The translations under genes were made by a program, and so were the position numbers. From a virus (taxonomy: Duplodnaviria; Caudoviricetes), in IMG/VR virus record IMGVR_UViG_3300032294_001470, positions 1-55,134 of that record: a stretch of DNA of 55,134 bases, one strand, 5' to 3'. Shown in pieces: positions 1 through 55,134 of this stretch. How positions within the stretch are numbered: the first letter of the stretch is position 1; every line of letters starts with the position of its first letter. Below the pieces are notes generated by a model. That model was not told the DNA's origin. It was given only the letters and a program-made list of their open reading frames with translations, and searched no databases.

Positions 1-159
1 TTATAACGTCTCGCGTCCAAATGGTTATGGACCGTGGTGTTTTTCGGACTTGGGTACCATCCCGCATTACGTCCACTTGACTATTTTACCCCACTTCACC
101 AGTAGATTGGACTGGATGCCATATAGGGAGTGGGGGTTTCCCGTTATTTCGGGACTCCG
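1..159 (-). ncRNA. Candidate structured RNA directly 3' of the atypical tRNA (may extend beyond window edge)
   Basis: GC-rich island in AT-rich DNA. Minus-strand stems: GGAGT/ACTCC, CCCG/CGGG, CCAGT/ACTGG, CCCCACT/AGTGGGG, GTCCA/TGGAC. No credible ORF. Confidence 0.45.
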
Positions 160-232
160 TGGTAAGAGATGGAATCGAACCATCGGCACCTTGCGTTTCG
201 AACAAGTGCTCTACCTACTGAGCTATCTTACC
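160..232 (-). tRNA. Atypical tRNA, anticodon loop TC-GAA-AC (tRNA-Phe(GAA)-like with C33)
   Basis: Reverse complement folds into a 73-nt cloverleaf: acceptor GGTAAGA/TCTTACC, D stem GCTC/GAGC, anticodon stem CTTGT/GCAAG, T arm GATGG-TTCGATT-CCATC. Identity uncertain. Confidence 0.8.
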
Positions 233-238
233 AAATAA

Positions 239-367
239 TGATAATGTTGGGACACCCATTTCGTCCCAATCTTAACTGCTTAATCGTAGTTTTACGAGGC
301 CTCGGCAGGGGGTGATGAATTCCGTCCTGGATTGTCGACATCCGGTGGGCGGGGAAGACCATTATCA
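239..367 (-). ncRNA. Candidate pseudoknotted structured RNA between two tRNAs
   Basis: Closed by a perfect 8-bp inverted repeat TGATAATG/CATTATCA. Internal stems GGAT/ATCC, TCGT/ACGA, TTGGGAC/GTCCCAA, GGTCTTC/GAGGCC and crossing CTGC/GCAG. Confidence 0.55.
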
Positions 368-370
368 AAG

Positions 371-442
371 TAGTCGGTAGGAGAATCGAACTCCTCTTAC
401 CAGGATGAAAACCTGAGGTCCTAACCGATAGACGAACCGACC
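371..442 (-). tRNA. tRNA-Glu(TTC)
   Basis: Reverse complement GGTCGGTTCGTCTATCGGTTAGGACCTCAGGTTTTCATCCTGGTAAGAGGAGTTCGATTCTCCTACCGACTA; canonical cloverleaf; CCA not encoded. Confidence 0.93.
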
Positions 443-491
443 ATATTTAATTCCACTATTTCAATGAACTCCTTTATTATTTTTGACGATA

Positions 492-499
492 CAAAGATA
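492..499 (-). promoter_or_regulatory. Bacteroidota-type -7 promoter element (TATCTTTG) upstream of the tRNA/ncRNA array
   Basis: Matches TAnnTTTG. The same motif recurs upstream of many genes (near 1150, 3336, 3838, 4797, 10523, 13842, 14838, 17184, 18410, 28040, 38202, 41078, 43104, 47852, 54124). Confidence 0.7.
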
Positions 500-537
500 C
501 AAAGTTTTTTTTAAAGTCAAACTTTTTCTTTTGTCAA

Positions 538-1134
538 TTATTGTTTTAACAACTCAATTTTATTTTTAATTCCCTCAATTAGTCGGTTATAATGGTTGAT
601 ATTATTCACATTATTAAGTTGAGTTGATACATTCAAATAATATTCCATTTTATCCAACTCCTCATTCAATTTGAATAATTTATTAGTTTTTTTATCTTCG
701 GTCTTTGGAAGAGTTGTTTTGGTAATATATCGATAATGAAAGCATTGAATATCATACCCTCCGGCTTCAATCGCTCGGGTATTAAAAGAATGGGTAACAC
801 CATCTCGGGTTACATCACAAGTGATTTCCAAACCTTTAACACTTCGGTCCAATGTGACATCACTAATAATGTCAGTTTCTTGAATATAAGTAGTAAGAGA
901 TGTGAATAATTTGTATTTTAAAGTCAATTTCCAAAAAAAGATATCTCTTTCAATTGAATCTTCCTCTCTTTTAATTCTTTCAGGTAGAAATCTAACATCA
1001 AATTTTGATGTTTCCGGAGATTCCAATCTTTTTTTCATACGCTCAATATTATTCTTTATGGATTCTCTCTGTTTTTCCTCAAGAATTTTGATGTAAGACT
1101 CAATACTATCGTAAATTAAATTTAAATTATTCAT
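538..1134 (-). CDS. Hypothetical protein
   Basis: 198-aa ORF with AGGYDIQCFHYRY motif; TAnnTTTG upstream. Confidence 0.8.
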   Translation of the reverse strand: MNNLNLIYDSIESYIKILEEKQRESIKNNIERMKKRLESPETSKFDVRFLPERIKREEDSIERDIFFWKLTLKYKLFTSLTTYIQETDIISDVTLDRSVKGLEITCDVTRDGVTHSFNTRAIEAGGYDIQCFHYRYITKTTLPKTEDKKTNKLFKLNEELDKMEYYLNVSTQLNNVNNINHYNRLIEGIKNKIELLKQ

Positions 1135-1192
1135 ATCCTGTAATTTGATTACAAAGATAATGTATTTTTTTTAAATCAATAAAAAAAAATTG

Positions 1193-1277
1193 TACCCGGG
1201 GCGGGACTTGAACCCGCACGGACATTACTGTCCAAATGATTTTAAGTCATTCGCGGCTACCTTTACGCCACCCGGGT
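1193..1277 (-). tRNA. tRNA-Leu(TAA)
   Basis: 85-nt cloverleaf with long variable arm (GGACA-GTAA-TGTCC), anticodon loop CT-TAA-AA, T arm GCGGG-TTCAAGT-CCCGC. Confidence 0.93.
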
Positions 1278-1292
1278 AAAAAAAATTGAATT

Positions 1293-2015
1293 TTAGAGAG
1301 AAAAATCTTCCTCAAACAATGTGTTTGTTTCACTTTCCTCAATATTATCAATATGTTCAAGTGTTATTGTGGAATCGTTGAAGTTAAAAACGAACATACC
1401 TTGGGACCCTTCGTTATTTTCCCAACCACCATAATTTCTTTCTAATTCACGATAACACCAATCTTCAATTTCAGCAGGAATAGGGTCACCCGTTTCTTCA
1501 AAATTACCTTCCATATATCCTGAATCACCCGAACCATTATACCTAATAGTTAAGTAACCATCTTCAGGGACTTCTGTTTCTTTTAACTCATTTTCCATCC
1601 AATTATCAAACATTTCTTTTTCTTCTTCAGAATCATATAAGATAGAACTCCCATCACTTTGGACATAATATGTATAATAATTTCTTATTGTTAAAGTTTT
1701 ATCTTCCGAGTCAATACTAATTTCAATACTATTGTAATTCACCATGTCAACATCATCCGCCAACTCATATAAACCCTCATCAACAACATAACTCCAAACT
1801 TTTTTTAGAATTGGAAGTAATCCTTCCGGAATATCTGCCCTGTAATTATTATCAAAATGGGTAACATATTTCCAATCAATCGTGTTTTCATTAACACTAT
1901 ATTGGTCATATTCAAGTTCTATGTTGATTGTTCCCTCTTTCATCCCTAAGGAACCCAAATACCGACAAACTCTATTTAGATATCTTTTTTCTTCTGTTGT
2001 TAAAATATTTTTCAT
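1293..2015 (-). CDS. Acidic protein, C-terminal DUF6878-like domain
   Basis: YNGSGDSG and GGWENNEGSQG motifs; family name from recall. Confidence 0.65.
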   Translation of the reverse strand: MKNILTTEEKRYLNRVCRYLGSLGMKEGTINIELEYDQYSVNENTIDWKYVTHFDNNYRADIPEGLLPILKKVWSYVVDEGLYELADDVDMVNYNSIEISIDSEDKTLTIRNYYTYYVQSDGSSILYDSEEEKEMFDNWMENELKETEVPEDGYLTIRYNGSGDSGYMEGNFEETGDPIPAEIEDWCYRELERNYGGWENNEGSQGMFVFNFNDSTITLEHIDNIEESETNTLFEEDFSL

Positions 2016-2026
2016 ATATATAAATA

Positions 2027-2374
2027 TTAGTCTTCTATCTTAAGTGTTCTCAGCATCCATTGAGGTCGTTTATTTTCCAAAATATTTGTCGCCCATTCTT
2101 TTGCAGATGGTATATAATTATTACAATCTTCTTTGACATGTTGTTCTCCGACATATCTAGTGTAAACTATTTTTCCATCACTATTTGTAAATTCTGAACC
2201 AAATTTTTTCTCCATTTCAAAGATACCTTCAGAATGATGTCTATACATTCTATGTAAGGAATCTCCAAACCAACTCTTGGTCTCATCAAGCCATTCGTGT
2301 AGATGTATATAATCTTCAGGTTTTCCACCAAATTTCTTGGCGGATGATTTTGCGTGTAAATTGGGATGTGACAT
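2027..2374 (-). CDS. DUF6915-like His-rich protein
   Basis: HPxxHAxSSAKKFGG, HxWxDxTK, HRxxRHH and EQHVKED motifs; family name from recall. Confidence 0.7.
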   Translation of the reverse strand: MSHPNLHAKSSAKKFGGKPEDYIHLHEWLDETKSWFGDSLHRMYRHHSEGIFEMEKKFGSEFTNSDGKIVYTRYVGEQHVKEDCNNYIPSAKEWATNILENKRPQWMLRTLKIED

Positions 2375-2414
2375 AATTATTTTTATTTTGTGGAGTTATA
2401 CGAACCAAAAAATT

Positions 2415-2659
2415 TCCCCACCCTGAGATTACAGGTGAGTAGATTTTAACGGTTTAGTTTTCTTAAAAACAAACACATTAGTGTCTTACCACATAAAAAT
2501 ATAAATCAACACTACTGGGAGGAATTGTGTCAGTTCCTTGTTCCCAAGACCCCCTCTCTAAAATCGTGGAAGGCGACAACTATACCATTGTTAAGAAACG
2601 GTACCAAATCTATTGGGTATCTCTAACCCAGTGAGACGATAATCGGACTCAAACCGACC
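2415..2659 (-). ncRNA. Candidate ~240-nt multi-hairpin structured RNA starting with a T-arm-like element
   Basis: Non-coding gap with minus-strand stems GTCGG-TTTGAGT-CCGAT, TGGGT/ACCCA, TAGATTT/AAATCTA (long range), TACCGTT/AATGGTA, AGGAA/TTCCT, TAGTGTT/GACACTA, CTCACC/GGTGGG. Confidence 0.5.
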
Positions 2660-2914
2660 CTACATATATTTTTTAAATAATTTTTCCAAAACTTCTTCAT
2701 CATCAAGAGATATTCGGGTATATTGAGACGATAATTCGCTCATTTTTTTCACAAATGATTCTTCGAGAAAACTCATTTTTTCGTTAGTCGGAAAATAATT
2801 AGGTAAATGTCCATCATCTTTTAATGTCCCAATTAATTCCTTTATTTCTCTTTCACTACAATTAGATATGAATTCATCTACATCAATATCTACATAAGAT
2901 TCAAAATTTGGCAT
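2660..2914 (-). CDS. Hypothetical protein
   Basis: 84-aa ORF, tandem with neighbour. Confidence 0.75.
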   Translation of the reverse strand: MPNFESYVDIDVDEFISNCSEREIKELIGTLKDDGHLPNYFPTNEKMSFLEESFVKKMSELSSQYTRISLDDEEVLEKLFKKYM

Positions 2915-2917
2915 ATA

Positions 2918-3217
2918 TTATTTATTTAATAAGTTTAAAATTTCTTCTTTCGCTTTTTCGGTGGATTGTTTGTTGTGTCCACCGATATTCCATTCAATTT
3001 CTTCATCTATCCCAACCTCACGATACATTTTCCAATCGTAAATGGTGATTATTTCTTCATCTTCATTTTCCAATATCCATTGGAAAACTACTTTTCCATC
3101 TCCGGATTTTAATTTGGAGTATTCTCCAACAATTTCTGATAATTGATTTGCGGTTGCTCTAATTGTTATCCCATGAAAACTTGTTCCGATTCCAAATGAC
3201 TCTGACTTTTTTAACAT
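2918..3217 (-). CDS. Conserved phage hypothetical protein
   Basis: GTSFHG, DGKV, TIYDWK and WNIGG motifs typical of a widespread phage family. Confidence 0.75.
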   Translation of the reverse strand: MLKKSESFGIGTSFHGITIRATANQLSEIVGEYSKLKSGDGKVVFQWILENEDEEIITIYDWKMYREVGIDEEIEWNIGGHNKQSTEKAKEEILNLLNK

Positions 3218-3419
3218 AACCTCAATTTTTATTTTTTAATCTCTTTTTCTGCCCCAATATACACCAATAACCACCGATATAAAGGCGCATGCTAAATAAA
3301 ATCCTATTTCTTCCATAACTTTTTTATTTTATAATGCAAATATAGTAAAGTTTATTTTAAGTTGTCAAATTTTCTTTGAACTTTTTTTTCCAACATGAAC
3401 TATGTCCACTATCTTCATA

Positions 3420-3833
3420 TTACACTGTGTGTTCAATTTTAACTCTAACACAATTTTGAGGTAATCGATTTATGTGTCGATAATTATTGATGTAACCCAT
3501 AATGTTTGCGCTACCAATAGCGTTTGCTGAGTGAGTGAAGACATCCACAACCGGAGCTCCATCCATCCATTTCTCAACCAACCATTTCGCACAATCATAA
3601 CCTGTTTTCTCGGTAATATTGTCATAATTCAACTCATAGTTGTTATAGACATTGTTATGCCATTCTTGCATTGCACTATCTCCCAAGTCGTGGTCAAGAG
3701 AAATCAATTCAATGTTCTCCAACCCTATTTCGGTTACTTTATCAACGAATTCCTCGTAATTTCTAACAACAACCCATTCATTTTTTGCAACAGGTGTTCG
3801 CACATCATCTAGATAAATTTTTACTTTTTTCAT
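3420..3833 (-). CDS. Cyclic-phosphate processing receiver-like (cyREC) protein
   Basis: IYLDDVRTP, ISLDHDLG, TGYD and HSANxxG motifs. Start moved to ATG 3833, just downstream of TATCTTTG. Confidence 0.75.
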   Translation of the reverse strand: MKKVKIYLDDVRTPVAKNEWVVVRNYEEFVDKVTEIGLENIELISLDHDLGDSAMQEWHNNVYNNYELNYDNITEKTGYDCAKWLVEKWMDGAPVVDVFTHSANAIGSANIMGYINNYRHINRLPQNCVRVKIEHTV

Positions 3834-3919
3834 ACCACAAAGATAATACATTTTTTCTAAAATCAAATTTTTTTTGGTTTTACAAATAAAACACTTATAA
3901 TTTACAAAAAACCAATGAA

Positions 3920-4408
3920 ATGACCGGAGTATTAGTATTAAATTACGACTATACCCCATTGAATATTACTACAATGCGAAGAGGATTTGTATTAGTCGAT
4001 AAGGGTAAAGCCGAAATTATAAAGTCGGATGATAATCCCATAGTTGGGAGTTATCAGACTTATCTTAGACCCGTAATTATAAGATTGTTACATTATATTA
4101 AACATAAAGCAAGGAACATTAAACCCAATCGAATGAGGGTTTATAAAAGGGATAACCATGAATGTGTTTATTGTGGGTCAAAAAAACAATTGACCTTAGA
4201 CCATGTCGTTCCCAAATCTCGTGGTGGAAAGAATACTTGGAGTAATTTGGTAACATGTTGTTTTACTTGTAATCTCAAAAAAGGAAATAAAACTCCGGAT
4301 GAAGCAAAAATGGTAATGAGAACTCAACCATACACTCCAAACATTTTAACCGAAAACGGGGTATTAAATAAAATATGGAATGATTATCAACAATCATTTG
4401 TTTATTAA
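3920..4408 (+). CDS. HNH endonuclease (McrA-like)
   Basis: VLVLN..Y.P N-terminus; RDxxxCxYCG, TLDHVVPKSRGG, WSNLVTCCxxCNxKKG. Confidence 0.92.
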   Translation: MTGVLVLNYDYTPLNITTMRRGFVLVDKGKAEIIKSDDNPIVGSYQTYLRPVIIRLLHYIKHKARNIKPNRMRVYKRDNHECVYCGSKKQLTLDHVVPKSRGGKNTWSNLVTCCFTCNLKKGNKTPDEAKMVMRTQPYTPNILTENGVLNKIWNDYQQSFVY

Positions 4409-4449
4409 ATAAAAAATTATTATTATTAAAAAAATCAAATCAAAAAAAA

Positions 4450-4767
4450 ATGGAAAATCAAACAAATCCTGAACAATCAGGGACAGAACAAATGGGACAA
4501 GGACAAAACTCGCTAGATGTATTAAACGCATCATTATTATTCGCAAGAGCATTGGGACTAATCTTTCAAGAAAATGAAGGAATCGTTGTCGATGTTAAAG
4601 GAGATGTTAATTTAGGTGATGACGCTAAAAAAGTAATTGTATTTAAACAAAACGACCAAATTCATATCTTCAGATGTGACGAAGACATTGAAGAAGGTAT
4701 GGCAGTAAATTTGGGACCAAATCCTGATGACGCTACAACTCAAGAAACGGAAACCACTGAAAATTAA
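4450..4767 (+). CDS. Hypothetical protein
   Basis: 105-aa acidic ORF. Confidence 0.7.
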   Translation: MENQTNPEQSGTEQMGQGQNSLDVLNASLLFARALGLIFQENEGIVVDVKGDVNLGDDAKKVIVFKQNDQIHIFRCDEDIEEGMAVNLGPNPDDATTQETETTEN

Positions 4768-4824
4768 TTTTTTTAATTAGTTTAAATTTTTTCGATTACA
4801 TTTGCATAAATAAATTTTAAGAAC

Positions 4825-5508
4825 ATGAATTACGGACAAGAATTTCAATCGTATTACACGAAACATTTAGGTAAACCATCATCCCATTTGGATTACTTCG
4901 AAAAACAAATTGAATCCTCAATGACACCATACATCTTGGAAGAAAGAGAAATGAGAGTTACTCAAATGGATATCTTCTCAAGATTAATGAGAGACCGAGT
5001 GTTATGGGTTGCAGGACCTGTTGATGACAGAATGTCAACTATAGTTCAAGCTCAATTAATGTTCTTGGATTCTTCAGATAAATCGGACATTACAATGCAC
5101 ATTGATAGTCCCGGAGGAAGTGTGAAATCAGGTTTATCTATGGTAGATGTGATGGAATACATCTCTTGTGACATCAGAACCGTGAATACTGGTATGGCGG
5201 CATCGATGGGTTCAGTATTGTTAGGTGCGGGAACCAAAGGAAAGCGTTCATCATTGAGATTTTCCAAAACAATGTTACATCAATCATCAGGAGGTGCTGG
5301 TGGAAATATTCAAGACGCTCGTATCAATATGATTGAGTGGGAAAAGACTAATAATATTCTTTTTGAATTATTAGGTTCTTATTGTGGCAAATCTGCAGAA
5401 CAAGTTATGACAGATGCAACTCGAGATTTATGGTTGGACGCTCAAGAAGCGTTAGATTATGGTATTATCGATGAAATTGTTAAACCAAAAGAAAAAGTGA
5501 GTAAGTAA
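4825..5508 (+). CDS. clpP: ATP-dependent Clp protease proteolytic subunit
   Basis: MDIFSRLM, QLMFL, IDSPGGSV, GMAASMGS (catalytic Ser), MLHQ, RDLW, YGIID. Confidence 0.96.
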   Translation: MNYGQEFQSYYTKHLGKPSSHLDYFEKQIESSMTPYILEEREMRVTQMDIFSRLMRDRVLWVAGPVDDRMSTIVQAQLMFLDSSDKSDITMHIDSPGGSVKSGLSMVDVMEYISCDIRTVNTGMAASMGSVLLGAGTKGKRSSLRFSKTMLHQSSGGAGGNIQDARINMIEWEKTNNILFELLGSYCGKSAEQVMTDATRDLWLDAQEALDYGIIDEIVKPKEKVSK

Positions 5509-5533
5509 CATTATTTCAAGCATTCTGTAAACC

Positions 5534-5563
5534 AAAAAAGGAGAGTCAATGACTCTCCTTTTT
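5534..5563. terminator. Bidirectional intrinsic terminator
   Basis: A6-GGAGAGTC-AAT-GACTCTCC-T5 between convergent genes. Confidence 0.85.
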
Positions 5564-5641
5564 CGTTAGATATGGAATACCCCCTTAGTTTAAACCATTT
5601 ATATTCAAAAAGTATCTAACTATTTGAATTTCTTTAAGTAA

Positions 5642-6316
5642 TCATGTAGTTCCTGGAACTACAGAACTACCAGTACTTTTTAATTTTTCCGCGACTTTTT
5701 GAGCATTACCGGTAAACTTACCAAGCATGTTACAAACCATATCTCCAAACCCTTTTTCAATACCTTTAATAAATTCAGTACTGGTTAACGCATCTCCCAT
5801 ACTCTGTCTTAAAAATACATAACCCGGTGAGTTTAACCCTTTAGCGTCCTGTATTTGCATAAACACCGCCTCTGAAATAGATTGAGCAATTAATTTAGTC
5901 ATTATTTTACAATCATTAAGTCCTCGTATGAATTCTGCAGTATTTTTAGTTAACAATGATATAATAAAATTTGTAAAATAACCCTCACCAAACCATGGAA
6001 CTAATATTCCTTTCAACACAGGTTCTACAAATGTTTGAATTGCATTACCAAACCATCCACCAAATAATGAACTTAAGATGTTCCCAAAATTTTGTTCAGA
6101 AATCAATCCAGTGTTTTGTAAATAAGAAAGCTCTTGTATAAATTTAGTACTTATTTTAAGTTGTTGTTTATTTGACAATTTTTTAAAATCCTCTTCACTA
6201 TTAATACCCTCAAGTATTATAGATATTCTATTTTTGACCAATTTTTGTTCAATCAAAAGTTTTTCTTTTTGTTCTTTAATTTCAATTAAAGATTTTTTCA
6301 CTTTTTTATTTAACAT
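5642..6316 (-). CDS. Hypothetical protein, possibly virion-associated
   Basis: 224 aa; last gene of the 10227-5642 operon; amphipathic/hydrophobic C-half. Confidence 0.8.
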   Translation of the reverse strand: MLNKKVKKSLIEIKEQKEKLLIEQKLVKNRISIILEGINSEEDFKKLSNKQQLKISTKFIQELSYLQNTGLISEQNFGNILSSLFGGWFGNAIQTFVEPVLKGILVPWFGEGYFTNFIISLLTKNTAEFIRGLNDCKIMTKLIAQSISEAVFMQIQDAKGLNSPGYVFLRQSMGDALTSTEFIKGIEKGFGDMVCNMLGKFTGNAQKVAEKLKSTGSSVVPGTT

Positions 6317-6326
6317 AATACTTTTA

Positions 6327-7235
6327 TTAGTTTAATCTCCATTTAGAATCTTCTCCTCGTCTTGAAGGTCCTCCAATACCACCTCGTAGTATCTCAACAT
6401 ATTTTTTTGTATTTTTTAAATCTACCCCTAAAAATCCTCCCCATTCACCTTCGTATGTGTTAACACACGATTGAACTACTTTTTTCATTGGGTCAAATGT
6501 TACTTGTGGGATATCTTTTTTAGTTTTAAATCCTTCGTAATATGTGTCAATTGCGTTTTTACAGATTGATTTATTAATGGTCTGTGATTTAGAAATATCT
6601 TCAAATTTTGTAGATATTTTCCCTCCTTCTTTAGCGATATCAGATGGTGACCACCACATTGTTATTCCGTTTGGTGGGAAAAATTTTTCACTACCCGGTA
6701 CTTTCATTTCTTTGTAAGAACCTGAAGCAATTTCATCAGGAGTTAAGTCTTTTTCCTCTTTATAACCTAAATTAACCGCTTTATCAATAAATGCCTGTTT
6801 TTGAACCTCTAATTTTCCTTGCTCTGATTTTTTTTCAGCATCTAATTTTTCTTGCTCTGATTTTTTTTGAGCCTCTAAATTTTGTTGTTCCTTCATTTTT
6901 GGACAATCCCATTTTTGACTGATAATTTCAAATTTACCTAAATCATTTAACATGCCAATGGCATTATCAATAAAAAAATAACCAAATTTACCAGGATTTT
7001 TTTTACTTTCTTGTTTAATAGCCCATTGTCTATTAGGTTCTGTAAATTTAGTTTTTATAACAGGGGAATTTTGATTAAAACACCCATAACCCCTTATTTT
7101 TTCTAATTGAGTATTAATAGGTATTTGTTCTGTTGATGTTGTAGAAGTTGAAGGATTACCTTGTTCTTTAACTAGTCTATGTTGATTAAGTATATCAGTT
7201 ATTTCACTTTCACTTAAAATAAATTTATTTTTCAT
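6327..7235 (-). CDS. Hypothetical protein with 'LSESE..IL..H' leader
   Basis: 302 aa; shared leader; internal 11-aa repeats (LEAQKKSEQEK / LDAEKKSEQGK). Confidence 0.8.
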   Translation of the reverse strand: MKNKFILSESEITDILNQHRLVKEQGNPSTSTTSTEQIPINTQLEKIRGYGCFNQNSPVIKTKFTEPNRQWAIKQESKKNPGKFGYFFIDNAIGMLNDLGKFEIISQKWDCPKMKEQQNLEAQKKSEQEKLDAEKKSEQGKLEVQKQAFIDKAVNLGYKEEKDLTPDEIASGSYKEMKVPGSEKFFPPNGITMWWSPSDIAKEGGKISTKFEDISKSQTINKSICKNAIDTYYEGFKTKKDIPQVTFDPMKKVVQSCVNTYEGEWGGFLGVDLKNTKKYVEILRGGIGGPSRRGEDSKWRLN

Positions 7236-7238
7236 TTT

Positions 7239-8291
7239 TTAAAAATTTTCAGGGTTAATAGTATTATCCGGAGCTTCTATCTCTTCAGGTTTGACCGGTG
7301 GTGTGGTAACAGGTGGTTTATTGGTGTTATTTTGACCACATACATTAATGGTTATTTCAGTGGTAATTGAATTTCCATCATATCCTTTATTAATTAACGC
7401 TTGTTGTGTTTTTGGACCAAATTTCCCATCAGGTGTAACTCCTAAACATTCTTGAACTTTAGCAATTGTCTCATTTTTACATCTAAATTTAATTGGGTAT
7501 ACCTCAGGACAACTTTTATATTGACTTGTTCTTGGTTGTGGTGCTGGTTGTGGAGACGGAGTTGTTTCTTCAGTATCTACAACATCCTCAACATCGCCAT
7601 CATTAAAATAATAATAAAGAAGTGCAATAACACCAATACTTAAACCCGCACCTATACCCCACTTTTTGAGTGCAGTCCAAGTACTTCGGGATTCAACAGG
7701 AGGTTTAGGAATATTTGCAATAGCATCATCAATATCTGTTGGTTTTACAGGTACATTTTTTGGTAAGTTTTTATTTGCTATCTTTACCGCAATTTCATCG
7801 GCAATTGTTGGGTCGTATCCTTTTCTGATTAAATCATTTTTAATTTTTTGACCTGACATGTTAGGGAATTTTTTAAATGATAAGTTAGCTGCCTTATCAG
7901 TCAAACTCTTTCTTAGAGGACCAGTTATTCTACCTTTTTTTAACAATGCTTTAGCAATAGGGCCAATTTGGGATGTCTTTAAAGTACCTTTAGCCATTGC
8001 TGTTGCTATTTCATCACCACTTCTGAACCCTGCTTGTGCCGCAACATCGTCTAAAAATTTAATACCTTGTAAGTATTTGGCATTTTTAGCTTGTTTAAGA
8101 GACGCAATTAATGCCTCATCCGCAGTTCCAAACAAAGACGTTAAAAATGTTTTAACAGGTTGTTCAGTTAATAAAGAACCATTAGAAACAAAAGTTTTAT
8201 TACTTATTAAATTTTCACTTAATGTTGCTTTTGTGTTATATAACATTAGTAATTTTGTTTTATTAAGTTCTTCAAGAATTATGTTTTTCAT
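7239..8291 (-). CDS. Membrane-anchored protein with C-terminal peptidoglycan-binding-like domain
   Basis: TM segment WGIGAGLSIGVIALLYYYF; VQECLGVTPDGKFGPKTQQAL resembles PG_binding_1. Confidence 0.75.
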   Translation of the reverse strand: MKNIILEELNKTKLLMLYNTKATLSENLISNKTFVSNGSLLTEQPVKTFLTSLFGTADEALIASLKQAKNAKYLQGIKFLDDVAAQAGFRSGDEIATAMAKGTLKTSQIGPIAKALLKKGRITGPLRKSLTDKAANLSFKKFPNMSGQKIKNDLIRKGYDPTIADEIAVKIANKNLPKNVPVKPTDIDDAIANIPKPPVESRSTWTALKKWGIGAGLSIGVIALLYYYFNDGDVEDVVDTEETTPSPQPAPQPRTSQYKSCPEVYPIKFRCKNETIAKVQECLGVTPDGKFGPKTQQALINKGYDGNSITTEITINVCGQNNTNKPPVTTPPVKPEEIEAPDNTINPENF

Positions 8292-8314
8292 ATTTATTAT
8301 TTTTTGTTTTTTTA

Positions 8315-9712
8315 TTACAGTTCAAACGTTACTTCATCGTCCTCAAACGTTTTCGCAAATTCTGATTCGGCTTTAGCTTGAGCTTGTTTTAATTGTTCAT
8401 CAGTTATTTCACCACTCTCAACTTTTGGTTGACAACTTAAACCATCAAGTCCTAGTGCCGCACATATTCCGGTAGTAAGTAAAAATGAAGACCCCATTCT
8501 ATCAACAATCACACCTCCCGGTGGTATTGGTTTAGGTGGTTTTTTCGCCCAAATGTCTTTAACTTTAGCTTTAAATCCTGATTTAGGTGTGGTAGGGTTT
8601 GGAGTTTTATTTTTTGCTGCTGCCACCATTTCATCCACCATCTGAGACACTTTTTGTTGAACTTTCGTTCCCCAAGATTGTAGAGATTTTATTCCTAATT
8701 TTTCACCTAAGAATTTAGCTGCTTGACCTATTAAGTTTTTTAAAGTACCAATTCCTGATTTTAATAAATTAAATGCTTTAAGAAAAATCCCTCCTTTACT
8801 TACTGCAGCCGTACCTAATTGTGCAAAAGATTTTATTCCTGCAAATGCGGTTTTAAATATTTTCCCCATTGAAGGTGCTAATATTGCAATTGCACTCGCC
8901 ATAATACTTATAATCTCCCAACCTTGACCTGTTAATCCCTTATAAGTGTCCCATAACAATAATGAACCAAAAATAACCCCATTTGTTATTTGACCAATAA
9001 CTGGTATTAAAGAAACACCCGTTAATGCTGCGGTACCTGAAGCACTGAAGACTAATTTTCTCATTCCTTCCATAATACATTCAATACCACTTTTAGTACA
9101 ATTCCATACGTCGGCAATTTTAGTTTTTACATACTCCCATACTTTACCGGCACTTTCTTTAGCCCACTGAGTAAACCCTTTTTGTTTAATCAATTTATCT
9201 TGGTCTTTAACCCATTCAGCACCTTGTTTAACAAGGTCTTTACCATAATTGTAAACATTTTTAGCACCTGTTTTAGCAATATCACCTACTTTATTAGCAA
9301 TATTTACAGGATTGTACCATTCACCTTGTTCAATAATTAATTTTATTGAATTCCACGAATCCACAACTCTTTGTTCTATAAGTAATTTATCAACTGACTC
9401 GTTAATTAATAATAATTTATTACCATGATTACTTTCCCATTCTTGAATTATTTTTATTGTATTTTCAGGTTTTAATGTTTCAATTAAAAAATACAAAAAT
9501 CTTCTTGGTTCGGATGTATATTCTGTTAATGAAATTGAACCTGTTTTATATTTGAAATTAAAATTTTCATTTATAATATCTAAAGCAATATTTAATGATT
9601 CAAAAGTATAAGGTACAAAGTTCCTTCCATTCAAATCATTTTGTTCAAAAGACATTTTTACAACTCCTTTATCGGTAAACAAATACCCCATATTTACAGA
9701 CATCCCTATCAT
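8315..9712 (-). CDS. Hypothetical protein with hydrophobic helical hairpin
   Basis: 465 aa; Ala/Gly/Lys-rich amphipathic helices; hydrophobic segments around IPVIGQI; TAATG-coupled to upstream gene. Confidence 0.8.
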   Translation of the reverse strand: MIGMSVNMGYLFTDKGVVKMSFEQNDLNGRNFVPYTFESLNIALDIINENFNFKYKTGSISLTEYTSEPRRFLYFLIETLKPENTIKIIQEWESNHGNKLLLINESVDKLLIEQRVVDSWNSIKLIIEQGEWYNPVNIANKVGDIAKTGAKNVYNYGKDLVKQGAEWVKDQDKLIKQKGFTQWAKESAGKVWEYVKTKIADVWNCTKSGIECIMEGMRKLVFSASGTAALTGVSLIPVIGQITNGVIFGSLLLWDTYKGLTGQGWEIISIMASAIAILAPSMGKIFKTAFAGIKSFAQLGTAAVSKGGIFLKAFNLLKSGIGTLKNLIGQAAKFLGEKLGIKSLQSWGTKVQQKVSQMVDEMVAAAKNKTPNPTTPKSGFKAKVKDIWAKKPPKPIPPGGVIVDRMGSSFLLTTGICAALGLDGLSCQPKVESGEITDEQLKQAQAKAESEFAKTFEDDEVTFEL

Positions 9713-10227
9713 TATATTTTACCGTATTTTAGTTCATCACTTGTTTTAACTTTACAAATACTAATATTTGTTTTACCTTGGCACCATGTCTCTATTTGTT
9801 CCGAAACTCTTTTAACTACCTCATTCATTTTCAATCTTCCAAACAATTCCCCATTTAATGCGTCAAATAATGATTCACCTCCTATTTCAGGGTACGATTT
9901 AATAATTGCCATTGAACTGGCGATGTCTTTAAAACCGTTGTCTAAAACATATGTTATTCCCTTAAAATCGGTTCCCATTCCACTAACAGCCTTTTTAATT
10001 TGGGTTGCAGCATTTTTAACATTTGCGGTTGGGTTGCCAAAATTTATGTTTTTAACTTGTGATGGGTTCTTCATTAGTGACTTTGTAACAGTTTTAAAAT
10101 ATTCCGGGTTGTTAACTTGTTCACTAAGTAATTTTCTATTTTCATTTAAAGTTTTTGACATATCATAAGACATCATCAATTTAACTCTCTCTAACGCTTC
10201 TTGCGGACTATAATTAGGTTGTACCAT
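9712..10227 (-). CDS. Annexin-repeat-like protein
   Basis: AATQIKKAVSGMGTD...SLFDALNGEL resembles the annexin (endonexin) A..L.KA..G.GTD...L...L..E pattern. Confidence 0.55.
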   Translation of the reverse strand: MVQPNYSPQEALERVKLMMSYDMSKTLNENRKLLSEQVNNPEYFKTVTKSLMKNPSQVKNINFGNPTANVKNAATQIKKAVSGMGTDFKGITYVLDNGFKDIASSMAIIKSYPEIGGESLFDALNGELFGRLKMNEVVKRVSEQIETWCQGKTNISICKVKTSDELKYGKI

Positions 10228-10255
10228 ATTTTTTTTATTTATAAATATCTTTTAT

Positions 10256-10486
10256 CTACCAAATTTGATTTGCGGAACCTCTTTTTATTCCCGTATTCCA
10301 TTTTTGTCCCGATTTCATTAATGGGTTTGCTTTACCTCTAGTTAAAGGATATGAGTCGGCCCATTTTGGGACACTTCCTCCACCTCCGGATGATGCGGAA
10401 GCATCATCTTGTTCGTCTAACTCATCTTTAAAGCCACCGGAATTTTTATTAAAAAAATCTATTAAAAAATCTACATCCAAATTCAT
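10256..10486 (-). CDS. Small hypothetical protein with internal duplicated motif
   Basis: KW....L/IxRGxAN motif twice; ATATTTAT upstream. Confidence 0.75.
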   Translation of the reverse strand: MNLDVDFLIDFFNKNSGGFKDELDEQDDASASSGGGGSVPKWADSYPLTRGKANPLMKSGQKWNTGIKRGSANQIW

Positions 10487-10534
10487 AACAATAAATATAT
10501 TATCAATTAGAAAAAAAAGTATTATATTTGCAGT

Positions 10535-11068
10535 ATGAAAAATTTATATATCCTTTTAATTTTGTTTTTATTCACTTCTTGTGAGAAATTTTCCCTTGAA
10601 ACCAGTGATGTTACTTTAAGTGGAAAATATGTTGTTTCAAAACTTGACATTACCAATGTCGACCAAAGTCAAACGAGAGATTCTTTATATACTATCGGTG
10701 ACACATATCTTAATAAAATGATGTCAGACCCTTTTGATTCAATGGTTATCAATCGTTTTTATATCCATTTTGATTACTCAACAGTACGAATGAATTTACA
10801 GGGAGTTAATCCAACGGGTAGGGATATATGGGAATATGGTTCATCACCCAATGAAATATTTTATAGAATCATCGGTAATAACACTTACAATAACGGGTTC
10901 TTACAATTTGATTATGTTGCGTCAGATAAATCCGTTAGGACTTTAACATTCTTAATTGAGGATGATGGATTTGAATCTCTTCAATTGAAAAGTGCTGGTG
11001 GTTGGTTTAGAGGAAAATTTGGTGAGAAACAAGTAATGACATTATATCTCACCAGAGTTGGACCTTAA
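10535..11068 (+). CDS. Lipoprotein (beta-rich, lipocalin-like)
   Basis: Signal peptide with lipobox LFTS-C; TATATTTG promoter upstream. Confidence 0.75.
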   Translation: MKNLYILLILFLFTSCEKFSLETSDVTLSGKYVVSKLDITNVDQSQTRDSLYTIGDTYLNKMMSDPFDSMVINRFYIHFDYSTVRMNLQGVNPTGRDIWEYGSSPNEIFYRIIGNNTYNNGFLQFDYVASDKSVRTLTFLIEDDGFESLQLKSAGGWFRGKFGEKQVMTLYLTRVGP

Positions 11069-11370
11069 TATAATTCTGTCTCAGGTAGTTCGTTTGAATT
11101 TACTTCGTAATATTCATTCAAAAAAGATAACAACTCATCTTCATTTAATTGGGTGAAATAATTTCTTTCCCATAACTCATCTTCATCGATTTCATCTTCT
11201 AATAAAATTTTGTCTTCGGATTCTACAGAAAACCCGTATTCACTAGCAACCGAAAAATTTATATTTCCGGTTCTTATTACATCATCATCGTCTTCGATTG
11301 TTCTAAAAGAAACTTCCAATATGTTTGTTTCTTGGTTTAAAAAATATGATACTATTTCTTTAATTTCCAT
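11065..11370 (-). CDS. Acidic hypothetical protein
   Basis: 101-aa ORF. Confidence 0.75.
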   Translation of the reverse strand: MEIKEIVSYFLNQETNILEVSFRTIEDDDDVIRTGNINFSVASEYGFSVESEDKILLEDEIDEDELWERNYFTQLNEDELLSFLNEYYEVNSNELPETELY

Positions 11371-11426
11371 GTTTAAATGTTTTTATTATAAAATATTCGA
11401 AAATTCGCCAAAAACCATTTTGACAT

Positions 11427-11453
11427 AAAAAAAACCCTCAATTTGAGGGTTTT
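11427..11453 (-). terminator. Intrinsic terminator
   Basis: A-run, AAAACCCTCA/TGAGGGTTTT hairpin just downstream of the 645-aa gene. Confidence 0.8.
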
Positions 11454-11459
11454 ATTTTT

Positions 11460-13397
11460 TTAATTGAATTTATTAATTCTGTTGAACATCTCCGAAATTT
11501 TATTCTTTTGGGTAATAAATGATTCTTTCATATCAACATCAATTTCTTCCCAATCATCATCTTCAGAGTCATCTCCTTCAAAATCCCCACTATGTGTTGC
11601 AAATCCGAAATCATCTTCAGAGTCATATTCCTCCAATTCACTTTCATATGAAAATTCTTGGTAAGGACCTCCTTTACCTGGTCCCTCACTATCAAAATCA
11701 TATGCTCTTTTCATACTACCATAAATTCCTTGAGACCCTGAAACATCTTGTTCGTCCATTTCTTCTTCAATTTCATCGTCAGCCCATGCAGATTCCATAG
11801 TTTCATACATTTTTTCAGGGTCATATCCATACATGTCATCTTCATTAACCGGATATACACCTAATGGTCCGTTAGATTCAAAATCATATGCTGGTTGAAC
11901 ATCATCAACATCCATATCATCAACATTTCCCTCTTGTTCGTCTAAATCTGAGATATAATCCTCGACATCTCTATCTGGGAACAAGTAGTTTGATTTTTTT
12001 CCTCTAAATTTAAAATGAGGATTTGAATTATCCTCATAATCAATTCTATCCACGAATTCAATATCATCTTCATAATCAGGGTTATACTTTGGAAAGTATT
12101 TGTATTTACTACCTTTACTTAATTTGTCAACCTCAATTTCATCAAGATTCATATCTTCAAATCCATCATCTTCATTATCCGGGTCATCAACACCATCTTC
12201 AGTGTAAGATGATTCATAATCTTGGAAATCATTATCATCATCATAATATGGGTCATACATACTTCGGTCTTTATAATCGTCATTACTAACTTGTTCAGTT
12301 TTAATTTTTTTCATGTGATGAGCTTTTTCAAATGTCCCATAGTCGTTTCCACCACCTTCAACATAATCGAAATCACCTTTTGTTAAGTTCAAATCATGCA
12401 CATTATAAATGTCATCCAAATGTCCGGTTTCTTCCTCCATTCTTCCTGAACCACATTGCTCACAAACATTTTCTTTCATGGTGCCACCACATTGTTCACA
12501 AACTTCTTTGAGTTTATTTTTACCAATAATCACATCGTCAATAACAATTTGTTCTGTCCTATCTTTTCTTAAGTTTTTAAAGTCATTTTCTTTACCCTTA
12601 GTTTTACCACCAAGTACATCAATAACGACCATATCTTTTTCTTCGTTTCTATCTTTTCGTAAATTTTTTAATTTATCAGTAGTTTTACCACCAAGTACAT
12701 CATCACTATGTCTATATTTAGTTTTGTATGATGGCATGTCACGAGGCATTCTTAGTTCAGGATAATATTCTTCTTCATCGTCATCACCATAGTATGGGTC
12801 ATACATACTTCTGTCTTTATATTCTTCATCGTCATCATCACCTAAACCATATTTAGTATTACCATAGTCAATATCATCTTCAAAAGAATCTTCATAATCT
12901 CTATCACCCATCAACATGTCTTTTTCTCTTCTAGACATTTTAGAAAGGTTTTTATTACCGAACCTTGGGTGTCCGTCATCCATACCACCAAGTTCCATAA
13001 CTTCACCCTTCGCACCACATTGTTCGCAAGTCTCACCTTCTTTCATTTCACCACCACATTGTTCGCACATATTACCTTCTTCCATTTCCGACTCTTCCAT
13101 ATGTCCATAATTACATTCAGAACAAACACCATCCATAATCATTGCACCACACTCATCACAAACTTCGTTATTCTCAACTTGTTCGTTAATTCCCATGTTT
13201 GTGTATTTCTTAACTTCACCCTTATTATTAACAACCATACCATCTTTATCGCCAGCAAAATCATAAACATATAATGGTTGAGTGTTTGATACCTGTGGTT
13301 GCATTGTTTGGTATCCGTTATATAAACTTTTATGTTGGTTCAAAATATCTTGTTTTTCACTTGCAGATAATTGACCTAATCCAAAATAACCTCTCAT
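11460..13397 (-). CDS. Very acidic low-complexity protein with repeated CxxCG knuckles
   Basis: 645 aa; six CxxC motifs (CDECG, CSEC, 4x CEQCG); internal repeats YKDRSMYDPYY, DVLGGKT, KNLRKDR, AYDFxSxGP. Confidence 0.85.
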   Translation of the reverse strand: MRGYFGLGQLSASEKQDILNQHKSLYNGYQTMQPQVSNTQPLYVYDFAGDKDGMVVNNKGEVKKYTNMGINEQVENNEVCDECGAMIMDGVCSECNYGHMEESEMEEGNMCEQCGGEMKEGETCEQCGAKGEVMELGGMDDGHPRFGNKNLSKMSRREKDMLMGDRDYEDSFEDDIDYGNTKYGLGDDDDEEYKDRSMYDPYYGDDDEEEYYPELRMPRDMPSYKTKYRHSDDVLGGKTTDKLKNLRKDRNEEKDMVVIDVLGGKTKGKENDFKNLRKDRTEQIVIDDVIIGKNKLKEVCEQCGGTMKENVCEQCGSGRMEEETGHLDDIYNVHDLNLTKGDFDYVEGGGNDYGTFEKAHHMKKIKTEQVSNDDYKDRSMYDPYYDDDNDFQDYESSYTEDGVDDPDNEDDGFEDMNLDEIEVDKLSKGSKYKYFPKYNPDYEDDIEFVDRIDYEDNSNPHFKFRGKKSNYLFPDRDVEDYISDLDEQEGNVDDMDVDDVQPAYDFESNGPLGVYPVNEDDMYGYDPEKMYETMESAWADDEIEEEMDEQDVSGSQGIYGSMKRAYDFDSEGPGKGGPYQEFSYESELEEYDSEDDFGFATHSGDFEGDDSEDDDWEEIDVDMKESFITQKNKISEMFNRINKFN

Positions 13398-13441
13398 AAT
13401 TTAATTTTAATAATAAATACTTCTAAATCTACATTTATCGT

Positions 13442-13470
13442 TTGACAAAGTCGAAACTTGAGTTTATTAT
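13442..13470 (+). promoter_or_regulatory. Sigma70-like promoter TTGACA-N17-TATTAT
   Basis: TTGACA 13442-13447 and TATTAT 13465-13470; predicted start ~13477 coincides with the base of a hairpin. Confidence 0.6.
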
Positions 13471-13476
13471 TATATT

Positions 13477-13555
13477 GTCAGTGAGAGTTCTCAACATATT
13501 TGATAGTATCTTGGTAACTTACTTTCGCCGAAAAAGGGCTCTCCTGATTTTTTCT
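13477..13555 (+). ncRNA. Candidate trans-acting antisense sRNA
   Basis: Stem TCAG-T-GAGAGTTC / GGGCTCTC-CTGA followed by T6. Loop 13493-13516 is complementary to the start-codon regions of minus-strand genes starting at 36838 and 42581. Confidence 0.6.
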
Positions 13556-13571
13556 CACAATTTTTTTCAAG

Positions 13572-13826
13572 ATGAATATTAAAGGATACGATATTAATGA
13601 AATTGCCGAAGGTGCTGTTATATTAGATGGATTAGATTCCGCGATAATTGGTGTCATTGAGGAATTTGGTCGAGACAATCGAATCCTATATTCAAAAAAT
13701 AAAATCATAGAAATTCTATCCGAGAGAGATGGTATGGATTGGGAGGACGCCGAAGAATTTTATGGTTACAATATTTTGGGTCTTTACGCCGGAGAACAAA
13801 ATCCAGTTTTTTTAATTACGGAATAA
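13572..13826 (+). CDS. Conserved phage hypothetical protein
   Basis: DGLDSAIIG...Y...AEEF..YNI.G.Y.GE..P.F pattern common in phages. Confidence 0.8.
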   Translation: MNIKGYDINEIAEGAVILDGLDSAIIGVIEEFGRDNRILYSKNKIIEILSERDGMDWEDAEEFYGYNILGLYAGEQNPVFLITE

Positions 13827-13866
13827 CTAAAAAAAATTTATTATATTTGCATCAAAATTGTAAATA

Positions 13867-14367
13867 ATGAATATATTCTTTTTAGATTATGATGTTGAAA
13901 AATGTGCTCAATATCATTGTGACAAGCATGTTGTTAAAATGATACTTGAAACCGCCCAATTATTGTGCGGTGTTCATCATATAACCGACCAAGTAACCGA
14001 CCAAGTAACCGACCAAGTACCCTACAAGTTGTCACATAAAAACCATCCTTGTGCGATATGGTCTCGGGAATCATTAACCAATTATTTGTATCTATGTGAA
14101 CTGGGTTTAGCTCTTTGTAAAGAATATACCCATAGATATGGAAAACGACATAAGTCTCAAGATGTTATTGAGTGGTGTGTCACAAATAAAGTCAATATTT
14201 GTGACAAAGGTTTCACCGAACCTCCAAAGGCAATGCCGGATGAATATAAAGTTAAATCGGTGATTCAATCTTATAGAAATTATTATGTTGGAGCAAAATC
14301 ATCATTTGCAAAATGGAAAAATAGAGAAATTCCACAATGGTTTAAATTAGAAGAAGAATTAGTATGA
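13867..14367 (+). CDS. Pyrimidine-dimer DNA glycosylase / DenV-like protein
   Basis: MNIFFLD, HCDKHVVKMILETAQLL, HKNHPC, EYTHRYGKRH, AMPDEYK, YRNYY. Confidence 0.8.
   Translation: MNIFFLDYDVEKCAQYHCDKHVVKMILETAQLLCGVHHITDQVTDQVTDQVPYKLSHKNHPCAIWSRESLTNYLYLCELGLALCKEYTHRYGKRHKSQDVIEWCVTNKVNICDKGFTEPPKAMPDEYKVKSVIQSYRNYYVGAKSSFAKWKNREIPQWFKLEEELV
13982..14019 (+). repeat. 12-bp tandem repeat x3 (TAACCGACCAAG), in frame
   Basis: Encodes TDQV x3 inside the glycosylase. Confidence 0.9.
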
Positions 14368-14825
14368 AAGTATTCAAAGAAATTGAAAGAAAGTTTTTAT
14401 TAAAAAGATTCCCAAGACTTGAAAAAATAAATAATGTTTTTCAAATTGAGCAATGGTATCACTCGGATGGTTATCGTTATAGAAAACAGGTTGAAGTTCC
14501 GACAAACGAACTCAAAATTTTCAAAACAAAAAAAACCAATATATCAAAAGGAATAAATCAAGAAGAAGAAACCACTTTAACCATATTTGAATTTAATGAA
14601 TTGGACTTATCAAACTCATTACACATAAATAAGACAAGAACGGTCATCAAATACAAAGGTAAAAATTTTGAGATTGATAAATATGAGGGAATAAATATTG
14701 TAATACTTGAAGTTGAATTAAACGACATCAATGAAAAAATAGAATTTCCAAAGTATCTTGAGAGAGAAATTTTATATGAAGTTACCGGGATAAAAGAATT
14801 TAGTAATAAAAAACTAGCCGAATAA
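14364..14825 (+). CDS. CYTH-domain (triphosphate tunnel metalloenzyme) protein
   Basis: EIERKFL, YRYR, KTR, FEID, EVE, EVTG...SN motifs. Confidence 0.88.
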   Translation: MKVFKEIERKFLLKRFPRLEKINNVFQIEQWYHSDGYRYRKQVEVPTNELKIFKTKKTNISKGINQEEETTLTIFEFNELDLSNSLHINKTRTVIKYKGKNFEIDKYEGINIVILEVELNDINEKIEFPKYLEREILYEVTGIKEFSNKKLAE

Positions 14826-14848
14826 AATTTTTTTATTATATTTGTGGT

Positions 14849-15499
14849 ATGATTAAGATAGAAAAAAATAGAAAAGTTTTTATTACTTCGGATACTCACT
14901 ACGGACACAAAAATATTTGTAGAGGAGTGACCGAATGGCGTCTCCCTGATGGTAGTATTCCAATATCTCAAACCAGAGATTTTGACACCATTGAAAAAAT
15001 GAATGAAAAAATAATTAAGACCATTAACTCAATTGTTGGTGAGGATGATGTTTTAATTCACTTGGGAGACTGGTCATTTGGTGGATTTGAGAATGTTCAA
15101 AAATTCAGAGATAGAATTCTGTGTAAAGAGATTCGTCTTATATTAGGTAATCACGATACACATATCGAAAATGACCGATACAATGTTCAGGAATTATTTA
15201 CAAGTGTTACCCATTACACAAAATTGATGTATAAGTTCAAAACATTTGTATTATCTCACTATCCAATCTCGTCTTGGGACGGACTAAATAAAGGTCACAT
15301 CCATCTTCACGGACATGTTCACCTACCAACTGAATTGAGATTCGGTAAAGGTAAAAAAATGGATGTTGGTATGGATGGTCACCCAACTTTTGGGATATAT
15401 GATATGGATGATATCATAAGAATAATGGATAAACGCGAGATTATGTCAGATATGTTATTTGACCACCACACAGACGAAATAAAAGGAATTGTAGGGTAA
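14849..15499 (+). CDS. Calcineurin-like metallophosphoesterase
   Basis: SDTHYGH, HLGD, GNHD, SHYP, HGHVH, DVGMD. Confidence 0.9.
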   Translation: MIKIEKNRKVFITSDTHYGHKNICRGVTEWRLPDGSIPISQTRDFDTIEKMNEKIIKTINSIVGEDDVLIHLGDWSFGGFENVQKFRDRILCKEIRLILGNHDTHIENDRYNVQELFTSVTHYTKLMYKFKTFVLSHYPISSWDGLNKGHIHLHGHVHLPTELRFGKGKKMDVGMDGHPTFGIYDMDDIIRIMDKREIMSDMLFDHHTDEIKGIVG

Positions 15500-15837
15500 T
15501 GGAAACGAAAATTTATTACAAACCACCGAAACAAGAATACTTCGATGATTTGAAATCCTCATGTATTCGATATTGGAAAACATTTGACAATGATTTTGGT
15601 TATACAGATGAAAAAATCAAAACATTGGAGTCATTGGAAAATGTTGGTGGTAATTTTATGACGATGGTAAAAATGATTCATCCATTGGCGTGGGAAGTAA
15701 TTGCGGAACTAGTGACTTTGGAAACTAGAGTTCATATTAGTGTAAGATTAGAAGATGGAGGAGATAGTTTAGAAACAGATTTTTTTAATATTTGGGGAAA
15801 AAATAAATCAAAGGAAAAATATGGTCAGCTCAATTAA
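15499..15837 (+). CDS. Hypothetical protein
   Basis: 112 aa; TAATG-coupled. Confidence 0.75.
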   Translation: METKIYYKPPKQEYFDDLKSSCIRYWKTFDNDFGYTDEKIKTLESLENVGGNFMTMVKMIHPLAWEVIAELVTLETRVHISVRLEDGGDSLETDFFNIWGKNKSKEKYGQLN

Positions 15838-16096
15838 ACTTGGTAATTTAACAATCAAAGGTGTTTTCAGACATCAATGGGATAATCTTGAATCCGATAG
15901 AATATTTCATAGGATTAAATGGAAAACAAAAGAAATTGGTGTTTTCTTTAGAAAAGATTTATGTGTTGGGACCGATAAAAAAGGTAAGAAAATGTTTGAT
16001 GAAGGTAATCTTAGACCATCGTATATGTTTGGCGTTCGGTTCATTTGGTTTAAAATGTGGATTGAAATTTCTTGGAAAGTATTACATTTAAAATAA
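15821..16096 (+). CDS. Hypothetical protein
   Basis: 91 aa in operon. Confidence 0.65.
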   Translation: MVSSIKLGNLTIKGVFRHQWDNLESDRIFHRIKWKTKEIGVFFRKDLCVGTDKKGKKMFDEGNLRPSYMFGVRFIWFKMWIEISWKVLHLK

Positions 16097-16104
16097 AAAA
16101 AAAT

Positions 16105-16977
16105 ATGTCAAGATTAGATAAATTAAAACAACAACATCCTGAATTTAATATATCCATTATCGATTTAATGGGTAAGATTGACCCAACTGATACATACAAA
16201 TACACCGAGTTTTTAATAAAACAATTAAAAGAATGGTTTGAGGGTAAAACCCATGAGGAAACTCAATTGATTATGGGAGCTGAACTGATTGGTGAAGATA
16301 ATGTTGTAACTCTAAATGAATTTGAAATTCATTGCGGGGCAGGTAGAATCAAAAAAAACGATATAGGACAACATTCAGGGTTTCGTTCCCTTAAAGATTC
16401 AGTTAAAAAAGCGGAACAAATCCAAAAACAAAAAGATACGGAAAAACAAGTAATAAAATTACTTGATAATGATGAATATTGTGTTGTTATCCCATTAAGT
16501 TACGATGCTTCAAAAGTTTATGGTTCAAATACAAAATGGTGTACCACTCAAGAAAGATATTGGAATGATTATATCGACAAATACAAATTAATTTACATTA
16601 TCGATAGGCTCAATAACGACAAATACGCTGTCTCAATTAAAAAAGGAGACTCAAGTAAAATTCAAGGTTGGCTAGCTGACGATAAAGAAGTTAGTCCTTT
16701 AACTCTCCCAATATCTGTTGATGTTATCAACATAATTGTTTCCGAGATTAAAAAAGATGAAACCATTATGGATTTAGAAGACTACAAAAAAATTCATTCA
16801 AAAATAAATGAATCAAAATCAAAAATAGATGTGGGTAATCAATATCACGATAGTATTTTAGAAATGATGAATCAATATATTACAGGAATTGACACAGGTT
16901 TTAGACCTAATAACCAATACAATACTTCTTATTCTGAATATCTTAATGATGGCGGGCTTTATCGACGAAGAAACTAA
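16105..16977 (+). CDS. PcfJ-like 'YG..TKWCTT' protein
   Basis: PLSYDASKVYGSNTKWCTT; paralog of 28106-29116. Start moved to MSRLD by comparison with paralog MSRLN. Confidence 0.75.
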   Translation: MSRLDKLKQQHPEFNISIIDLMGKIDPTDTYKYTEFLIKQLKEWFEGKTHEETQLIMGAELIGEDNVVTLNEFEIHCGAGRIKKNDIGQHSGFRSLKDSVKKAEQIQKQKDTEKQVIKLLDNDEYCVVIPLSYDASKVYGSNTKWCTTQERYWNDYIDKYKLIYIIDRLNNDKYAVSIKKGDSSKIQGWLADDKEVSPLTLPISVDVINIIVSEIKKDETIMDLEDYKKIHSKINESKSKIDVGNQYHDSILEMMNQYITGIDTGFRPNNQYNTSYSEYLNDGGLYRRRN

Positions 16978-16980
16978 ATT

Positions 16981-17178
16981 ATGAAAGAATGTAAAGAATG
17001 CCCTTGGAGGGTAATGAACAAACACAACGAAACAATTATTGGTTTTTCAAAAAGAACCGATAAACCACACAATTGTCATATGACAAAGAATGGTGGTGAG
17101 AAATTGTGGGATGTCGATGAAAAAACAAAATGTCGAGGAAGATTAAATTATGAAAAAAAAAATAGTCATTTAATTTAA
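16981..17178 (+). CDS. Small Cys/His-rich putative metal-binding protein
   Basis: CKECPW...HNCH...CRG. Confidence 0.7.
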   Translation: MKECKECPWRVMNKHNETIIGFSKRTDKPHNCHMTKNGGEKLWDVDEKTKCRGRLNYEKKNSHLI

Positions 17179-17202
17179 ATTTATTATCTTTGTTAAAAAA
17201 TT

Positions 17203-17703
17203 ATGTCTTATAAACTAATCATGTTAAGTTCACCAATACTCATCAACGACCAAAATGATGATTATAAAGAATATGATTGGAATAATTTGAATTATTCCGA
17301 TTTTGACGACAATTCTGGTGTGATTGTTTCAGGATTTGGTTTACCTCAACTACCGAGATTGGATTTATCTAAATTAACTACTGACGAATGTATAAGTATT
17401 GGGTGGATTGATAATGGGTGGATTGAGGAAACCTCTAATCTTCTCAATGATGAGATAATAAAAAAAGTATCAAGACTTTGTTTGACTTCAGGTCATTCCA
17501 AGACCAGAGTTATGAATAAAGATAAATTTTTATTAGATTTTGAAGACATGAGAAAAATTATCCTTATGTCGAGAATTAGGAATTACAACACGACTCCGAG
17601 ATATTCTTTTGATGAAATAATTTCTTCGTGTTGTAAACCTAAAATGTTTGATGTTGAAGTTGAATTTGAAGATGATAAATGTGTAATAACCAAACTTATA
17701 TAA
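17203..17703 (+). CDS. Hypothetical protein
   Basis: 166 aa; TATCTTTG upstream. Confidence 0.7.
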   Translation: MSYKLIMLSSPILINDQNDDYKEYDWNNLNYSDFDDNSGVIVSGFGLPQLPRLDLSKLTTDECISIGWIDNGWIEETSNLLNDEIIKKVSRLCLTSGHSKTRVMNKDKFLLDFEDMRKIILMSRIRNYNTTPRYSFDEIISSCCKPKMFDVEVEFEDDKCVITKLI

Positions 17704-17707
17704 TATA

Positions 17708-18091
17708 ATGAAAGAACTAGTACTAGTTAGAGGAATTCCCGGGTCAGGAAAATCGACCTTCGCAAAATTAATCTGTAACCAATATGTCGAAGCCGATATG
17801 TTTTTTAACATTGAGGGTGAATATATGTTTGACCCAACAAAATTAAAAGAAGCTCACGAATGGTGTAGAAATAAGACCGAAGAGTGGATGAAACAAGATT
17901 GGAATGTTGCGGTTTCAAACACTTTCACCCAAGAGTGGGAAATGGAACCATATTTTGAACTAGCAAAAAAATATGGATATAGAGTCCATTCTATAATTGT
18001 TGAGAATAGACATGGCGGAGAGAATCAACATGGGGTCCCTGAAGATAAATTAACTCAAATGGTCGATAGATTTAACATTAAACTAAAATAA
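17708..18091 (+). CDS. P-loop kinase (AAA_33 / polynucleotide-kinase-like)
   Basis: Walker A RGIPGSGKST; EAD; AHEWC; VSNTF; HGVP. Confidence 0.88.
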   Translation: MKELVLVRGIPGSGKSTFAKLICNQYVEADMFFNIEGEYMFDPTKLKEAHEWCRNKTEEWMKQDWNVAVSNTFTQEWEMEPYFELAKKYGYRVHSIIVENRHGGENQHGVPEDKLTQMVDRFNIKLK

Positions 18092-18101
18092 AAAATAAAA
18101 T

Positions 18102-18323
18102 ATGCAAACATTAATTTTTGACACATCTAAAAAAACAATTCGATTACTAGATGGTTCTCGAGGTAGCTCTAAAGAAATAGAAACTTTCGAGAGAATAAAA
18201 ACGGTAAAGGTTTTAGTGAGTTGTTATGAAGCAATTCAAATACCACTTGAACCACATCTAAACCCAATGCCGGTTTTAAGAGTTCCGATATCTAACACTA
18301 ATATGGTAATCATAAATGAATAA
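18102..18323 (+). CDS. Hypothetical protein
   Basis: 73-aa ORF in operon. Confidence 0.7.
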   Translation: MQTLIFDTSKKTIRLLDGSRGSSKEIETFERIKTVKVLVSCYEAIQIPLEPHLNPMPVLRVPISNTNMVIINE

Positions 18324-18357
18324 TATGAAATAACCATATTCGGAGACTAACTAAAAT

Positions 18358-18388
18358 AAAATTCTCATCCTTTGATGAGAATTTTTTT
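18358..18388 (+). terminator. Intrinsic terminator
   Basis: AAAATTCTCATC/GATGAGAATTTT hairpin plus T-run. Confidence 0.7.
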
Positions 18389-18421
18389 ATGGGTTTGAAA
18401 AAATTTTATTATATTTGCATT

Positions 18422-19462
18422 ATGAATGAATTTATAAGGACTTTGGAAAAATATTATGAAGATGGTTTGTTATATAAACAAACACATCCGACATTACCAT
18501 TAACCATATGGAACTACACACCAAAAGTTCAATACGAAAACACTTGGGATGAGATAACTTTACAATGCCGTGGTTTAGTTACCGATGACAATGGAAATGT
18601 TGTTGCAAGACCATTTAAAAAATTCTTCAACATCGAAGAAGGGAAACACACTCCAACATCAGAATTTGAGGTTTATGAGAAAATGGATGGTAGTTGTATC
18701 ATATTATTTAACTATAACGATGAATGGGTATTTGCCACTCGTGGGTCATTCACCTCTGACCAATCAAAAAAGGCGTATGAATTCGCAGAAAAATACCCAA
18801 TAGAGATTTTAGATAAAAATAACACATACCTTTTTGAAATTTTATTCAAAAATAATAGGATAGTTGTAGATTATGGTGATTACGAAGGTCTAGTATTGCT
18901 CGGAGCATTTAATACAAAAACAGGTAAAGAAATTGAATATTCCGAACTTAAAAAAATTGATGGTTTTGAATTAGTTCGAAACTACGACGGAATTGAGGAT
19001 TATACAAAATTAAAATCTTTGATTGACAATAACGCAGAAGGATTTGTTATTCGATTCTCAAATGGTGATAGAATGAAAATTAAAGGTGAGGAATATTTGA
19101 GACTCCACAAAATAATGACCAATGTTTCAACTACAGGAATATGGGAAATGTTATCCAATGGTGACAATGTTAATGAATTATTGAAAGATGTTCCGGATGA
19201 GTTTTACAAAAAAATTCAAAACTATGTTAGAGATTTAAAATATAACTATGTTCAAATATCTGAGATGGCCGGAAAACTTCACGATGGGTTCCGTTATGGT
19301 AAATATAACGATGTAGACCCGGAACCAACAAAAAAAGAATTTGCAGAATTCGTATTTAAACAACAAAAAGTATTACATCCTGTGATGTTTGCAATGTGGG
19401 ACAAAAAAAAATATGATAAAATAATTTGGAATATATTGAAACCGGAATTTTCAAAACTTTAA
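18422..19462 (+). CDS. RNA ligase (T4 Rnl1/RnlA-like)
   Basis: CRGLV, RPFKKFFN, motif I EKMDGS, ATRGSF, NRIVVDY, EGFV, RMKIKGEEY. Start moved to ATG 18422 after TATATTTG. Confidence 0.9.
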   Translation: MNEFIRTLEKYYEDGLLYKQTHPTLPLTIWNYTPKVQYENTWDEITLQCRGLVTDDNGNVVARPFKKFFNIEEGKHTPTSEFEVYEKMDGSCIILFNYNDEWVFATRGSFTSDQSKKAYEFAEKYPIEILDKNNTYLFEILFKNNRIVVDYGDYEGLVLLGAFNTKTGKEIEYSELKKIDGFELVRNYDGIEDYTKLKSLIDNNAEGFVIRFSNGDRMKIKGEEYLRLHKIMTNVSTTGIWEMLSNGDNVNELLKDVPDEFYKKIQNYVRDLKYNYVQISEMAGKLHDGFRYGKYNDVDPEPTKKEFAEFVFKQQKVLHPVMFAMWDKKKYDKIIWNILKPEFSKL

Positions 19463-19466
19463 CACC

Positions 19467-19673
19467 ATGAAAGAGAGATTAAATAAAATTTATGAAAAAA
19501 ATGTAAGTGAAACTTATGTTATCGATAAAGAAGGAGTTGTCAAATCGATGGAAGATGCTTATAATTTAGGTATCACTGATGTTTTTAAATGGTTATCAAA
19601 CATGGATTATCTAACGGATAACATGCAATACATAATTGATGAATGGAACAATCAAAATAATACCGAAATATGA
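19467..19673 (+). CDS. Hypothetical protein
   Basis: 68 aa in operon. Confidence 0.7.
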   Translation: MKERLNKIYEKNVSETYVIDKEGVVKSMEDAYNLGITDVFKWLSNMDYLTDNMQYIIDEWNNQNNTEI

Positions 19674-19840
19674 CAAACGAGGAAAGAATTGAAGAAATAA
19701 TTTTTGAAATCCATAGATTGGGTAAAAAAGAGCCCTTTTTTGAGTTAATTAAAGTATTATATGCTGATTATCTAAAAAAAGATAGGATTGATGTTTATGA
19801 AATGGCATACAAAATCATTAAAAATAACGAAAAAAAATAA
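19670..19840 (+). CDS. Small hypothetical protein (56 aa, not in ORF track)
   Basis: MTNEERIEEIIFEIHRLGKK...; ATGA overlap with previous stop; fills the gap. Confidence 0.65.
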   Translation: MTNEERIEEIIFEIHRLGKKEPFFELIKVLYADYLKKDRIDVYEMAYKIIKNNEKK

Positions 19841-19846
19841 ATAAGA

Positions 19847-20161
19847 ATGGATAAGATTATTATTGAAAAAATGGAAACTTGTTCTTTAGTTAGACAAGGT
19901 TCGGAATCCTCAGGTCATGGTGCTTTTGGAGAATCTGAAGTTTACAATTATAACTATGTTATAATCAATGGTCATCAGGAAAAAATATATAAAGGTATGT
20001 ATATCGTCCATGATGGTAAGAATGTCTATGATACAGGTCATGTGTCACATATGAAAGACAATTTGAGAAGATTATTGGATGAAGAGTATGAAGTGAAATT
20101 AAAAGAAGAAAGAAGACAAAATTATTTAAAACTTAAAAAAGAATTTGAACATGAAAAATAG
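19847..20161 (+). CDS. Hypothetical protein
   Basis: 104 aa. Confidence 0.7.
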   Translation: MDKIIIEKMETCSLVRQGSESSGHGAFGESEVYNYNYVIINGHQEKIYKGMYIVHDGKNVYDTGHVSHMKDNLRRLLDEEYEVKLKEERRQNYLKLKKEFEHEK

Positions 20162-20324
20162 GAAAGAAATTAGGCGTTACTGCCAATTAATTGCGGAGAT
20201 TAACTCAACCCATTGGTCAATCGATAATAGTGAATATCGTGCGGATACCATAAAATTCGAAGAAAAACTTACCTTGTTAGAAAATGAGTTGGAAACAATA
20301 TTAAAAAAATTAGTTCAAGAATAA
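20151..20324 (+). CDS. Small hypothetical protein (57 aa, not in ORF track)
   Basis: MKNRKEIRRYCQL...; TAATG-coupled to next gene. Confidence 0.6.
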   Translation: MKNRKEIRRYCQLIAEINSTHWSIDNSEYRADTIKFEEKLTLLENELETILKKLVQE

Positions 20325-20614
20325 TGATAACATTTATTAAAAATAATTTTGGAGAACTTTTAATCTCATGTCTTGTTATAATGGTTATTGCCACATTTGT
20401 GGTAAATTTATATTATCGAGAAAGTAAAATTGTAAATGGTGTTGTCCTTGAGCATGGTGTCACCTCAGATAAATATGGTGATAGGACTTATATCACAATT
20501 ATTAAAACTGATGATGGTTTTATTGAGGAAAAAACTGGTTTAAACTGGTATGTAACACCAATTAATCAGAATGTTAAGGTTGAAGTTTATAGATGGAAAA
20601 AAATAAAATTATGA
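20324..20614 (+). CDS. Membrane-anchored hypothetical protein
   Basis: N-terminal TM helix, beta-rich C-terminus. Confidence 0.7.
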   Translation: MITFIKNNFGELLISCLVIMVIATFVVNLYYRESKIVNGVVLEHGVTSDKYGDRTYITIIKTDDGFIEEKTGLNWYVTPINQNVKVEVYRWKKIKL

Positions 20615-21033
20615 AGATATTATCAATAATAATAATTATTTGTCTTATAATCCTTAACTTTATTTCTGTGGAAGATTGTCCGTGTAATAGAGTTCATCAT
20701 CCCTCAAGACTAGTTTTATTAGATAGTAGTAAGGTATTAGTGGGTAAAGTAGATAAAGTAGAATCAGATATTGATGGTGATATACATATAAGATTAAAGA
20801 TAGGTGATAGTTCATTATTGGTAAAAAATAACTATAAAGATGAAAATGGGTGTATGGTGGGAGAAATTGTATGTGCGGTTCCATCGATATTCACGGTTTG
20901 TTGGTTTTATAAAAATAAAATTACAATCCCAAAAAAAGGTGATAGTATAGAAATAGAAGGGCCTTATGTTTTTGATAAAACCCATGAGATAACAGAAATA
21001 CACCCTATAATGAATTTAAAAATTATTAAATAA
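20593..21033 (+). CDS. Exported OB-fold-like protein
   Basis: Hydrophobic N-terminus; DGDIHIRL, EIVC, G.YV.D..H...EIHP motifs. Confidence 0.6.
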   Translation: MEKNKIMKILSIIIIICLIILNFISVEDCPCNRVHHPSRLVLLDSSKVLVGKVDKVESDIDGDIHIRLKIGDSSLLVKNNYKDENGCMVGEIVCAVPSIFTVCWFYKNKITIPKKGDSIEIEGPYVFDKTHEITEIHPIMNLKIIK

Positions 21034-22328
21034 TGAATAAATTAGATAAAGATTATCAAGCACTACTTCAAGACATTCTTGATAATGGTATAAATAAAAC
21101 AGATAGAACAGGAACTGGGACTATATCAGTATTTGGTAGACAAATTAGACATAACATGAGAGATGGGTTTCCGTTGTTAACTACCAAGAAAATGGCATTT
21201 AAGACAATGGTAACTGAGTTACTATGGTTCCTTCGTGGTGATACAAACATTAAGTTCCTTGTTGATAATGGTTGTCATATTTGGGATGGTGATTGTTTCT
21301 CTAATTACCAAAAACAAATGCATAAGATAATGATGAATAATATCAAATATGAAAAAGGGTTTGATACAACGGTATTGAATGAAAGAACAGATGGTTTTTG
21401 GTCTTATGAAGAATTCATAAACAAAATAAAAACAGATGATGAGTTTGCTAAAAAGTGGGGTGAGCTAGGTTCAATTTATGGTAAGCAATGGAGAAATTGG
21501 AAAGGATTTGAACAAGGTTATAACACCATTTATAATGAAGAATTTATTGGTTCAGATAAAACTCAATTAAAAGATACCAAAGGTATAGACCAAATTCAAA
21601 ACTTAATCAACGACCTTAAAATAAATCCAGACTCAAGACGATTAATGGTTAATGCTTGGAATGTTGGAGAATTAGACCAAATGGTTCTTCCACCTTGTCA
21701 TTATGGATTTCAAGTTTATACAAGAGAGTTGAGTATGAGTGAGAAGGAACTTTGGTATAAAAATAACAATGTCAACCCAAACTCACCCTGGTATCCAACC
21801 TTCCCAACCAGAGCAATATCTTTAATGTATAATGCTAGAAGTCAAGATGTTCCATTAGGAACTCCATTCAATATCGCATCATATGCCTTACTATTAGAAA
21901 TAATTGCAAAGATGGTTAATATGGTTCCTGACGAATTGATTACAAATATGGGTGATTGTCATATTTACTCAAATCAAATTGATGGAATTAAAGAACAAAT
22001 TGGTAGAGATTATACATTAGAGGAACGACTTAATATGGTTTCTGAGGAAATACAAAAAGAATTTAGTAGTGGTATAGTTAATTTACCTAATTTTCCAAAC
22101 ACTCCAGTTTGGAGTGATGGTGGGAAAATGTCCTGTTTAGATGATTTTGGAGTGCCTCGTAGAACAAGAGAACCATATCCATTACCAAAGTTAGTTCATA
22201 TGAAAACAGATGATTTTTATAAATCATTGTCAAATGATTTAAGTTTGTTAACACATTTGGATAATACTGATTTTGTTGTTGAAAATTATCAATCACACCC
22301 ATCTATAAAAATGCCGCTATCAAATTAA
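21033..22328 (+). CDS. thyA: Thymidylate synthase (with insertions)
   Basis: DRTGTGT, FPLLTTKK, ELLWFL, YGKQWR, DSRR, LPPCH, RSQD..LG.PFN, GDCHIY. Confidence 0.96.
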   Translation: MNKLDKDYQALLQDILDNGINKTDRTGTGTISVFGRQIRHNMRDGFPLLTTKKMAFKTMVTELLWFLRGDTNIKFLVDNGCHIWDGDCFSNYQKQMHKIMMNNIKYEKGFDTTVLNERTDGFWSYEEFINKIKTDDEFAKKWGELGSIYGKQWRNWKGFEQGYNTIYNEEFIGSDKTQLKDTKGIDQIQNLINDLKINPDSRRLMVNAWNVGELDQMVLPPCHYGFQVYTRELSMSEKELWYKNNNVNPNSPWYPTFPTRAISLMYNARSQDVPLGTPFNIASYALLLEIIAKMVNMVPDELITNMGDCHIYSNQIDGIKEQIGRDYTLEERLNMVSEEIQKEFSSGIVNLPNFPNTPVWSDGGKMSCLDDFGVPRRTREPYPLPKLVHMKTDDFYKSLSNDLSLLTHLDNTDFVVENYQSHPSIKMPLSN

Positions 22329-22331
22329 ATT

Positions 22332-22526
22332 ATGAAAACAGAAGAACAGATTAAAAAAAAGTATAAGGAGATGTTAGAACATACAAAACTCCTAACAGAT
22401 AAATACCAGAACCCAAACAATCACGATGATGTCAATGTCAACAATATTCAAGAACATATACGAAATGCAAATGAACAATTTAGCATGAACTCGTTAATCG
22501 AATGGGTTTTAGATATTAAAAAATAA
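22332..22526 (+). CDS. Hypothetical protein
   Basis: 64 aa. Confidence 0.65.
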   Translation: MKTEEQIKKKYKEMLEHTKLLTDKYQNPNNHDDVNVNNIQEHIRNANEQFSMNSLIEWVLDIKK

Positions 22527-22543
22527 AAAAAAAATAAAAAAAT

Positions 22544-22780
22544 ATGGAAAATTACAAAGGAGATTATTATAATCCTGAAACATTTGAAAAAACAGAAATC
22601 GAAACTAAAATACCTAATTATTTGGTGACACATATTAAAGAATCGCTAGACAAATTAGAAGAACATTTTGTCACACCTATTTTAATCAATCCCGAAGACA
22701 CATCTGTTGTTTTTGGTGTTATGAATAATGAAAATAAATTAAAATATAGAATAGTAATTACACCAACATTATCAAATTAA
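22544..22780 (+). CDS. Hypothetical protein
   Basis: 78 aa. Confidence 0.65.
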   Translation: MENYKGDYYNPETFEKTEIETKIPNYLVTHIKESLDKLEEHFVTPILINPEDTSVVFGVMNNENKLKYRIVITPTLSN

Positions 22781-22808
22781 ATCATTATATAAAAAACACA
22801 AAAATTAC

Positions 22809-25217
22809 ATGAAATACATCTTAAATTTAGACAATGTGTCTTTGAAAGACATTAATATTGTTGGAGGAAAAAACGCATCATTAGGTGAAATGTTACAACA
22901 CCTAAAAAAATTAGAAATTAAAGTCCCTAATGGATTTGCAATAACTATTGATGGTTATTATGACTTCATAAAACATAATAACTTAGATAAACCAATCAGA
23001 GAACTTATTGGGAATCTAAAAGAAAATGACATTATTGAGCTTAGAAGAACCGGTTTAACGGTAAGACAATTAATTCGTAATGGAGTTTTTCCTGAACAAT
23101 TAAAAAACGAAATACAAACAAAATATCGTGAGTTGTCCGAAATTTATGGTCAAACAATGACTGATGTTGCGGTGAGGTCATCGGCAACTGCAGAAGATTT
23201 GCCCGATGCTTCTTTTGCGGGTCAACAAGAGACTTTCTTAAATGTTAGAGGTTCGGAATCAATCTTAGAATCAGTTAGAAATTGTTTTGCGTCTTTGTTC
23301 ACCGATAGAGCCATTTCATATAGAAATTCTTTTGGTTATGACCATTTCGATGTTGGGTTGTCGGTATGTATCCAAAAAATGGTCCGGTCAGATTTATCTT
23401 CATCCGGAGTCGCATTTTCATTAGACACAGAAAGTGGGTTTAAAGATGTTGTTATGATTAATGGTTCATATGGTTTAGGAGAAATGATAGTTCAAGGAAC
23501 AATATCACCAGATGAATTTATTGTTTTTAAACCATTATTGGAAAAAGGTTTTAGTTCCATAATTGAAAAAAAATTAGGGAATAAAGACCAAAAAATGATT
23601 TATGGTGAAGACCACGGCAAGTTAACCAAAATCGTTAATATTGATGATGAACATAGAAACAATTTTTGTATTAACGATAAACAAGTATTAGAAATCGCAA
23701 AATGGGTTACATCAATTGAAAAATACTACTCAGAATTAAAAGGACATTGGTGTCCAATGGATGTGGAATGGGCGATTGACGGATTAACTAATGAGTTATA
23801 TATTGTTCAGGCTAGACCTGAAACAATCCACTCAAGGAAAAAAAGAGATATATTAACCGAATATACAATTAATACTGAAAATTTAAAACCTATTGTTAAA
23901 GGTAGTGCTGTTGGAGATAAAATCACTAATGGAGAAGTAACTATTATGTATTCATTAGATGGTAGAGACGGGTCGTTAGATTGTTCTGAATTTGTTGAGG
24001 GAAGTGTCTTAGTAACTGATATGACAGACCCTGATTGGGAACCTATAATGAAAAAAGCGTCTGCGATTATAACAAATCGAGGAGGTAGGACATGTCACGC
24101 AGCGATTGTTGCAAGAGAAATGGGATTACCGGCAATTGTTGGAACAATGAATGCTACGGAAATATTAAAAAATAATCAAAAGGTGACGGTATCTTGTGGA
24201 GAAGGAGATGTTGGTTTTGTATATGATGGTTTCATTGATTATGAGAAAATTGAAACAAATTTGGACGATTTACCTGAAGTTTCAACACCAATTATGTTGA
24301 ATGTTGCATCTCCCGAAATCGCATTTAAGTTTTCAAATCTTCCAAACGCAGGTGTTGGTTTGGCAAGAGAAGAATTCATAATAAATAACTATATAAAAGC
24401 ACATCCAATGGCTTTATTAAAACATAAAGAAATTGGAGATGAGGAATTAACAAAACAAATTAATTCAATTATTAAAGGGTATGATGATGAAGAAACTTTC
24501 TTCATTAAAAAATTAAGTTATGGTATTGCAAGAATTGCCGCAGCGTTTTACCCCAATAAAGTTATTGTTAGACTTTCAGACTTTAAATCAAATGAATATA
24601 AAAATCTTTTAGGTGGGTCGTATTTTGAACCGGATGAAGAAAACCCAATGATTGGTTGGAGAGGAGCATCAAGATACTATTCCGACAAATATAAAGAAGC
24701 TTTTGGTATGGAAATTAAGGCAATAAAAAGAGTTAGGGAAAAAATGGGATTTGATAATGTCGTTGTTATGATACCTTTTTGTAGGACCATAGATGAGTTA
24801 TTGAAAGTTTATAAGGTTATGGAATCTTATGGGTTAAAACGAGGTGAGAAAGGGTTAGAAGTTTATTTAATGGCCGAATTACCATCAAACATTTTTATGG
24901 CGGAAGAATTTTCAGAATATGTGGACGGATTCTCAATTGGGTCAAACGATTTAACACAATTAGTGTTAGGTTTAGATAGGGATTCCGCACTTGTTTCTCC
25001 AATTTACGATGAAAGAAATCTTGCGGTTAAAAGAGCGATATCTCATTTAATAAAAATTGGAAAGAAAACAAATACGAAAGTTGGAATTTGTGGTCAAGGT
25101 CCGTCTGATTTCCCTGATTTCGCAGAATTCTTGGTAGAAGAAGGTATTGATAGTATCTCAATAACACCGGATTCATTATTAAAAACATTAAAAACTTTAA
25201 GTAAATTAAAAAAATAA
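22809..25217 (+). CDS. ppsA: Phosphoenolpyruvate synthase (pyruvate, water dikinase)
   Basis: VGGKNASLGEM, VAVRSSATAEDLPDASFAGQQET, QARPET, GGRTCHAAIVARE (phospho-His), ENPMIGWRG, FSIGSNDLTQ, GICGQ. Confidence 0.97.
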   Translation: MKYILNLDNVSLKDINIVGGKNASLGEMLQHLKKLEIKVPNGFAITIDGYYDFIKHNNLDKPIRELIGNLKENDIIELRRTGLTVRQLIRNGVFPEQLKNEIQTKYRELSEIYGQTMTDVAVRSSATAEDLPDASFAGQQETFLNVRGSESILESVRNCFASLFTDRAISYRNSFGYDHFDVGLSVCIQKMVRSDLSSSGVAFSLDTESGFKDVVMINGSYGLGEMIVQGTISPDEFIVFKPLLEKGFSSIIEKKLGNKDQKMIYGEDHGKLTKIVNIDDEHRNNFCINDKQVLEIAKWVTSIEKYYSELKGHWCPMDVEWAIDGLTNELYIVQARPETIHSRKKRDILTEYTINTENLKPIVKGSAVGDKITNGEVTIMYSLDGRDGSLDCSEFVEGSVLVTDMTDPDWEPIMKKASAIITNRGGRTCHAAIVAREMGLPAIVGTMNATEILKNNQKVTVSCGEGDVGFVYDGFIDYEKIETNLDDLPEVSTPIMLNVASPEIAFKFSNLPNAGVGLAREEFIINNYIKAHPMALLKHKEIGDEELTKQINSIIKGYDDEETFFIKKLSYGIARIAAAFYPNKVIVRLSDFKSNEYKNLLGGSYFEPDEENPMIGWRGASRYYSDKYKEAFGMEIKAIKRVREKMGFDNVVVMIPFCRTIDELLKVYKVMESYGLKRGEKGLEVYLMAELPSNIFMAEEFSEYVDGFSIGSNDLTQLVLGLDRDSALVSPIYDERNLAVKRAISHLIKIGKKTNTKVGICGQGPSDFPDFAEFLVEEGIDSISITPDSLLKTLKTLSKLKK

Positions 25218-25408
25218 TTTCAATTTTATTAATTTTATTCGTTATGGGCTCGTGTTCAAAAGACGAGCTCATACCCAATAAGATTACCAGTAAAATCAAA
25301 CAAACTGAGGTTAAACCTAAAGATACTCTTAAACCAAAGAAGAAAAAGTTCAGACTTTTTAGAAAAAAGAAATGTAAAGTTTCACAAGTTTCTCCGCAAA
25401 TCTCCTAA
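25205..25408 (+). pseudogene. Lipoprotein-like ORF lacking ATG (ATT start or start-loss)
   Basis: Frame reads IKKIISILLILFVMGS-CSKDELIP... to TAA 25408; classic signal peptide II; first codon ATT. Confidence 0.5.
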
Positions 25409-25964
25409 CATATCGATTAACTGAATCTAATTCAGGTTCCATATTTTTAGAATCCATATAACTCAAAATTCCTTGCACCATTTTATCTTTGGATTTGTTG
25501 GCCATATCTAACATTTCCTCATATTCTTCATTATCTTCTTGGTTTGTTCCATAATTCATGTCAATCCATTCTTTACCCGAAAATAAGAATGGTGAAGATG
25601 AATGCATGTTAACAACTCGACTTTCTCTAACTTTATTCAAAAATTCTCTAAAAAATCTCCAATCAAAATGGTCAAATATTTCGGGATTTTCCGAAAAATA
25701 ATCTATTCGAGAATCTCCAACTTTTGATTCTTTAATTTGACTATCAGCAACTTTAACCCAACTATCGGTTACACTAATTAATGCTAAACTAGACCCGTTA
25801 TCCCACTTAACTTCGATAATTTTTCCATCTTCCTCAAATGGGTCACGACCTACTTTAGTGACAACTCCTTCAACTCCCATTGGAACTCCAGTCTCTCCAT
25901 CCATATGAAGACACATTACTCTATCACCTTTAACTAATTCAGGATTTAATTCTCTTTTTGACAT
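25359..25964 (-). CDS. DUF4314-like N-terminal domain protein
   Basis: GDRV...M...VP.G..G.V...VKWDNGSSLAL...D motif. Confidence 0.65.
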   Translation of the reverse strand: MSKRELNPELVKGDRVMCLHMDGETGVPMGVEGVVTKVGRDPFEEDGKIIEVKWDNGSSLALISVTDSWVKVADSQIKESKVGDSRIDYFSENPEIFDHFDWRFFREFLNKVRESRVVNMHSSSPFLFSGKEWIDMNYGTNQEDNEEYEEMLDMANKSKDKMVQGILSYMDSKNMEPELDSVNRYVRRFAEKLVKLYISFF

Positions 25965-25996
25965 ATAAATAAATTATTCAATATATTTATAAATAT

Positions 25997-26617
25997 ATGG
26001 AATTTTTAATTAACGAATCTCAATTGAGAGTTATCTTACAAGAACAAGACCAGTCAAAAATGACTGACTATATGAAAGAATTATATTCATTCACGAGTAA
26101 TATCATCAATAAAGTTAGAAAAACATACGGATTAAATTTGAAGTTGTTACTAACTTGGGGGGCATCGGTTGGTGGTTTAGTGATGCCATTAGATAATTTT
26201 ATCAGAAGTGGTAGGTTTGATATCACGGATGAACAAGTGGCGTTACTTTTGGTTGGGGTTGCTTGCACATATTTCTACGACAATGAAAACGCATTAAAAA
26301 AGATTTTATCGAAAATAAAAGAAGAGGGTCTTGAGGATATTTTTAAAGAAGTTCTATTAAAAGGTAAAAATCTTAAGGATTCGTTCACCAAATTCATTAA
26401 ATCTTCTAAAGTTACCATAAATTCAACTTTGGATATCATAACATATGCGTTTTTGATTCCAATAATAACGGACATTCAGTCTTCAATTACTTCCGGGGAA
26501 GATATCCAAACAGTATCAATGAAAGTCGCCAAAAGATTGGTTGCTTCGGGAGTTGTCTTGGTTGGTCAGGTCGTTTTAACTGAAATTATAAAAAAAATTA
26601 TCAAGAAACTTTCCTAA
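25997..26617 (+). CDS. Hypothetical protein with 'INESQL' leader and hydrophobic helices
   Basis: 206 aa; ATATTTAT directly upstream. Confidence 0.8.
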   Translation: MEFLINESQLRVILQEQDQSKMTDYMKELYSFTSNIINKVRKTYGLNLKLLLTWGASVGGLVMPLDNFIRSGRFDITDEQVALLLVGVACTYFYDNENALKKILSKIKEEGLEDIFKEVLLKGKNLKDSFTKFIKSSKVTINSTLDIITYAFLIPIITDIQSSITSGEDIQTVSMKVAKRLVASGVVLVGQVVLTEIIKKIIKKLS

Positions 26618-27582
26618 GATAATTCAAGGATTCGTTTAATAACTTTCTCAACATCTTTTGGTGATAAGTTATGTTTTGAGTAATTCTTTACAAACCATCC
26701 TCTAATCACATCTTCGAGTGGTTTTCTTTCTTTTTGAGCTCTTCTTATAAATCCCGCCAATTGAGCCTCTAATTCGTGTTTTTGGGTATAATATTCTAAA
26801 GAGTTTTCAGGTTCATATTCCGGGAATTCCTCTCCTCTATCCAATTGAGACATATGTTCTATCTCATGTCTAACTAACTCATTGAGTTCAAAATGTAATT
26901 CTTCTAAAATTTCTCGGTCGAGATTTGGATTGGAGACTATTTCAATCAATATAATATCTTCATCTGGGTAATATTCACCATCAACTTCAACGGTCTCAAC
27001 ATCTTCACTTGTATTTAATGTTAATTCGATTGAAAACGGACTATAAAGTTTAGGACTCGTATAAACCGTTTCATTACTAATATCTTCAGGTAAAACATAT
27101 TCTCCTTCTTTTTGGTATTTAACCACAGACATAATATCTTTAACTACTTTTCTTACGATATTGTCGTATCTTCCTTCATTAATAAAACTTTCATTAATTT
27201 CGCTCTTTAAATTATTAACCACTTTATCACAAAAAATGTGATTTTCGATATTAAAAAAATTTAGTAAATTATATAAATTATTACTTACTCGTGAAATCAC
27301 TTGAAAAAGTGTAGTATCGGTAGTTGTTAATGTTTTTTCATTTCCTCCGATTGACTCAAAAATACGATTTAGGATTTTAGAACTAACTCTGCCCGCGCTC
27401 TCAAGATATAAGGTATATTCGATAACATTTTGCCAATCACCAACAACTATCAATTTACGGGTTCCTGTAAGTTTAATTTTATAATTAATCACTTCCTCTT
27501 CATAGTAAGGAGACTCTATCGTAAAATTGTGTACTTTAAGAAAATTATTAATTCGTTCTATTGGGAAATTTATTGGCTCCAT
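26614..27582 (-). CDS. Putative zincin metallopeptidase-like protein
   Basis: RHEIEHMSQ (HExxH) followed by YY...E.EA. Confidence 0.65.
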   Translation of the reverse strand: MEPINFPIERINNFLKVHNFTIESPYYEEEVINYKIKLTGTRKLIVVGDWQNVIEYTLYLESAGRVSSKILNRIFESIGGNEKTLTTTDTTLFQVISRVSNNLYNLLNFFNIENHIFCDKVVNNLKSEINESFINEGRYDNIVRKVVKDIMSVVKYQKEGEYVLPEDISNETVYTSPKLYSPFSIELTLNTSEDVETVEVDGEYYPDEDIILIEIVSNPNLDREILEELHFELNELVRHEIEHMSQLDRGEEFPEYEPENSLEYYTQKHELEAQLAGFIRRAQKERKPLEDVIRGWFVKNYSKHNLSPKDVEKVIKRILELS

Positions 27583-27598
27583 AATCTATAAATATCCC

Positions 27599-28021
27599 TT
27601 AAAATGGTATTGATAACCCAACACCATATCTAAACCCTTTTGAGTAATTTAATCCCAAAGAAAAATCCAAAGTTTTTTTATTTCTAGTTATCATTCTAAT
27701 TGGGTATAATTTAACCCAAACATCCGGAATTAATTCTAAATCAATTTGTCTATTTTCAATAAATGTTCCAGCCATAATACTAAATGAATTACTTTTATCG
27801 ACATATGAAAGACCTAATCTATTCATAATTGATAATGGAGTGGTATATGTATATGGTTGTGGGAATGATGTGGTGTAATATCCCCCAACATATAACCCAA
27901 CTTGTTTAAAGTTATATGAAGCAACTAAAGAGTTTTGGTTTGGGATATATAAAATATCGGTTTGTTGAGATTTTACAGATAATGTTACCGCTAAGAAAAC
28001 TAATGTTATTATTTTTTTCAT
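27599..28021 (-). CDS. Small outer-membrane beta-barrel-like protein
   Basis: Sec signal, alternating beta strands, C-terminal YGVGLSIPF. Confidence 0.6.
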   Translation of the reverse strand: MKKIITLVFLAVTLSVKSQQTDILYIPNQNSLVASYNFKQVGLYVGGYYTTSFPQPYTYTTPLSIMNRLGLSYVDKSNSFSIMAGTFIENRQIDLELIPDVWVKLYPIRMITRNKKTLDFSLGLNYSKGFRYGVGLSIPF

Positions 28022-28105
28022 ATCTAACTATTTTATGTTGCAAATATACATAAAAAATTTGATTTAGAGGTAAATATATTTTATATTTTAAAAAAAACTG
28101 AAACA

Positions 28106-29116
28106 ATGTCCAGACTTAACGAATTAAAACGAGACAACCCATCATTAATCCTTAATGTTATCGAAATTATCAATAGTTTATTTAATAAAAGCAAATATAC
28201 CGAATTATCGGTCAATTTAATTAAAAACTATCGAGATAACAGAATGAATAATTATGATAGAGCCGATAATCTAAAGTTAGAATTAATTCATGAATTTAAA
28301 TTAGATGAAGATTTTGTAAACTCAAAATCCAATGAAGAAATAATTAATATTCATTGGTGTTTAGTTGATTATTTTGGGTATCATAATTTTGAGTTGATTA
28401 AAAAATTTGAAGAATTAAACGAAAGAAATTTAATAATTAATAATGATTTAACTAAATTTAAAACTTTTGAGGAGTTGGAGTTGGAGGTATCTTTAGCCGA
28501 ATTAAAGTCAGTAACTAAAGATTTAGAAAAGCAAACCATTAAATTATATGAAAATGATGAATGGTTAATTATTAAACCTATGTCTTTTTTAGCATCTAAA
28601 AAATATGGGGCAACTACAAGATGGTGTACCACTATGGAACACAATCCTGATTATTATTTGAAATACTCAAGAAATGGTATTTTAATTTATTGTTTAAATA
28701 AGAAAACAGGCGATAAGGTTGCGGCATATAAATCCCTTTCCACTCACGAAAATCGCGAAACATCTTTTTGGGACATGTCCGACATCAGAATTGATTCAAT
28801 TGAAAGTGGATTACCTAATGAAATTATGGAAGTCATTAAGAATGAGTTCATTAATATGAAAAAAACTAACTGGGATTTATTGTCCGAAGATGACGCAAAT
28901 AATCAATTATTATGGATTCAGCGAAACTCGTATGACAAAGAGTTTATAGTACCTGAACCTATGTTGACAAGAATTGGAATTGAGGAATACACTGAGGAGA
29001 TTAATGAATATGTTGGAGAACCTGGTGAACTTAGCTTTGTCCCTCAAAGAGCTCGAATTATTCCGTTTAGACCACATGAAACCTCAAATGATGAGGTCCC
29101 GACGAATCGAGGTTAA
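28106..29116 (+). CDS. PcfJ-like 'YG..TRWCTT' protein
   Basis: PMSFLASKKYGATTRWCTT; paralog of 16105-16977. Confidence 0.75.
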   Translation: MSRLNELKRDNPSLILNVIEIINSLFNKSKYTELSVNLIKNYRDNRMNNYDRADNLKLELIHEFKLDEDFVNSKSNEEIINIHWCLVDYFGYHNFELIKKFEELNERNLIINNDLTKFKTFEELELEVSLAELKSVTKDLEKQTIKLYENDEWLIIKPMSFLASKKYGATTRWCTTMEHNPDYYLKYSRNGILIYCLNKKTGDKVAAYKSLSTHENRETSFWDMSDIRIDSIESGLPNEIMEVIKNEFINMKKTNWDLLSEDDANNQLLWIQRNSYDKEFIVPEPMLTRIGIEEYTEEINEYVGEPGELSFVPQRARIIPFRPHETSNDEVPTNRG

Positions 29117-29400
29117 TCAAATTCTTCAATCTCAACAACTAAATTACTACCACCCTTTAAGACACGATGCCAAGCAAGTTTTGGAATGAAGATTTGTTTG
29201 GTATCGTCCAATTTTATGGGTAATTCATTTTCCATTTGAAATTGCCATCCACCACCCTCAAGAATTGTAACTTTTCGGTCGTTAAGGTCTTGGTGCCATT
29301 TTAATTCATAATCATCAACATCGGGACTAAATGTCCTGATTTTTTTATTATCAATTTCAACTTGTTCAAACGGAAACTCCATGATAGATTTTAATGACAA
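29113..29400 (-). CDS. Cupin-fold-like small protein
   Basis: WHxD...WQFQ...IFIPK..WHRV.KG. Confidence 0.65.
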   Translation of the reverse strand: MSLKSIMEFPFEQVEIDNKKIRTFSPDVDDYELKWHQDLNDRKVTILEGGGWQFQMENELPIKLDDTKQIFIPKLAWHRVLKGGSNLVVEIEEFD

Positions 29401-29406
29401 TATGGT

Positions 29407-30033
29407 TTACCAAGAATTTGAAGACGATAGTCCTAATTGTTTAGCGTAACGACCAACTGAACAACTCCAATATCCTGCCGTTGTTCTATCTTTCTTTTGG
29501 TCACATTTATGACGAGCCCTAAAAGACTTCGCAGCCTTTTTATTTGCATTTTTAATTCTTAATCCAGGGTCACCAAAAGTAACTTTTTTAATTCCACCAC
29601 CCGGTGATTTTACATAAACCGCAAACTTTTTAGGACCACCAGGTGTTCTGAATGGTTTGTTTAATTTAACATTCTTTCCACGATGTTTGGCTTCAGATAA
29701 AATATCTTCTTCAGTCTCGACCTCATAAATAAATGGTGCGTCCAAGTATATGTATTCCTTACCTATTTTCACTTTTTTACCTAAATCGGATTCTATCATC
29801 ATAGTATCCTCTTCATTTAATTTTATATTTCCTTCGGTATATAATTTTCTTACCTCATTAACTAAATCAAAATAACTTTCAGAGTAAACTCTAAAAACAT
29901 TATCAGTTAATGTTAGACCATTGTCTATATGATATTGTAGAGCATCTGAAACTTTAACATTTTCAGTTAATACTAAAGTTCTATTTAATTGTTCTTCTAA
30001 TGTTTCTCTAATTAGTTTGCGTAAATTCATCAC
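29407..30033 (-). CDS. Conserved phage protein with basic C-terminal domain
   Basis: KKFAVYVK, VTFGDPG, KSFRARHKC, AGYWSC; leader NLRKLIRETLEE. Confidence 0.8.
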   Translation of the reverse strand: MMNLRKLIRETLEEQLNRTLVLTENVKVSDALQYHIDNGLTLTDNVFRVYSESYFDLVNEVRKLYTEGNIKLNEEDTMMIESDLGKKVKIGKEYIYLDAPFIYEVETEEDILSEAKHRGKNVKLNKPFRTPGGPKKFAVYVKSPGGGIKKVTFGDPGLRIKNANKKAAKSFRARHKCDQKKDRTTAGYWSCSVGRYAKQLGLSSSNSW

Positions 30034-30069
30034 ATTTTATTTTACTTATAAATATACTAACATGTATCT

Positions 30070-31173
30070 TTATTGGGAAGAAGATGATAAGTCAACATCA
30101 CCTAATACAATATACCTTAAATTTAACACAATTGGTGATGTTGTAAAATTAACATCAAAAAAAGATGATGAATTTATAGTATTAAAATTATTCAATGTTA
30201 TGGTTGAATAGGTCGATGATGTGAACCATAACACTTCGGTTAATGGATTCATCCCCGTTAAACTTCTTGCAAGTAGATATCCATCATCAATATAAACTCT
30301 TCCATTTTTGTTAATATCACCAGCTCTCATCTTCGGTCCGGTATTCAATACCAATCCCGGGTTTAATACCGGAGGAACGCTAACATTTCTCGCTTCGTTC
30401 AATAATAAAGATAAATCGTTGTTAGTTAATGTTGTTGAGAATGATGGGATTATCCTATAAGTCATATTATATTCGTTTGGTTTCAATGAGTAATTTCCAC
30501 TTATATCAACATTACTACTATCAATTAATGTGGTGGTTGCGCCATTAATTTTGAATAATTTTAATTTTGGTCGATTAACCAACCCTGATGGTATGGAAAG
30601 ATTTCCACTTATTGTTTCGGTTGGGGGTAAGTTTGGATTTGGTTGGGCCCCAGCAATTGTGGTCTTAAAATCAAAAGTATTACCATAAGGATAAGTTCCA
30701 CATATTACAGGAGAACCGGAATATTGCATAATAAATCTCATAAAAACGGGTCCGTTAAAGACTGTCGTTGGAACAACAAATGTTGAAGTTATTGTTTTGG
30801 TTCCTGTCCAAGAAGTGTTGGTGCTATGAACTAATTCTCCAGCATCTGTTAAAACTCCATTCCCGTTAAAATCAATCCATAATTTGAAATATTCCATGTA
30901 ATTACCATTTGTAACTGCGGTATATGAAATGGATATGGTTTGACCTGCGGTAATGGTTGGGACTGCCGTTCCATTGGTGTAGTTAAAATAACCTGCCGGA
31001 TTACCTCCGGATGCTGCGGTAAATCCATTACTACCTGCATATGTTTGTCCGTTTATCGTAACACTGGAAACATACTCACAACAAAATGTTGTTGGGTGAC
31101 TAGTACATAATGAAGTTTGAGAGTGTACGAAACTACTTATCGATAATAAAATGAATAACAAATATTTCATCAT
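30070..31173 (-). CDS. Secreted GEVED-domain + dockerin-like protein
   Basis: Sec signal; WIDFNGNGVLTDAGELV...MRF (GEVED-like); GDINKNGRVYIDDGYLL (dockerin-like Ca loop); terminal GDVDLS. Confidence 0.75.
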   Translation of the reverse strand: MMKYLLFILLSISSFVHSQTSLCTSHPTTFCCEYVSSVTINGQTYAGSNGFTAASGGNPAGYFNYTNGTAVPTITAGQTISISYTAVTNGNYMEYFKLWIDFNGNGVLTDAGELVHSTNTSWTGTKTITSTFVVPTTVFNGPVFMRFIMQYSGSPVICGTYPYGNTFDFKTTIAGAQPNPNLPPTETISGNLSIPSGLVNRPKLKLFKINGATTTLIDSSNVDISGNYSLKPNEYNMTYRIIPSFSTTLTNNDLSLLLNEARNVSVPPVLNPGLVLNTGPKMRAGDINKNGRVYIDDGYLLARSLTGMNPLTEVLWFTSSTYSTITLNNFNTINSSSFFDVNFTTSPIVLNLRYIVLGDVDLSSSSQ

Positions 31174-32804
31174 AAATTAATTTTTGAACCAATTAGGAAA
31201 AACGAAAGAACCGGAAAGTCGGGATTGGTACTCGTGTTTAGTTTATAATTCATATTGACTTTAAATCTTTTTGAAAATTGGTAATCAACACTTGTCCCTA
31301 TAAAGGCACTGAATGTTCTGTCCGAAACACTGACTTTATCAACAGAGGAATACATCAATGGTGTGGATATTACATACAGTTCAGGTGAGAGTATCATTCT
31401 TTTCCCGACTTTAAATGGTTTAGTGTAAAATGCTGTCATCGCAGGACTTAAATATAAATTCACATCTTCAGGGCTTTTAGTAATAGAACCGCTAACATTA
31501 AACCCCGTAATTCCATATTTTCCTGCATTTAGAATCATACTATACCCTAAAAAACTCATAAGATTACCATATGAATAAACTCCAGTTAAATTCAAATTAT
31601 GAATTAATTTCAATTTTTTGTTCTTACTAAAGTGCATTTTGGTGTATCTCCCTGTTAATGCGAATTGTTTGAAATTTAACCAAATCATCGAGTTTAATCC
31701 CCAACTTGAGGTTCCAGTCATCGATGATTGTGACATTCCAACATTAATGATTGGTGTAAAACTTCTGTCCATATTTTGGGCACTTGTTAAATCAGATGAA
31801 ACTATGATTGGATTAGACCTACTATTACTTTTACCACCTCCTTTACTACCTCCTGAACCTTTATCATTGTTCGCATCAGTTGTCATTGTTGTTGTCACCG
31901 CAACTTCACTACCTTGACCACCTGTTTCACTACCTGTTTGACCACCTGTTTGACCACCTTCACTCTTGGTTGTTTCTTGAGTATTAGTTGAATTTGAAGT
32001 TGTTGATGTATTGGTTGTCTCTGTAGTGGTTGAGTTATTCTTTACACTTGGTCCACCATTCCCTTCAGTTTTTGTCGTATTATTTCCACTACCTTGACCA
32101 CCTGCTTGACCACCGCTTTTTGTTGTGATTGTTGTTGAATTTCCACCGCTTTTTGTTGTGATTGTTGTTGAATTTCCACCGCTTTTTGTTGTGCTTGTTG
32201 TTGAATTTCCTCCGACTTGTGTCGTATTTGTTGTTGAATTTCCTCCACCTTGTGTTGTACTTGTGGGTGATGGAGTATTATTCGAAGAAAAGACACTTGA
32301 GTTAAATGTTGACGGAAATGGGACGCCGGATGTAGAAATTGTTGGTGGTGGTTGTGAACTACTTTTTTTCTCATTTTTTTCATTTTTCGATGTTTTTTCA
32401 TCCGAATTTGAACTCAAATCCGTATTCACTAACATTCCTGATTCCGCGTTAACTTGTCCCATAATACTTCCTACTACACTTTGAATTGTGTTCCCAATTA
32501 TTTGGGAGGTTATTTGGTTTCTAATTATTGTTGTGGTTTGAATCGAACATGGTGTTAATCTCCTATATTCGGTATAGACTTGGTTAATCCAAGTGGCAAA
32601 AACACCACTGATAACATCATCAGCGGTGAAATATTTTTGTTGACCTAAAAATGACACTAATGAACCATTTCCACTTTGTATTGGAAGGTTGAATTGTGTC
32701 ATTTCTTTAGTGCAAGGGTCTACAAAAGTGTAGGTAAATGTTTGACCAATCGCGGTGATATTTGTAAATAAAAGTATCAATAAGATTGGTAATATTTTTA
32801 ACAT
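31170..32804 (-). CDS. Secreted protein with Ser/Thr/Gly linker and C-terminal beta-barrel-like domain
   Basis: Sec signal; low-complexity middle; ~210-aa C-terminus of alternating beta strands ending GSKINL. Confidence 0.7.
   Translation of the reverse strand: MLKILPILLILLFTNITAIGQTFTYTFVDPCTKEMTQFNLPIQSGNGSLVSFLGQQKYFTADDVISGVFATWINQVYTEYRRLTPCSIQTTTIIRNQITSQIIGNTIQSVVGSIMGQVNAESGMLVNTDLSSNSDEKTSKNEKNEKKSSSQPPPTISTSGVPFPSTFNSSVFSSNNTPSPTSTTQGGGNSTTNTTQVGGNSTTSTTKSGGNSTTITTKSGGNSTTITTKSGGQAGGQGSGNNTTKTEGNGGPSVKNNSTTTETTNTSTTSNSTNTQETTKSEGGQTGGQTGSETGGQGSEVAVTTTMTTDANNDKGSGGSKGGGKSNSRSNPIIVSSDLTSAQNMDRSFTPIINVGMSQSSMTGTSSWGLNSMIWLNFKQFALTGRYTKMHFSKNKKLKLIHNLNLTGVYSYGNLMSFLGYSMILNAGKYGITGFNVSGSITKSPEDVNLYLSPAMTAFYTKPFKVGKRMILSPELYVISTPLMYSSVDKVSVSDRTFSAFIGTSVDYQFSKRFKVNMNYKLNTSTNPDFPVLSFFLIGSKINL
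32110..32263. repeat. 33-bp in-frame tandem repeat (~4.5 degenerate copies)
   Basis: Unit CCACCGCTTTTTGTTGTGATTGTTGTTGAATTT at 32110, 32143, 32176 and 32209 (diverging); encodes GGNSTTITTKS. Confidence 0.9.
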
Positions 32805-32806
32805 TT

Positions 32807-33520
32807 TTAATGAGTAAAGATTTGTTTTTTAATCATCCTTGTCACGATTTTAGAACATGCACTTTCCAATGACTTTTTGGTTGTTATACCAATTGTTGAT
32901 TGATTGAATTTTACATCAGTCAAATTATCGTCATTTAATAAAGTCATTTCTCTTGTTGTTGACGCTTCTCCTAATCCTGATGCGGTGAAATAAGCTCCGG
33001 TTTCAGCATTAACAAATTTAACTTGGAGTCCTAACCGAGTTGTCAAGGTATTCTTGACACTTCCTTTAAGTTTTATGGTTTCATCTTCACTAACACTAAA
33101 ATCATAAACCTCAACATAAACAAAGTAGTGAGCCAATCTAATCTTACCTCTACCATTTAATGTGTCCTGTGAGATTCCTGCTTGAGATGCTTGAAATTGT
33201 TTCACCATTCTGTTCTTAATTTCCGTTTTGTCTTCAGTAAAAATAAATCTGTCGGTAAATTCCAAATATTCGACTACGATGTTTGTCAAACCTAACCCAA
33301 CCCTTTTATCTTTTAACTCGGGATATGACTCATATAATTCAGGAGTTACTCCAATGTTTAACAATTGAATTGGTATCGGTTTTCCGTTATATTCAGGTAA
33401 TGTGTCCATTGACGCATTCTTTTCGAAAGATGCTCGGTATTGTTCTGTCTTAATGGTTCCAACTTGAGAGTACGCCACAAAACTTATCATACTCGCTAAA
33501 ATCAATATTATTTTTTTCAT
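32807..33520 (-). CDS. CsgG/HfaB-like exported protein
   Basis: Sec signal MKKIILILAS; GLTNIVVEYL..TDRF...E, AHYFVY.EV.DF and LQVKFVNAETG match the CsgG-family pattern. No lipobox Cys. Confidence 0.7.
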   Translation of the reverse strand: MKKIILILASMISFVAYSQVGTIKTEQYRASFEKNASMDTLPEYNGKPIPIQLLNIGVTPELYESYPELKDKRVGLGLTNIVVEYLEFTDRFIFTEDKTEIKNRMVKQFQASQAGISQDTLNGRGKIRLAHYFVYVEVYDFSVSEDETIKLKGSVKNTLTTRLGLQVKFVNAETGAYFTASGLGEASTTREMTLLNDDNLTDVKFNQSTIGITTKKSLESACSKIVTRMIKKQIFTH

Positions 33521-33521
33521 A

Positions 33522-34109
33522 TTATTCTTCAATTGGTTTAATTAGTCCACAAACCAAACATTCTTCGTCACCATCACCATCTGAGTCACCCCAAACATGT
33601 TGACAATTTCTGTGTGGAAAATATTCGTCAATAACACCATCATTATCGAAATCTAATCCGTCCATAACACCATCTCCATCTTCATCAACTTCAACACCAA
33701 TTTTTGTAACTTGGTCATTTACTTGGACAGGTTGTCCAACTTCTTCACTTGTCGGTAAAACTAATGGTTCTATTGACATTGGAACGATTGGGTTACTTGG
33801 CATATCTGCCGTGTTTGAAAGAGATGTACCATCCTCCTCATCCATTTTCTGGACTAGCATTTTATCTTTATCGGTATCACTGAACCAGTAATCGATAATT
33901 TTACCATAAGAACCAATAAATGCACCTAATAAAAGAAGTAGTAATTCTTTCCACTCGGTTGACATTGGTGTTTTCCACATTATGGCTCCGAAGATTCCTC
34001 CTATAATAAGGATAAACCCACCTAATACCATGGCAGTAATATACCATCTTCTTTTCATCATCGAATTTAGAAGTTCTTTAAATCCTGTTGCTTGCTGATT
34101 GTTTACCAT
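33522..34109 (-). CDS. Two-TM membrane protein with acidic Ca-binding-like loops
   Basis: Two TM helices; DEDGDGVMDGLDFDNDGVIDE and DSDGDGDE; C-terminal CxH...CxxC. Confidence 0.75.
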   Translation of the reverse strand: MVNNQQATGFKELLNSMMKRRWYITAMVLGGFILIIGGIFGAIMWKTPMSTEWKELLLLLLGAFIGSYGKIIDYWFSDTDKDKMLVQKMDEEDGTSLSNTADMPSNPIVPMSIEPLVLPTSEEVGQPVQVNDQVTKIGVEVDEDGDGVMDGLDFDNDGVIDEYFPHRNCQHVWGDSDGDGDEECLVCGLIKPIEE

Positions 34110-34432
34110 TGTGGTTCTTTAGTTTTTAATTCGTCTTGTTTAGGTTCAGCTTTTTTTGTTTCTTGTGGTGCTGATTTTTCAACAACTTTTTCTTTGATGA
34201 TAGTTGTTGTTCCACCTGCGGTTGCAGTTTGTTGTTGTGTGTTGTTGATGTTAATAACTGGTGCCGCTTGTTGAACCGGATGTGGTTCTGACGATTCTTC
34301 TTTTCCACCGAAAAGTTGAGTACTTAACCATACTCCTCCCGCAGTTACAAGAGTGGTTAAGGTTGCAATGATTGTTTTTTTAAGACCTGACCAAGTTCCG
34401 TCATTTGTCTCTACATTTTGTTCTTCTGACAT
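34103..34432 (-). CDS. Single-TM protein
   Basis: TM TIIATLTTLVTAGGVWL; Q/T/P-rich tail. Confidence 0.75.
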   Translation of the reverse strand: MSEEQNVETNDGTWSGLKKTIIATLTTLVTAGGVWLSTQLFGGKEESSEPHPVQQAAPVININNTQQQTATAGGTTTIIKEKVVEKSAPQETKKAEPKQDELKTKEPQW

Positions 34433-34436
34433 TTTT

Positions 34437-36341
34437 TTAAAGTTTAATAAAAGGTTTAGTTATTTGTTTATTATCATCGGACAAAACCAATAGATAGTTT
34501 CCTTGGGGTAGTTCAGGATGGTTTATATTCTTTGTGATTTTTGTATTAGTACCATCTGAATTAATATATCCTAAGTCAATCATTAGTTTGCCTTGATAAT
34601 CATAAATAGATGCATTCATGTTTGTGTTAGGTAATAATTCAAATTCTGTTGTAAAATTACCTGTATTTGGATTAGGGTAAATACTAATCGTTGGCTCTGT
34701 GATATTACTCACTACTTGTGTCATTTTATACATCATCACAACTCTTTGTGATGCTAACACAATATTCAAATGGTCTCCTTCTTTATCTGAAGCATCCATT
34801 AATTGTCTGATAACAACATCGGTTGAAATATCATCCGTTGATGTTTTGGCTAAAAATTTTAATTTAAAAGGGGTCGCTAACCCTTGTAGCGACCCATTTT
34901 TTTGATTATTCATTGCTCCGAATCTAACAATACCATTTACATCGTCATTGGTTACATATTGTAACCAAGGACCTTGTAAATTCGATACTATCTCATCGAA
35001 TGAAACTTTATTGACATCATATTTTATCTCAAATTGTAAACCATTACTAAGTTCACCATTTGTTGAGATGTTAAATGGAACATACATTGGTTCACCCACA
35101 GAATAAACATCAGGAATATTCACATCAAATTGTCCTTTGTAAATCGCTGCGAATATTTCAGTTGTTCCGTTAAATACCGGTGAAGAGTGTGTTCTATCAA
35201 CATCACCTAAAACAAAATATTTGATATCTAAACTTAAATTTGTTAATCCAACACTATCATAAATGAAAGTTCCTCTATTAGAGTAATTTACCCAATCAGT
35301 CCATTGGTTACTTCCTAACACAAGAGAATCATATTCATCTTTACTAAAGACATTTATTAATTTTGAAGTGTCGATAGGTTTTAACCCTGAAACTGATGCG
35401 TATATCCCATAAGGGTCACCACCATCTAATTTAGTGTTTAAGTTAATATCACCAATTAAAAATCCTAAACCATGTTTCAAATAAAGGTGTCCATAAGTTT
35501 GATTAACATCCGTATTAACATACTCATTATATGATTTGATTGCGTCTGAAATTGTAACAGCGTTGTCTCTAATATAATTCAAACTATCTTTAGGGAATCT
35601 AACTTCAATCTTATATTTAGTATTCTCATCAACATTATTTAAAGTATATGTTCCATTGATGTTTGGTTTAGTTTGTGACACCAAGTTTCCGGTATTTTTC
35701 TCATAACAATAGATTGTCGGAAGAAGTCCTGTTGTCATTGTTGTCGGGAACCAAACTTTACCTGAAATTGTTAAGTTACCTAACAACTTAACTCTTTGTT
35801 TTTGAATGTTAAGACTTGCGATGTTATCACCTATTGAAGTTCCGTCCACTTTAAACATTCTCGACCAATTCACAATAATTGAATCTGATTCATAATTTGA
35901 TTCAACATTATTGATAATGAATTTGTTATGGATAATATACCCATTTGACGAGAAATTCGCGGCACTTCCTGAAGCGAATATTAGGTAATTACGACCTACT
36001 TTCCAGTTAGTGTCTGAAGTATAATTATATATCCCTGTTGCTGAGGTATATGAACTATACTTGTAGTTATTCCATTCTTGATAATCTAAGGTTGGAGTGT
36101 TGGTTGAATACATTGCGTCAACCGATGTTGAAATGTGCGTAAATAGGGTTTTCTTAAATTGAAAATCGATTTGAAAGGTTCTAATATCGACACCTGACGC
36201 TGGTTTATAATACCATGCGACATCTATCGTATCACCCCTTCTAACCGTCTTTAATTGTTGAAAATGACCTATTTCCGGTGTTTGTGAGTATCCAATTACA
36301 CTAAAAAGAGCAATGAATACCACGGAAATTAGTTTTTTCAT
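34437..36341 (-). CDS. T9SS-sorted protein with cohesin-like and dockerin-like modules
   Basis: Sec signal; cohesin-like GDTIDV..FQIDFQF and VPFNI..GLQFEIKYD; dockerin-like GDINLNTKLDGGD; C-terminal IYPNPN...IYDYQGK...LPQGNYLLVL...KPFIKL (type A CTD). Confidence 0.8.
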   Translation of the reverse strand: MKKLISVVFIALFSVIGYSQTPEIGHFQQLKTVRRGDTIDVAWYYKPASGVDIRTFQIDFQFKKTLFTHISTSVDAMYSTNTPTLDYQEWNNYKYSSYTSATGIYNYTSDTNWKVGRNYLIFASGSAANFSSNGYIIHNKFIINNVESNYESDSIIVNWSRMFKVDGTSIGDNIASLNIQKQRVKLLGNLTISGKVWFPTTMTTGLLPTIYCYEKNTGNLVSQTKPNINGTYTLNNVDENTKYKIEVRFPKDSLNYIRDNAVTISDAIKSYNEYVNTDVNQTYGHLYLKHGLGFLIGDINLNTKLDGGDPYGIYASVSGLKPIDTSKLINVFSKDEYDSLVLGSNQWTDWVNYSNRGTFIYDSVGLTNLSLDIKYFVLGDVDRTHSSPVFNGTTEIFAAIYKGQFDVNIPDVYSVGEPMYVPFNISTNGELSNGLQFEIKYDVNKVSFDEIVSNLQGPWLQYVTNDDVNGIVRFGAMNNQKNGSLQGLATPFKLKFLAKTSTDDISTDVVIRQLMDASDKEGDHLNIVLASQRVVMMYKMTQVVSNITEPTISIYPNPNTGNFTTEFELLPNTNMNASIYDYQGKLMIDLGYINSDGTNTKITKNINHPELPQGNYLLVLSDDNKQITKPFIKL

Positions 36342-36838
36342 CTTTTAAATAAATTAATGATTAATGTCTCTGAGGACTTTTTTATAACATTCGAAACTGA
36401 TGTTTGATTAAAACCACCATTTTCTGATATTATTAGTGTTGACATGGAAATCTCGGAGGATTTACCACTGGTAATGGTTTCTCTAATTTTTTTACCATTT
36501 TTATCATATAGATAACCTTTAACCCTTAAGATTGTTTCATTCTCATCTTTATGAAAAACTGAAACTCCGGAGTTTGTTTGAATTATATCAAAATAAAGTA
36601 ATTCAACTTTAATCACATAATCCGCGTCTTTAATAGAATCGGTTACATCATAATTCATTTCCTGTAAATTCTCCAAAAGAATGTTTTTAACTCCAAAAGT
36701 CAAATTTCGGTTGTTAGATAGTTCTCCAATCTCAATCTTATTTTCAATTGATTGAATAAAAACTTTTTTAGGAGATTCTTGTTGAGTGAAGGATGCGAGC
36801 ATCACGATGGCTAGCATCGAAGTGAATAATTTTAACAT
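36338..36838 (-). CDS. Exported protein, CsgG/LptE-like alpha-beta fold
   Basis: Signal peptide; VFIQSIEN, FGVKNILLENL, ADYVIKVELLYFD; shares 'FNQ(T/S)...KKS.E' tail with 32807-33520. Confidence 0.6.
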   Translation of the reverse strand: MLKLFTSMLAIVMLASFTQQESPKKVFIQSIENKIEIGELSNNRNLTFGVKNILLENLQEMNYDVTDSIKDADYVIKVELLYFDIIQTNSGVSVFHKDENETILRVKGYLYDKNGKKIRETITSGKSSEISMSTLIISENGGFNQTSVSNVIKKSSETLIINLFKR

Positions 36839-36859
36839 ATTAATAGTATCTTGGTATTG

Positions 36860-36896
36860 ATAAATATTTCAAAACTTATTGTTGATAGATATTTAT
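36860..36896. promoter_or_regulatory. Back-to-back ATATTTAT motifs for the divergent envelope operon and endolysin
   Basis: ATAAATAT at 36860-36867 (ATATTTAT on minus) and ATATTTAT at 36889-36896 (plus). Confidence 0.6.
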
Positions 36897-36911
36897 TATA
36901 AAAAATATATT

Positions 36912-37760
36912 ATGTTATTAAAAATTGGTTCTAAAGGAGATGATGTAAAAAAACTCCAAACAAAATTAGGTCTTGTATCTGACGGATATTATGGTGCATT
37001 AACTGCAACTGCAGTGAAAAAATGGCAGGCAGCTAACGGATTAACCGCCGATGGTATTGTTGGTGCCGGAACTTGGAGTAAAATGTTTGGAACACCGACT
37101 CAAGAAACTACAATAGTTAAAGAAGATAAAATCATTCCTCAACCTGTTACTTCAGTTGGAGGATTAAAAATTGATAGATTAAGAGGTCATATTCCTGATT
37201 CAGTTATCTCACAAATACCTGATACAGCGGCAAAATTTAACATTACAAATAACTTGAGATTAGCTCACTTTTTGGCACAATGTGGTCATGAATCAGGTGG
37301 GTTCAAAGCGGTTAGTGAGAATGTTAACTATTCCGCGGCAGGTCTTAAGGGTATTTTTGGAAAATACTTTCCCGGTAATTTAGCGGAATCATACGCTCGT
37401 AACCCACAAAAAATCGCAAGTAGAGTTTATGGTGGAAGAATGGGTAATGGCCCTGAAGCAACTGGAGACGGATATAAATTCCGTGGCCGCGGCTTTATAC
37501 AATTAACAGGAAAAAACAATTACACACAATTTTCCAAATTTATTAGTGAGGATTGTGTTGCTAATCCTGATTTGGTCGCAACCAAATATCCTTTGGCGTC
37601 AGCCGCATTCTTCTTCGATTCAAACAAACTTTGGGCGATTTGTGACAAAGGGGCAGATAACGCAACTATAACTGCGGTAACAAAACGAGTTAATGGCGGG
37701 ACAATAGGATTGGCCGATAGAATTAAACATTTCAACGAATATTATAAATTACTATCGTAA
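36912..37760 (+). CDS. Endolysin: peptidoglycan-binding domain + glycoside hydrolase family 19
   Basis: LKIGSKGDDVKKLQ..DG.YG..T..AV..WQ..GL.ADGIVG; AHFLAQCGHESGG, FRGRGFIQLTGKNNY, TKRVNGG. Start moved to ATG 36912. Confidence 0.92.
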   Translation: MLLKIGSKGDDVKKLQTKLGLVSDGYYGALTATAVKKWQAANGLTADGIVGAGTWSKMFGTPTQETTIVKEDKIIPQPVTSVGGLKIDRLRGHIPDSVISQIPDTAAKFNITNNLRLAHFLAQCGHESGGFKAVSENVNYSAAGLKGIFGKYFPGNLAESYARNPQKIASRVYGGRMGNGPEATGDGYKFRGRGFIQLTGKNNYTQFSKFISEDCVANPDLVATKYPLASAAFFFDSNKLWAICDKGADNATITAVTKRVNGGTIGLADRIKHFNEYYKLLS

Positions 37761-38176
37761 TGCAAGAAGGACCGGTTATATATAATAGTGAATTTTTACC
37801 AAATGTAGAAATTGCCGTTCTATTTGAGGGTAATTTTCAATACGAAAAGATGAAACCTTTTTTTGACGAATTTGGGTATGGGTTTATGGTACCAGGCAAT
37901 AATTTAGTTGTTATTGATGGAGAACAATTGCTTGACTCAAGAGGTAATAACCTATTGAAATTCATTGAAGCTCACGAAGTTTCTCATATTGTTATGGGTC
38001 ACGACGGACCAAGAAGTGACGATGAGGAGTTGGACGCTGATTTAGGTGCGTATATCTTATTGGAGAAATATGGTTACATTGACGACATTAAAGTATTGTT
38101 AAGAGAATTTAAAAATCGTCACGGAGTTAGATTTGACGCCTCTTTATTAGAAAGAGTGAAAAAATATTTCACTTAA
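37760..38176 (+). CDS. HExxH metallopeptidase-like protein
   Basis: AHEVSHIVMGH...EELDAD; TAATG-coupled to endolysin. Confidence 0.7.
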   Translation: MQEGPVIYNSEFLPNVEIAVLFEGNFQYEKMKPFFDEFGYGFMVPGNNLVVIDGEQLLDSRGNNLLKFIEAHEVSHIVMGHDGPRSDDEELDADLGAYILLEKYGYIDDIKVLLREFKNRHGVRFDASLLERVKKYFT

Positions 38177-38228
38177 TTCAACTCATTTAATTTTTTTTGT
38201 TTATATTTGCATCATAAAACTTAAAAAT

Positions 38229-38489
38229 ATGGCGGCAGTAAGCAAACATTATGGAGATGTAAATACATGGATTGAAAAAATCATAGATTCGTGTGATTCA
38301 CCTAAACAAAAACAGACAATTCAGAATTTGATTAATCAATTCGAGAAGATGTTAGATAACGACTCTAAATTAGATACTTATTTTCGTCGAACTCTAATTC
38401 GTAATCTTGAAATTAGGATTAATAATAAAATTGACGAGTTGTTTGACAAAAAAATTAAAGAACTAGAAAAAGAAGAAAATTATGGATAG
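38229..38489 (+). CDS. Hypothetical protein
   Basis: 86 aa; TATATTTG upstream. Confidence 0.75.
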   Translation: MAAVSKHYGDVNTWIEKIIDSCDSPKQKQTIQNLINQFEKMLDNDSKLDTYFRRTLIRNLEIRINNKIDELFDKKIKELEKEENYG

Positions 38490-39024
38490 GATATACTATA
38501 AATTAGAAAGTACGATTAAGGATACATTGAATTTTTTTAAGAATGTATGGAGATTTAGGAAACCTCTCACTAATCACTATTGGTGGGATAATCAGTCATT
38601 TTTAGAGTTTTTACAGGTATCCTTAACTCATATGGCAGATAATATTGAGAAATATGGAAATGAGATTGATGGTCCAAGATTTAAAAAAGTTGAAAAGATG
38701 AGAAGAGCATCTCAACTAATTAAAAATTATGTTGAGGGTTCATATATTGAAATAGCAGAATCCGAATTAGGTGAATTGATATTACACGATTGGGAATTTG
38801 AACCTTCTCCGGATAATCCAAATTGTAGTCGATTGGTCGATAAAGATACTCCTGAAGAAAGAGCACATAACAAAAAAGTGTTCAAAAGGTCTAGTGAGAT
38901 TGAAGAACAAGAATGGAATGAATTATTATCAATTTTAAAAGGTCAAGACATCACAAAATTTGATAAGGATTTGGATTGGTATGAACAATTTGATGGTTCA
39001 GGATTAAAAAATTGGTGGGATTAA
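38482..39024 (+). CDS. Conserved phage hypothetical protein
   Basis: 180 aa, WWD motifs, ends WWD. Confidence 0.8.
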   Translation: MDRIYYKLESTIKDTLNFFKNVWRFRKPLTNHYWWDNQSFLEFLQVSLTHMADNIEKYGNEIDGPRFKKVEKMRRASQLIKNYVEGSYIEIAESELGELILHDWEFEPSPDNPNCSRLVDKDTPEERAHNKKVFKRSSEIEEQEWNELLSILKGQDITKFDKDLDWYEQFDGSGLKNWWD

Positions 39025-39034
39025 ATTAAAAAAT

Positions 39035-39196
39035 ATGACAACAATCGCAATTATTCTAATTATTCTAATTATTATTGTACCTTTATCGGTATTATGGGTT
39101 AGAGGTATTGATTATATGTCAAATAATCATCCTGACTATAAAGGAAACGATTTATTTGGAGAATTTGATGAAGATGATAAAAATTGTATATTATGA
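39035..39196 (+). CDS. Small membrane protein (53 aa, not in ORF track)
   Basis: MTTIAIILIILIIIVPLSVLWVRGIDYMSNNHPDYKG...; ATGA-coupled to next gene. Confidence 0.7.
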   Translation: MTTIAIILIILIIIVPLSVLWVRGIDYMSNNHPDYKGNDLFGEFDEDDKNCIL

Positions 39197-39903
39197 TGAA
39201 AAGAATAACATTTATTAGCGATACACATAACAAACACAAGCAAATAACCTCTCATTTACCGGGAGGAGATATTTTAATTCACGCAGGCGATATCAGTTCA
39301 ATGGGTTATCCAAGAGAAATTAAAGATTTTTGTAAATGGTTTAATGGGATTGAGGGGTATACACATAAGATATTCATTGCAGGGAACCACGATTGGGGGT
39401 TTATAAATCATATTGACAAGGTTAACGATATTTTGGAAAAATATGATGATATTACATACCTACAAGATGATTTGTATCTTGCTGGTCAGGATGAAACTGA
39501 CTACAATGATATGATTAAAATATATGGAAGTCCTTGGCAACCTGAGTTCCACAATTGGGCGTTTAACTTACCAAGGAATGGTTGGGAGTTAGGACAAAAA
39601 TGGAGTGATGTTCCTGTGGATACCGACATCTTAATCACTCACGGGCCAGCATATGGTTTTGTCGATAAAGTTATCGGTCGTTCCGAAAATCTTGGTTGTG
39701 AATTGTTGGCGGATAGGATTAAAACAATCAAACCAAAAATCCATGTTTGCGGCCACATCCATTCCGGAAGAGGAATTATCTTTAACGATGGAACCCTTTA
39801 TATTAACGCGTCTGTTTTAGATGAACAATACAATTACACCCAAAAACCATTCACAATTGATTTTGATTTTGAAACCAATGAGTGGGAAGTTATAAATTAT
39901 TAA
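39193..39903 (+). CDS. Metallophosphoesterase (MPPED/239FB-like)
   Basis: ISDTH, HAGD, IAGNHD, YGSPWQP, LITHGP, GHIH, NAS. Confidence 0.9.
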   Translation: MMKRITFISDTHNKHKQITSHLPGGDILIHAGDISSMGYPREIKDFCKWFNGIEGYTHKIFIAGNHDWGFINHIDKVNDILEKYDDITYLQDDLYLAGQDETDYNDMIKIYGSPWQPEFHNWAFNLPRNGWELGQKWSDVPVDTDILITHGPAYGFVDKVIGRSENLGCELLADRIKTIKPKIHVCGHIHSGRGIIFNDGTLYINASVLDEQYNYTQKPFTIDFDFETNEWEVINY

Positions 39904-39907
39904 GAAT

Positions 39908-40216
39908 ATGAAAAAAGATTTATGTAATTGTGGAAAGGTTGCCGTATGGACTTACGGACCGGGATATAGTAATGGATTTAGTTCCGAGTTTTGCGATGAT
40001 TGCGTCCCTCGTGGGTGTGCCTGCAATCATCGTTATATTGATGTGAATGTTTATCATCCACCATTGGGTGAACCGGATTTACCTGAAGGTGAAGAAGGAA
40101 AGGATTGGAAATGGGTGGATGAAGAAAAGACCCACTGGTGTAGAATCGATGAACAGGGAAGAGAATACCCTTGCGCCGAATTTTGGTATGATGAAGATGG
40201 TTGGGAAACAGAATAA
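39908..40216 (+). CDS. Cys-rich putative zinc-binding protein
   Basis: CNCG...FCDDCVPRGCACN...PCAE. Confidence 0.75.
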   Translation: MKKDLCNCGKVAVWTYGPGYSNGFSSEFCDDCVPRGCACNHRYIDVNVYHPPLGEPDLPEGEEGKDWKWVDEEKTHWCRIDEQGREYPCAEFWYDEDGWETE

Positions 40217-40242
40217 ATTGAGGTGCGAGGATATTTAATAAT

Positions 40243-40863
40243 ATGAGTACAGAACAAAGTGAGTTTTCCAACCAACCAAAAAAGATTTTATATTTAATCT
40301 CCCAAAAATTAATTTCTGACGATTTTGATGAGGAGTATTCTATACATACCTATGATAGTAATCACACTATATTAAGTGACATATCGCGTATGTTTAGTAT
40401 CGATGTAGTTGATGATGAGGATGTTCAATTTTTCATAAAATTTATCGAAATTAACAAACAACTTATTTCGGAAATATCTGAAACTAAAGATAGAAGTTTA
40501 ATAGATAAACTTGTAATACCTATTGCAAAAACTTATGAGATGCTTTACAGCACTCGGGGTACATGTACTTATGAGGTATTTCTTAAACAAGAAATTGACT
40601 CTTACGATGAAGACTGGGTTAGAAGAAGTATTTTAAGACAACATGCTGATGGTTATTGGGATACCTATGAAGGTTGGGAAACTAGTAAACCCCAGTATGA
40701 CAATTATGAAGAGAGTGATTGGTCGATTGATTCAGTCCGTGAATCTAATAAAAACATCCAAGAAAACAATTTCAAGAAAACAACAAAAGTTATTTCCTCA
40801 ATGGATAAGAAAAGTTTACTTGAATTGAAAAATATTATCGACTCAAGACTTAGTCTTCTTTGA
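40243..40863 (+). CDS. Hypothetical protein
   Basis: 206 aa acidic. Confidence 0.75.
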   Translation: MSTEQSEFSNQPKKILYLISQKLISDDFDEEYSIHTYDSNHTILSDISRMFSIDVVDDEDVQFFIKFIEINKQLISEISETKDRSLIDKLVIPIAKTYEMLYSTRGTCTYEVFLKQEIDSYDEDWVRRSILRQHADGYWDTYEGWETSKPQYDNYEESDWSIDSVRESNKNIQENNFKKTTKVISSMDKKSLLELKNIIDSRLSLL

Positions 40864-41073
40864 TTTTGAAGTCTTTTTTGACTCACCGACTAAATCACCT
40901 AAGGTTTTTTTCTTTGTAGGTCCTATTTCAAATCCTTTCTTCCATTTGTGTTCAACAGATATCGGATTAAATTGATGTATGTTTGAATCATATTTCCAAA
41001 TAGAAATACATTCTTCACTCTCATAAGTACGAGACCATTTTGTTGGGTCTTTAGGGTTAACTTCTTTTGGCAT
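40843..41073 (-). CDS. Small basic hypothetical protein
   Basis: Start at MPKEV after TATATTTG. Confidence 0.7.
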   Translation of the reverse strand: MPKEVNPKDPTKWSRTYESEECISIWKYDSNIHQFNPISVEHKWKKGFEIGPTKKKTLGDLVGESKKTSKSKKTKS

Positions 41074-41090
41074 AGTGCAAATATACAAAA

Positions 41091-42266
41091 TTAAATAGAA
41101 GGAAAAAAATCTTTTTCAAAGGATTCAGCAATGCCGCCCTTTGCTTTATACAACCAATCGCCATAATTTATTTTTTGTTCAGTTCCTTTAGTTGGAAATA
41201 CCATAATACCACCAATATCATAATTTAATAATTTTGTAGATACCTCAGAACTTTTTACTTGGATTGGTGTTTTAACATCATTTAAATCAAGTATTAAGTC
41301 AGTTTGAAAAGTTATATCAACTAAGTTACCATAAGACGAAAAACTATGTATTTTTGATTGTGGTACATTTTTATTAATTATTAACCATTTAATAAAATCA
41401 TCCTCACTTTTGTCACCAGATTTTGTTGTTTTTTCAATTCTATTAATAATATTACTCAACGGGTCAATACCTAACATTTCAGTATCTTCGTCATTTTGAT
41501 GATGAAACGCTTCAATTATATCAAACTCAGCAAAACTCAAAGTTTCCACAGAATTTGGTACAATATTTTTTTTGTGTTTATCTAAATGGTAAAAATGTAA
41601 AATTGATTGTTGTTCAAAATATTTTTTCAAAACTTCAAGAGTAGAACCTTTACCCAAATCACCATTAAGATATCTTTTGGTAATCATTCTCGCCCAATTA
41701 ATTGTGTTGGTATTAATTTTATTTAAGATTGACCAAGTTTTTTTATCACCATCAAGTTCAACAAATCCAACAAATTTTTCAGTTGTTAATTCGCTCATTA
41801 ATTTAAGAGCCTCTTCGTGAGTGGTTGATTGGTTTTTTCTATCTTCGAATTTGTGTGAGTTTGGACTATTTTTTGTGTTTTCTATGAAAAACTTCAAATC
41901 ATTTAAATTCCTAATGACCCATTCTTGACTTGGTTTATCAACAATTATTTTATAATCTTTTGAAGGTTTTAAAAAGTCTTTTTTGGATGTTTTCATTAAA
42001 TTTAGATAAGCCTCAATACCCAACTCCTTCATTTTACTTTGATAGTGTGTTCGAAGACTGTCATAAATTAAAGAATCTTTATAAAAATTTGTTTTGAAAA
42101 TTTCTACGGCAACATCTATTTGCTTCGTGGTTAAAGTTCCTTTTTTTTCTAATTTAGTTTTTATATCATTCATAAAAACGTTTGAACCTTTGTAACCACG
42201 AATTAATTCAAGTGTGTCAAATTTCTTAACCTCTTCTCTAATAATTGCTTTAATTAAATCCCTCAT
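41091..42266 (-). CDS. Putative PD-(D/E)xK-like nuclease-fold protein with 'LIKAIIREE' leader
   Basis: C-terminal G..SE...VD....TDLIL......IQVKS pattern. Confidence 0.55.
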   Translation of the reverse strand: MRDLIKAIIREEVKKFDTLELIRGYKGSNVFMNDIKTKLEKKGTLTTKQIDVAVEIFKTNFYKDSLIYDSLRTHYQSKMKELGIEAYLNLMKTSKKDFLKPSKDYKIIVDKPSQEWVIRNLNDLKFFIENTKNSPNSHKFEDRKNQSTTHEEALKLMSELTTEKFVGFVELDGDKKTWSILNKINTNTINWARMITKRYLNGDLGKGSTLEVLKKYFEQQSILHFYHLDKHKKNIVPNSVETLSFAEFDIIEAFHHQNDEDTEMLGIDPLSNIINRIEKTTKSGDKSEDDFIKWLIINKNVPQSKIHSFSSYGNLVDITFQTDLILDLNDVKTPIQVKSSEVSTKLLNYDIGGIMVFPTKGTEQKINYGDWLYKAKGGIAESFEKDFFPSI

Positions 42267-42291
42267 ATGAATATAAATACCCAATTAAAAT

Positions 42292-42321
42292 AAAAAACCC
42301 CACTCAAAGGTGGGGATTTTT
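42292..42321 (-). terminator. Intrinsic terminator
   Basis: A6-CCCCAC...GTGGGG hairpin after the holin-like gene. Confidence 0.75.
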
Positions 42322-42326
42322 AATTT

Positions 42327-42581
42327 CTACTCCTCTTCTTCTTGAGGTTTTTTGTTCAATGTGATAAACTTATCAACTGACGCAATTCCAAAACAAGCGA
42401 TGGTTAAGATTTTAAATGAATCGAAGATGAATTCATTAACCAATAAAGGTCTTCCCATTGCGCCTGTCACAATGTCTACAACAGCAAATGAGCACATCAT
42501 AACAAATGACATGAATCCGATGACCGCTTTTTCGTTGATTGAGTTGTGGTCGTTAAACAAATCTTTAAAAAATTTTTTCAT
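42327..42581 (-). CDS. Two-TM small membrane protein, holin-like
   Basis: 84 aa, two hydrophobic helices, charged C-terminus; ATATTTAT upstream. Holin role is inference. Confidence 0.55.
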   Translation of the reverse strand: MKKFFKDLFNDHNSINEKAVIGFMSFVMMCSFAVVDIVTGAMGRPLLVNEFIFDSFKILTIACFGIASVDKFITLNKKPQEEEE

Positions 42582-42628
42582 AGTATCTTGGTTTTACTAT
42601 AAATATCTTTTAAAAAGTAAATAGTAAA

Positions 42629-42973
42629 TTAAGGTAAAACAAATACCTTAAGGAACCAATCAACAAGAATATCTCTTGTAAACTCTTCGCAAGTCACTTT
42701 ACCATTAGGATATAAAACATTAAAATAGTATGTTGTTCTCGTTCTTTGAACTGTCACAACATGATTACTATCAGTATAAATTGTTGTCTCATGTTGGTTT
42801 TCAAAATCAATGGTGTTCATACCTCTTACTCTATAACTTTTCCCGTCAATCATAACTTGCCCACAATCTTTAAATTTCCAAACACAATGATTTACTTTAA
42901 GTTTACCAACATGTTGAGAAAATCCACTATTAAATGTAAAAAATAAAGTTATAATAATTAATAATTTTTTCAT
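42629..42973 (-). CDS. Exported hypothetical protein
   Basis: Sec signal MKKLLIIITLFF...SQ. Confidence 0.7.
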   Translation of the reverse strand: MKKLLIIITLFFTFNSGFSQHVGKLKVNHCVWKFKDCGQVMIDGKSYRVRGMNTIDFENQHETTIYTDSNHVVTVQRTRTTYYFNVLYPNGKVTCEEFTRDILVDWFLKVFVLP

Positions 42974-43145
42974 ACCCAAACTAGTTTGTTATTTTATTAA
43001 CTATAATTGCAACTGAGGTCATAATTAAAAACCACACCATTACCCAAAAATAAGGATTACGAAATATTTGTTTTACTTTTTTCATATATTTTTTTTTAAC
43101 GATGCAAATATAATAAAAATTATTTTAATATTTATATAAAAAAAT

Positions 43146-43234
43146 AGCCGACCCATAAAAATGGGACTTTGGGGCCGTTATCGTCATGGTAACACCGGAA
43201 AGGGAAGGTTCGCTACCATTCCCTTTCTTTTTTT
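43146..43234 (+). ncRNA. Candidate small structured RNA downstream of an ATATTTAT motif
   Basis: GC-rich; hairpins CCCAT/ATGGG, GTTATC/GGTAAC, GAAAGGGAA-GGT/ACC-A-TTCCCTTTC plus T7; no ORF. Confidence 0.5.
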
Positions 43235-43526
43235 ATAATAAATTTCCATCGATAAATTTTTTAATGGTTCTTCGTAATACATCATTACCCAAATGAGTCC
43301 ATTCATCCTCAAGATAATTTGTTAATTTTCCTACCAAATATTTTTTATTATCCTCAATGTGATATGTTTTATCATCAATATAAATTTGTTTAATTGGTTT
43401 TGACATCCAATTAAGTTTGAATTCAGTTACAGGAAAATTCCTTTTCAGATATGTCAATAACTTATCTGAAGTATTACCTATGTATTTTGATAAAATTTCT
43501 TTTTTTTCGGATTCTGTAATTCTCAT
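43233..43526 (-). CDS. Hypothetical protein with 'ITESEK..IL' leader
   Basis: Start moved to MRITESE, just downstream of ATATTTAT. Confidence 0.75.
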   Translation of the reverse strand: MRITESEKKEILSKYIGNTSDKLLTYLKRNFPVTEFKLNWMSKPIKQIYIDDKTYHIEDNKKYLVGKLTNYLEDEWTHLGNDVLRRTIKKFIDGNLL

Positions 43527-43564
43527 AATTATAAATATAAATGTATTTATATTAAAATAATATA

Positions 43565-43705
43565 ATGGCAAAAGCAAAAACTTCAAGTTCGATAACTAAA
43601 ATTGAAAGAAAAATTTCAAGACCGGGTGTTCATTCTAAAAAGAAAAATTCAAGAACTAAAAGTTCAAAGAATTATGTGAAGGCTTATCGCGGACAGGGTA
43701 GGTAA
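43565..43705 (+). CDS. Small highly basic protein ending YRGQGR (46 aa, not in ORF track)
   Basis: MAKAKTSSSITKIERKISRPGVHSKKKNSRTKSSKNYVKAYRGQGR; TATTTAT upstream. Confidence 0.75.
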   Translation: MAKAKTSSSITKIERKISRPGVHSKKKNSRTKSSKNYVKAYRGQGR

Positions 43706-43744
43706 TCTGTGGTCTTTTTTTAATTTTTTGTTAGTATTATCATA

Positions 43745-44029
43745 ATGGATAATAGACGGAGGTTGTATAGATTAATTGAAAAGTATCTGAATGATGTCAA
43801 AAAAGATGTTGTGGAGTTATTTTATGGTGAAGGTTCAACCATAAAAATTCACACAATTAATTTTGGGATAACAAATAATACAATCTTAATAGAAGGGATT
43901 GTTATTTTGGGAAACTCAATAAATGAAAATGTTGTTGATAATTCCTTAGCCGAAGTTTTAATTAGAGAGTCGATGGTTTATTTTTTCCCTGAACACCAAA
44001 TTAAGACTTATATTAGATTTGATATCTAA
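43745..44029 (+). CDS. Hypothetical protein
   Basis: 94 aa. Confidence 0.7.
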   Translation: MDNRRRLYRLIEKYLNDVKKDVVELFYGEGSTIKIHTINFGITNNTILIEGIVILGNSINENVVDNSLAEVLIRESMVYFFPEHQIKTYIRFDI

Positions 44030-44337
44030 GTGATATTTCTATTTATCATTGCAGTCATAAGTTCACTATTTTCTTTTTGTAAGAATTCAACTTTAACTGT
44101 AAGTTGGGCAACTTTTTCGGTTAACTCTAATATGGTTTTTCTCATGTTATCTTTTTCGTCACTACTCGCAACTAATAACCCCTCCAATTTGGAAATTCTG
44201 TCCCTACAATCATTACGAATAAAATCATCGTCTCTTTCTTTCCTATCAGCTCTTTTCTCATAAAATCTCCAAGCACTTGCTGACCCCAAAACCGTTACCG
44301 CGGTAACCAGTACAGTCCAAATCGATTGATTCTCCAT
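44026..44337 (-). CDS. Single-TM coiled-coil protein (possibly lysis-related)
   Basis: N-terminal TM then heptad-rich region; ATATTTAT upstream. Confidence 0.7.
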   Translation of the reverse strand: MENQSIWTVLVTAVTVLGSASAWRFYEKRADRKERDDDFIRNDCRDRISKLEGLLVASSDEKDNMRKTILELTEKVAQLTVKVEFLQKENSELMTAMINRNIT

Positions 44338-44495
44338 ATTTCTGTCTTTTTAGTAATAAATATATTCTATTTTAAAAAAGAAAAATTGTCTTTTGGTCGA
44401 GATGGAAATAATTATTATTCTTATAGAATAATAATATAATATTAAAAAAATAGTAAAATAAAAAAAATACTAGTCTAGTACTAGTTCTAGGGATT

Positions 44496-44753
44496 TTACG
44501 CAAAATCCACACAACAATCAAATCCTATTAGAGATTGTAGTAAGTTTTCAATATCAGCTATGTTATAAGAATTTCCATTAAGTGTTTCACCCCTTTTTAA
44601 TGTAATAAATAACGAGTATGAATCCGGAACCCATTTTGTCACATTTTCATCCCATTTATTGGTTGGTAAAACCATCAACTCATTCATTTTTGCCCCACTA
44701 AATGAATTATCTAATACCGATTGAATAATTTTTTTTAATCTATTTTGGTCCAT
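44496..44753 (-). CDS. Hypothetical protein
   Basis: 85 aa. Confidence 0.7.
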   Translation of the reverse strand: MDQNRLKKIIQSVLDNSFSGAKMNELMVLPTNKWDENVTKWVPDSYSLFITLKRGETLNGNSYNIADIENLLQSLIGFDCCVDFA

Positions 44754-45115
44754 GTCATGTCTGAATTAAGAATCGCCGAATATAAATGTTTTTTATCCCA
44801 TTTGGTTGGTTCAATCAGAGATAATAGTTTCCCACCATCAGAATCTTCATATAAGTGGTATATTTCCCCAACAATCGGTTCAAATTTATAATTCGACTCA
44901 TAAACCTCTTGAGTGATTGTAAACGATTTTTGGAGGGTTTCTGCTTGTTCCACAAGTTCTTTATACCTCCGGTCAAAAACTTTTTCGACTTTAGATAAAC
45001 CATTTCGTTTAAATGGGGTTAAATCGATTGGTTTGATAGATGGCGCTCCGATATTACTACCATAAGGAAGTAGTCCGGGATTATCAACAAAACTATCAGG
45101 TCTTTTAGTCTCCAT
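44735..45115 (-). CDS. DUF2452-like protein
   Basis: LPYGSNIGAPSI, FEPIVGEIYHLY, LSLIEP..W, L.SD.TW; family name from recall. Confidence 0.7.
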   Translation of the reverse strand: METKRPDSFVDNPGLLPYGSNIGAPSIKPIDLTPFKRNGLSKVEKVFDRRYKELVEQAETLQKSFTITQEVYESNYKFEPIVGEIYHLYEDSDGGKLLSLIEPTKWDKKHLYSAILNSDMTWTKID

Positions 45116-45177
45116 AAAAAAAAATGTCCCACAAGTGTGAGACATTAATTATAATATTTTAAAAGTAAAAGTCAAAA

Positions 45178-45678
45178 TTACTGACCTTTAATCATACCGA
45201 TTCCGTGTTTAAGAAATTCTTTCGCTCTTGGTGAGAGGTGTTGCATTGCATAAACTTTTTCGATATCTTTAACAAGTTCTTCACCATGTTCATTCTCTTT
45301 ATAAAGTTCAATAATTTTATCCATCGCAGAGTTACATTCATTCTTTGTTTCATCAAAATAATTGTAAGGTTTGAATGCTTTCAAGTGATTCATAATCTCA
45401 CTTGCCAAGTGTTCACCTCCGTCAGAAACTTTCGGGTGAATTCTAAGTGTCTTTAATAGTTCAATTTTATCTACCAATCCATTAACACCATTAGGTCTAA
45501 TTTGGACTCCCTCGATATAATCTTCCATTTCATCACCCCCAACTATTTCCTCAAGGGATTTAGTGTTTCCACCATGACAGAATTTTCGGTCATCTTTTTT
45601 ATTTTCCGATTGTTCTATAAGATAGAGTTTTTTAATCTCTTCTTTTTCTTGCTCTGTAATTATAAATTTTGTTCCCAT
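45178..45678 (-). CDS. Hypothetical protein with 'ITEQEK..I..LY' leader
   Basis: Start at MGTKF after ATATTTAT. Confidence 0.75.
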   Translation of the reverse strand: MGTKFIITEQEKEEIKKLYLIEQSENKKDDRKFCHGGNTKSLEEIVGGDEMEDYIEGVQIRPNGVNGLVDKIELLKTLRIHPKVSDGGEHLASEIMNHLKAFKPYNYFDETKNECNSAMDKIIELYKENEHGEELVKDIEKVYAMQHLSPRAKEFLKHGIGMIKGQ

Positions 45679-45713
45679 AGTAATAAATATATCATTCAAT
45701 CATATTTATCAAT

Positions 45714-46346
45714 ATGAAAAAATTTTTTATAATTACTTTGATATTACTATTCAGTGTATCAATCTATTCTCAAGACACTATTCGTCTTAAACATACAAAT
45801 TACACTTCACTTTTTAGTAAGTCTAAACATTACCCGGTAATGGTTGAGTGGTTGATTACCAAATCAATGGTGACATGTCCATCTCCACTAAAAAGAAAGG
45901 ATAACTTTAAACCTGACCCATTATTGGTTAAGGAAACCGATTTATCTGAAGATTATAAGGGAAGTGGATATGATAGGGGACATATGATGCCGGCTGCGGA
46001 GAATTTATGTCAGACACCTCAAGTTCAAGATGAATGTTTTTATTTCTCTAACATAACACCTCAACCTCATACATTAAATGCGGGTTCATGGAAAACTCTT
46101 GAGACTATGGAACGAAAATTCGCATCTGAACAAGATAGTGTTCGTGTTTGGTGCGGTAATGTAGGTGAAGTTAAAAAAATTGGTAAGGTTTCGGTTCCAT
46201 CACATTGTTGGAAAGTAATTTACATTGTGAAGACAAAACAATACCTAGCTTATATTTTCCAAAATACCTCAAACAAAGTTGAGTTGGAAAAATTAAAAGT
46301 AACGAAAGAGGCTGTTGAAAAACTAACCGGATTTAAATTCTTCTAA
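45714..46346 (+). CDS. Secreted DNA/RNA non-specific endonuclease (NucA/EndA-like)
   Basis: Sec signal; DYKGSGYDRGHMMPA, FYFSNITPQ...N.G.W..LE, VP...WKV. Confidence 0.92.
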   Translation: MKKFFIITLILLFSVSIYSQDTIRLKHTNYTSLFSKSKHYPVMVEWLITKSMVTCPSPLKRKDNFKPDPLLVKETDLSEDYKGSGYDRGHMMPAAENLCQTPQVQDECFYFSNITPQPHTLNAGSWKTLETMERKFASEQDSVRVWCGNVGEVKKIGKVSVPSHCWKVIYIVKTKQYLAYIFQNTSNKVELEKLKVTKEAVEKLTGFKFF

Positions 46347-46540
46347 AACAATTTTTGAGTATCGTTGTATAATATTTTCATTTTACCTTCGATAAAATTA
46401 ATTAATTTTTGGTCTTCATCTGAGACTTCAAAATTCTTAGCCTTAATTTGTCTAACTTGTTCTTGAAGTATTTGATATCTTTTTAACATATCTTCGTATA
46501 ATGCCGCCTTTTCTTGTTGTGTTAGGTGTTGTGCTCCCAT
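46343..46540 (-). CDS. Hypothetical protein
   Basis: 65 aa coiled-coil-like. Confidence 0.65.
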   Translation of the reverse strand: MGAQHLTQQEKAALYEDMLKRYQILQEQVRQIKAKNFEVSDEDQKLINFIEGKMKILYNDTQKLF

Positions 46541-46590
46541 ATTGTCTTGTTTTATCTAAAATTAAGATATTTTTATTGTATATAAATAGA

Positions 46591-46800
46591 TTATTGTTTT
46601 TTTCGTTCTTTCCAATCCAACCAAAATCCAAATGCCACGATAATGTTCATTCCGAAGGATGATAATATCTCATATATATCATCATATATATTCGTGGTTA
46701 GATGAACATGACCAACAACCCAAAAAGGGATGGATAAATTTGATGCAATCCATTTAATTGCGTATTTTATGAATTCCATGACCATTTTAACCCTAACCAA
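46591..46800 (-). CDS. Small two-TM membrane protein
   Basis: Hydrophobic segments; exact start uncertain. Confidence 0.6.
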   Translation of the reverse strand: MVRVKMVMEFIKYAIKWIASNLSIPFWVVGHVHLTTNIYDDIYEILSSFGMNIIVAFGFWLDWKERKKQ

Positions 46801-47036
46801 TAATCTTTATTTACCTTTAAATTGGTATATTTCTTAATCCCATCGACCAATTCATCTCTTTGATTATCATCATTTTTGGAGTGTTCACATGAATATTCAA
46901 TAACATATGATGGATATTCGCCATCATAGGTTGAAATCGAATCACATGTTATGTTTTTTACCGGGGACTTATGAATATGTTCGGTTTTTAGGTAAGTTTC
47001 TACCAATTTTTTAACCTGTTCTTGACTTTTAACCAT
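46767..47036 (-). CDS. Hypothetical protein
   Basis: 89 aa. Confidence 0.7.
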   Translation of the reverse strand: MVKSQEQVKKLVETYLKTEHIHKSPVKNITCDSISTYDGEYPSYVIEYSCEHSKNDDNQRDELVDGIKKYTNLKVNKDYWLGLKWSWNS

Positions 47037-47039
47037 AAA

Positions 47040-47402
47040 TTATTCAATATATTTGACAGGATTACCAAATTTTTCGATAAACCATAATCTGAATGGTTCT
47101 TTCCATTCATCATTGAATAGTGAATTCAATTGTTTTTCATAAGTTGTCTCAACCACAACTAAAGGACAATTGGACTGGGCATTTGAACCAAAATATTCAC
47201 AACCATACCATCTAAAACAAACACCATCATCTATATAGTCTCCAATATAATATTCAATTAAGTTTGGGTCTTCATATGATTCCATTTCTTCAGGGTCATA
47301 CATCATAGGATTAGTCCAATTGATTTCATCCACCGGAAATAAACCTTCAAGGTAATTAGTTACAAAATTTTGTAGTTTGGATTCACTTATAACATACTTC
47401 AT
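47040..47402 (-). CDS. Hypothetical protein with 'ISESKL' leader
   Basis: C-terminal WF..KF..PV motif shared with 52745-53410 and 50914-51168. Confidence 0.75.
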   Translation of the reverse strand: MKYVISESKLQNFVTNYLEGLFPVDEINWTNPMMYDPEEMESYEDPNLIEYYIGDYIDDGVCFRWYGCEYFGSNAQSNCPLVVVETTYEKQLNSLFNDEWKEPFRLWFIEKFGNPVKYIE

Positions 47403-47848
47403 ATTTTTAAATATGCGGTATTTCGGTTAATTTCTCTTTCAACATCTCTGGCTTTGATTGATTCTCTCTTATCATGAGTCTTTTTACCTCTTGCTAACGC
47501 GATTTCGACCTTAATTAACCCCTTTTCATTCAAAAAAACTCGATATGGGACAATTGTAAGTCCCTTAATCAATTCTTTTTGTAATTTAGTCAATTCTCTC
47601 CTTTTTAAGAGGATTTTTCGGTCTTGGGTTGATTTATGGGTGTAATTTGTTGGTATTTCCGTGATATTAGCATTTCTTAAGTATAATTCACCATTAATAA
47701 AAGTACAAAAAGATTCTGATAACGATATTTTTCCATCTCGAATTGATTTAACTTCGGAACCCATTAATACAATACCGCCAATTTCAGTTCGAATGAACTC
47801 GTATTCAAACTTCGCTTTTTTATTTACAATATTAACTTGATTTTTCAT
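47399..47848 (-). CDS. smpB: SsrA-binding protein SmpB
   Basis: NKKAKFEY, GIVL.GSEVKSIR, RKILL.RRE, GLTIVP, KVEIALARGKK.HDKRE.IK.RD..RE. Confidence 0.95.
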   Translation of the reverse strand: MKNQVNIVNKKAKFEYEFIRTEIGGIVLMGSEVKSIRDGKISLSESFCTFINGELYLRNANITEIPTNYTHKSTQDRKILLKRRELTKLQKELIKGLTIVPYRVFLNEKGLIKVEIALARGKKTHDKRESIKARDVEREINRNTAYLKI

Positions 47849-47862
47849 AAGGCAAATATAAT

Positions 47863-47892
47863 AAAAAAACCCTCAATAGTGAGGGTTTTTTT
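47863..47892. terminator. Intrinsic terminator
   Basis: A7-CCCTCA-ATAG-TGAGGG-T7. Confidence 0.85.
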
Positions 47893-47896
47893 TATA

Positions 47897-48445
47897 TTAT
47901 GCTATTTGTGTATCTATAGGACCAGGTTTTGGTGTTGCACCGGCCAAATAACCATCAGCTACTTTAGCTAATAATTGTCCGGTTCCCCATTTTTTCAAAC
48001 CCTCCATTCTCGATAATTCATAAAGACCGACATCATTTTTTAACCCATTAACAATATCTTGATAATAACTCAATTTTAAAGTATCACAAGTTGCCTTAAT
48101 TCCATCTTCGATTGACTGATAATTCTTAACTTTATGAGTATTATAAATGGTTGCTCCCGGCATATTTTTCGTAGTATTGAACGGATTAAAACTTGCTTTA
48201 CCTCCTTCAGATTGTCTCCAAGCATACATAAAAGACATATTACCCTTAGTTGGTTTAGCCCCAAGACATTTTAACACTTGTTTATAAAATTCATCATCTG
48301 AAGTCGTTTTATTTACAATTTTACTATCAAATTCTTTAGTATCGACAGAATCATTACTTAATTTTTCAGTTGAGGGGGACCCAACCAACAAATTTTTAAG
48401 GATACTAATCAAATCTTGTTCAGTAAGTCTTATTACTCTTTTCAT
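47897..48445 (-). CDS. Lysozyme-like-fold protein with 'LTEQDL' leader
   Basis: AWRQSEGG...FNPFNTT...VKNY.S.EDG..AT..TL..YY resembles lysozyme-superfamily muralytic domains. Confidence 0.55.
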   Translation of the reverse strand: MKRVIRLTEQDLISILKNLLVGSPSTEKLSNDSVDTKEFDSKIVNKTTSDDEFYKQVLKCLGAKPTKGNMSFMYAWRQSEGGKASFNPFNTTKNMPGATIYNTHKVKNYQSIEDGIKATCDTLKLSYYQDIVNGLKNDVGLYELSRMEGLKKWGTGQLLAKVADGYLAGATPKPGPIDTQIA

Positions 48446-48477
48446 ACTTATAAATACTCCAATATTGAGTAAATTAA

Positions 48478-48831
48478 TTAATTTTTAAGAATCACATACT
48501 CTCCACAAACAATTACATCCTGATTATTACTTGTTTTCTTGAAAAAAACACAATTATCTTTAATTTCAAACTGATTTGTTTGATAAATTATATTATTTGA
48601 GGTTTTTATTTCATATCGACCTTTGGGTTGAATTAACGCCACATAACTGATAATTTGATAGGACACAAATATTATAACAATTAAATAAAATAATTTTGGG
48701 TTTCTTGAGAAGAAATTTGTGATACGACTGAAAAAATTCACCATTTTTGACATAAATCTCATATATAATTGTGTGAACTTTTCCAAATTTTTCATTTGGT
48801 CTTCATCAAAATTAAAGTTGTTTCTATTCAT
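48478..48831 (-). CDS. Single-TM hypothetical protein
   Basis: 117 aa with central TM. Confidence 0.7.
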   Translation of the reverse strand: MNRNNFNFDEDQMKNLEKFTQLYMRFMSKMVNFFSRITNFFSRNPKLFYLIVIIFVSYQIISYVALIQPKGRYEIKTSNNIIYQTNQFEIKDNCVFFKKTSNNQDVIVCGEYVILKN

Positions 48832-48898
48832 ATTTTTGTTTTTTTAAATAAAAAACCCACCTTTTTGGGGTGGGGTTCAAATTTTAAATTTATTTTAA

Positions 48899-49318
48899 TT
48901 AATTATTAAATTGATAACGGTCTTCCCATATTTTTTCATAACAATTATCTTGAGTTTCTTCAAAATTGTTTGGAGTTCCTGATAAATTAATAAATACCAA
49001 ATCAGGATATTGACAAAAATCCACATTAGAAAAATCAATTCCTTCACAATTTTGAAACGAAATAAATTTTGCTTTGCCTTTACTACTTTTTAGGAAGTTT
49101 TTCAAAAGGTGGTTTGCAGTTCTTTTGTCCGCACCTTCAACACGAAGAGCTTCATTAGTCATGTGTTTTATGACATCCATTTGGTCTCTGTTATTTACTA
49201 AATGGTTTACAAACCCTTCAAGTTCATCCATATCATCGTCATTATATTGTTGTTCTTTAATAACTCTTTTAACAATACGAGTTAAATCGGCTTCTGTTAA
49301 TCTAACTATTTTTTTCAT
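48899..49318 (-). CDS. Hypothetical protein with 'KKIVRLTExDL' leader
   Basis: MKKIVRLTEADLTRIVKRVIKEQ; ATATTTAT upstream; terminator hairpin at ~48850-48877. Confidence 0.8.
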   Translation of the reverse strand: MKKIVRLTEADLTRIVKRVIKEQQYNDDDMDELEGFVNHLVNNRDQMDVIKHMTNEALRVEGADKRTANHLLKNFLKSSKGKAKFISFQNCEGIDFSNVDFCQYPDLVFINLSGTPNNFEETQDNCYEKIWEDRYQFNN

Positions 49319-49389
49319 ATTTATTTTTATTTTATAATAAATATCACAGATAATAAAAAACCCCCATCCTTGTGAGATGGGGTTTAAGG

Positions 49390-49818
49390 TTATATAACTT
49401 TGATTGAGTGGATTTTGTCTCCTTGTTCGATTTGGTCTACAATATCGATACCTTCAACAACTTTACCGAAACATGTATGGTTTCCGTCCAAGTGTTGTGT
49501 TCCTTGTCTGTTGTGACAGATGAAGAACTGAGAACCACCAGTGTTTCTTCCAGCGTGTGCCATTGATAATACACCTTTATCGTGGAATTGTTTTGGTGCT
49601 GTTACCTCACATTCGATTGTATATCCCGGACCTCCATTACCAACTCCGTTTGGACATCCTCCTTGAGCTACGAACCCGGGAATAACTCTATGGAAATTCA
49701 ACCCATCATAGAATTTTTTTTCAATTAAACTTTTGAAATTTTCGGTTGTGATTGGTGTTTCGTCATATAATTCACAAATCATATCACCTTTGCTTGTAGA
49801 AATTTTTACTTTACTCAT
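49390..49818 (-). CDS. Cyclophilin-type peptidyl-prolyl cis-trans isomerase
   Basis: FYDGLNFHRVIPGFVAQGG, LSMAHAG, GGSQFFI, HLDGNHTCFGKV; terminator at ~49355-49385. Confidence 0.95.
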   Translation of the reverse strand: MSKVKISTSKGDMICELYDETPITTENFKSLIEKKFYDGLNFHRVIPGFVAQGGCPNGVGNGGPGYTIECEVTAPKQFHDKGVLSMAHAGRNTGGSQFFICHNRQGTQHLDGNHTCFGKVVEGIDIVDQIEQGDKIHSIKVI

Positions 49819-49867
49819 ATATCTTATTTTTTTATAAAATATAAGAAAAATAAAAATAAAATCAAAT

Positions 49868-50119
49868 TTAATATCTACCCGTTAGATAAACATAAATTAC
49901 TTCAGGTATTGTGGTGCAAACTTTTTTATTACCTTTATCATCATAACAATCAATCTCAGGTAAAGTTTTGATATATTTTCTTAATCGTAAAGGCGCGTTA
50001 TTTAACCTATCTACAATATACCATCGATTGTAGAGTTTGTCCGGATTGTATTGTTCATTAATAATTCTTTCAATTAATGATACAAGCTCAGATTCTCTTA
50101 AAGTTATTTTTTTTCCCAT
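49868..50119 (-). CDS. Hypothetical protein with 'LRESEL' leader
   Basis: 83 aa; ATATTTAT upstream. Confidence 0.75.
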   Translation of the reverse strand: MGKKITLRESELVSLIERIINEQYNPDKLYNRWYIVDRLNNAPLRLRKYIKTLPEIDCYDDKGNKKVCTTIPEVIYVYLTGRY

Positions 50120-50162
50120 CTCGAAAGATAATTTATCATAAATATTCTGTTATTTCAATTAT

Positions 50163-50606
50163 TTAACCAATATTCAAATTTTCTACTATAACATAACCAA
50201 TTAATCCTTCAATGTAGTTAACAACTTGTTCTTCGGTGCAATCTTCAATTCGTTTCAAAGTAACCTCACCTGGTACAGATGATTCAGGAATAACTTTTAA
50301 ATCTTCAAGAATTTTAAGATTCTTAAGTTCAATTGCATATTTGTCCATTGTATCATCAAAAACAACATTATATCCACCCATTAAAATCTTTCTATGGTTA
50401 TCATAATAATCAGGATGAAGTAATCCTTCTAACGCAGGATACATCGTAATCGTATCTGCACCACCTCTCATCGAATTTCTGTTAATTTGTGCTGAAATTT
50501 CAGTGAATTTCTCCAATAATGTTTTATTCCATTTTAATTGTAATCCAACTTCAGGTTCATTATTTTCTTTCCATCCCATGAAGTCCCATGTAACTATATT
50601 TTCCAT
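50163..50606 (-). CDS. Hypothetical protein
   Basis: 147 aa. Confidence 0.75.
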   Translation of the reverse strand: MENIVTWDFMGWKENNEPEVGLQLKWNKTLLEKFTEISAQINRNSMRGGADTITMYPALEGLLHPDYYDNHRKILMGGYNVVFDDTMDKYAIELKNLKILEDLKVIPESSVPGEVTLKRIEDCTEEQVVNYIEGLIGYVIVENLNIG

Positions 50607-50706
50607 AATAATATTTTTTTGAATTAAATATAAACAAAAAATAGTGAATTTACAAGTGGTTATTTGACATTATTCATCATTAGATGTATCTTTAAAGAAA
50701 AAAAAT

Positions 50707-50913
50707 ATGTTATATTTAAATTTTATTTTAACGGTTCTTTGCATAATTCTAATATTATATCCAATTATGATTTTTTATGTCATAAAAAAATATGGTAGCA
50801 AATTTATGGAGAAAATTACGAGTAAGTTTATGCCTAAAATGGGTGGTGGTAATGATATTATGCAATCTATGGATATCCTATCACAAATGTTTAAAAATCC
50901 AAACAAGAGGTAA
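50707..50913 (+). CDS. Small TM protein
   Basis: N-terminal TM; TTGACA-containing promoter upstream. Confidence 0.65.
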   Translation: MLYLNFILTVLCIILILYPIMIFYVIKKYGSKFMEKITSKFMPKMGGGNDIMQSMDILSQMFKNPNKR

Positions 50914-51168
50914 TTAAATTACCTCTTTTACCGGATATTTGTGGGAAATTTTAAACCAACCGGTAATAATTTCAAAGAATATTTTCTCAATAAAGGGTTT
51001 CCCGAATCTTTTCCATAGTTCGGTCTTTACAGCGTCAGAGACAAAGATGGTTTCGGTTTTTATATCATATAAAAAAAACTCATTATACCAAGTTTGTTCT
51101 TCCTTGTAATAATGTAAATAAGGGAAACTAAATCTGTCCTCAATAAATTTGATTATTTCTTTTTTCAT
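50914..51168 (-). CDS. Hypothetical protein
   Basis: 84 aa; WF...H.YPV tail. Confidence 0.7.
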   Translation of the reverse strand: MKKEIIKFIEDRFSFPYLHYYKEEQTWYNEFFLYDIKTETIFVSDAVKTELWKRFGKPFIEKIFFEIITGWFKISHKYPVKEVI

Positions 51169-51443
51169 TACCCAATTCTTTTTGCGTCATCAAATGATTG
51201 TGTGGAAATAAAATCTTCATTAAGTTGTTTAATAACTCTTTCTATAATTTCATAATCCTTAACGCTTTCATTTTCTTCACTTCCGGCTAATTTAATAATT
51301 AAAGAAATCCCTCCGGTTAGCATTTGGGACATCTCCAATAAAGATAGTTTTCGTTGTTCTTTAGGGTAAGTTATTATTACTGAAACATTTTCGTCATTTG
51401 GTTTGACGGACACCGTTAATGATAATTGATTTTCCATATTCAT
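51168..51443 (-). CDS. Hypothetical protein
   Basis: 91 aa. Confidence 0.7.
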   Translation of the reverse strand: MNMENQLSLTVSVKPNDENVSVIITYPKEQRKLSLLEMSQMLTGGISLIIKLAGSEENESVKDYEIIERVIKQLNEDFISTQSFDDAKRIG

Positions 51444-51518
51444 TTAAGTTGTAAATTTCGTGGTGTGACCACATAAACCAAATATACGAAAAAAATATAA
51501 ATAGAAAAATAAAATAAA

Positions 51519-51941
51519 TTAGTTAACCAAATACCATTCCAAGATTTCCTCTCCCTCATGAATATCCCGAAGAGCTTTCCCAAACCCATCAACATTTTGT
51601 TTCTCTTTATGAGGATAAGATGAATTACAAAAAGATGATGAATGAAAGAGATAATTAAAACCCTGAAATAGTTTTATTATCTTATAGTCCGGGTCATCAT
51701 TAATAAAATTCATATTGATTAATTTCAACACGGGTTCAGGAATTTCACTCAATCTATTTTTTGGGATATGATAAATTCCGGATTCATACGACCATTTGGG
51801 AAACACATATGTATCTTTAGGTATTTCCATAATGGAAAATACTCCGATACCATGAATGTCCGAAGATTTAAGTTCAGTAAATATGTTTTGTTTTAAGTGA
51901 AAGATTACTTCATCGACCATTATTGAATTTGTCATATTCAC
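51519..51941 (-). CDS. SET-domain protein (putative methyltransferase)
   Basis: S.IHGIGVFS...IPK.T, FCNSS...N, ALRDIHEGEEIL..Y. Confidence 0.8.
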   Translation of the reverse strand: MNMTNSIMVDEVIFHLKQNIFTELKSSDIHGIGVFSIMEIPKDTYVFPKWSYESGIYHIPKNRLSEIPEPVLKLINMNFINDDPDYKIIKLFQGFNYLFHSSSFCNSSYPHKEKQNVDGFGKALRDIHEGEEILEWYLVN

Positions 51942-51983
51942 AATGATAGTAAAAAATGGGTATAAAAAAACCCCCTCACAATA

Positions 51984-52262
51984 TTACATTTCATTATCAA
52001 TAAATGAGAGAACTCTTCCAACCGCACCCCAACTTTCATTATCAACCGCATACCTCAACATTTTTCTAACATATTCCATTTTGTTAACAATGGAACCGGA
52101 TAATTCACCTGATGAATCATCAAGGTCAATATATTCATCATCTTTTAAGTTTTTTTCCAAACTTTTAATGTTATCATAACCATATACTCGGTCATTTTCA
52201 TTTATAACTCGTTTAACAATTCTTGTTAAATCATTCTCTGTTAATTTTACAATTTTTTTCAT
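51984..52262 (-). CDS. Hypothetical protein with 'KKIVKLTExDL' leader
   Basis: MKKIVKLTENDLTRIVKRVINE, near-identical to the leader of 48899-49318. Confidence 0.8.
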   Translation of the reverse strand: MKKIVKLTENDLTRIVKRVINENDRVYGYDNIKSLEKNLKDDEYIDLDDSSGELSGSIVNKMEYVRKMLRYAVDNESWGAVGRVLSFIDNEM

Positions 52263-52276
52263 ATCTTATAAATATA

Positions 52277-52690
52277 TTAAAATCTTCCAGCACCCTTATA
52301 ACTTCTATTATAAGGATGTTCATTTAAATCACTTACTTTCACCCCTTCTCTCTTATTGGATGAATGGACAAATTTATTATTACCAATGTAAATTCCACAA
52401 TGCCATCTTGATGGTGATGTTTTACTATTAAAAAATACTATATCACCTATTTCTAAACTATCTTTGGTTATTCGTTTTGTTTGGTGCCACTGTTTCCAAG
52501 CAACATCGGCCAATTGTTTATTATAAACATCTTTATATAATCGTTTGGTGAATTGAGAGCAATCGATTCCTGATTTAGAACGACCACCTAAACGATAAGG
52601 AGTTCCTTTCCATTCATTGATAAAACTATCCAATGTTGTTTGACCAAAAGAAATATTGGTAACTAAAATTAATATTAAAAATAATTTCAT
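52277..52690 (-). CDS. NlpC/P60 peptidoglycan endopeptidase, exported
   Basis: Signal peptide; WKGTPYRLGG, GIDCS, GDIVFF, HCGIYIG..KFVHSS. Confidence 0.92.
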   Translation of the reverse strand: MKLFLILILVTNISFGQTTLDSFINEWKGTPYRLGGRSKSGIDCSQFTKRLYKDVYNKQLADVAWKQWHQTKRITKDSLEIGDIVFFNSKTSPSRWHCGIYIGNNKFVHSSNKREGVKVSDLNEHPYNRSYKGAGRF

Positions 52691-52744
52691 CTTAATTATA
52701 AATATATTGGGATAAAAAAAATTAAATGGAAATAAAATCGTAAA

Positions 52745-53410
52745 TTAAAATGTGATGTAATTGACAGGTAAATTAAACTTATCTTGAAACCATTGTTTCA
52801 TAACATCCTTCCAATAAATATCAAATAAATCGTTAAATAAAAAATAATCATCAACATCAAGTTCAACCATCGGTGAGTTTTTTCGACTCCAATCATCAGA
52901 AAAATATTCAGGTCTAAAATAGGTAAAAAGTCTTTTACCGGTTTCATCATCAAAATCTATTAACCCCTCAAATTCTTCATCACCATCGTGTGTGATTATA
53001 TCGATACTATTTAAATTATAATGAGAATTTATGTAATTATATATGAAACTATTTAACTTGTCTTGGGAAATTGCATATTCTTTTTTTGATTCGGTAAGTT
53101 TTCCTTTCAAACACATTTTACTATATCTTTGGTATATATTATCTCCAAAAGTATCAACAAAATAATAATATAAAGTATCTTTATCTTTTGAAGTTAATTC
53201 AAATTTATATTCGTCTTCCAACCAATACATAATGTTTTGAACTAACATATCACAGACTTCTGAAACAAATTCGGATGCTGGAGATATATTACACGGATAA
53301 CCAATTTCATAGTCAATAATATTGGTTATCTCTTGGCTAAGAGATATATTTGACAATCTTCTACGAATTTGAGGGGATAAGGTCTCTAATATTTGTTTTT
53401 CACTTCCCAT
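52745..53410 (-). CDS. Hypothetical two-part protein
   Basis: C-half is paralogous to 47040-47402. Confidence 0.75.
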   Translation of the reverse strand: MGSEKQILETLSPQIRRRLSNISLSQEITNIIDYEIGYPCNISPASEFVSEVCDMLVQNIMYWLEDEYKFELTSKDKDTLYYYFVDTFGDNIYQRYSKMCLKGKLTESKKEYAISQDKLNSFIYNYINSHYNLNSIDIITHDGDEEFEGLIDFDDETGKRLFTYFRPEYFSDDWSRKNSPMVELDVDDYFLFNDLFDIYWKDVMKQWFQDKFNLPVNYITF

Positions 53411-53438
53411 ATCTATAAATATCCCATAAACCAGTTGA

Positions 53439-53855
53439 TTACATGGTATTAATTTGGTAGTCTATTGATAACGGAATACCTCCCGTTTTTCGGACTAACA
53501 ATTGTTTTAAATCGAAAACTATCGCATCAAATTCAGTTTTTGGGTTTGGGACCGAACAATTGATGGTTAATTTAATATACAATGATGATGTTACATTATA
53601 TGGTGTTCCATCCATCTTGGTTGGGCTTGAATACATCATTTTAACCTCATCAACTTTAATATTATCAATTACTTCACTATCTATGCAAGTGTCATAACTA
53701 ATCCCATCCGGTAATCTTAAAAAATCGAAAGAGTCACAACCCGCTTTGATATTGTCAAACTCATTGGTTATCATTTCTTGGAATAACTCGGTTTTACTTT
53801 TCCTCTCCTCAAATATTCTTTGGTATTGGGACTCGGTTATTATAATCTTCTTCAT
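53439..53855 (-). CDS. Hypothetical protein with 'IITESQY' leader
   Basis: 138 aa; ATATTTAT upstream. Confidence 0.75.
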   Translation of the reverse strand: MKKIIITESQYQRIFEERKSKTELFQEMITNEFDNIKAGCDSFDFLRLPDGISYDTCIDSEVIDNIKVDEVKMMYSSPTKMDGTPYNVTSSLYIKLTINCSVPNPKTEFDAIVFDLKQLLVRKTGGIPLSIDYQINTM

Positions 53856-53885
53856 ATATCTATAAATATAAGAAGTTAATTAAAT

Positions 53886-54107
53886 CTACAAAGAAATGAT
53901 GTTCGAGATGGATTCAACCGCAGGATAAAAATATTCACCATATCCGGGAAAAGAAACTTCAAATGAAAGTCTTTCAGAGTTAAATGAAGTTATGATACCT
54001 TGAACTTTATTTTCAGTTAAATGTTTCATCACATCAGTTAAACTATTGTCTTCAAAATTGAACGCAACCATTTGTTCTCCAATATACTCATTAAAATAGA
54101 AATCCAT
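53886..54107 (-). CDS. Hypothetical protein
   Basis: 73 aa; TATATTTG upstream. Confidence 0.7.
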   Translation of the reverse strand: MDFYFNEYIGEQMVAFNFEDNSLTDVMKHLTENKVQGIITSFNSERLSFEVSFPGYGEYFYPAVESISNIISL

Positions 54108-54144
54108 AAATTATTAATTTTAGGCAAATATAATAATTTATTTT

Positions 54145-54402
54145 TTAAAACCTCAAATTATTTACTCGTTTATATTCGTCCAATGATTTTTTCAAATTTA
54201 CAATACATTCTCGATAATCAATCTCATCATTGAGTCCAAACCTCTTATTTTCCTCTTCTTCTTTGAAGAAAACTTTCAAAGATTCTTCGATGGTTGATAA
54301 GATGTCCAAATAAACATATTCCTTATCTCGAGATTTTTTTAATTGATATTTTAATTCAATAATTTCGTCCTCCAATAAGTCAATTTTTTCTGTTAATTCC
54401 AT
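54145..54402 (-). CDS. Coiled-coil hypothetical protein
   Basis: Start moved to ATG 54402 (MELTEK). Confidence 0.65.
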   Translation of the reverse strand: MELTEKIDLLEDEIIELKYQLKKSRDKEYVYLDILSTIEESLKVFFKEEEENKRFGLNDEIDYRECIVNLKKSLDEYKRVNNLRF

Positions 54403-54518
54403 TTTATCCGTTAAATTCTCTATATTTTTCTCTAATATAATCTTCGAAAGCGTCGTCAATGAAATCCATTAATTCATCTCGGTCTATTTCATCCCAACTC
54501 AAATTTTGTCTATTACCT

Positions 54519-54549
54519 AAAAAAAAATCCCCTCACATTGGAGGGGATT
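54519..54549 (-). terminator. Intrinsic terminator
   Basis: AATCCCCTC/GAGGGGATT hairpin with 9-nt A run. Confidence 0.8.
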
Positions 54550-54559
54550 GTCAAATAAA

Positions 54560-55003
54560 TTATTTTCTAACTCTAATTCCGCCAGGTTTTTTGGCGTATA
54601 TATCATACATTCTCTTTGTTGTAAGACACCATTTGGTATTACAATTGTTAATGTAATCCATAAATGATTCCTGTTCGTCAGGACCAAAACTTCTTTCTTC
54701 AGAATAGTCAGTTGGTTCATCAACTTCTCTTTCGTCGGCATCATACCATCCATCACCTGCTGATGCGAATGGACCTTTTTCTGCCTTTCTGAGAGGAGCT
54801 TTTTTAATTTCTGAATCATCATTATCATCATCAAAAAAGTAAAATTCGTTCACATCTTGTTCACTAACCAATGGTTTCGCATTTCCCAATTTAGAATTCA
54901 ATAATTTTGAGAAATTTTCGGTCATAACCTTCATTCCTCCGGAATGTTGTTCACGGATTGATTTTTTTTCCTCTTCGGACATGTTATTTAATAAATGTTT
55001 CAT
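54560..55003 (-). CDS. Hypothetical protein with 'MSEEEK..I..QH' leader and NTKWCLTT motif
   Basis: 147 aa; ATATTTAT upstream. Confidence 0.75.
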   Translation of the reverse strand: MKHLLNNMSEEEKKSIREQHSGGMKVMTENFSKLLNSKLGNAKPLVSEQDVNEFYFFDDDNDDSEIKKAPLRKAEKGPFASAGDGWYDADEREVDEPTDYSEERSFGPDEQESFMDYINNCNTKWCLTTKRMYDIYAKKPGGIRVRK

Positions 55004-55134
55004 AATAATATTTTAACAATAAATATCTCAATAATGAAAAAAAACTATTTACTGGTTAATTTACCCATAATTGCGGGAACCATATCTTAATTTTTATAAA
55101 TCTCAACTTTAGAATACTTTCCGTTATTATCCAA

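What the first reader, a model, noticed from the sequence alone, without database searches (positions are those of the whole stretch)
13442..13555. Self-contained hairpin sRNA whose loop is antisense to the start codons of two distant genes (candidate phage trans-acting riboregulator)
Seen: TTGACA-N17-TATTAT (13442-13470) is followed by a stem (TCAG-T-GAGAGTTC / GGGCTCTC-CTGA, 13478-13547) and a T6 tract, i.e. promoter, hairpin and terminator with no ORF. The loop AACATATT-TG-ATAGTATCTTGGTA (13493-13516) recurs on the plus strand at 36834-36856 as AACATATT-A-ATAGTATCTTGGTA (8+14 identical nt), spanning the CAT of the minus-strand gene starting at 36838. It recurs again as ATAGTATCTTGGT at 42580-42592, overlapping the CAT of the holin-like gene starting at 42581. 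Both targets are minus-strand genes, so a plus-strand RNA would pair with their 5' UTR and AUG, and both follow ATATTTAT motifs. Inference: an sRNA made early from a host-type promoter silences translation of later envelope/lysis genes, giving a timing switch. Alternatives: a DNA operator or a duplicated UTR fragment.
Basis: partly seen in the sequence, partly recalled or inferred. Interest (0 to 1): 0.88.

Follow-up and report, generated by a model that had tools for sequence, protein, structure and literature searches.

The report
Phage leader hairpin antisense to lysis-gene leaders
A conserved RNA hairpin at the start of a probably early operon in freshwater jumbo phages carries a nearly unchanging loop complementary to the start regions of a holin-like gene and a gene beside the endolysin, so it probably controls them by base pairing.

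Summary
The 13-mer occurs three times exactly, always on the minus strand, against 0.004 expected.

The hairpin is a real structured RNA family. Sixty distinct homologues share an invariant TTGAC-N17-TAT promoter geometry. Thirteen of the 14 outer-stem pairs show compensatory changes, and the loop core is almost invariant. Rfam has no match.

In relatives the same two gene families keep a complementary 5' leader. These are a 166-aa secreted protein beside the endolysin and an 84-aa two-helix holin-like protein. In a complete 326-kb relative they are the top 2 of 394 start regions. Relatives without the hairpin lack the complementary holin-like leader.

- The hairpin always lies in the 5' leader of an 84-aa gene, 6-29 nt before its ATG.
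- The T-run is weak in 21 of 60 sequences.
- The 8-nt extension is lineage-specific.
- "Host-type promoter" is doubtful for a probable Bacteroidota host.

Expression and repression could not be tested. Best reading: a leader-embedded, trans-acting antisense RNA (confidence 0.58).

The parts
13442..13470 (+). Promoter-like site: TTGACA, 17-nt spacer, TATTAT
   Evidence: Scores 11 of 12 in the consensus scan. TTGAC, the TAT of the second hexamer and the 17-nt spacing are invariant in 23 of 23 aligned homologues. The second hexamer ends 6 nt before the stem in the window and its nearest relative. The same site lies directly before the ATG in relatives that lack the hairpin.
13477..13491 (+). 5' arm of the outer stem (bulged U at 13482)
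   Evidence: Fold. Covariation over 60 distinct sequences: 13 of 14 pairs show changes on both sides and 91% of cells are paired.
13492..13534 (+). 43-nt loop. The nearly invariant core is 13502-13523, and the exact antisense 13-mer is 13503-13515
   Evidence: Core invariant in 23 of 23 homologues and nearly invariant in 60 distinct sequences. Minimum-energy folds place the CUUGGU stretch in an apical loop of 11-16 nt above a short inner stem.
13535..13548 (+). 3' arm of the outer stem
13548..13553 (+). T6 run after the stem (possible partial terminator or attenuator)
   Evidence: A T-run of 5 or more within 10 nt of the stem occurs in 39 of 60 distinct homologues. The terminator scan found none here because the loop is too long for its rule.
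13572..13826 (+). 84-aa gene (PHROG phrog_13182, function unknown) whose 5' leader holds the hairpin
   Evidence: The hairpin lies upstream of homologues of this gene in 30 of 65 viral-contig loci and 64 of 80 metagenome loci.
36839..36867 (-). Target 1 leader: ATATTTAT (36867-36860), then TACCAAGATACTAT, then TAAT before the ATG at 36838
   Evidence: The exact 13-mer sits in the leader of 11 of 11 orthologues found by protein search.
36338..36838 (-). Target 1 gene: 166-aa protein with an N-terminal signal-like segment. It is divergent from the endolysin (36912-37760, plus strand) and overlaps by 4 nt the gene for a 634-aa protein with a T9SS sorting domain
   Evidence: There are only weak leads to an envelope lipoprotein: TraT at E 0.008, and LptE and DUF4410 clusters.
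42582..42606 (-). Target 2 leader: ATATTTAT (42606-42599), AGTAAA, then ACCAAGATACT running into the ATG at 42581
   Evidence: Orthologous leaders keep complementarity to the loop in 13 of 13 loci found by protein search, in three different registers.
42327..42581 (-). Target 2 gene: 84-aa protein with two hydrophobic segments and an acidic C-terminus (holin-like by architecture only)
   Evidence: No Pfam or PHROG family matched. The nearest protein-atlas clusters are viral hypothetical proteins.

Best explanation
The plus-strand transcript from the conserved TTGACA-N17-TATnnT site begins with a stem-loop of about 72 nt. This stem-loop is the 5' leader of what is probably an early operon, whose first gene is the 84-aa gene at 13572. 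Where a U-run follows the stem, as in this window, part of the transcripts probably ends there and yields a free RNA of about 75-80 nt.

The stem holds out a nearly invariant loop whose apical CUUGGU stretch starts pairing. The loop pairs with the very short 5' leaders and AUGs of two unlinked mRNAs. Both are made from TATTTAT-type, probably late, promoters. One encodes a holin-like membrane protein. The other is the first gene of the operon beside the endolysin. Pairing covers the whole leader and the start codon, so the expected effect is to block translation, to trigger decay, or both. That would delay or set a threshold for these lysis-region products.

Shown here: the RNA structure, its conservation, the complementarity and its conservation in orthologues, and the co-occurrence of hairpin and complementary leader.

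Inferred: that the RNA is transcribed, whether it terminates after the stem, which promoters are early and which late, the sign of the regulation, and the link to lysis timing.
For: 1. Structure. On 60 distinct homologues 92.1% of cells are paired, against 78.8% in shuffles. Thirteen of 14 outer-stem pairs have compensatory changes. The covariation score is 0.420 against 0.168 in shuffles (0 of 500 reach it) and at most 0.114 when partners are slid.

2. Strand. Cells compatible only with plus-strand pairing (G-U) outnumber those compatible only with the minus strand (A-C) by 24 to 13 in the outer stem and 30 to 3 in the inner stem. The plus strand folds better in 16 of 21 sequences.

3. Loop conservation. 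The loop core is invariant while the neighbouring protein falls to 63-76% identity.

4. Targets by exact match. The 13-mer occurs three times, all on one strand. The two copies outside the hairpin are at start codons.

5. Targets by orthology. Target 1 orthologues carry the 13-mer in the leader in 11 of 11 cases. Holin-like orthologues keep loop complementarity in 13 of 13 cases, in three registers: ACCAAGATACT-ATG, AGTAAATTACCAAG-CT-ATG, and TAAGTAAATTACCAA(A)ATACT-ATG.

6. Whole-genome ranking. In the complete 326-kb relative G010 these two genes rank 1 and 2 of 394 start regions, at -38.4 and -28.1 kcal/mol. The next is -23.2, the mean -11.9 and the sd 3.9. In the window they rank 1 and 2 of 97.

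7. Lineage-specific co-variation at the target 1 AUG. In the window AACAUAUU pairs with AAUAUGUU. In G031 UUCAUUU pairs with AAAUGAA. In the G010 clade UAUUUUCAU pairs with AUGAAAAUA. Cognate duplexes average -33.8 kcal/mol against -31.6 for non-cognate ones, permutation p 0.002.

8. Co-occurrence. Holin-like leaders are complementary in 11 of 11 genomes that hold both hairpin and gene. They are not complementary in the three hairpin-less lineages (6 contigs). Of 48 other contigs with a holin-like gene, 47 have no hairpin, and 11 of those are at least 90% complete. Apart from the G003-G005 fragments, the leaders of those 47 lack the motif. The complete relative G046 has no hairpin.
Against: - No transcript evidence. 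No listed sequencing run holding this phage is RNA.
- The hairpin is never free-standing. The ATG of the 84-aa gene follows within 6-29 nt in 60 of 60 sequences, and 21 of 60 lack a T-run of 5 or more. It could therefore act only in cis.
- The terminator scan finds no terminator here.
- Duplex energy alone is not unique. In 60-nt tiles over the whole window, three unrelated tiles score -28.2 to -28.6, as good as target 1, and target 2 is not among the ten best tiles.
- G001 and G002 lack the AUG-side extension, and their target 1 leaders pair no better with their own RNA than with foreign ones.
- The cognate test and the co-occurrence test are confounded by relatedness, with roughly three clades.
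- The G010-clade holin-like leader has an A-C mismatch in the middle of the duplex.
- The inner stem and the loop are invariant, so they offer no covariation test.
- Sequence identity between the loop complement and the leaders would equally fit a shared protein-binding site.
Confidence: 0.58

Rival explanations
1. The hairpin is a cis-acting leader or attenuator of the 84-aa-gene operon, and regulation runs the other way. Abundant late mRNA leaders, or some other factor, bind the loop and change termination, stability or translation of the early operon. The two late genes are effectors, not targets.
For: The hairpin lies in the 5' leader of the 84-aa gene in 60 of 60 distinct homologues, with the ATG 14 nt or less from the stem in 48 of 60. 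In relatives without the hairpin, the same promoter-like site sits directly before the ATG, so the hairpin is an insertion into a leader. Pairing is symmetrical, and nothing here fixes its direction.
Against: One invariant loop facing two different, faster-evolving leaders is the pattern expected of a regulator constrained by several targets. The complementarity covers the AUGs of the two late genes, which is where a repressor would act. Nothing in the loop overlaps the start region of the 84-aa gene.
Confidence: 0.17
2. The repeated sequence is the binding site of a phage protein, either a DNA operator or an RNA operator. It is present at two late promoters or leaders and once in the early leader. 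Complementarity between RNAs is a by-product.
For: All three copies in the window are identical and in the same orientation. At both late genes the motif starts 3-8 nt after TATTTAT, where a repressor could block initiation. The pattern of loop-leader mismatches does not clearly favour wobble-compatible changes: the G010-clade holin-like leader has one G-U and one A-C.
Against: A DNA operator does not explain a 14-bp flanking stem with 13 of 14 covarying pairs or the excess of G-U over A-C pairs. For an RNA operator, the hairpin copy would need a minus-strand transcript. The region upstream on that strand holds no promoter-like motif and is the start of a plus-strand gene. The holin-like leaders keep complementarity in three shifted registers rather than one fixed site. 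The lineage-specific extensions over the AUG fit pairing better than a fixed protein site.
Confidence: 0.1
3. It is a non-functional remnant: a duplicated and inverted fragment of a late-gene 5' region carried along in an intergenic spacer.
For: The loop complement resembles the target 1 leader, including its ATG and the following bases in some lineages. That is how an antisense RNA gene could first arise.
Against: About 22 nt of the loop are invariant across 60 distinct sequences while the flanks and neighbouring proteins diverge. The stem covaries. Promoter geometry is fixed. A remnant would decay.
Confidence: 0.03

Closest known systems
Leader- or attenuator-derived trans-acting sRNAs: rnTrpL of Sinorhizobium meliloti (PMC6614838, abstract read in the listing) and Rli51 of Listeria (PMC11394854, start of abstract read)
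   Same: The RNA sits in the 5' leader of an operon behind that operon's promoter. A stem followed by U residues could release it as a short RNA. It is proposed to pair with unlinked mRNAs.
   Different: This element is phage-encoded and has no leader peptide or known ligand. Its predicted targets are the phage's own lysis-region genes. Termination is unproven and looks weak in 21 of 60 homologues.
Phage cis-antisense RNAs: PAK_P4as15 opposite the endolysin gene of Pseudomonas phage PAK_P4, sar of P22 and aQ of lambda (passages of review PMC12197685 read; PMC5563952 seen in a listing only)
   Same: A phage RNA proposed to repress the phage's own genes by pairing. For PAK_P4as15 the proposal is to delay lysis.
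   Different: Those RNAs are transcribed from the strand opposite their target at the same locus. Here the RNA gene lies 23 kb and 29 kb from its two targets (14 kb and 18 kb in G010). It pairs through a 13-35-nt loop and has two targets.
c4 antisense RNA of phages P1 and P7 (passage of PMC12197685 read; the details below are recalled)
   Same: A small structured phage RNA whose loops pair with short complementary sites on a phage mRNA and mask a ribosome-binding region. No Hfq-type chaperone is assumed.
   Different: As recalled, c4 is processed from the same transcript that carries its target sites and controls the antirepressor for immunity. Here the targets are on separate transcription units, and the phage looks virulent and is jumbo-sized.
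Type I toxin-antitoxin systems (PMC2887945, start of abstract read)
   Same: A small hydrophobic membrane protein whose synthesis would be blocked by a base-pairing RNA.
   Different: Type I pairs are adjacent or overlapping. This one is separated by 29 kb, has a second non-toxin target, and sits in a lytic programme rather than an addiction module.

Membership tests
Any Rfam 15 family | Match to a curated covariance model | tested here: not met
   Gathering-threshold scan of the whole window found 3 tRNAs only. The E-value scan of 13380-13620 found one chance-level match, SNORD81 at E 1.5 and 17 bits against a 50-bit gathering score.
Trans-encoded base-pairing sRNA | Conserved complementarity to the translation-initiation region of unlinked mRNAs | tested here: met
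Trans-encoded base-pairing sRNA | Conserved seed presented in an unpaired region of a conserved structure | tested here: met
   The outer stem covaries. The core is invariant. The apical loop is unpaired in the minimum-energy folds of 21 of 21 sequences. The inner stem has no covariation test.
Trans-encoded base-pairing sRNA | Discrete transcript with its own promoter and terminator | tested here: inconclusive
   The promoter-like site is invariant. A T-run of 5 or more occurs in 39 of 60 sequences, and the ATG of the next gene lies 6-29 nt away. The terminator scan is negative. No RNA data exist.
Trans-encoded base-pairing sRNA | Compensatory co-variation between regulator and target | tested here: inconclusive
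   Three lineage-specific extensions over the target 1 AUG. The cognate set beats the non-cognate set with p 0.002, but this rests on about three clades, and G001 and G002 do not fit.
Trans-encoded base-pairing sRNA | Measurable effect on target expression | not testable with these tools
   Needs reporter or infection experiments.
Cis-encoded antisense RNA (sar, aQ, PAK_P4as15 type) | Transcribed from the strand opposite the target at the same locus | tested here: not met
   The hairpin is at 13.5 kb and the targets at 36.8 kb and 42.6 kb. In G010 they are at 179.6 kb, 193.7 kb and 197.4 kb.
Type I toxin-antitoxin | Toxin gene and antisense RNA gene adjacent or overlapping | tested here: not met
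   They are separated by 29 kb. Toxicity of the 84-aa protein was not tested.
Intrinsic terminator | G+C-rich stem, 3-8-nt loop, then a U-run | tested here: not met
   The loop is 43 nt, and the scan found 0 sites in 13000-14000. The U-run is variable.
Holin (target 2) | Match to a holin family, or demonstrated lysis function | tested here: not met
   No Pfam or PHROG hit. Protein-atlas neighbours are hypothetical proteins. Only the architecture fits: two hydrophobic segments and a charged C-terminus, 5 kb from the endolysin.

The most novel reading that the evidence does not exclude
A previously undescribed RNA family of uncultivated freshwater jumbo phages, probably of Bacteroidota, acts as a chaperone-independent, trans-acting antisense regulator built into the first leader of an early operon. 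Its invariant loop masks the entire short leader and AUG of the holin-like mRNA and of the operon beside the endolysin. Accumulated early RNA would then set the threshold that late transcription must exceed before lysis: an RNA-based lysis clock. Its hosts initiate translation without Shine-Dalgarno pairing.
Probability: 0.4. Interest if true: 0.8.

Novelty: new variant of a known kind. Interest (0 to 1): 0.68.

Why it matters
Phage lysis timing is classically explained by proteins such as holins and antiholins, and by cis RNA structures or cis-antisense RNAs. The review passages read here (PMC12197685) list phage sRNAs that act on host genes or in cis. Four literature searches turned up no trans-encoded phage RNA aimed at the phage's own holin-like gene, and none in phages of Bacteroidota.

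If correct, this gives three things:
- a new RNA family with 60 distinct members;
- two concrete, conserved targets that make the hypothesis directly testable with compensatory mutants;
- an example of antisense control in hosts where initiation depends on an unstructured leader rather than a Shine-Dalgarno site (PMC6847099, start of abstract only).

It also gives annotation pipelines a marker for the start of an early operon and for the lysis region in these uncultivated 300-kb phages.

Tried and rejected
Minus-strand small ORF. The ATG at 13497 with the same upstream motif would give 20 aa. Rejected, because the ATG is lost in L006/L091 and indels are not in threes.

Close relatives among deposited phages. 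None were found; only a 42-nt stretch of the DenV-like gene matched Acinetobacter phages.

Expression. No RNA holder is listed among 24 runs. The 20 that hold the stretch are DNA metagenomes. Read laying was therefore not used, since contigs cannot show an RNA.

'Late' status of TATTTAT genes. Of 10 large G010 genes with the motif, one is tail-fibre-like, two have peptidoglycan-binding or endolysin-like domains, two match only PHROG families of unknown function and five match nothing. Of 10 window genes, one is tail-like. This is suggestive only.

Target identity. Two protein-atlas look-ups gave only hypothetical viral clusters and weak lipoprotein leads.

Duplex energy over whole-window tiles does not single out the targets. 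The case rests on position and conservation, not on energy.

The near-copy at 24668-24680 (1 mismatch, plus strand) lies inside the 802-aa gene and was treated as chance.

Loop-to-target co-variation for the rare loop-core variants (L198, L199, L218, L221, L225, L226) could not be tested. Their contigs are 1.8-14 kb and do not reach the target genes.

Full report
**What is in the window**

The window is a complete IMG/VR record of 55,134 bp with 31% G+C, estimated at about 19% of a genome. The finding lies in the 174-bp divergent spacer between a 645-aa gene (11460-13397, minus strand) and an 84-aa gene (13572-13826, plus strand; PHROG phrog_13182, function unknown).

- TTGACA-N17-TATTAT at 13442-13470, scoring 11 of 12;
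- a 14-pair stem with one bulge around a 43-nt loop, at -20.0 kcal/mol, z -2.46;
- a T6 run at 13548-13553.

The 13-mer ACCAAGATACTAT occurs three times exactly, always on the minus strand: at 13503-13515, 36843-36855 and 42580-42592. Composition predicts 0.0044 copies, and 7 of 3000 random 13-mers have two or more further copies.

The second copy lies 4 nt before the ATG of a 166-aa gene with a signal-like N-terminus. That gene is divergent from the endolysin. The third copy runs into the ATG of an 84-aa protein with two hydrophobic segments.

**Host and promoter context**

A T9SS C-terminal sorting domain in the 634-aa gene and TAnnTTTG-like motifs before at least 12 of 97 predicted genes (counted by eye) point to a Bacteroidota host. 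That motif's meaning is recalled knowledge of the Bacteroidota -7 element.

A second motif, TATTTAT, precedes many minus-strand genes. In the complete relative G010 it occurs 223 times, and 89 of 394 genes have it within 60 nt upstream. The distance from motif to ATG peaks at 4-6 nt and at 14-20 nt. That implies leaderless or short-leader mRNAs.

Both targets have this motif 3-8 nt before the complementary block. The block would therefore be essentially the whole 5' leader; this is inference. That these are late genes is only suggested by a tail-fibre-like gene and a tail-like gene among the 20 scanned.

TTGACA-N16-18-TAnnnT is a small class. G010 has 25 hits, 11 of them intergenic although intergenic DNA is only 6% of the genome. 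Calling it 'host-type' is therefore uncertain.

**The hairpin is a conserved structured RNA**

Searching with the neighbouring proteins found the element upstream of homologues of the 84-aa gene in 30 of 65 viral-contig loci and in 64 of 80 metagenome loci. Some metagenome loci are the same contigs as viral ones. In total there are 60 distinct sequences.

In the 23-sequence alignment TTGAC, the TAT of the second hexamer and the 17-nt spacing are invariant.

A covariance model was built on a structure I supplied and used to realign the hits. On 60 distinct rows:
- 92.1% of cells are paired, against 78.8% in shuffles and 38-46% when partners are slid;
- 13 of 14 outer-stem pairs have changes on both sides;
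- the covariation score is 0.420, against 0.168 in shuffles (0 of 500 reach it) and at most 0.114 when slid.

The alignment is fitted to the model and so leans towards the structure. The slid controls and the variety of stem sequences visible by eye (GUCAGuGAGAG, ACAAGUGAG and AGGGAGAG types) are robust all the same.

The inner 6-pair stem is built from invariant bases and cannot be tested.

G-U cells outnumber A-C cells by 24 to 13 and 30 to 3. The plus strand is the more stable in 16 of 21 sequences. Both favour a plus-strand RNA.

Rfam 15 has no such family.

**It is a leader, not a free-standing gene**

In all 60 distinct sequences the ATG of the 84-aa-gene homologue follows the stem by 6-29 nt, and by 14 nt or less in 48 of 60. 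A T-run of 5 or more follows in 39 of 60.

Relatives without the hairpin (L093, L094, L109, L115) have the same TTGAC(A/C)-type site directly before the ATG. The hairpin is therefore a module inserted into the leader of this operon.

In the window's own clade the T6-T7 run and the 24-29-nt spacer make partial termination plausible. That would release an RNA of about 75-80 nt. This is inference.

**The loop is antisense to the same two genes everywhere**

Pattern and protein searches in related contigs gave the following.

Target 1:
- 11 of 11 orthologues carry TATTTAT, then 3-4 nt, then TACCAAGATACTAT before the ATG.

Holin-like gene:
- 13 of 13 orthologues have a leader complementary to the loop, in three registers.
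- The window clade has AAACCAAGATACT-ATG.
- G006 has AGTAAATTACCAAG-CT-ATG.
- The G010 clade has TAAGTAAATTACCAA(A)ATACT-ATG, which is 24 nt with one G-U and one A-C.
- All three share pairing to the CUUGGU stretch, which minimum-energy folds place in the apical loop.

Ranking:
- In the complete 326,291-bp genome G010 the two orthologues rank first and second of 394 start regions, at -38.4 and -28.1 kcal/mol. The next is -23.2, the mean -11.9 and the sd 3.9.
- The only exact matches of 16 nt or more to the loop complement in that genome are the hairpin itself and the target 1 leader.
- In the window they rank 1 and 2 of 97.

Caveat: in 60-nt tiles over the whole window, three unrelated tiles reach -28.2 to -28.6. 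Energy alone is not decisive.

**Co-variation and co-occurrence**

Other lineages have their own extensions across the target 1 AUG: UUCAUUU with AAAUGAA in G031, and UAUUUUCAU with AUGAAAAUA in the G010 clade.

Over 9 genomes the cognate target 1 duplexes average -33.8 kcal/mol against -31.6 for non-cognate ones (permutation p 0.002). For the holin-like gene the figures are -27.3 against -26.9 (p 0.02). This rests on about three clades and is suggestive, not proof.

Co-occurrence:
- In the three hairpin-less lineages of the same phage group, the holin-like leaders lack the complement (6 contigs).
- The complete genome G046 has no hairpin, although only 150 of 373 candidates were scored.
- Of 48 further contigs with a holin-like gene, only G006 has the hairpin, and 11 of the others are at least 90% complete.
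- The leaders of those others lack the motif, except on the G003-G005 fragments, which do not cover the hairpin locus.
- This result too is confounded by relatedness.

**Mechanism and rivals**

The best reading (0.58) is a leader-embedded antisense RNA. Its loop pairs in trans with the whole short leader and the AUG of two mRNAs, and so blocks initiation.

This is plausible in Bacteroidota, where initiation is tuned by mRNA structure rather than by Shine-Dalgarno pairing (PMC6847099, start of abstract only). The direction of regulation, its sign and its timing are all inferred.

Rivals:
- a cis leader on which the late leaders act (0.17);
- a shared protein operator (0.10), disfavoured by the covarying stem, the G-U excess, the shifted registers and the lack of any minus-strand promoter;
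- a decaying remnant (0.03).

**Comparison with what is known**

The element works like attenuator- or leader-derived trans sRNAs such as rnTrpL and Rli51, and like chaperone-independent antisense RNAs such as c4 of P1/P7.

It fails the defining feature of cis-antisense RNAs and of type I toxin-antitoxin pairs, which is adjacency or overlap. It is in no Rfam family.

The review passages read list PAK_P4as15, a cis-antisense RNA on an endolysin gene, as the nearest idea for RNA-delayed lysis.

I rate this a new variant of a known kind, with interest 0.68.

Noticed in passing
window, upstream of many minus-strand genes, e.g. 52691-52720, 53411-53438, 42599-42606, 36860-36867: A TATTTAT(A) motif ends 4-6 nt or 14-20 nt before many start codons. 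There are 49 copies in the window. In G010, 89 of 394 genes have it within 60 nt upstream. It looks like a phage-specific, possibly late, promoter that gives leaderless or very short-leader mRNAs.
   Followed up: partly
window, e.g. before 13867, 14849, 17203, 38229, 47399, 53886: TAnnTTTG-like motifs sit just upstream of at least 12 of 97 predicted genes (by eye). This fits the Bacteroidota -7 promoter element (recalled), so these may be early or middle genes read by the host polymerase.
   Followed up: no
window 34437-36341 (-): A phage-encoded 634-aa protein has a T9SS C-terminal sorting domain (Por_Secre_tail, E 7e-10). It overlaps target 1 by 4 nt, so it is probably co-translated and would come under the same leader control.
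   Followed up: no
window 159-232, 370-442, 1192-1277 (-): Three tRNA genes: Phe-GAA, Glu-TTC and Leu-TAA.
   Followed up: no
window 13867-14367 (+): A DenV-like pyrimidine-dimer DNA glycosylase (Pfam Pyr_excise; PHROG phrog_624 at E 1e-60) is the second gene of the operon behind the hairpin. A 42-nt stretch is 93% identical to Acinetobacter T4-like phages.
   Followed up: no
G010 (loci L155-L171): 262212, 251409, 141636, 90841, 154130 (-): Besides the hairpin promoter, a handful of intergenic TTGACA-N16-18-TAnnnT sites lie 7-97 nt before gene starts in the complete relative. They may form a small separate promoter class, possibly immediate-early.
   Followed up: no
metagenome loci L198, L199, L218, L221, L225, L226 (hairpin loop core): There are rare substitutions in the otherwise invariant loop core. 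Some are A-to-G and C-to-U, which would keep pairing through G-U. Others are U-to-C, which would need a matching target change. The contigs are too short to see the targets.
   Followed up: partly
window 24668-24680 (+): A one-mismatch copy of the 13-mer lies inside the 802-aa gene on the opposite strand. The overlapping 60-nt tile scores -28.6 with the loop. This is probably chance.
   Followed up: no

Follow-up and report, generated by a model that had tools for sequence, protein, structure and literature searches.

A Conserved Phage Cassette of Seven Genes for Exported Proteins, Inherited with an Endolysin in Large Flavobacterium-Type Phages

A large lake-water phage with Flavobacterium-type hosts carries a cassette of seven genes (g1–g7, Table 1) for which the available evidence provides good support that it is a conserved, phage-specific set of exported proteins inherited together with an endolysin. 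We describe this cassette from the Caudoviricetes record IMGVR_UViG_3300032294_001470, the entire 55,134 nt of which are referred to as the window. We found no description of the cassette as such in print. Its products may assemble into a complex that spans the envelope and is coupled to lysis and release, a reading to which we assign a probability of about 0.4, and a role in re-dressing the surface of the infected cell is nearly as likely.

A sequence-only reading of this DNA had placed seven contiguous or overlapping minus-strand genes at 30070–36838, and all seven ORFs were recovered at these positions, running in one direction with gaps from g1 to g7 of −4, +4, −7, −11, +2, and −4 bases. 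The block is indeed phage-borne, since the same virus record encodes a Clp-type head-maturation protease, a T4-type RNA ligase, and the endolysin. We also recovered the export features expected on every product: five Bacteroidota-style signal peptides and two inner-membrane proteins. In g1, g2, g5, g6, and g7 an N-terminal hydrophobic core is followed by Gln, and a crude script found the same arrangement in distinct relatives of g1 (48/52), g2 (55/56), g5 (57/57), g6 (55/55), and g7 (33/33). These signals fit the Bacteroidetes Q-rule of a Gln after the signal peptide, as outlined in PMC5837995 and PMC10653852. As previously proposed, the block stands behind a single ATATTTAT motif: one copy precedes g1, none occurs within the seven genes, and the next (30048–30055, minus strand) lies just past g7 ahead of the following gene. 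In total, 28 copies occur in the window where 15.5 would be expected, and 28 was reached in 0 of 100 shuffles. A promoter role of ATATTTAT is putative, because by comparison with the ORF list the copies stand just 5–22 nt ahead of ORF starts and a sigma-70 scan of the window revealed no enrichment (46 vs 39.3).

Table 1. Features of the cassette and its surroundings in the window. Loci: presence among the best 80 of the 545 viral contigs that encode a g5 relative.
Feature	Position (nt)	Strand	Residues (aa)	Loci	Description
ATATTTAT	36860–36867	−			22 nt upstream of g1
endolysin	36879–37760	+			PG_binding_1 and GH19; without signal peptide; likely start ATG 36909
g1	36338–36838	−	166	76/80	signal peptide and small alpha/beta protein
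g2	34437–36341	−	634	77/80	signal peptide, then N-terminal domain
g2 Ig-like and Ca-loop module	35181–35771	−	191–387		common to g7
g2 cohesin-type domain	34752–35159	−	about 395–530		bounds by reading of sequence
g2 T9SS type A sorting domain	34443–34682	−	554–633		Pfam and NCBIfam
g3	34103–34432	−	109	65/80	predicted bitopic inner-membrane protein
g4	33522–34109	−	195	49/80	two predicted TM helices; accessory part
g5	32807–33532	−	241	80/80	signal peptide and predicted divergent CsgG-family domain
g6	31170–32804	−	544	79/80	signal peptide first
g6 N-terminal domain	32427–32741	−	22–126		conserved Cys pair
g6 S/T/G/N-rich repeat stalk	31824–32426	−	about 120/127–327		predicted disordered (AlphaFold2 pLDDT <50)
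g6 12-stranded outer-membrane barrel	31173–31823	−	328–544		AlphaFold2 prediction; strands about 333–541
g7	30070–31173	−	367	45/80	signal peptide, head, tail; without T9SS tag
g7 GEVED head	30664–30891	−	95–170		Pfam 2.3e-12
g7 conserved tail	30076–30615	−	187–366		common to g2; ends ...LGDVDLSSSSQ

CsgG is the channel of curli (type VIII) secretion and carries a lipobox Cys. Structural modeling gives good support to the prediction that g5, the best-conserved of the seven genes (median identity 68% across 57 loci), encodes a divergent member of this family. The protein has no direct Pfam match; 16 of 39 distant homologues score above the Pfam CsgG cut-off, and the AlphaFold2 model (pLDDT 81.7) matches CsgG both in Foldseek (4uv3_A, E 3.7e-8) and by VIA, with Z values of 13.7, 13.7, and 13.6 to CsgG entries and 10.5 to the next fold. 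The best VIA alignment (Z 13.7) covers 182 residues with an rmsd of 3.5, and among viral structures the model is closest to a phage protein that bears the name CsgG (E 9.1e-9). Databases start g5 four codons later, at the ATG at 33520 (237 aa). Residues Y70-P71 align with Y51-P52 in the constriction loop of E. coli CsgG, and all 15 aligned rows have this Tyr-Pro pair. Formation of a membrane pore by g5 is putative because the segments at the TM-hairpin positions are shorter and more polar than those of CsgG. Neither g1 nor g5 of the window contains a lipobox Cys; the distant homologues of g5 are bacterial-type lipoproteins.

We infer that g1 is a distant relative of g5 with a CsgG/LptE/YajG-type fold. 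Profile–profile comparison by hhalign aligned g1 with the g5 family over 122 columns (89% probability, E 2.2e-6), and Atlas features pointed to LptE/DUF4410 at 0.90. Among 26 relatives of g1, 12 weakly match Pfam Lipoprotein_16/YajG and 3 match TraT, all under the cut-off. The two CsgG-like proteins called from sequence hold up, g5 by its model and Pfam-positive distant homologues, and g1 via the profile match to g5 and the weak YajG/TraT matches. Pfam matches to curlin, CsgE, or CsgF were found neither in the seven block proteins nor in a further 74 scanned ORFs of the window, in line with the claim that curlin is absent.

The linker-plus-barrel protein that had been noted is g6, for which AlphaFold2 predicts disorder followed by about 12 strands. 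The prediction that this C-terminus is a 12-stranded barrel of the autotransporter/FapF type is well supported by the model (pLDDT mostly 64–88), which matches EspP, NalP, and FapF by VIA with Z values of 22.2, 21.6, and 17.6 and has FapF as the top Foldseek match (5.7e-5). Neither g6 nor any of its 32 relatives matched an autotransporter family of Pfam or any other family. The stalk includes a 33-bp × 4.5 tandem repeat (32110–32258) and is hypervariable, with in-frame length variants in metagenomes.

The type A sorting domain called on the 634-aa protein g2 scores above both curated cut-offs (Por_Secre_tail 6.9e-10, 39.5 bits against a cut-off of 27; TIGR04183 2.8e-11), and Pfam also substantiates the GEVED call on g7. 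Pfam Cohesin matches 14 of 23 members of the g2 family (best 5.3e-11), although the window's own g2 gave no Cohesin match at E ≤ 0.1. The T9SS tag occurs in 12 of 23 relatives of g2. A common tail connects g2 to g7 (BLASTP 5e-8) and includes a DxNxNGxxxxDD-type Ca loop, as read from the sequence. Among the eight scanned proteins in the g7 slot of related loci, seven carry Lectin_C in place of GEVED (five above the cut-off), and one gave a weak Dockerin_1 match below the cut-off (0.0022). The g7 gene is an accessory slot with an exchangeable head on a constant tail: GEVED here, a C-type lectin in most relatives. The sequence-only reading overlooked the cohesin domain, the tail common to g2 and g7, and the exchange of GEVED and lectin heads. 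Across 77 loci with g2, the tag and g7 are both present in 43 and both missing in 29, where g2 stops before the tag; the tag occurs alone in 5 and g7 without the tag in none. On the g5 tree this co-occurrence amounts to only one or two evolutionary events. Neither the T9SS tag nor g7 belongs to the core of the cassette, and because both are absent from 29 of 77 loci, T9SS display is not the core function. The earlier reading is thus partly supported and stands with respect to CsgG, the T9SS domain, GEVED, the barrel, and synteny.

The two remaining products are predicted inner-membrane proteins. An alignment of 13 sequences shows that g3 has a conserved N-terminus, a Gly/Thr-rich TM segment, and a low-complexity Q/T/K/E/P-rich tail, with (E/A)P(K/Q/L)W conserved at the C-terminus; its TM segment is a single, weakly hydrophobic stretch, and Pfam, PHROG, and PADLOC gave no match. 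Of the two hydrophobic stretches in g4, the first alone passes the hydropathy threshold and the second was judged by eye. The adjoining juxtamembrane stretch is almost invariant and leads through a variable linker to acidic loops. The DxDGDG loops that had been noted are visible in this last part, which reads EIDEDGDGVMDGLDFDxDG and then HRxCxHVWGDxDGDGxxECLxCG, a combination of acidic Ca-type loops with a Cys/His cluster. No family match was found in Pfam or PHROG. The TM part of g4 also occurs in six loci without g5, five of which lack any other module gene.

Among the best 80 of the 545 contigs with a g5 relative, the same gene order recurs more than by chance, which bears out the expectation of synteny in related phages; 37 carry all seven genes, and 12 keep the block without any flanking gene common to the window. 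Full-length matches in a genome collection were limited to two short MAG contigs, and a profile search of 151 genomes from the family of the Flavobacterium MAG holding a related contig matched two; these numbers do not describe an ordinary or recently captured host operon.

The endolysin (Pfam 3.2e-12 and 3.2e-9; PHROG 181 at 1.1e-70) lies within 300 bp of the block in 58 of the best 80 of 545 loci, upstream on the same strand in 30, downstream on the same strand in 23, and upstream on the opposite strand in 5. The divergent arrangement reported from the window is correct for this lineage (5/80), whereas in 53/80 loci the endolysin is co-directional and directly adjoining. Because of this arrangement, coupling to lysis is no less probable than pure surface display. 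Four changes of endolysin position are needed on the g5 tree (FastTree); therefore, the adjacency outlasted several rearrangements.

If the block is coupled to lysis and release, its products would form an assembly spanning the infected cell's envelope: g3 and, where present, g4 would sit in the inner membrane, and g1 and g5 would form rings in or beneath the outer membrane, next to the g6 barrel. In the version found in the window, the host T9SS would export g2, and g7 could dock on g2 via the common tail and cohesin. The assembly's target would be the outer membrane at the endolysin step: upon release it would gate or open the outer envelope, and the binding head would be an optional add-on. 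The topologies of g3 (one TM segment, N-terminus inside) and g4 (two TM segments) resemble those of lysis proteins. A role in lysis regulation was proposed by Buchholz et al. (2022) for the phage-encoded CsgG/CsgF of phage Melnitz (PMC9004378). Short contigs from a lake metatranscriptome (two libraries, one study) cover g1, g2, g3, g5, g6, and the endolysin, and some bridge the g6/g5, g3/g2, and g2/g1 junctions. These contigs are mostly just 90–95% alike to the block and are a weak sign of its expression, as contigs from RNA libraries are no proof of transcription.

Several observations count against this lysis-linked reading. No part of the block matches holin or spanin families in PHROGs or Pfam, and g1 and g5 are not o-spanin-like lipoproteins, because the lipobox is absent here. 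Known lysis accessories are far smaller than seven genes and 6.8 kb. The cohesin, the lectin/GEVED heads, and the T9SS tag suggest surface binding rather than membrane rupture. Among 80 loci picked for the similarity of their endolysin, 39 lack g5 within 9 kb, and in one of these 39 small TM genes surround the endolysin; therefore, this type of endolysin functions without the cassette.

Alternatively, and somewhat doubtfully, the cassette may re-dress the cell surface independently of lysis. A carbohydrate-binding head that can be exchanged would be attached to the infected cell by means of an outer-membrane anchor and a cohesin scaffold exported through the T9SS, either blocking superinfecting phages or sticking the cell to particles or sister cells. 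The latter resembles the "sibling capture" that Zaragoza-Solas et al. (2020) proposed for phage curli-type clusters (PMC7029224). The cohesin and T9SS matches in the g2 family, the alternating heads, the common tail, the hypervariable stalk, and the strict co-occurrence of tag and g7 are consistent with this possibility, as is the block of Flavobacterium phage immuto, whose neighbors are small genes and genes of nucleotide metabolism rather than the endolysin. However, tag and g7 are missing from 29 of 77 loci, their co-occurrence traces to so few events, the dockerin assignment is weak, and the retained endolysin adjacency is left unexplained. Furthermore, Buchholz et al. saw no clumping with Melnitz (PMC9004378).

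It is rather improbable that the phage makes an outer-membrane secretion device in which the CsgG-family ring, the FapF/autotransporter-type barrel, or both export an unfolded phage polypeptide, be it g7, the g6 N-terminal domain and stalk by autotransport, or some other substrate. The CsgG matches and invariant Tyr-Pro of g5 and the barrel scores of g6 argue for such a device, as does the domain order of g6, which parallels type Va autotransporters and FapF; g7 also has a Sec signal and no sorting tag. On the other hand, the block and the 74 other window ORFs scanned contain no match to FapC-like or curlin-like subunits or to CsgE or CsgF, the N-termini of g6 and CsgF align with a probability of only 1%, no helix directly precedes the g6 barrel, the g5 hairpins are short and polar, and g5 and g6 are kept in loci without g7. 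Finally, every domain type has cellular relatives and distant g5 homologues are bacterial-type lipoproteins, but loose host-derived genes ("morons") that serve no common purpose, or a host operon captured recently, are very improbable origins, given that order and overlaps are kept across loci with g5 only 64–70% identical, that 12 of the best 80 of 545 loci keep the block in other surroundings, and that genome matches are so few.

Comparison with known systems places the parts of the cassette as follows. g5 resembles E. coli CsgG (4uv3, 4uv2, 6lqh; Z 13.6–13.7, 177–192 residues, rmsd 2.7–3.5) in its constriction-loop Tyr-Pro and in having segments at both TM-hairpin positions. It differs in its low identity (13–14%), the missing lipobox Cys in this copy, the replacement of N55 and loss of F56, a charged TM1 segment five residues shorter, the lack of a C-terminal extension, and a block without CsgE, CsgF, CsgA, and CsgB partners. 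Like type Va autotransporters (EspP, NalP) and FapF, g6 joins an N-terminal part via a linker to a predicted C-terminal 12-stranded barrel; in FapF, a disordered linker likewise joins a helical domain at the N-terminus to an AT-like barrel (PMC5557850). Unlike these proteins, the g6 model has no helix directly ahead of the barrel, its linker consists of about 200 residues with S/T/G/N repeats, its final residue is Leu rather than aromatic, and the block lacks Fap partners. The cohesin domain of the g2 family, the C-terminal sorting domain, and the Ca loop of the g2/g7 tail recall the cohesin-dockerin scaffolds and T9SS type A cargo of Bacteroidota, although this tail is not a canonical tandem dockerin, and the putative phage version occurs in a lytic-type phage without attached enzymes.

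The same module exists in a cultured phage, Flavobacterium phage vB_FspM_immuto (NC_055915; Immutovirus; host Flavobacterium sp. LMO8), as gp013–gp018. Here, g5 and gp017 share 54.8% identity, g3 has its counterpart in gp016, the N-terminal domain of g6 is matched by gp018, the two ends of g2, including the sorting tag, are matched by gp014 and gp015 (annotated as cohesin domain-containing), and gp013 is a C-type lectin protein. All but two of these products are annotated as hypothetical, and among the papers listed as naming immuto none deals with this block. In contrast to the window, the g2 equivalent is split in two, the lectin gene lies upstream rather than downstream, no matches to g1, g4, or the g7 tail were found at E ≤ 1e-3, and the endolysin is about 7.7 kb away, a distance that also counts against a lysis role.

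Phage CsgG/CsgF clusters have already been published for pelagimyophages and the Methylophilales phage Melnitz. According to PMC7029224 and PMC9004378, these clusters share with the cassette a CsgG-family gene without curlin subunits and a host that lacks the system, and their proposed roles include lysis regulation, uptake, and sibling capture. They encode recognizable CsgG and CsgF in phages of Proteobacteria, whereas g5 of the window fails a direct Pfam match and CsgF is undetectable. The partners in the window are instead the predicted 12-stranded barrel, the cohesin/T9SS protein, the lectin/GEVED slot, and two inner-membrane proteins, and it is the cohesin domain, the swappable head, and the mostly co-directional endolysin adjacency in relatives that are new relative to the first reading of this DNA.

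The cassette of seven minus-strand genes, g1 to g7, is strongly conserved and phage-specific. A relative of g5 is encoded by 545 viral contigs, and across the best 80 of these loci the same gene order recurs (g1 in 76, g2 in 77, g3 in 65, g4 in 49, g5 in 80, g6 in 79 and g7 in 45), which answers the check for synteny in related phages that the sequence-only reading had proposed. All seven genes occur in 37 of the 80 loci, and the commonest shorter form, without g4 and g7, accounts for another 16. The most conserved gene is g5, with a median identity to the window of 68% over 57 loci, compared to 48% for g1 and 43% for g6. As to the flanks, three or more further genes are shared with the window by 41 of the 80 loci, and none by 12. 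On a wider scale, g5 matches 6462 protein clusters (90% identity), and near-identical DNA is held by freshwater metagenomes of at least eight studies. A cultured relative is the 160-kb Flavobacterium phage vB_FspM_immuto (immuto), in which gp013 is a C-type lectin, gp014 and gp015 (the latter annotated as cohesin) are the two ends of g2, gp016 is g3, gp017 is g5 (54.8% identical) and gp018 is the N-terminal domain of g6.

The notion of an ordinary, recently captured host operon, which the first interpretation had named as a refutation of its own, fails because genome matches are few and all lie on short contigs or loci. A one-genome-per-species collection, queried with the single g5 protein and thus for close relatives only, returned only two full-length matches. 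Each lies on a short MAG contig, and one of the two MAGs is binned as Flavobacterium. When 151 genomes from the family of this MAG were searched with a profile, two matches appeared, both on loci of less than 4 kb. Judging from this MAG contig and from the host of cultured immuto, the host of the window phage is probably of the Flavobacterium type. Flavobacterium possesses a type IX secretion system (T9SS).

The seven reading frames code for 166, 634, 109, 195, 241, 544 and 367 residues (g1 to g7, g1 being the first gene), have exactly the coordinates originally assigned to them, and are separated by gaps of -4, +4, -7, -11, +2 and -4 bases. The record itself is the whole IMG/VR entry of 55,134 bp, classed as linear; since its CheckV completeness is 19% and relatives occur on contigs as long as 321 kb, we consider the window a fragment of a large phage. 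Its phage genes include a Clp-type head-maturation protease, a T4-type RNA ligase, a thymidylate synthase and the endolysin. One ATATTTAT motif lies 22 nt 5' of g1, none occurs within the block and another copy follows just past it; the whole window contains 28 copies where 15.5 are expected. By comparison of motif positions with ORF starts, many copies precede a start codon by 5-22 nt and lie on the strand of the gene, among others at the genes starting at 2015, 10227, 27582, 30033, 52262, 52690, 53410, 53855 and 55003. The motif could serve the phage as a promoter or as an element of translation initiation. A terminator scan flagged both strands of a palindrome with a perfect 9-bp stem, GGGTCGCTA...TAGCGACCC; this hairpin was dismissed as a terminator, as it sits within the coding region of g2. 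In two lake metatranscriptome libraries, both of one study, short contigs map to six genes (g1, g2, g3, g5, g6 and the endolysin) and span three of the junctions between genes, although these contigs cover parts of the block only, carry no information on strand, ends or level, and are not proof of transcription; stretches that they leave uncovered have no significance.

None of the seven block proteins matched a PADLOC defence family, the sole PHROG match was a family of unknown function on g2, and megablast of the block DNA against GenBank phages found no match. Elsewhere in the window we observed several further genes (see table). One of them codes for an 802-aa protein that contains the full set of three PEP synthase / pyruvate phosphate dikinase domains, and it resembles a metabolic gene carried by the phage. 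ARAGORN detected three tRNAs and no tmRNA in the window, despite the SmpB gene. A 140-aa ORF located 2 kb from the cassette has a signal peptide ending in ...VKSQQ, continues with an alternating pattern like that of beta-strands and has Phe as its last residue; by its sequence it looks like a small phage-encoded outer-membrane barrel. This ORF has no Pfam or PHROG match and is present in 20 of the 80 related loci.

Features of the window with their coordinates and, where available, profile matches
Feature	Coordinates	Strand	E value of match
Three tRNAs	159-1277		
ClpP-type protease	4825-5508	+	1.8e-55
802-aa PEP synthase / pyruvate phosphate dikinase	22809-25217	+	9.2e-118 (PPDK_N)
140-aa ORF, barrel-like	27599-28021	-	
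Block g1-g7	30070-36838	-	
g6 stalk	31824-32426		
33-bp repeats in g6 stalk	32110-32258		
Palindrome within g2	34871-34895		
Endolysin	36879-37760	+	
138-aa protein	37760-38176	+	0.0033 (Peptidase_M48, weak, under cut-off)
103-aa ORF, possible holin	44026-44337	-	9.7e-4 (Phage_holin_10, weak, 19.6 bits, cut-off 27)
SmpB	47399-47848	-	7.7e-46
Cyclophilin-type prolyl isomerase	49390-49818	-	2.1e-41
NlpC/P60 peptidase	52277-52690	-	1.7e-24

Five of the block proteins (g1, g2, g5, g6 and g7) start with an N-terminal hydrophobic core that is followed by Gln. According to a crude script, this Gln after the signal peptide recurs in 48 of 52 distinct relatives of g1, 55 of 56 of g2, 57 of 57 of g5, 55 of 55 of g6 and 33 of 33 of g7. 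This pattern fits the Bacteroidetes "Q-rule" for substrates of signal peptidase I, as described in two earlier reports (PMC5837995, PMC10653852). The two remaining proteins contain hydrophobic stretches of other kinds: g4 has two, of which the first alone exceeds the hydropathy threshold, and g3 has one that is weakly hydrophobic.

The identity of g5 emerged from its distant homologues and from its predicted structure. The protein itself has no Pfam match at E<=0.1. A search of 1.84 billion representatives yielded 232 relatives, and we scanned 39 distant ones (phmmer E 3.6e-28 to 1.9e-9) with Pfam: 19 match the CsgG/HfaB family (PF03783) at E<=0.01, of which 16 exceed the family cut-off of 20.8 bits. 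Fusions to caspase domains were seen in three of them and fusions to Ser/Thr kinases in two. An AlphaFold2 model of g5 (pLDDT 81.7) finds CsgG (4uv3_A) as its best match in Foldseek (E 3.7e-8) and also at the top in VIA-align (Z 13.7, 182 residues aligned, rmsd 3.5). The Z score for CsgG is about 3 units above that for the next fold, Cj1090c (10.5), which is followed by PelC (9.8), FlgT (9.1), LptE (~9), TolB-N (~8) and TraT (8.0). In this model, the predicted fold of g5 is the alpha/beta fold of CsgG.

We also compared g5 with E. coli CsgG residue by residue, using a numbering of the constriction loop (Y51, N55, F56) and of the TM hairpins that we take to be that of the E. coli CsgG structure. 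The Tyr-Pro pair of this loop (Y51-P52) is invariant in all 15 rows of an alignment of the g5 family with E. coli CsgG, whereas the N55 position is variable, with Lys in g5, and F56 falls opposite a gap. The barrel of the nonameric CsgG ring is built from two TM beta-hairpins, and g5 has a segment at either position: that of TM hairpin 1 is polar or charged and five residues shorter than in CsgG, that of hairpin 2 is of equal length, and the model shows a single long hairpin at 136-175. There is no lipobox in g5, whose first 225 residues are free of Cys, while its distant cellular homologues carry an xGC lipobox; by a crude script, 22 of 57 distinct g5 relatives have a Cys close to where the signal peptide ends. 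Two CsgG-like proteins had been proposed, and the putative second one, g1, matches the g5 family by profile-profile comparison (hhalign, 89% probability, E 2.2e-6), while direct BLASTP of g1 against g5 is insignificant (E 0.12). Weak matches to Lipoprotein_16 (YajG-type lipoproteins), the best at 1.9e-4 and under the cut-off, occur in 12 of 26 g1 relatives, and a search for a lipobox in g1 found none. Profile searches against PDB sequences gave nothing significant, with best E values of 0.29 for the g5 family, 0.69 for the g1 family and 0.4 for the g2 family.

The AlphaFold2 model of g6 has a mean pLDDT of 59.3, with structured parts mostly between 64 and 88. Residues 22-126 form an N-terminal domain, residues 120-327 are disordered and residues 333-541 comprise about 12 strands, in keeping with the earlier description as a linker plus beta-barrel protein. 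In type Va autotransporters and FapF, a helix immediately ahead of the barrel occupies the pore; the sole long helix of g6 (87-126) lies about 200 residues ahead of the barrel. Foldseek ranks FapF first (5.7e-5), and for the barrel VIA-align ranks autotransporter translocators first (EspP with Z 22.2, 238 aligned and rmsd 3.2, and NalP at 21.6), with FapF at 17.6. As modelled, g6 has a C-terminal 12-stranded barrel like that of type Va autotransporters. Pfam searches with g6 and 32 relatives returned no family match, only low-complexity noise such as DDHD. A CsgF-like N-terminus was considered and dropped: hhalign placed g6 at exactly the N-terminus of E. coli CsgF, yet with a probability of 1% and an E value of 0.054. 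The stalk is coded by tandem repeats, 4.5 copies of a 33-bp unit plus 12-bp units, and its length differs between near-identical relatives, whose proteins measure 371-577 aa while their barrels are at least 96% identical. Relative to the window, metagenome contigs show 12 bp inserted after 31919 and 3 bp deleted at 31935.

The T9SS type A sorting domain recognized at first sight on g2 was recovered by both Pfam (39.5 bits, cut-off 27) and NCBIfam (43.2 bits, cut-off 23). With a Sec signal and a C-terminal Por_Secre_tail/TIGR04183 domain above cut-off, g2 bears the signature of T9SS type A cargo. Cohesin domains (PF00963, best 5.3e-11) occur in 14 of 23 members of the g2 family; the g2 of the window has no match to Pfam Cohesin at E<=0.1. 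The GEVED assignment of g7 also holds, as this protein carries the Pfam domain. A homologous region is shared by g7 (residues 187-366) and g2 (residues 191-387; BLASTP 5e-8). In seven of eight relatives scanned, the gene in the g7 slot has the same tail and a C-type lectin domain as its head (five above cut-off), and one of the eight has a sub-threshold match to Dockerin_1 (E 0.0022, 18.6 bits, cut-off 22.9).

Among the 77 loci with g2, 43 have both the T9SS tag and a gene in the g7 slot, five have the tag alone, 29 have neither and none has g7 without the tag. This distribution fits a dependence of g7 on g2 export. On a maximum-likelihood g5 tree the tag-less state requires only two changes, of which well-supported branches force only one, and co-occurrence that reflects one or two events is weak independent evidence. 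The 29 loci with neither tag nor g7 indicate that display by T9SS is an add-on. By gene content, the core is g1, tag-less g2, g3, g5 and g6.

The endolysin may connect the block to lysis. In 58 of the 80 loci it is found no more than 300 bp from the block: upstream on the same strand in 30, downstream on the same strand in 23 and upstream on the opposite strand in five. The divergent arrangement described for the window is correct there, but it is not the rule, as same-strand loci number 53. No endolysin was found in 18 loci, some of them ended by contig ends. The endolysin position requires four changes on a FastTree g5 tree, so the adjacency has outlasted several rearrangements. The converse association is weaker: when 80 loci were instead picked by endolysin similarity, g5 was within 9 kb in 41 and not in 39. 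The immuto endolysin is about 7.7 kb from its block.

Holin and spanin families of PHROG and Pfam gave no match for g1, g3, g4 or g5, and the lipobox of an o-spanin is absent from g1 and g5. Conserved features of the g3 family are its N-terminus, its TM segment and (E/A)P(K/Q/L)W at the C-terminus; those of the g4 family are a pair of TM segments, acidic DxDGDG loops and a cluster of Cys and His. Copies of the N-terminal, two-TM part of g4 (43-60% identical) also occur in six phage loci without g5 (L108, L110, L113, L114, L146 and L148, chosen by endolysin similarity); five have no further module gene, and L148 adds a partial g1 match. As a putative endolysin-linked holin g4 is a candidate, with only two of these six copies (L146 and L148) near an endolysin. 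The 103-aa ORF about 6 kb from the endolysin is another possible holin. Directly 3' of the endolysin lies the gene for a 138-aa protein with an HEVSH motif, which is found in seven of the 80 loci.

We rate highest, at a probability of roughly 0.4, the reading in which the products would form an envelope-spanning assembly coupled to a release step, because linkage to the endolysin is retained and the parts are predicted to sit in every layer of the envelope. A lysis-type role has also been proposed for phage CsgG/CsgF (PMC9004378). The sequence-only reading favored a re-dressing of the cell surface for exclusion or adhesion, which resembles the idea of "sibling capture" put forward in PMC7029224; we regard this alternative as nearly as likely as release. 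The same reading had rejected a curli operon, and rightly so: the curli partners CsgE and CsgF and the substrates CsgA and CsgB have no Pfam match among the seven proteins and the 74 other ORFs of the window. A dedicated secretion channel could employ the two channel-type folds of g5 and g6, but it would be without a substrate and is improbable. Returning to the release-coupled assembly, its most elaborate version is a long shot. It would be an undescribed release machine of Bacteroidota phages, in which a CsgG-type ring, a 12-stranded barrel and inner-membrane partners replace spanins and breach or gate the outer membrane. In the long version of the cassette, a T9SS-displayed cohesin scaffold with a swappable lectin or GEVED head might sense or hold a target outside (neighboring cells, glycans or superinfecting phages) and so set when and where release occurs.

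Little is known of how Bacteroidota phages cross or re-model the outer membrane. To our knowledge, canonical spanins have seldom been recognized in these phages. Bartlau et al. 2021 (PMC8776804) annotate spanin candidates only occasionally. The cassette is widespread and combines parts of four envelope systems, namely a curli-type channel, an autotransporter/FapF-type barrel, cohesin and T9SS. Because the cultured, non-pathogenic pair of immuto and Flavobacterium sp. LMO8 carries the cassette, its function is directly testable. We found no description of the cassette in the literature as judged by titles and abstracts, while supplements of the immuto and flavophage papers may annotate single genes. 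We know of no case in which the four systems work jointly. The cassette belongs with the phage-encoded CsgG-type envelope clusters, a kind that is already known and has no assigned function, and it adds a second, independent instance to the unexplained CsgG clusters described earlier in marine phages.
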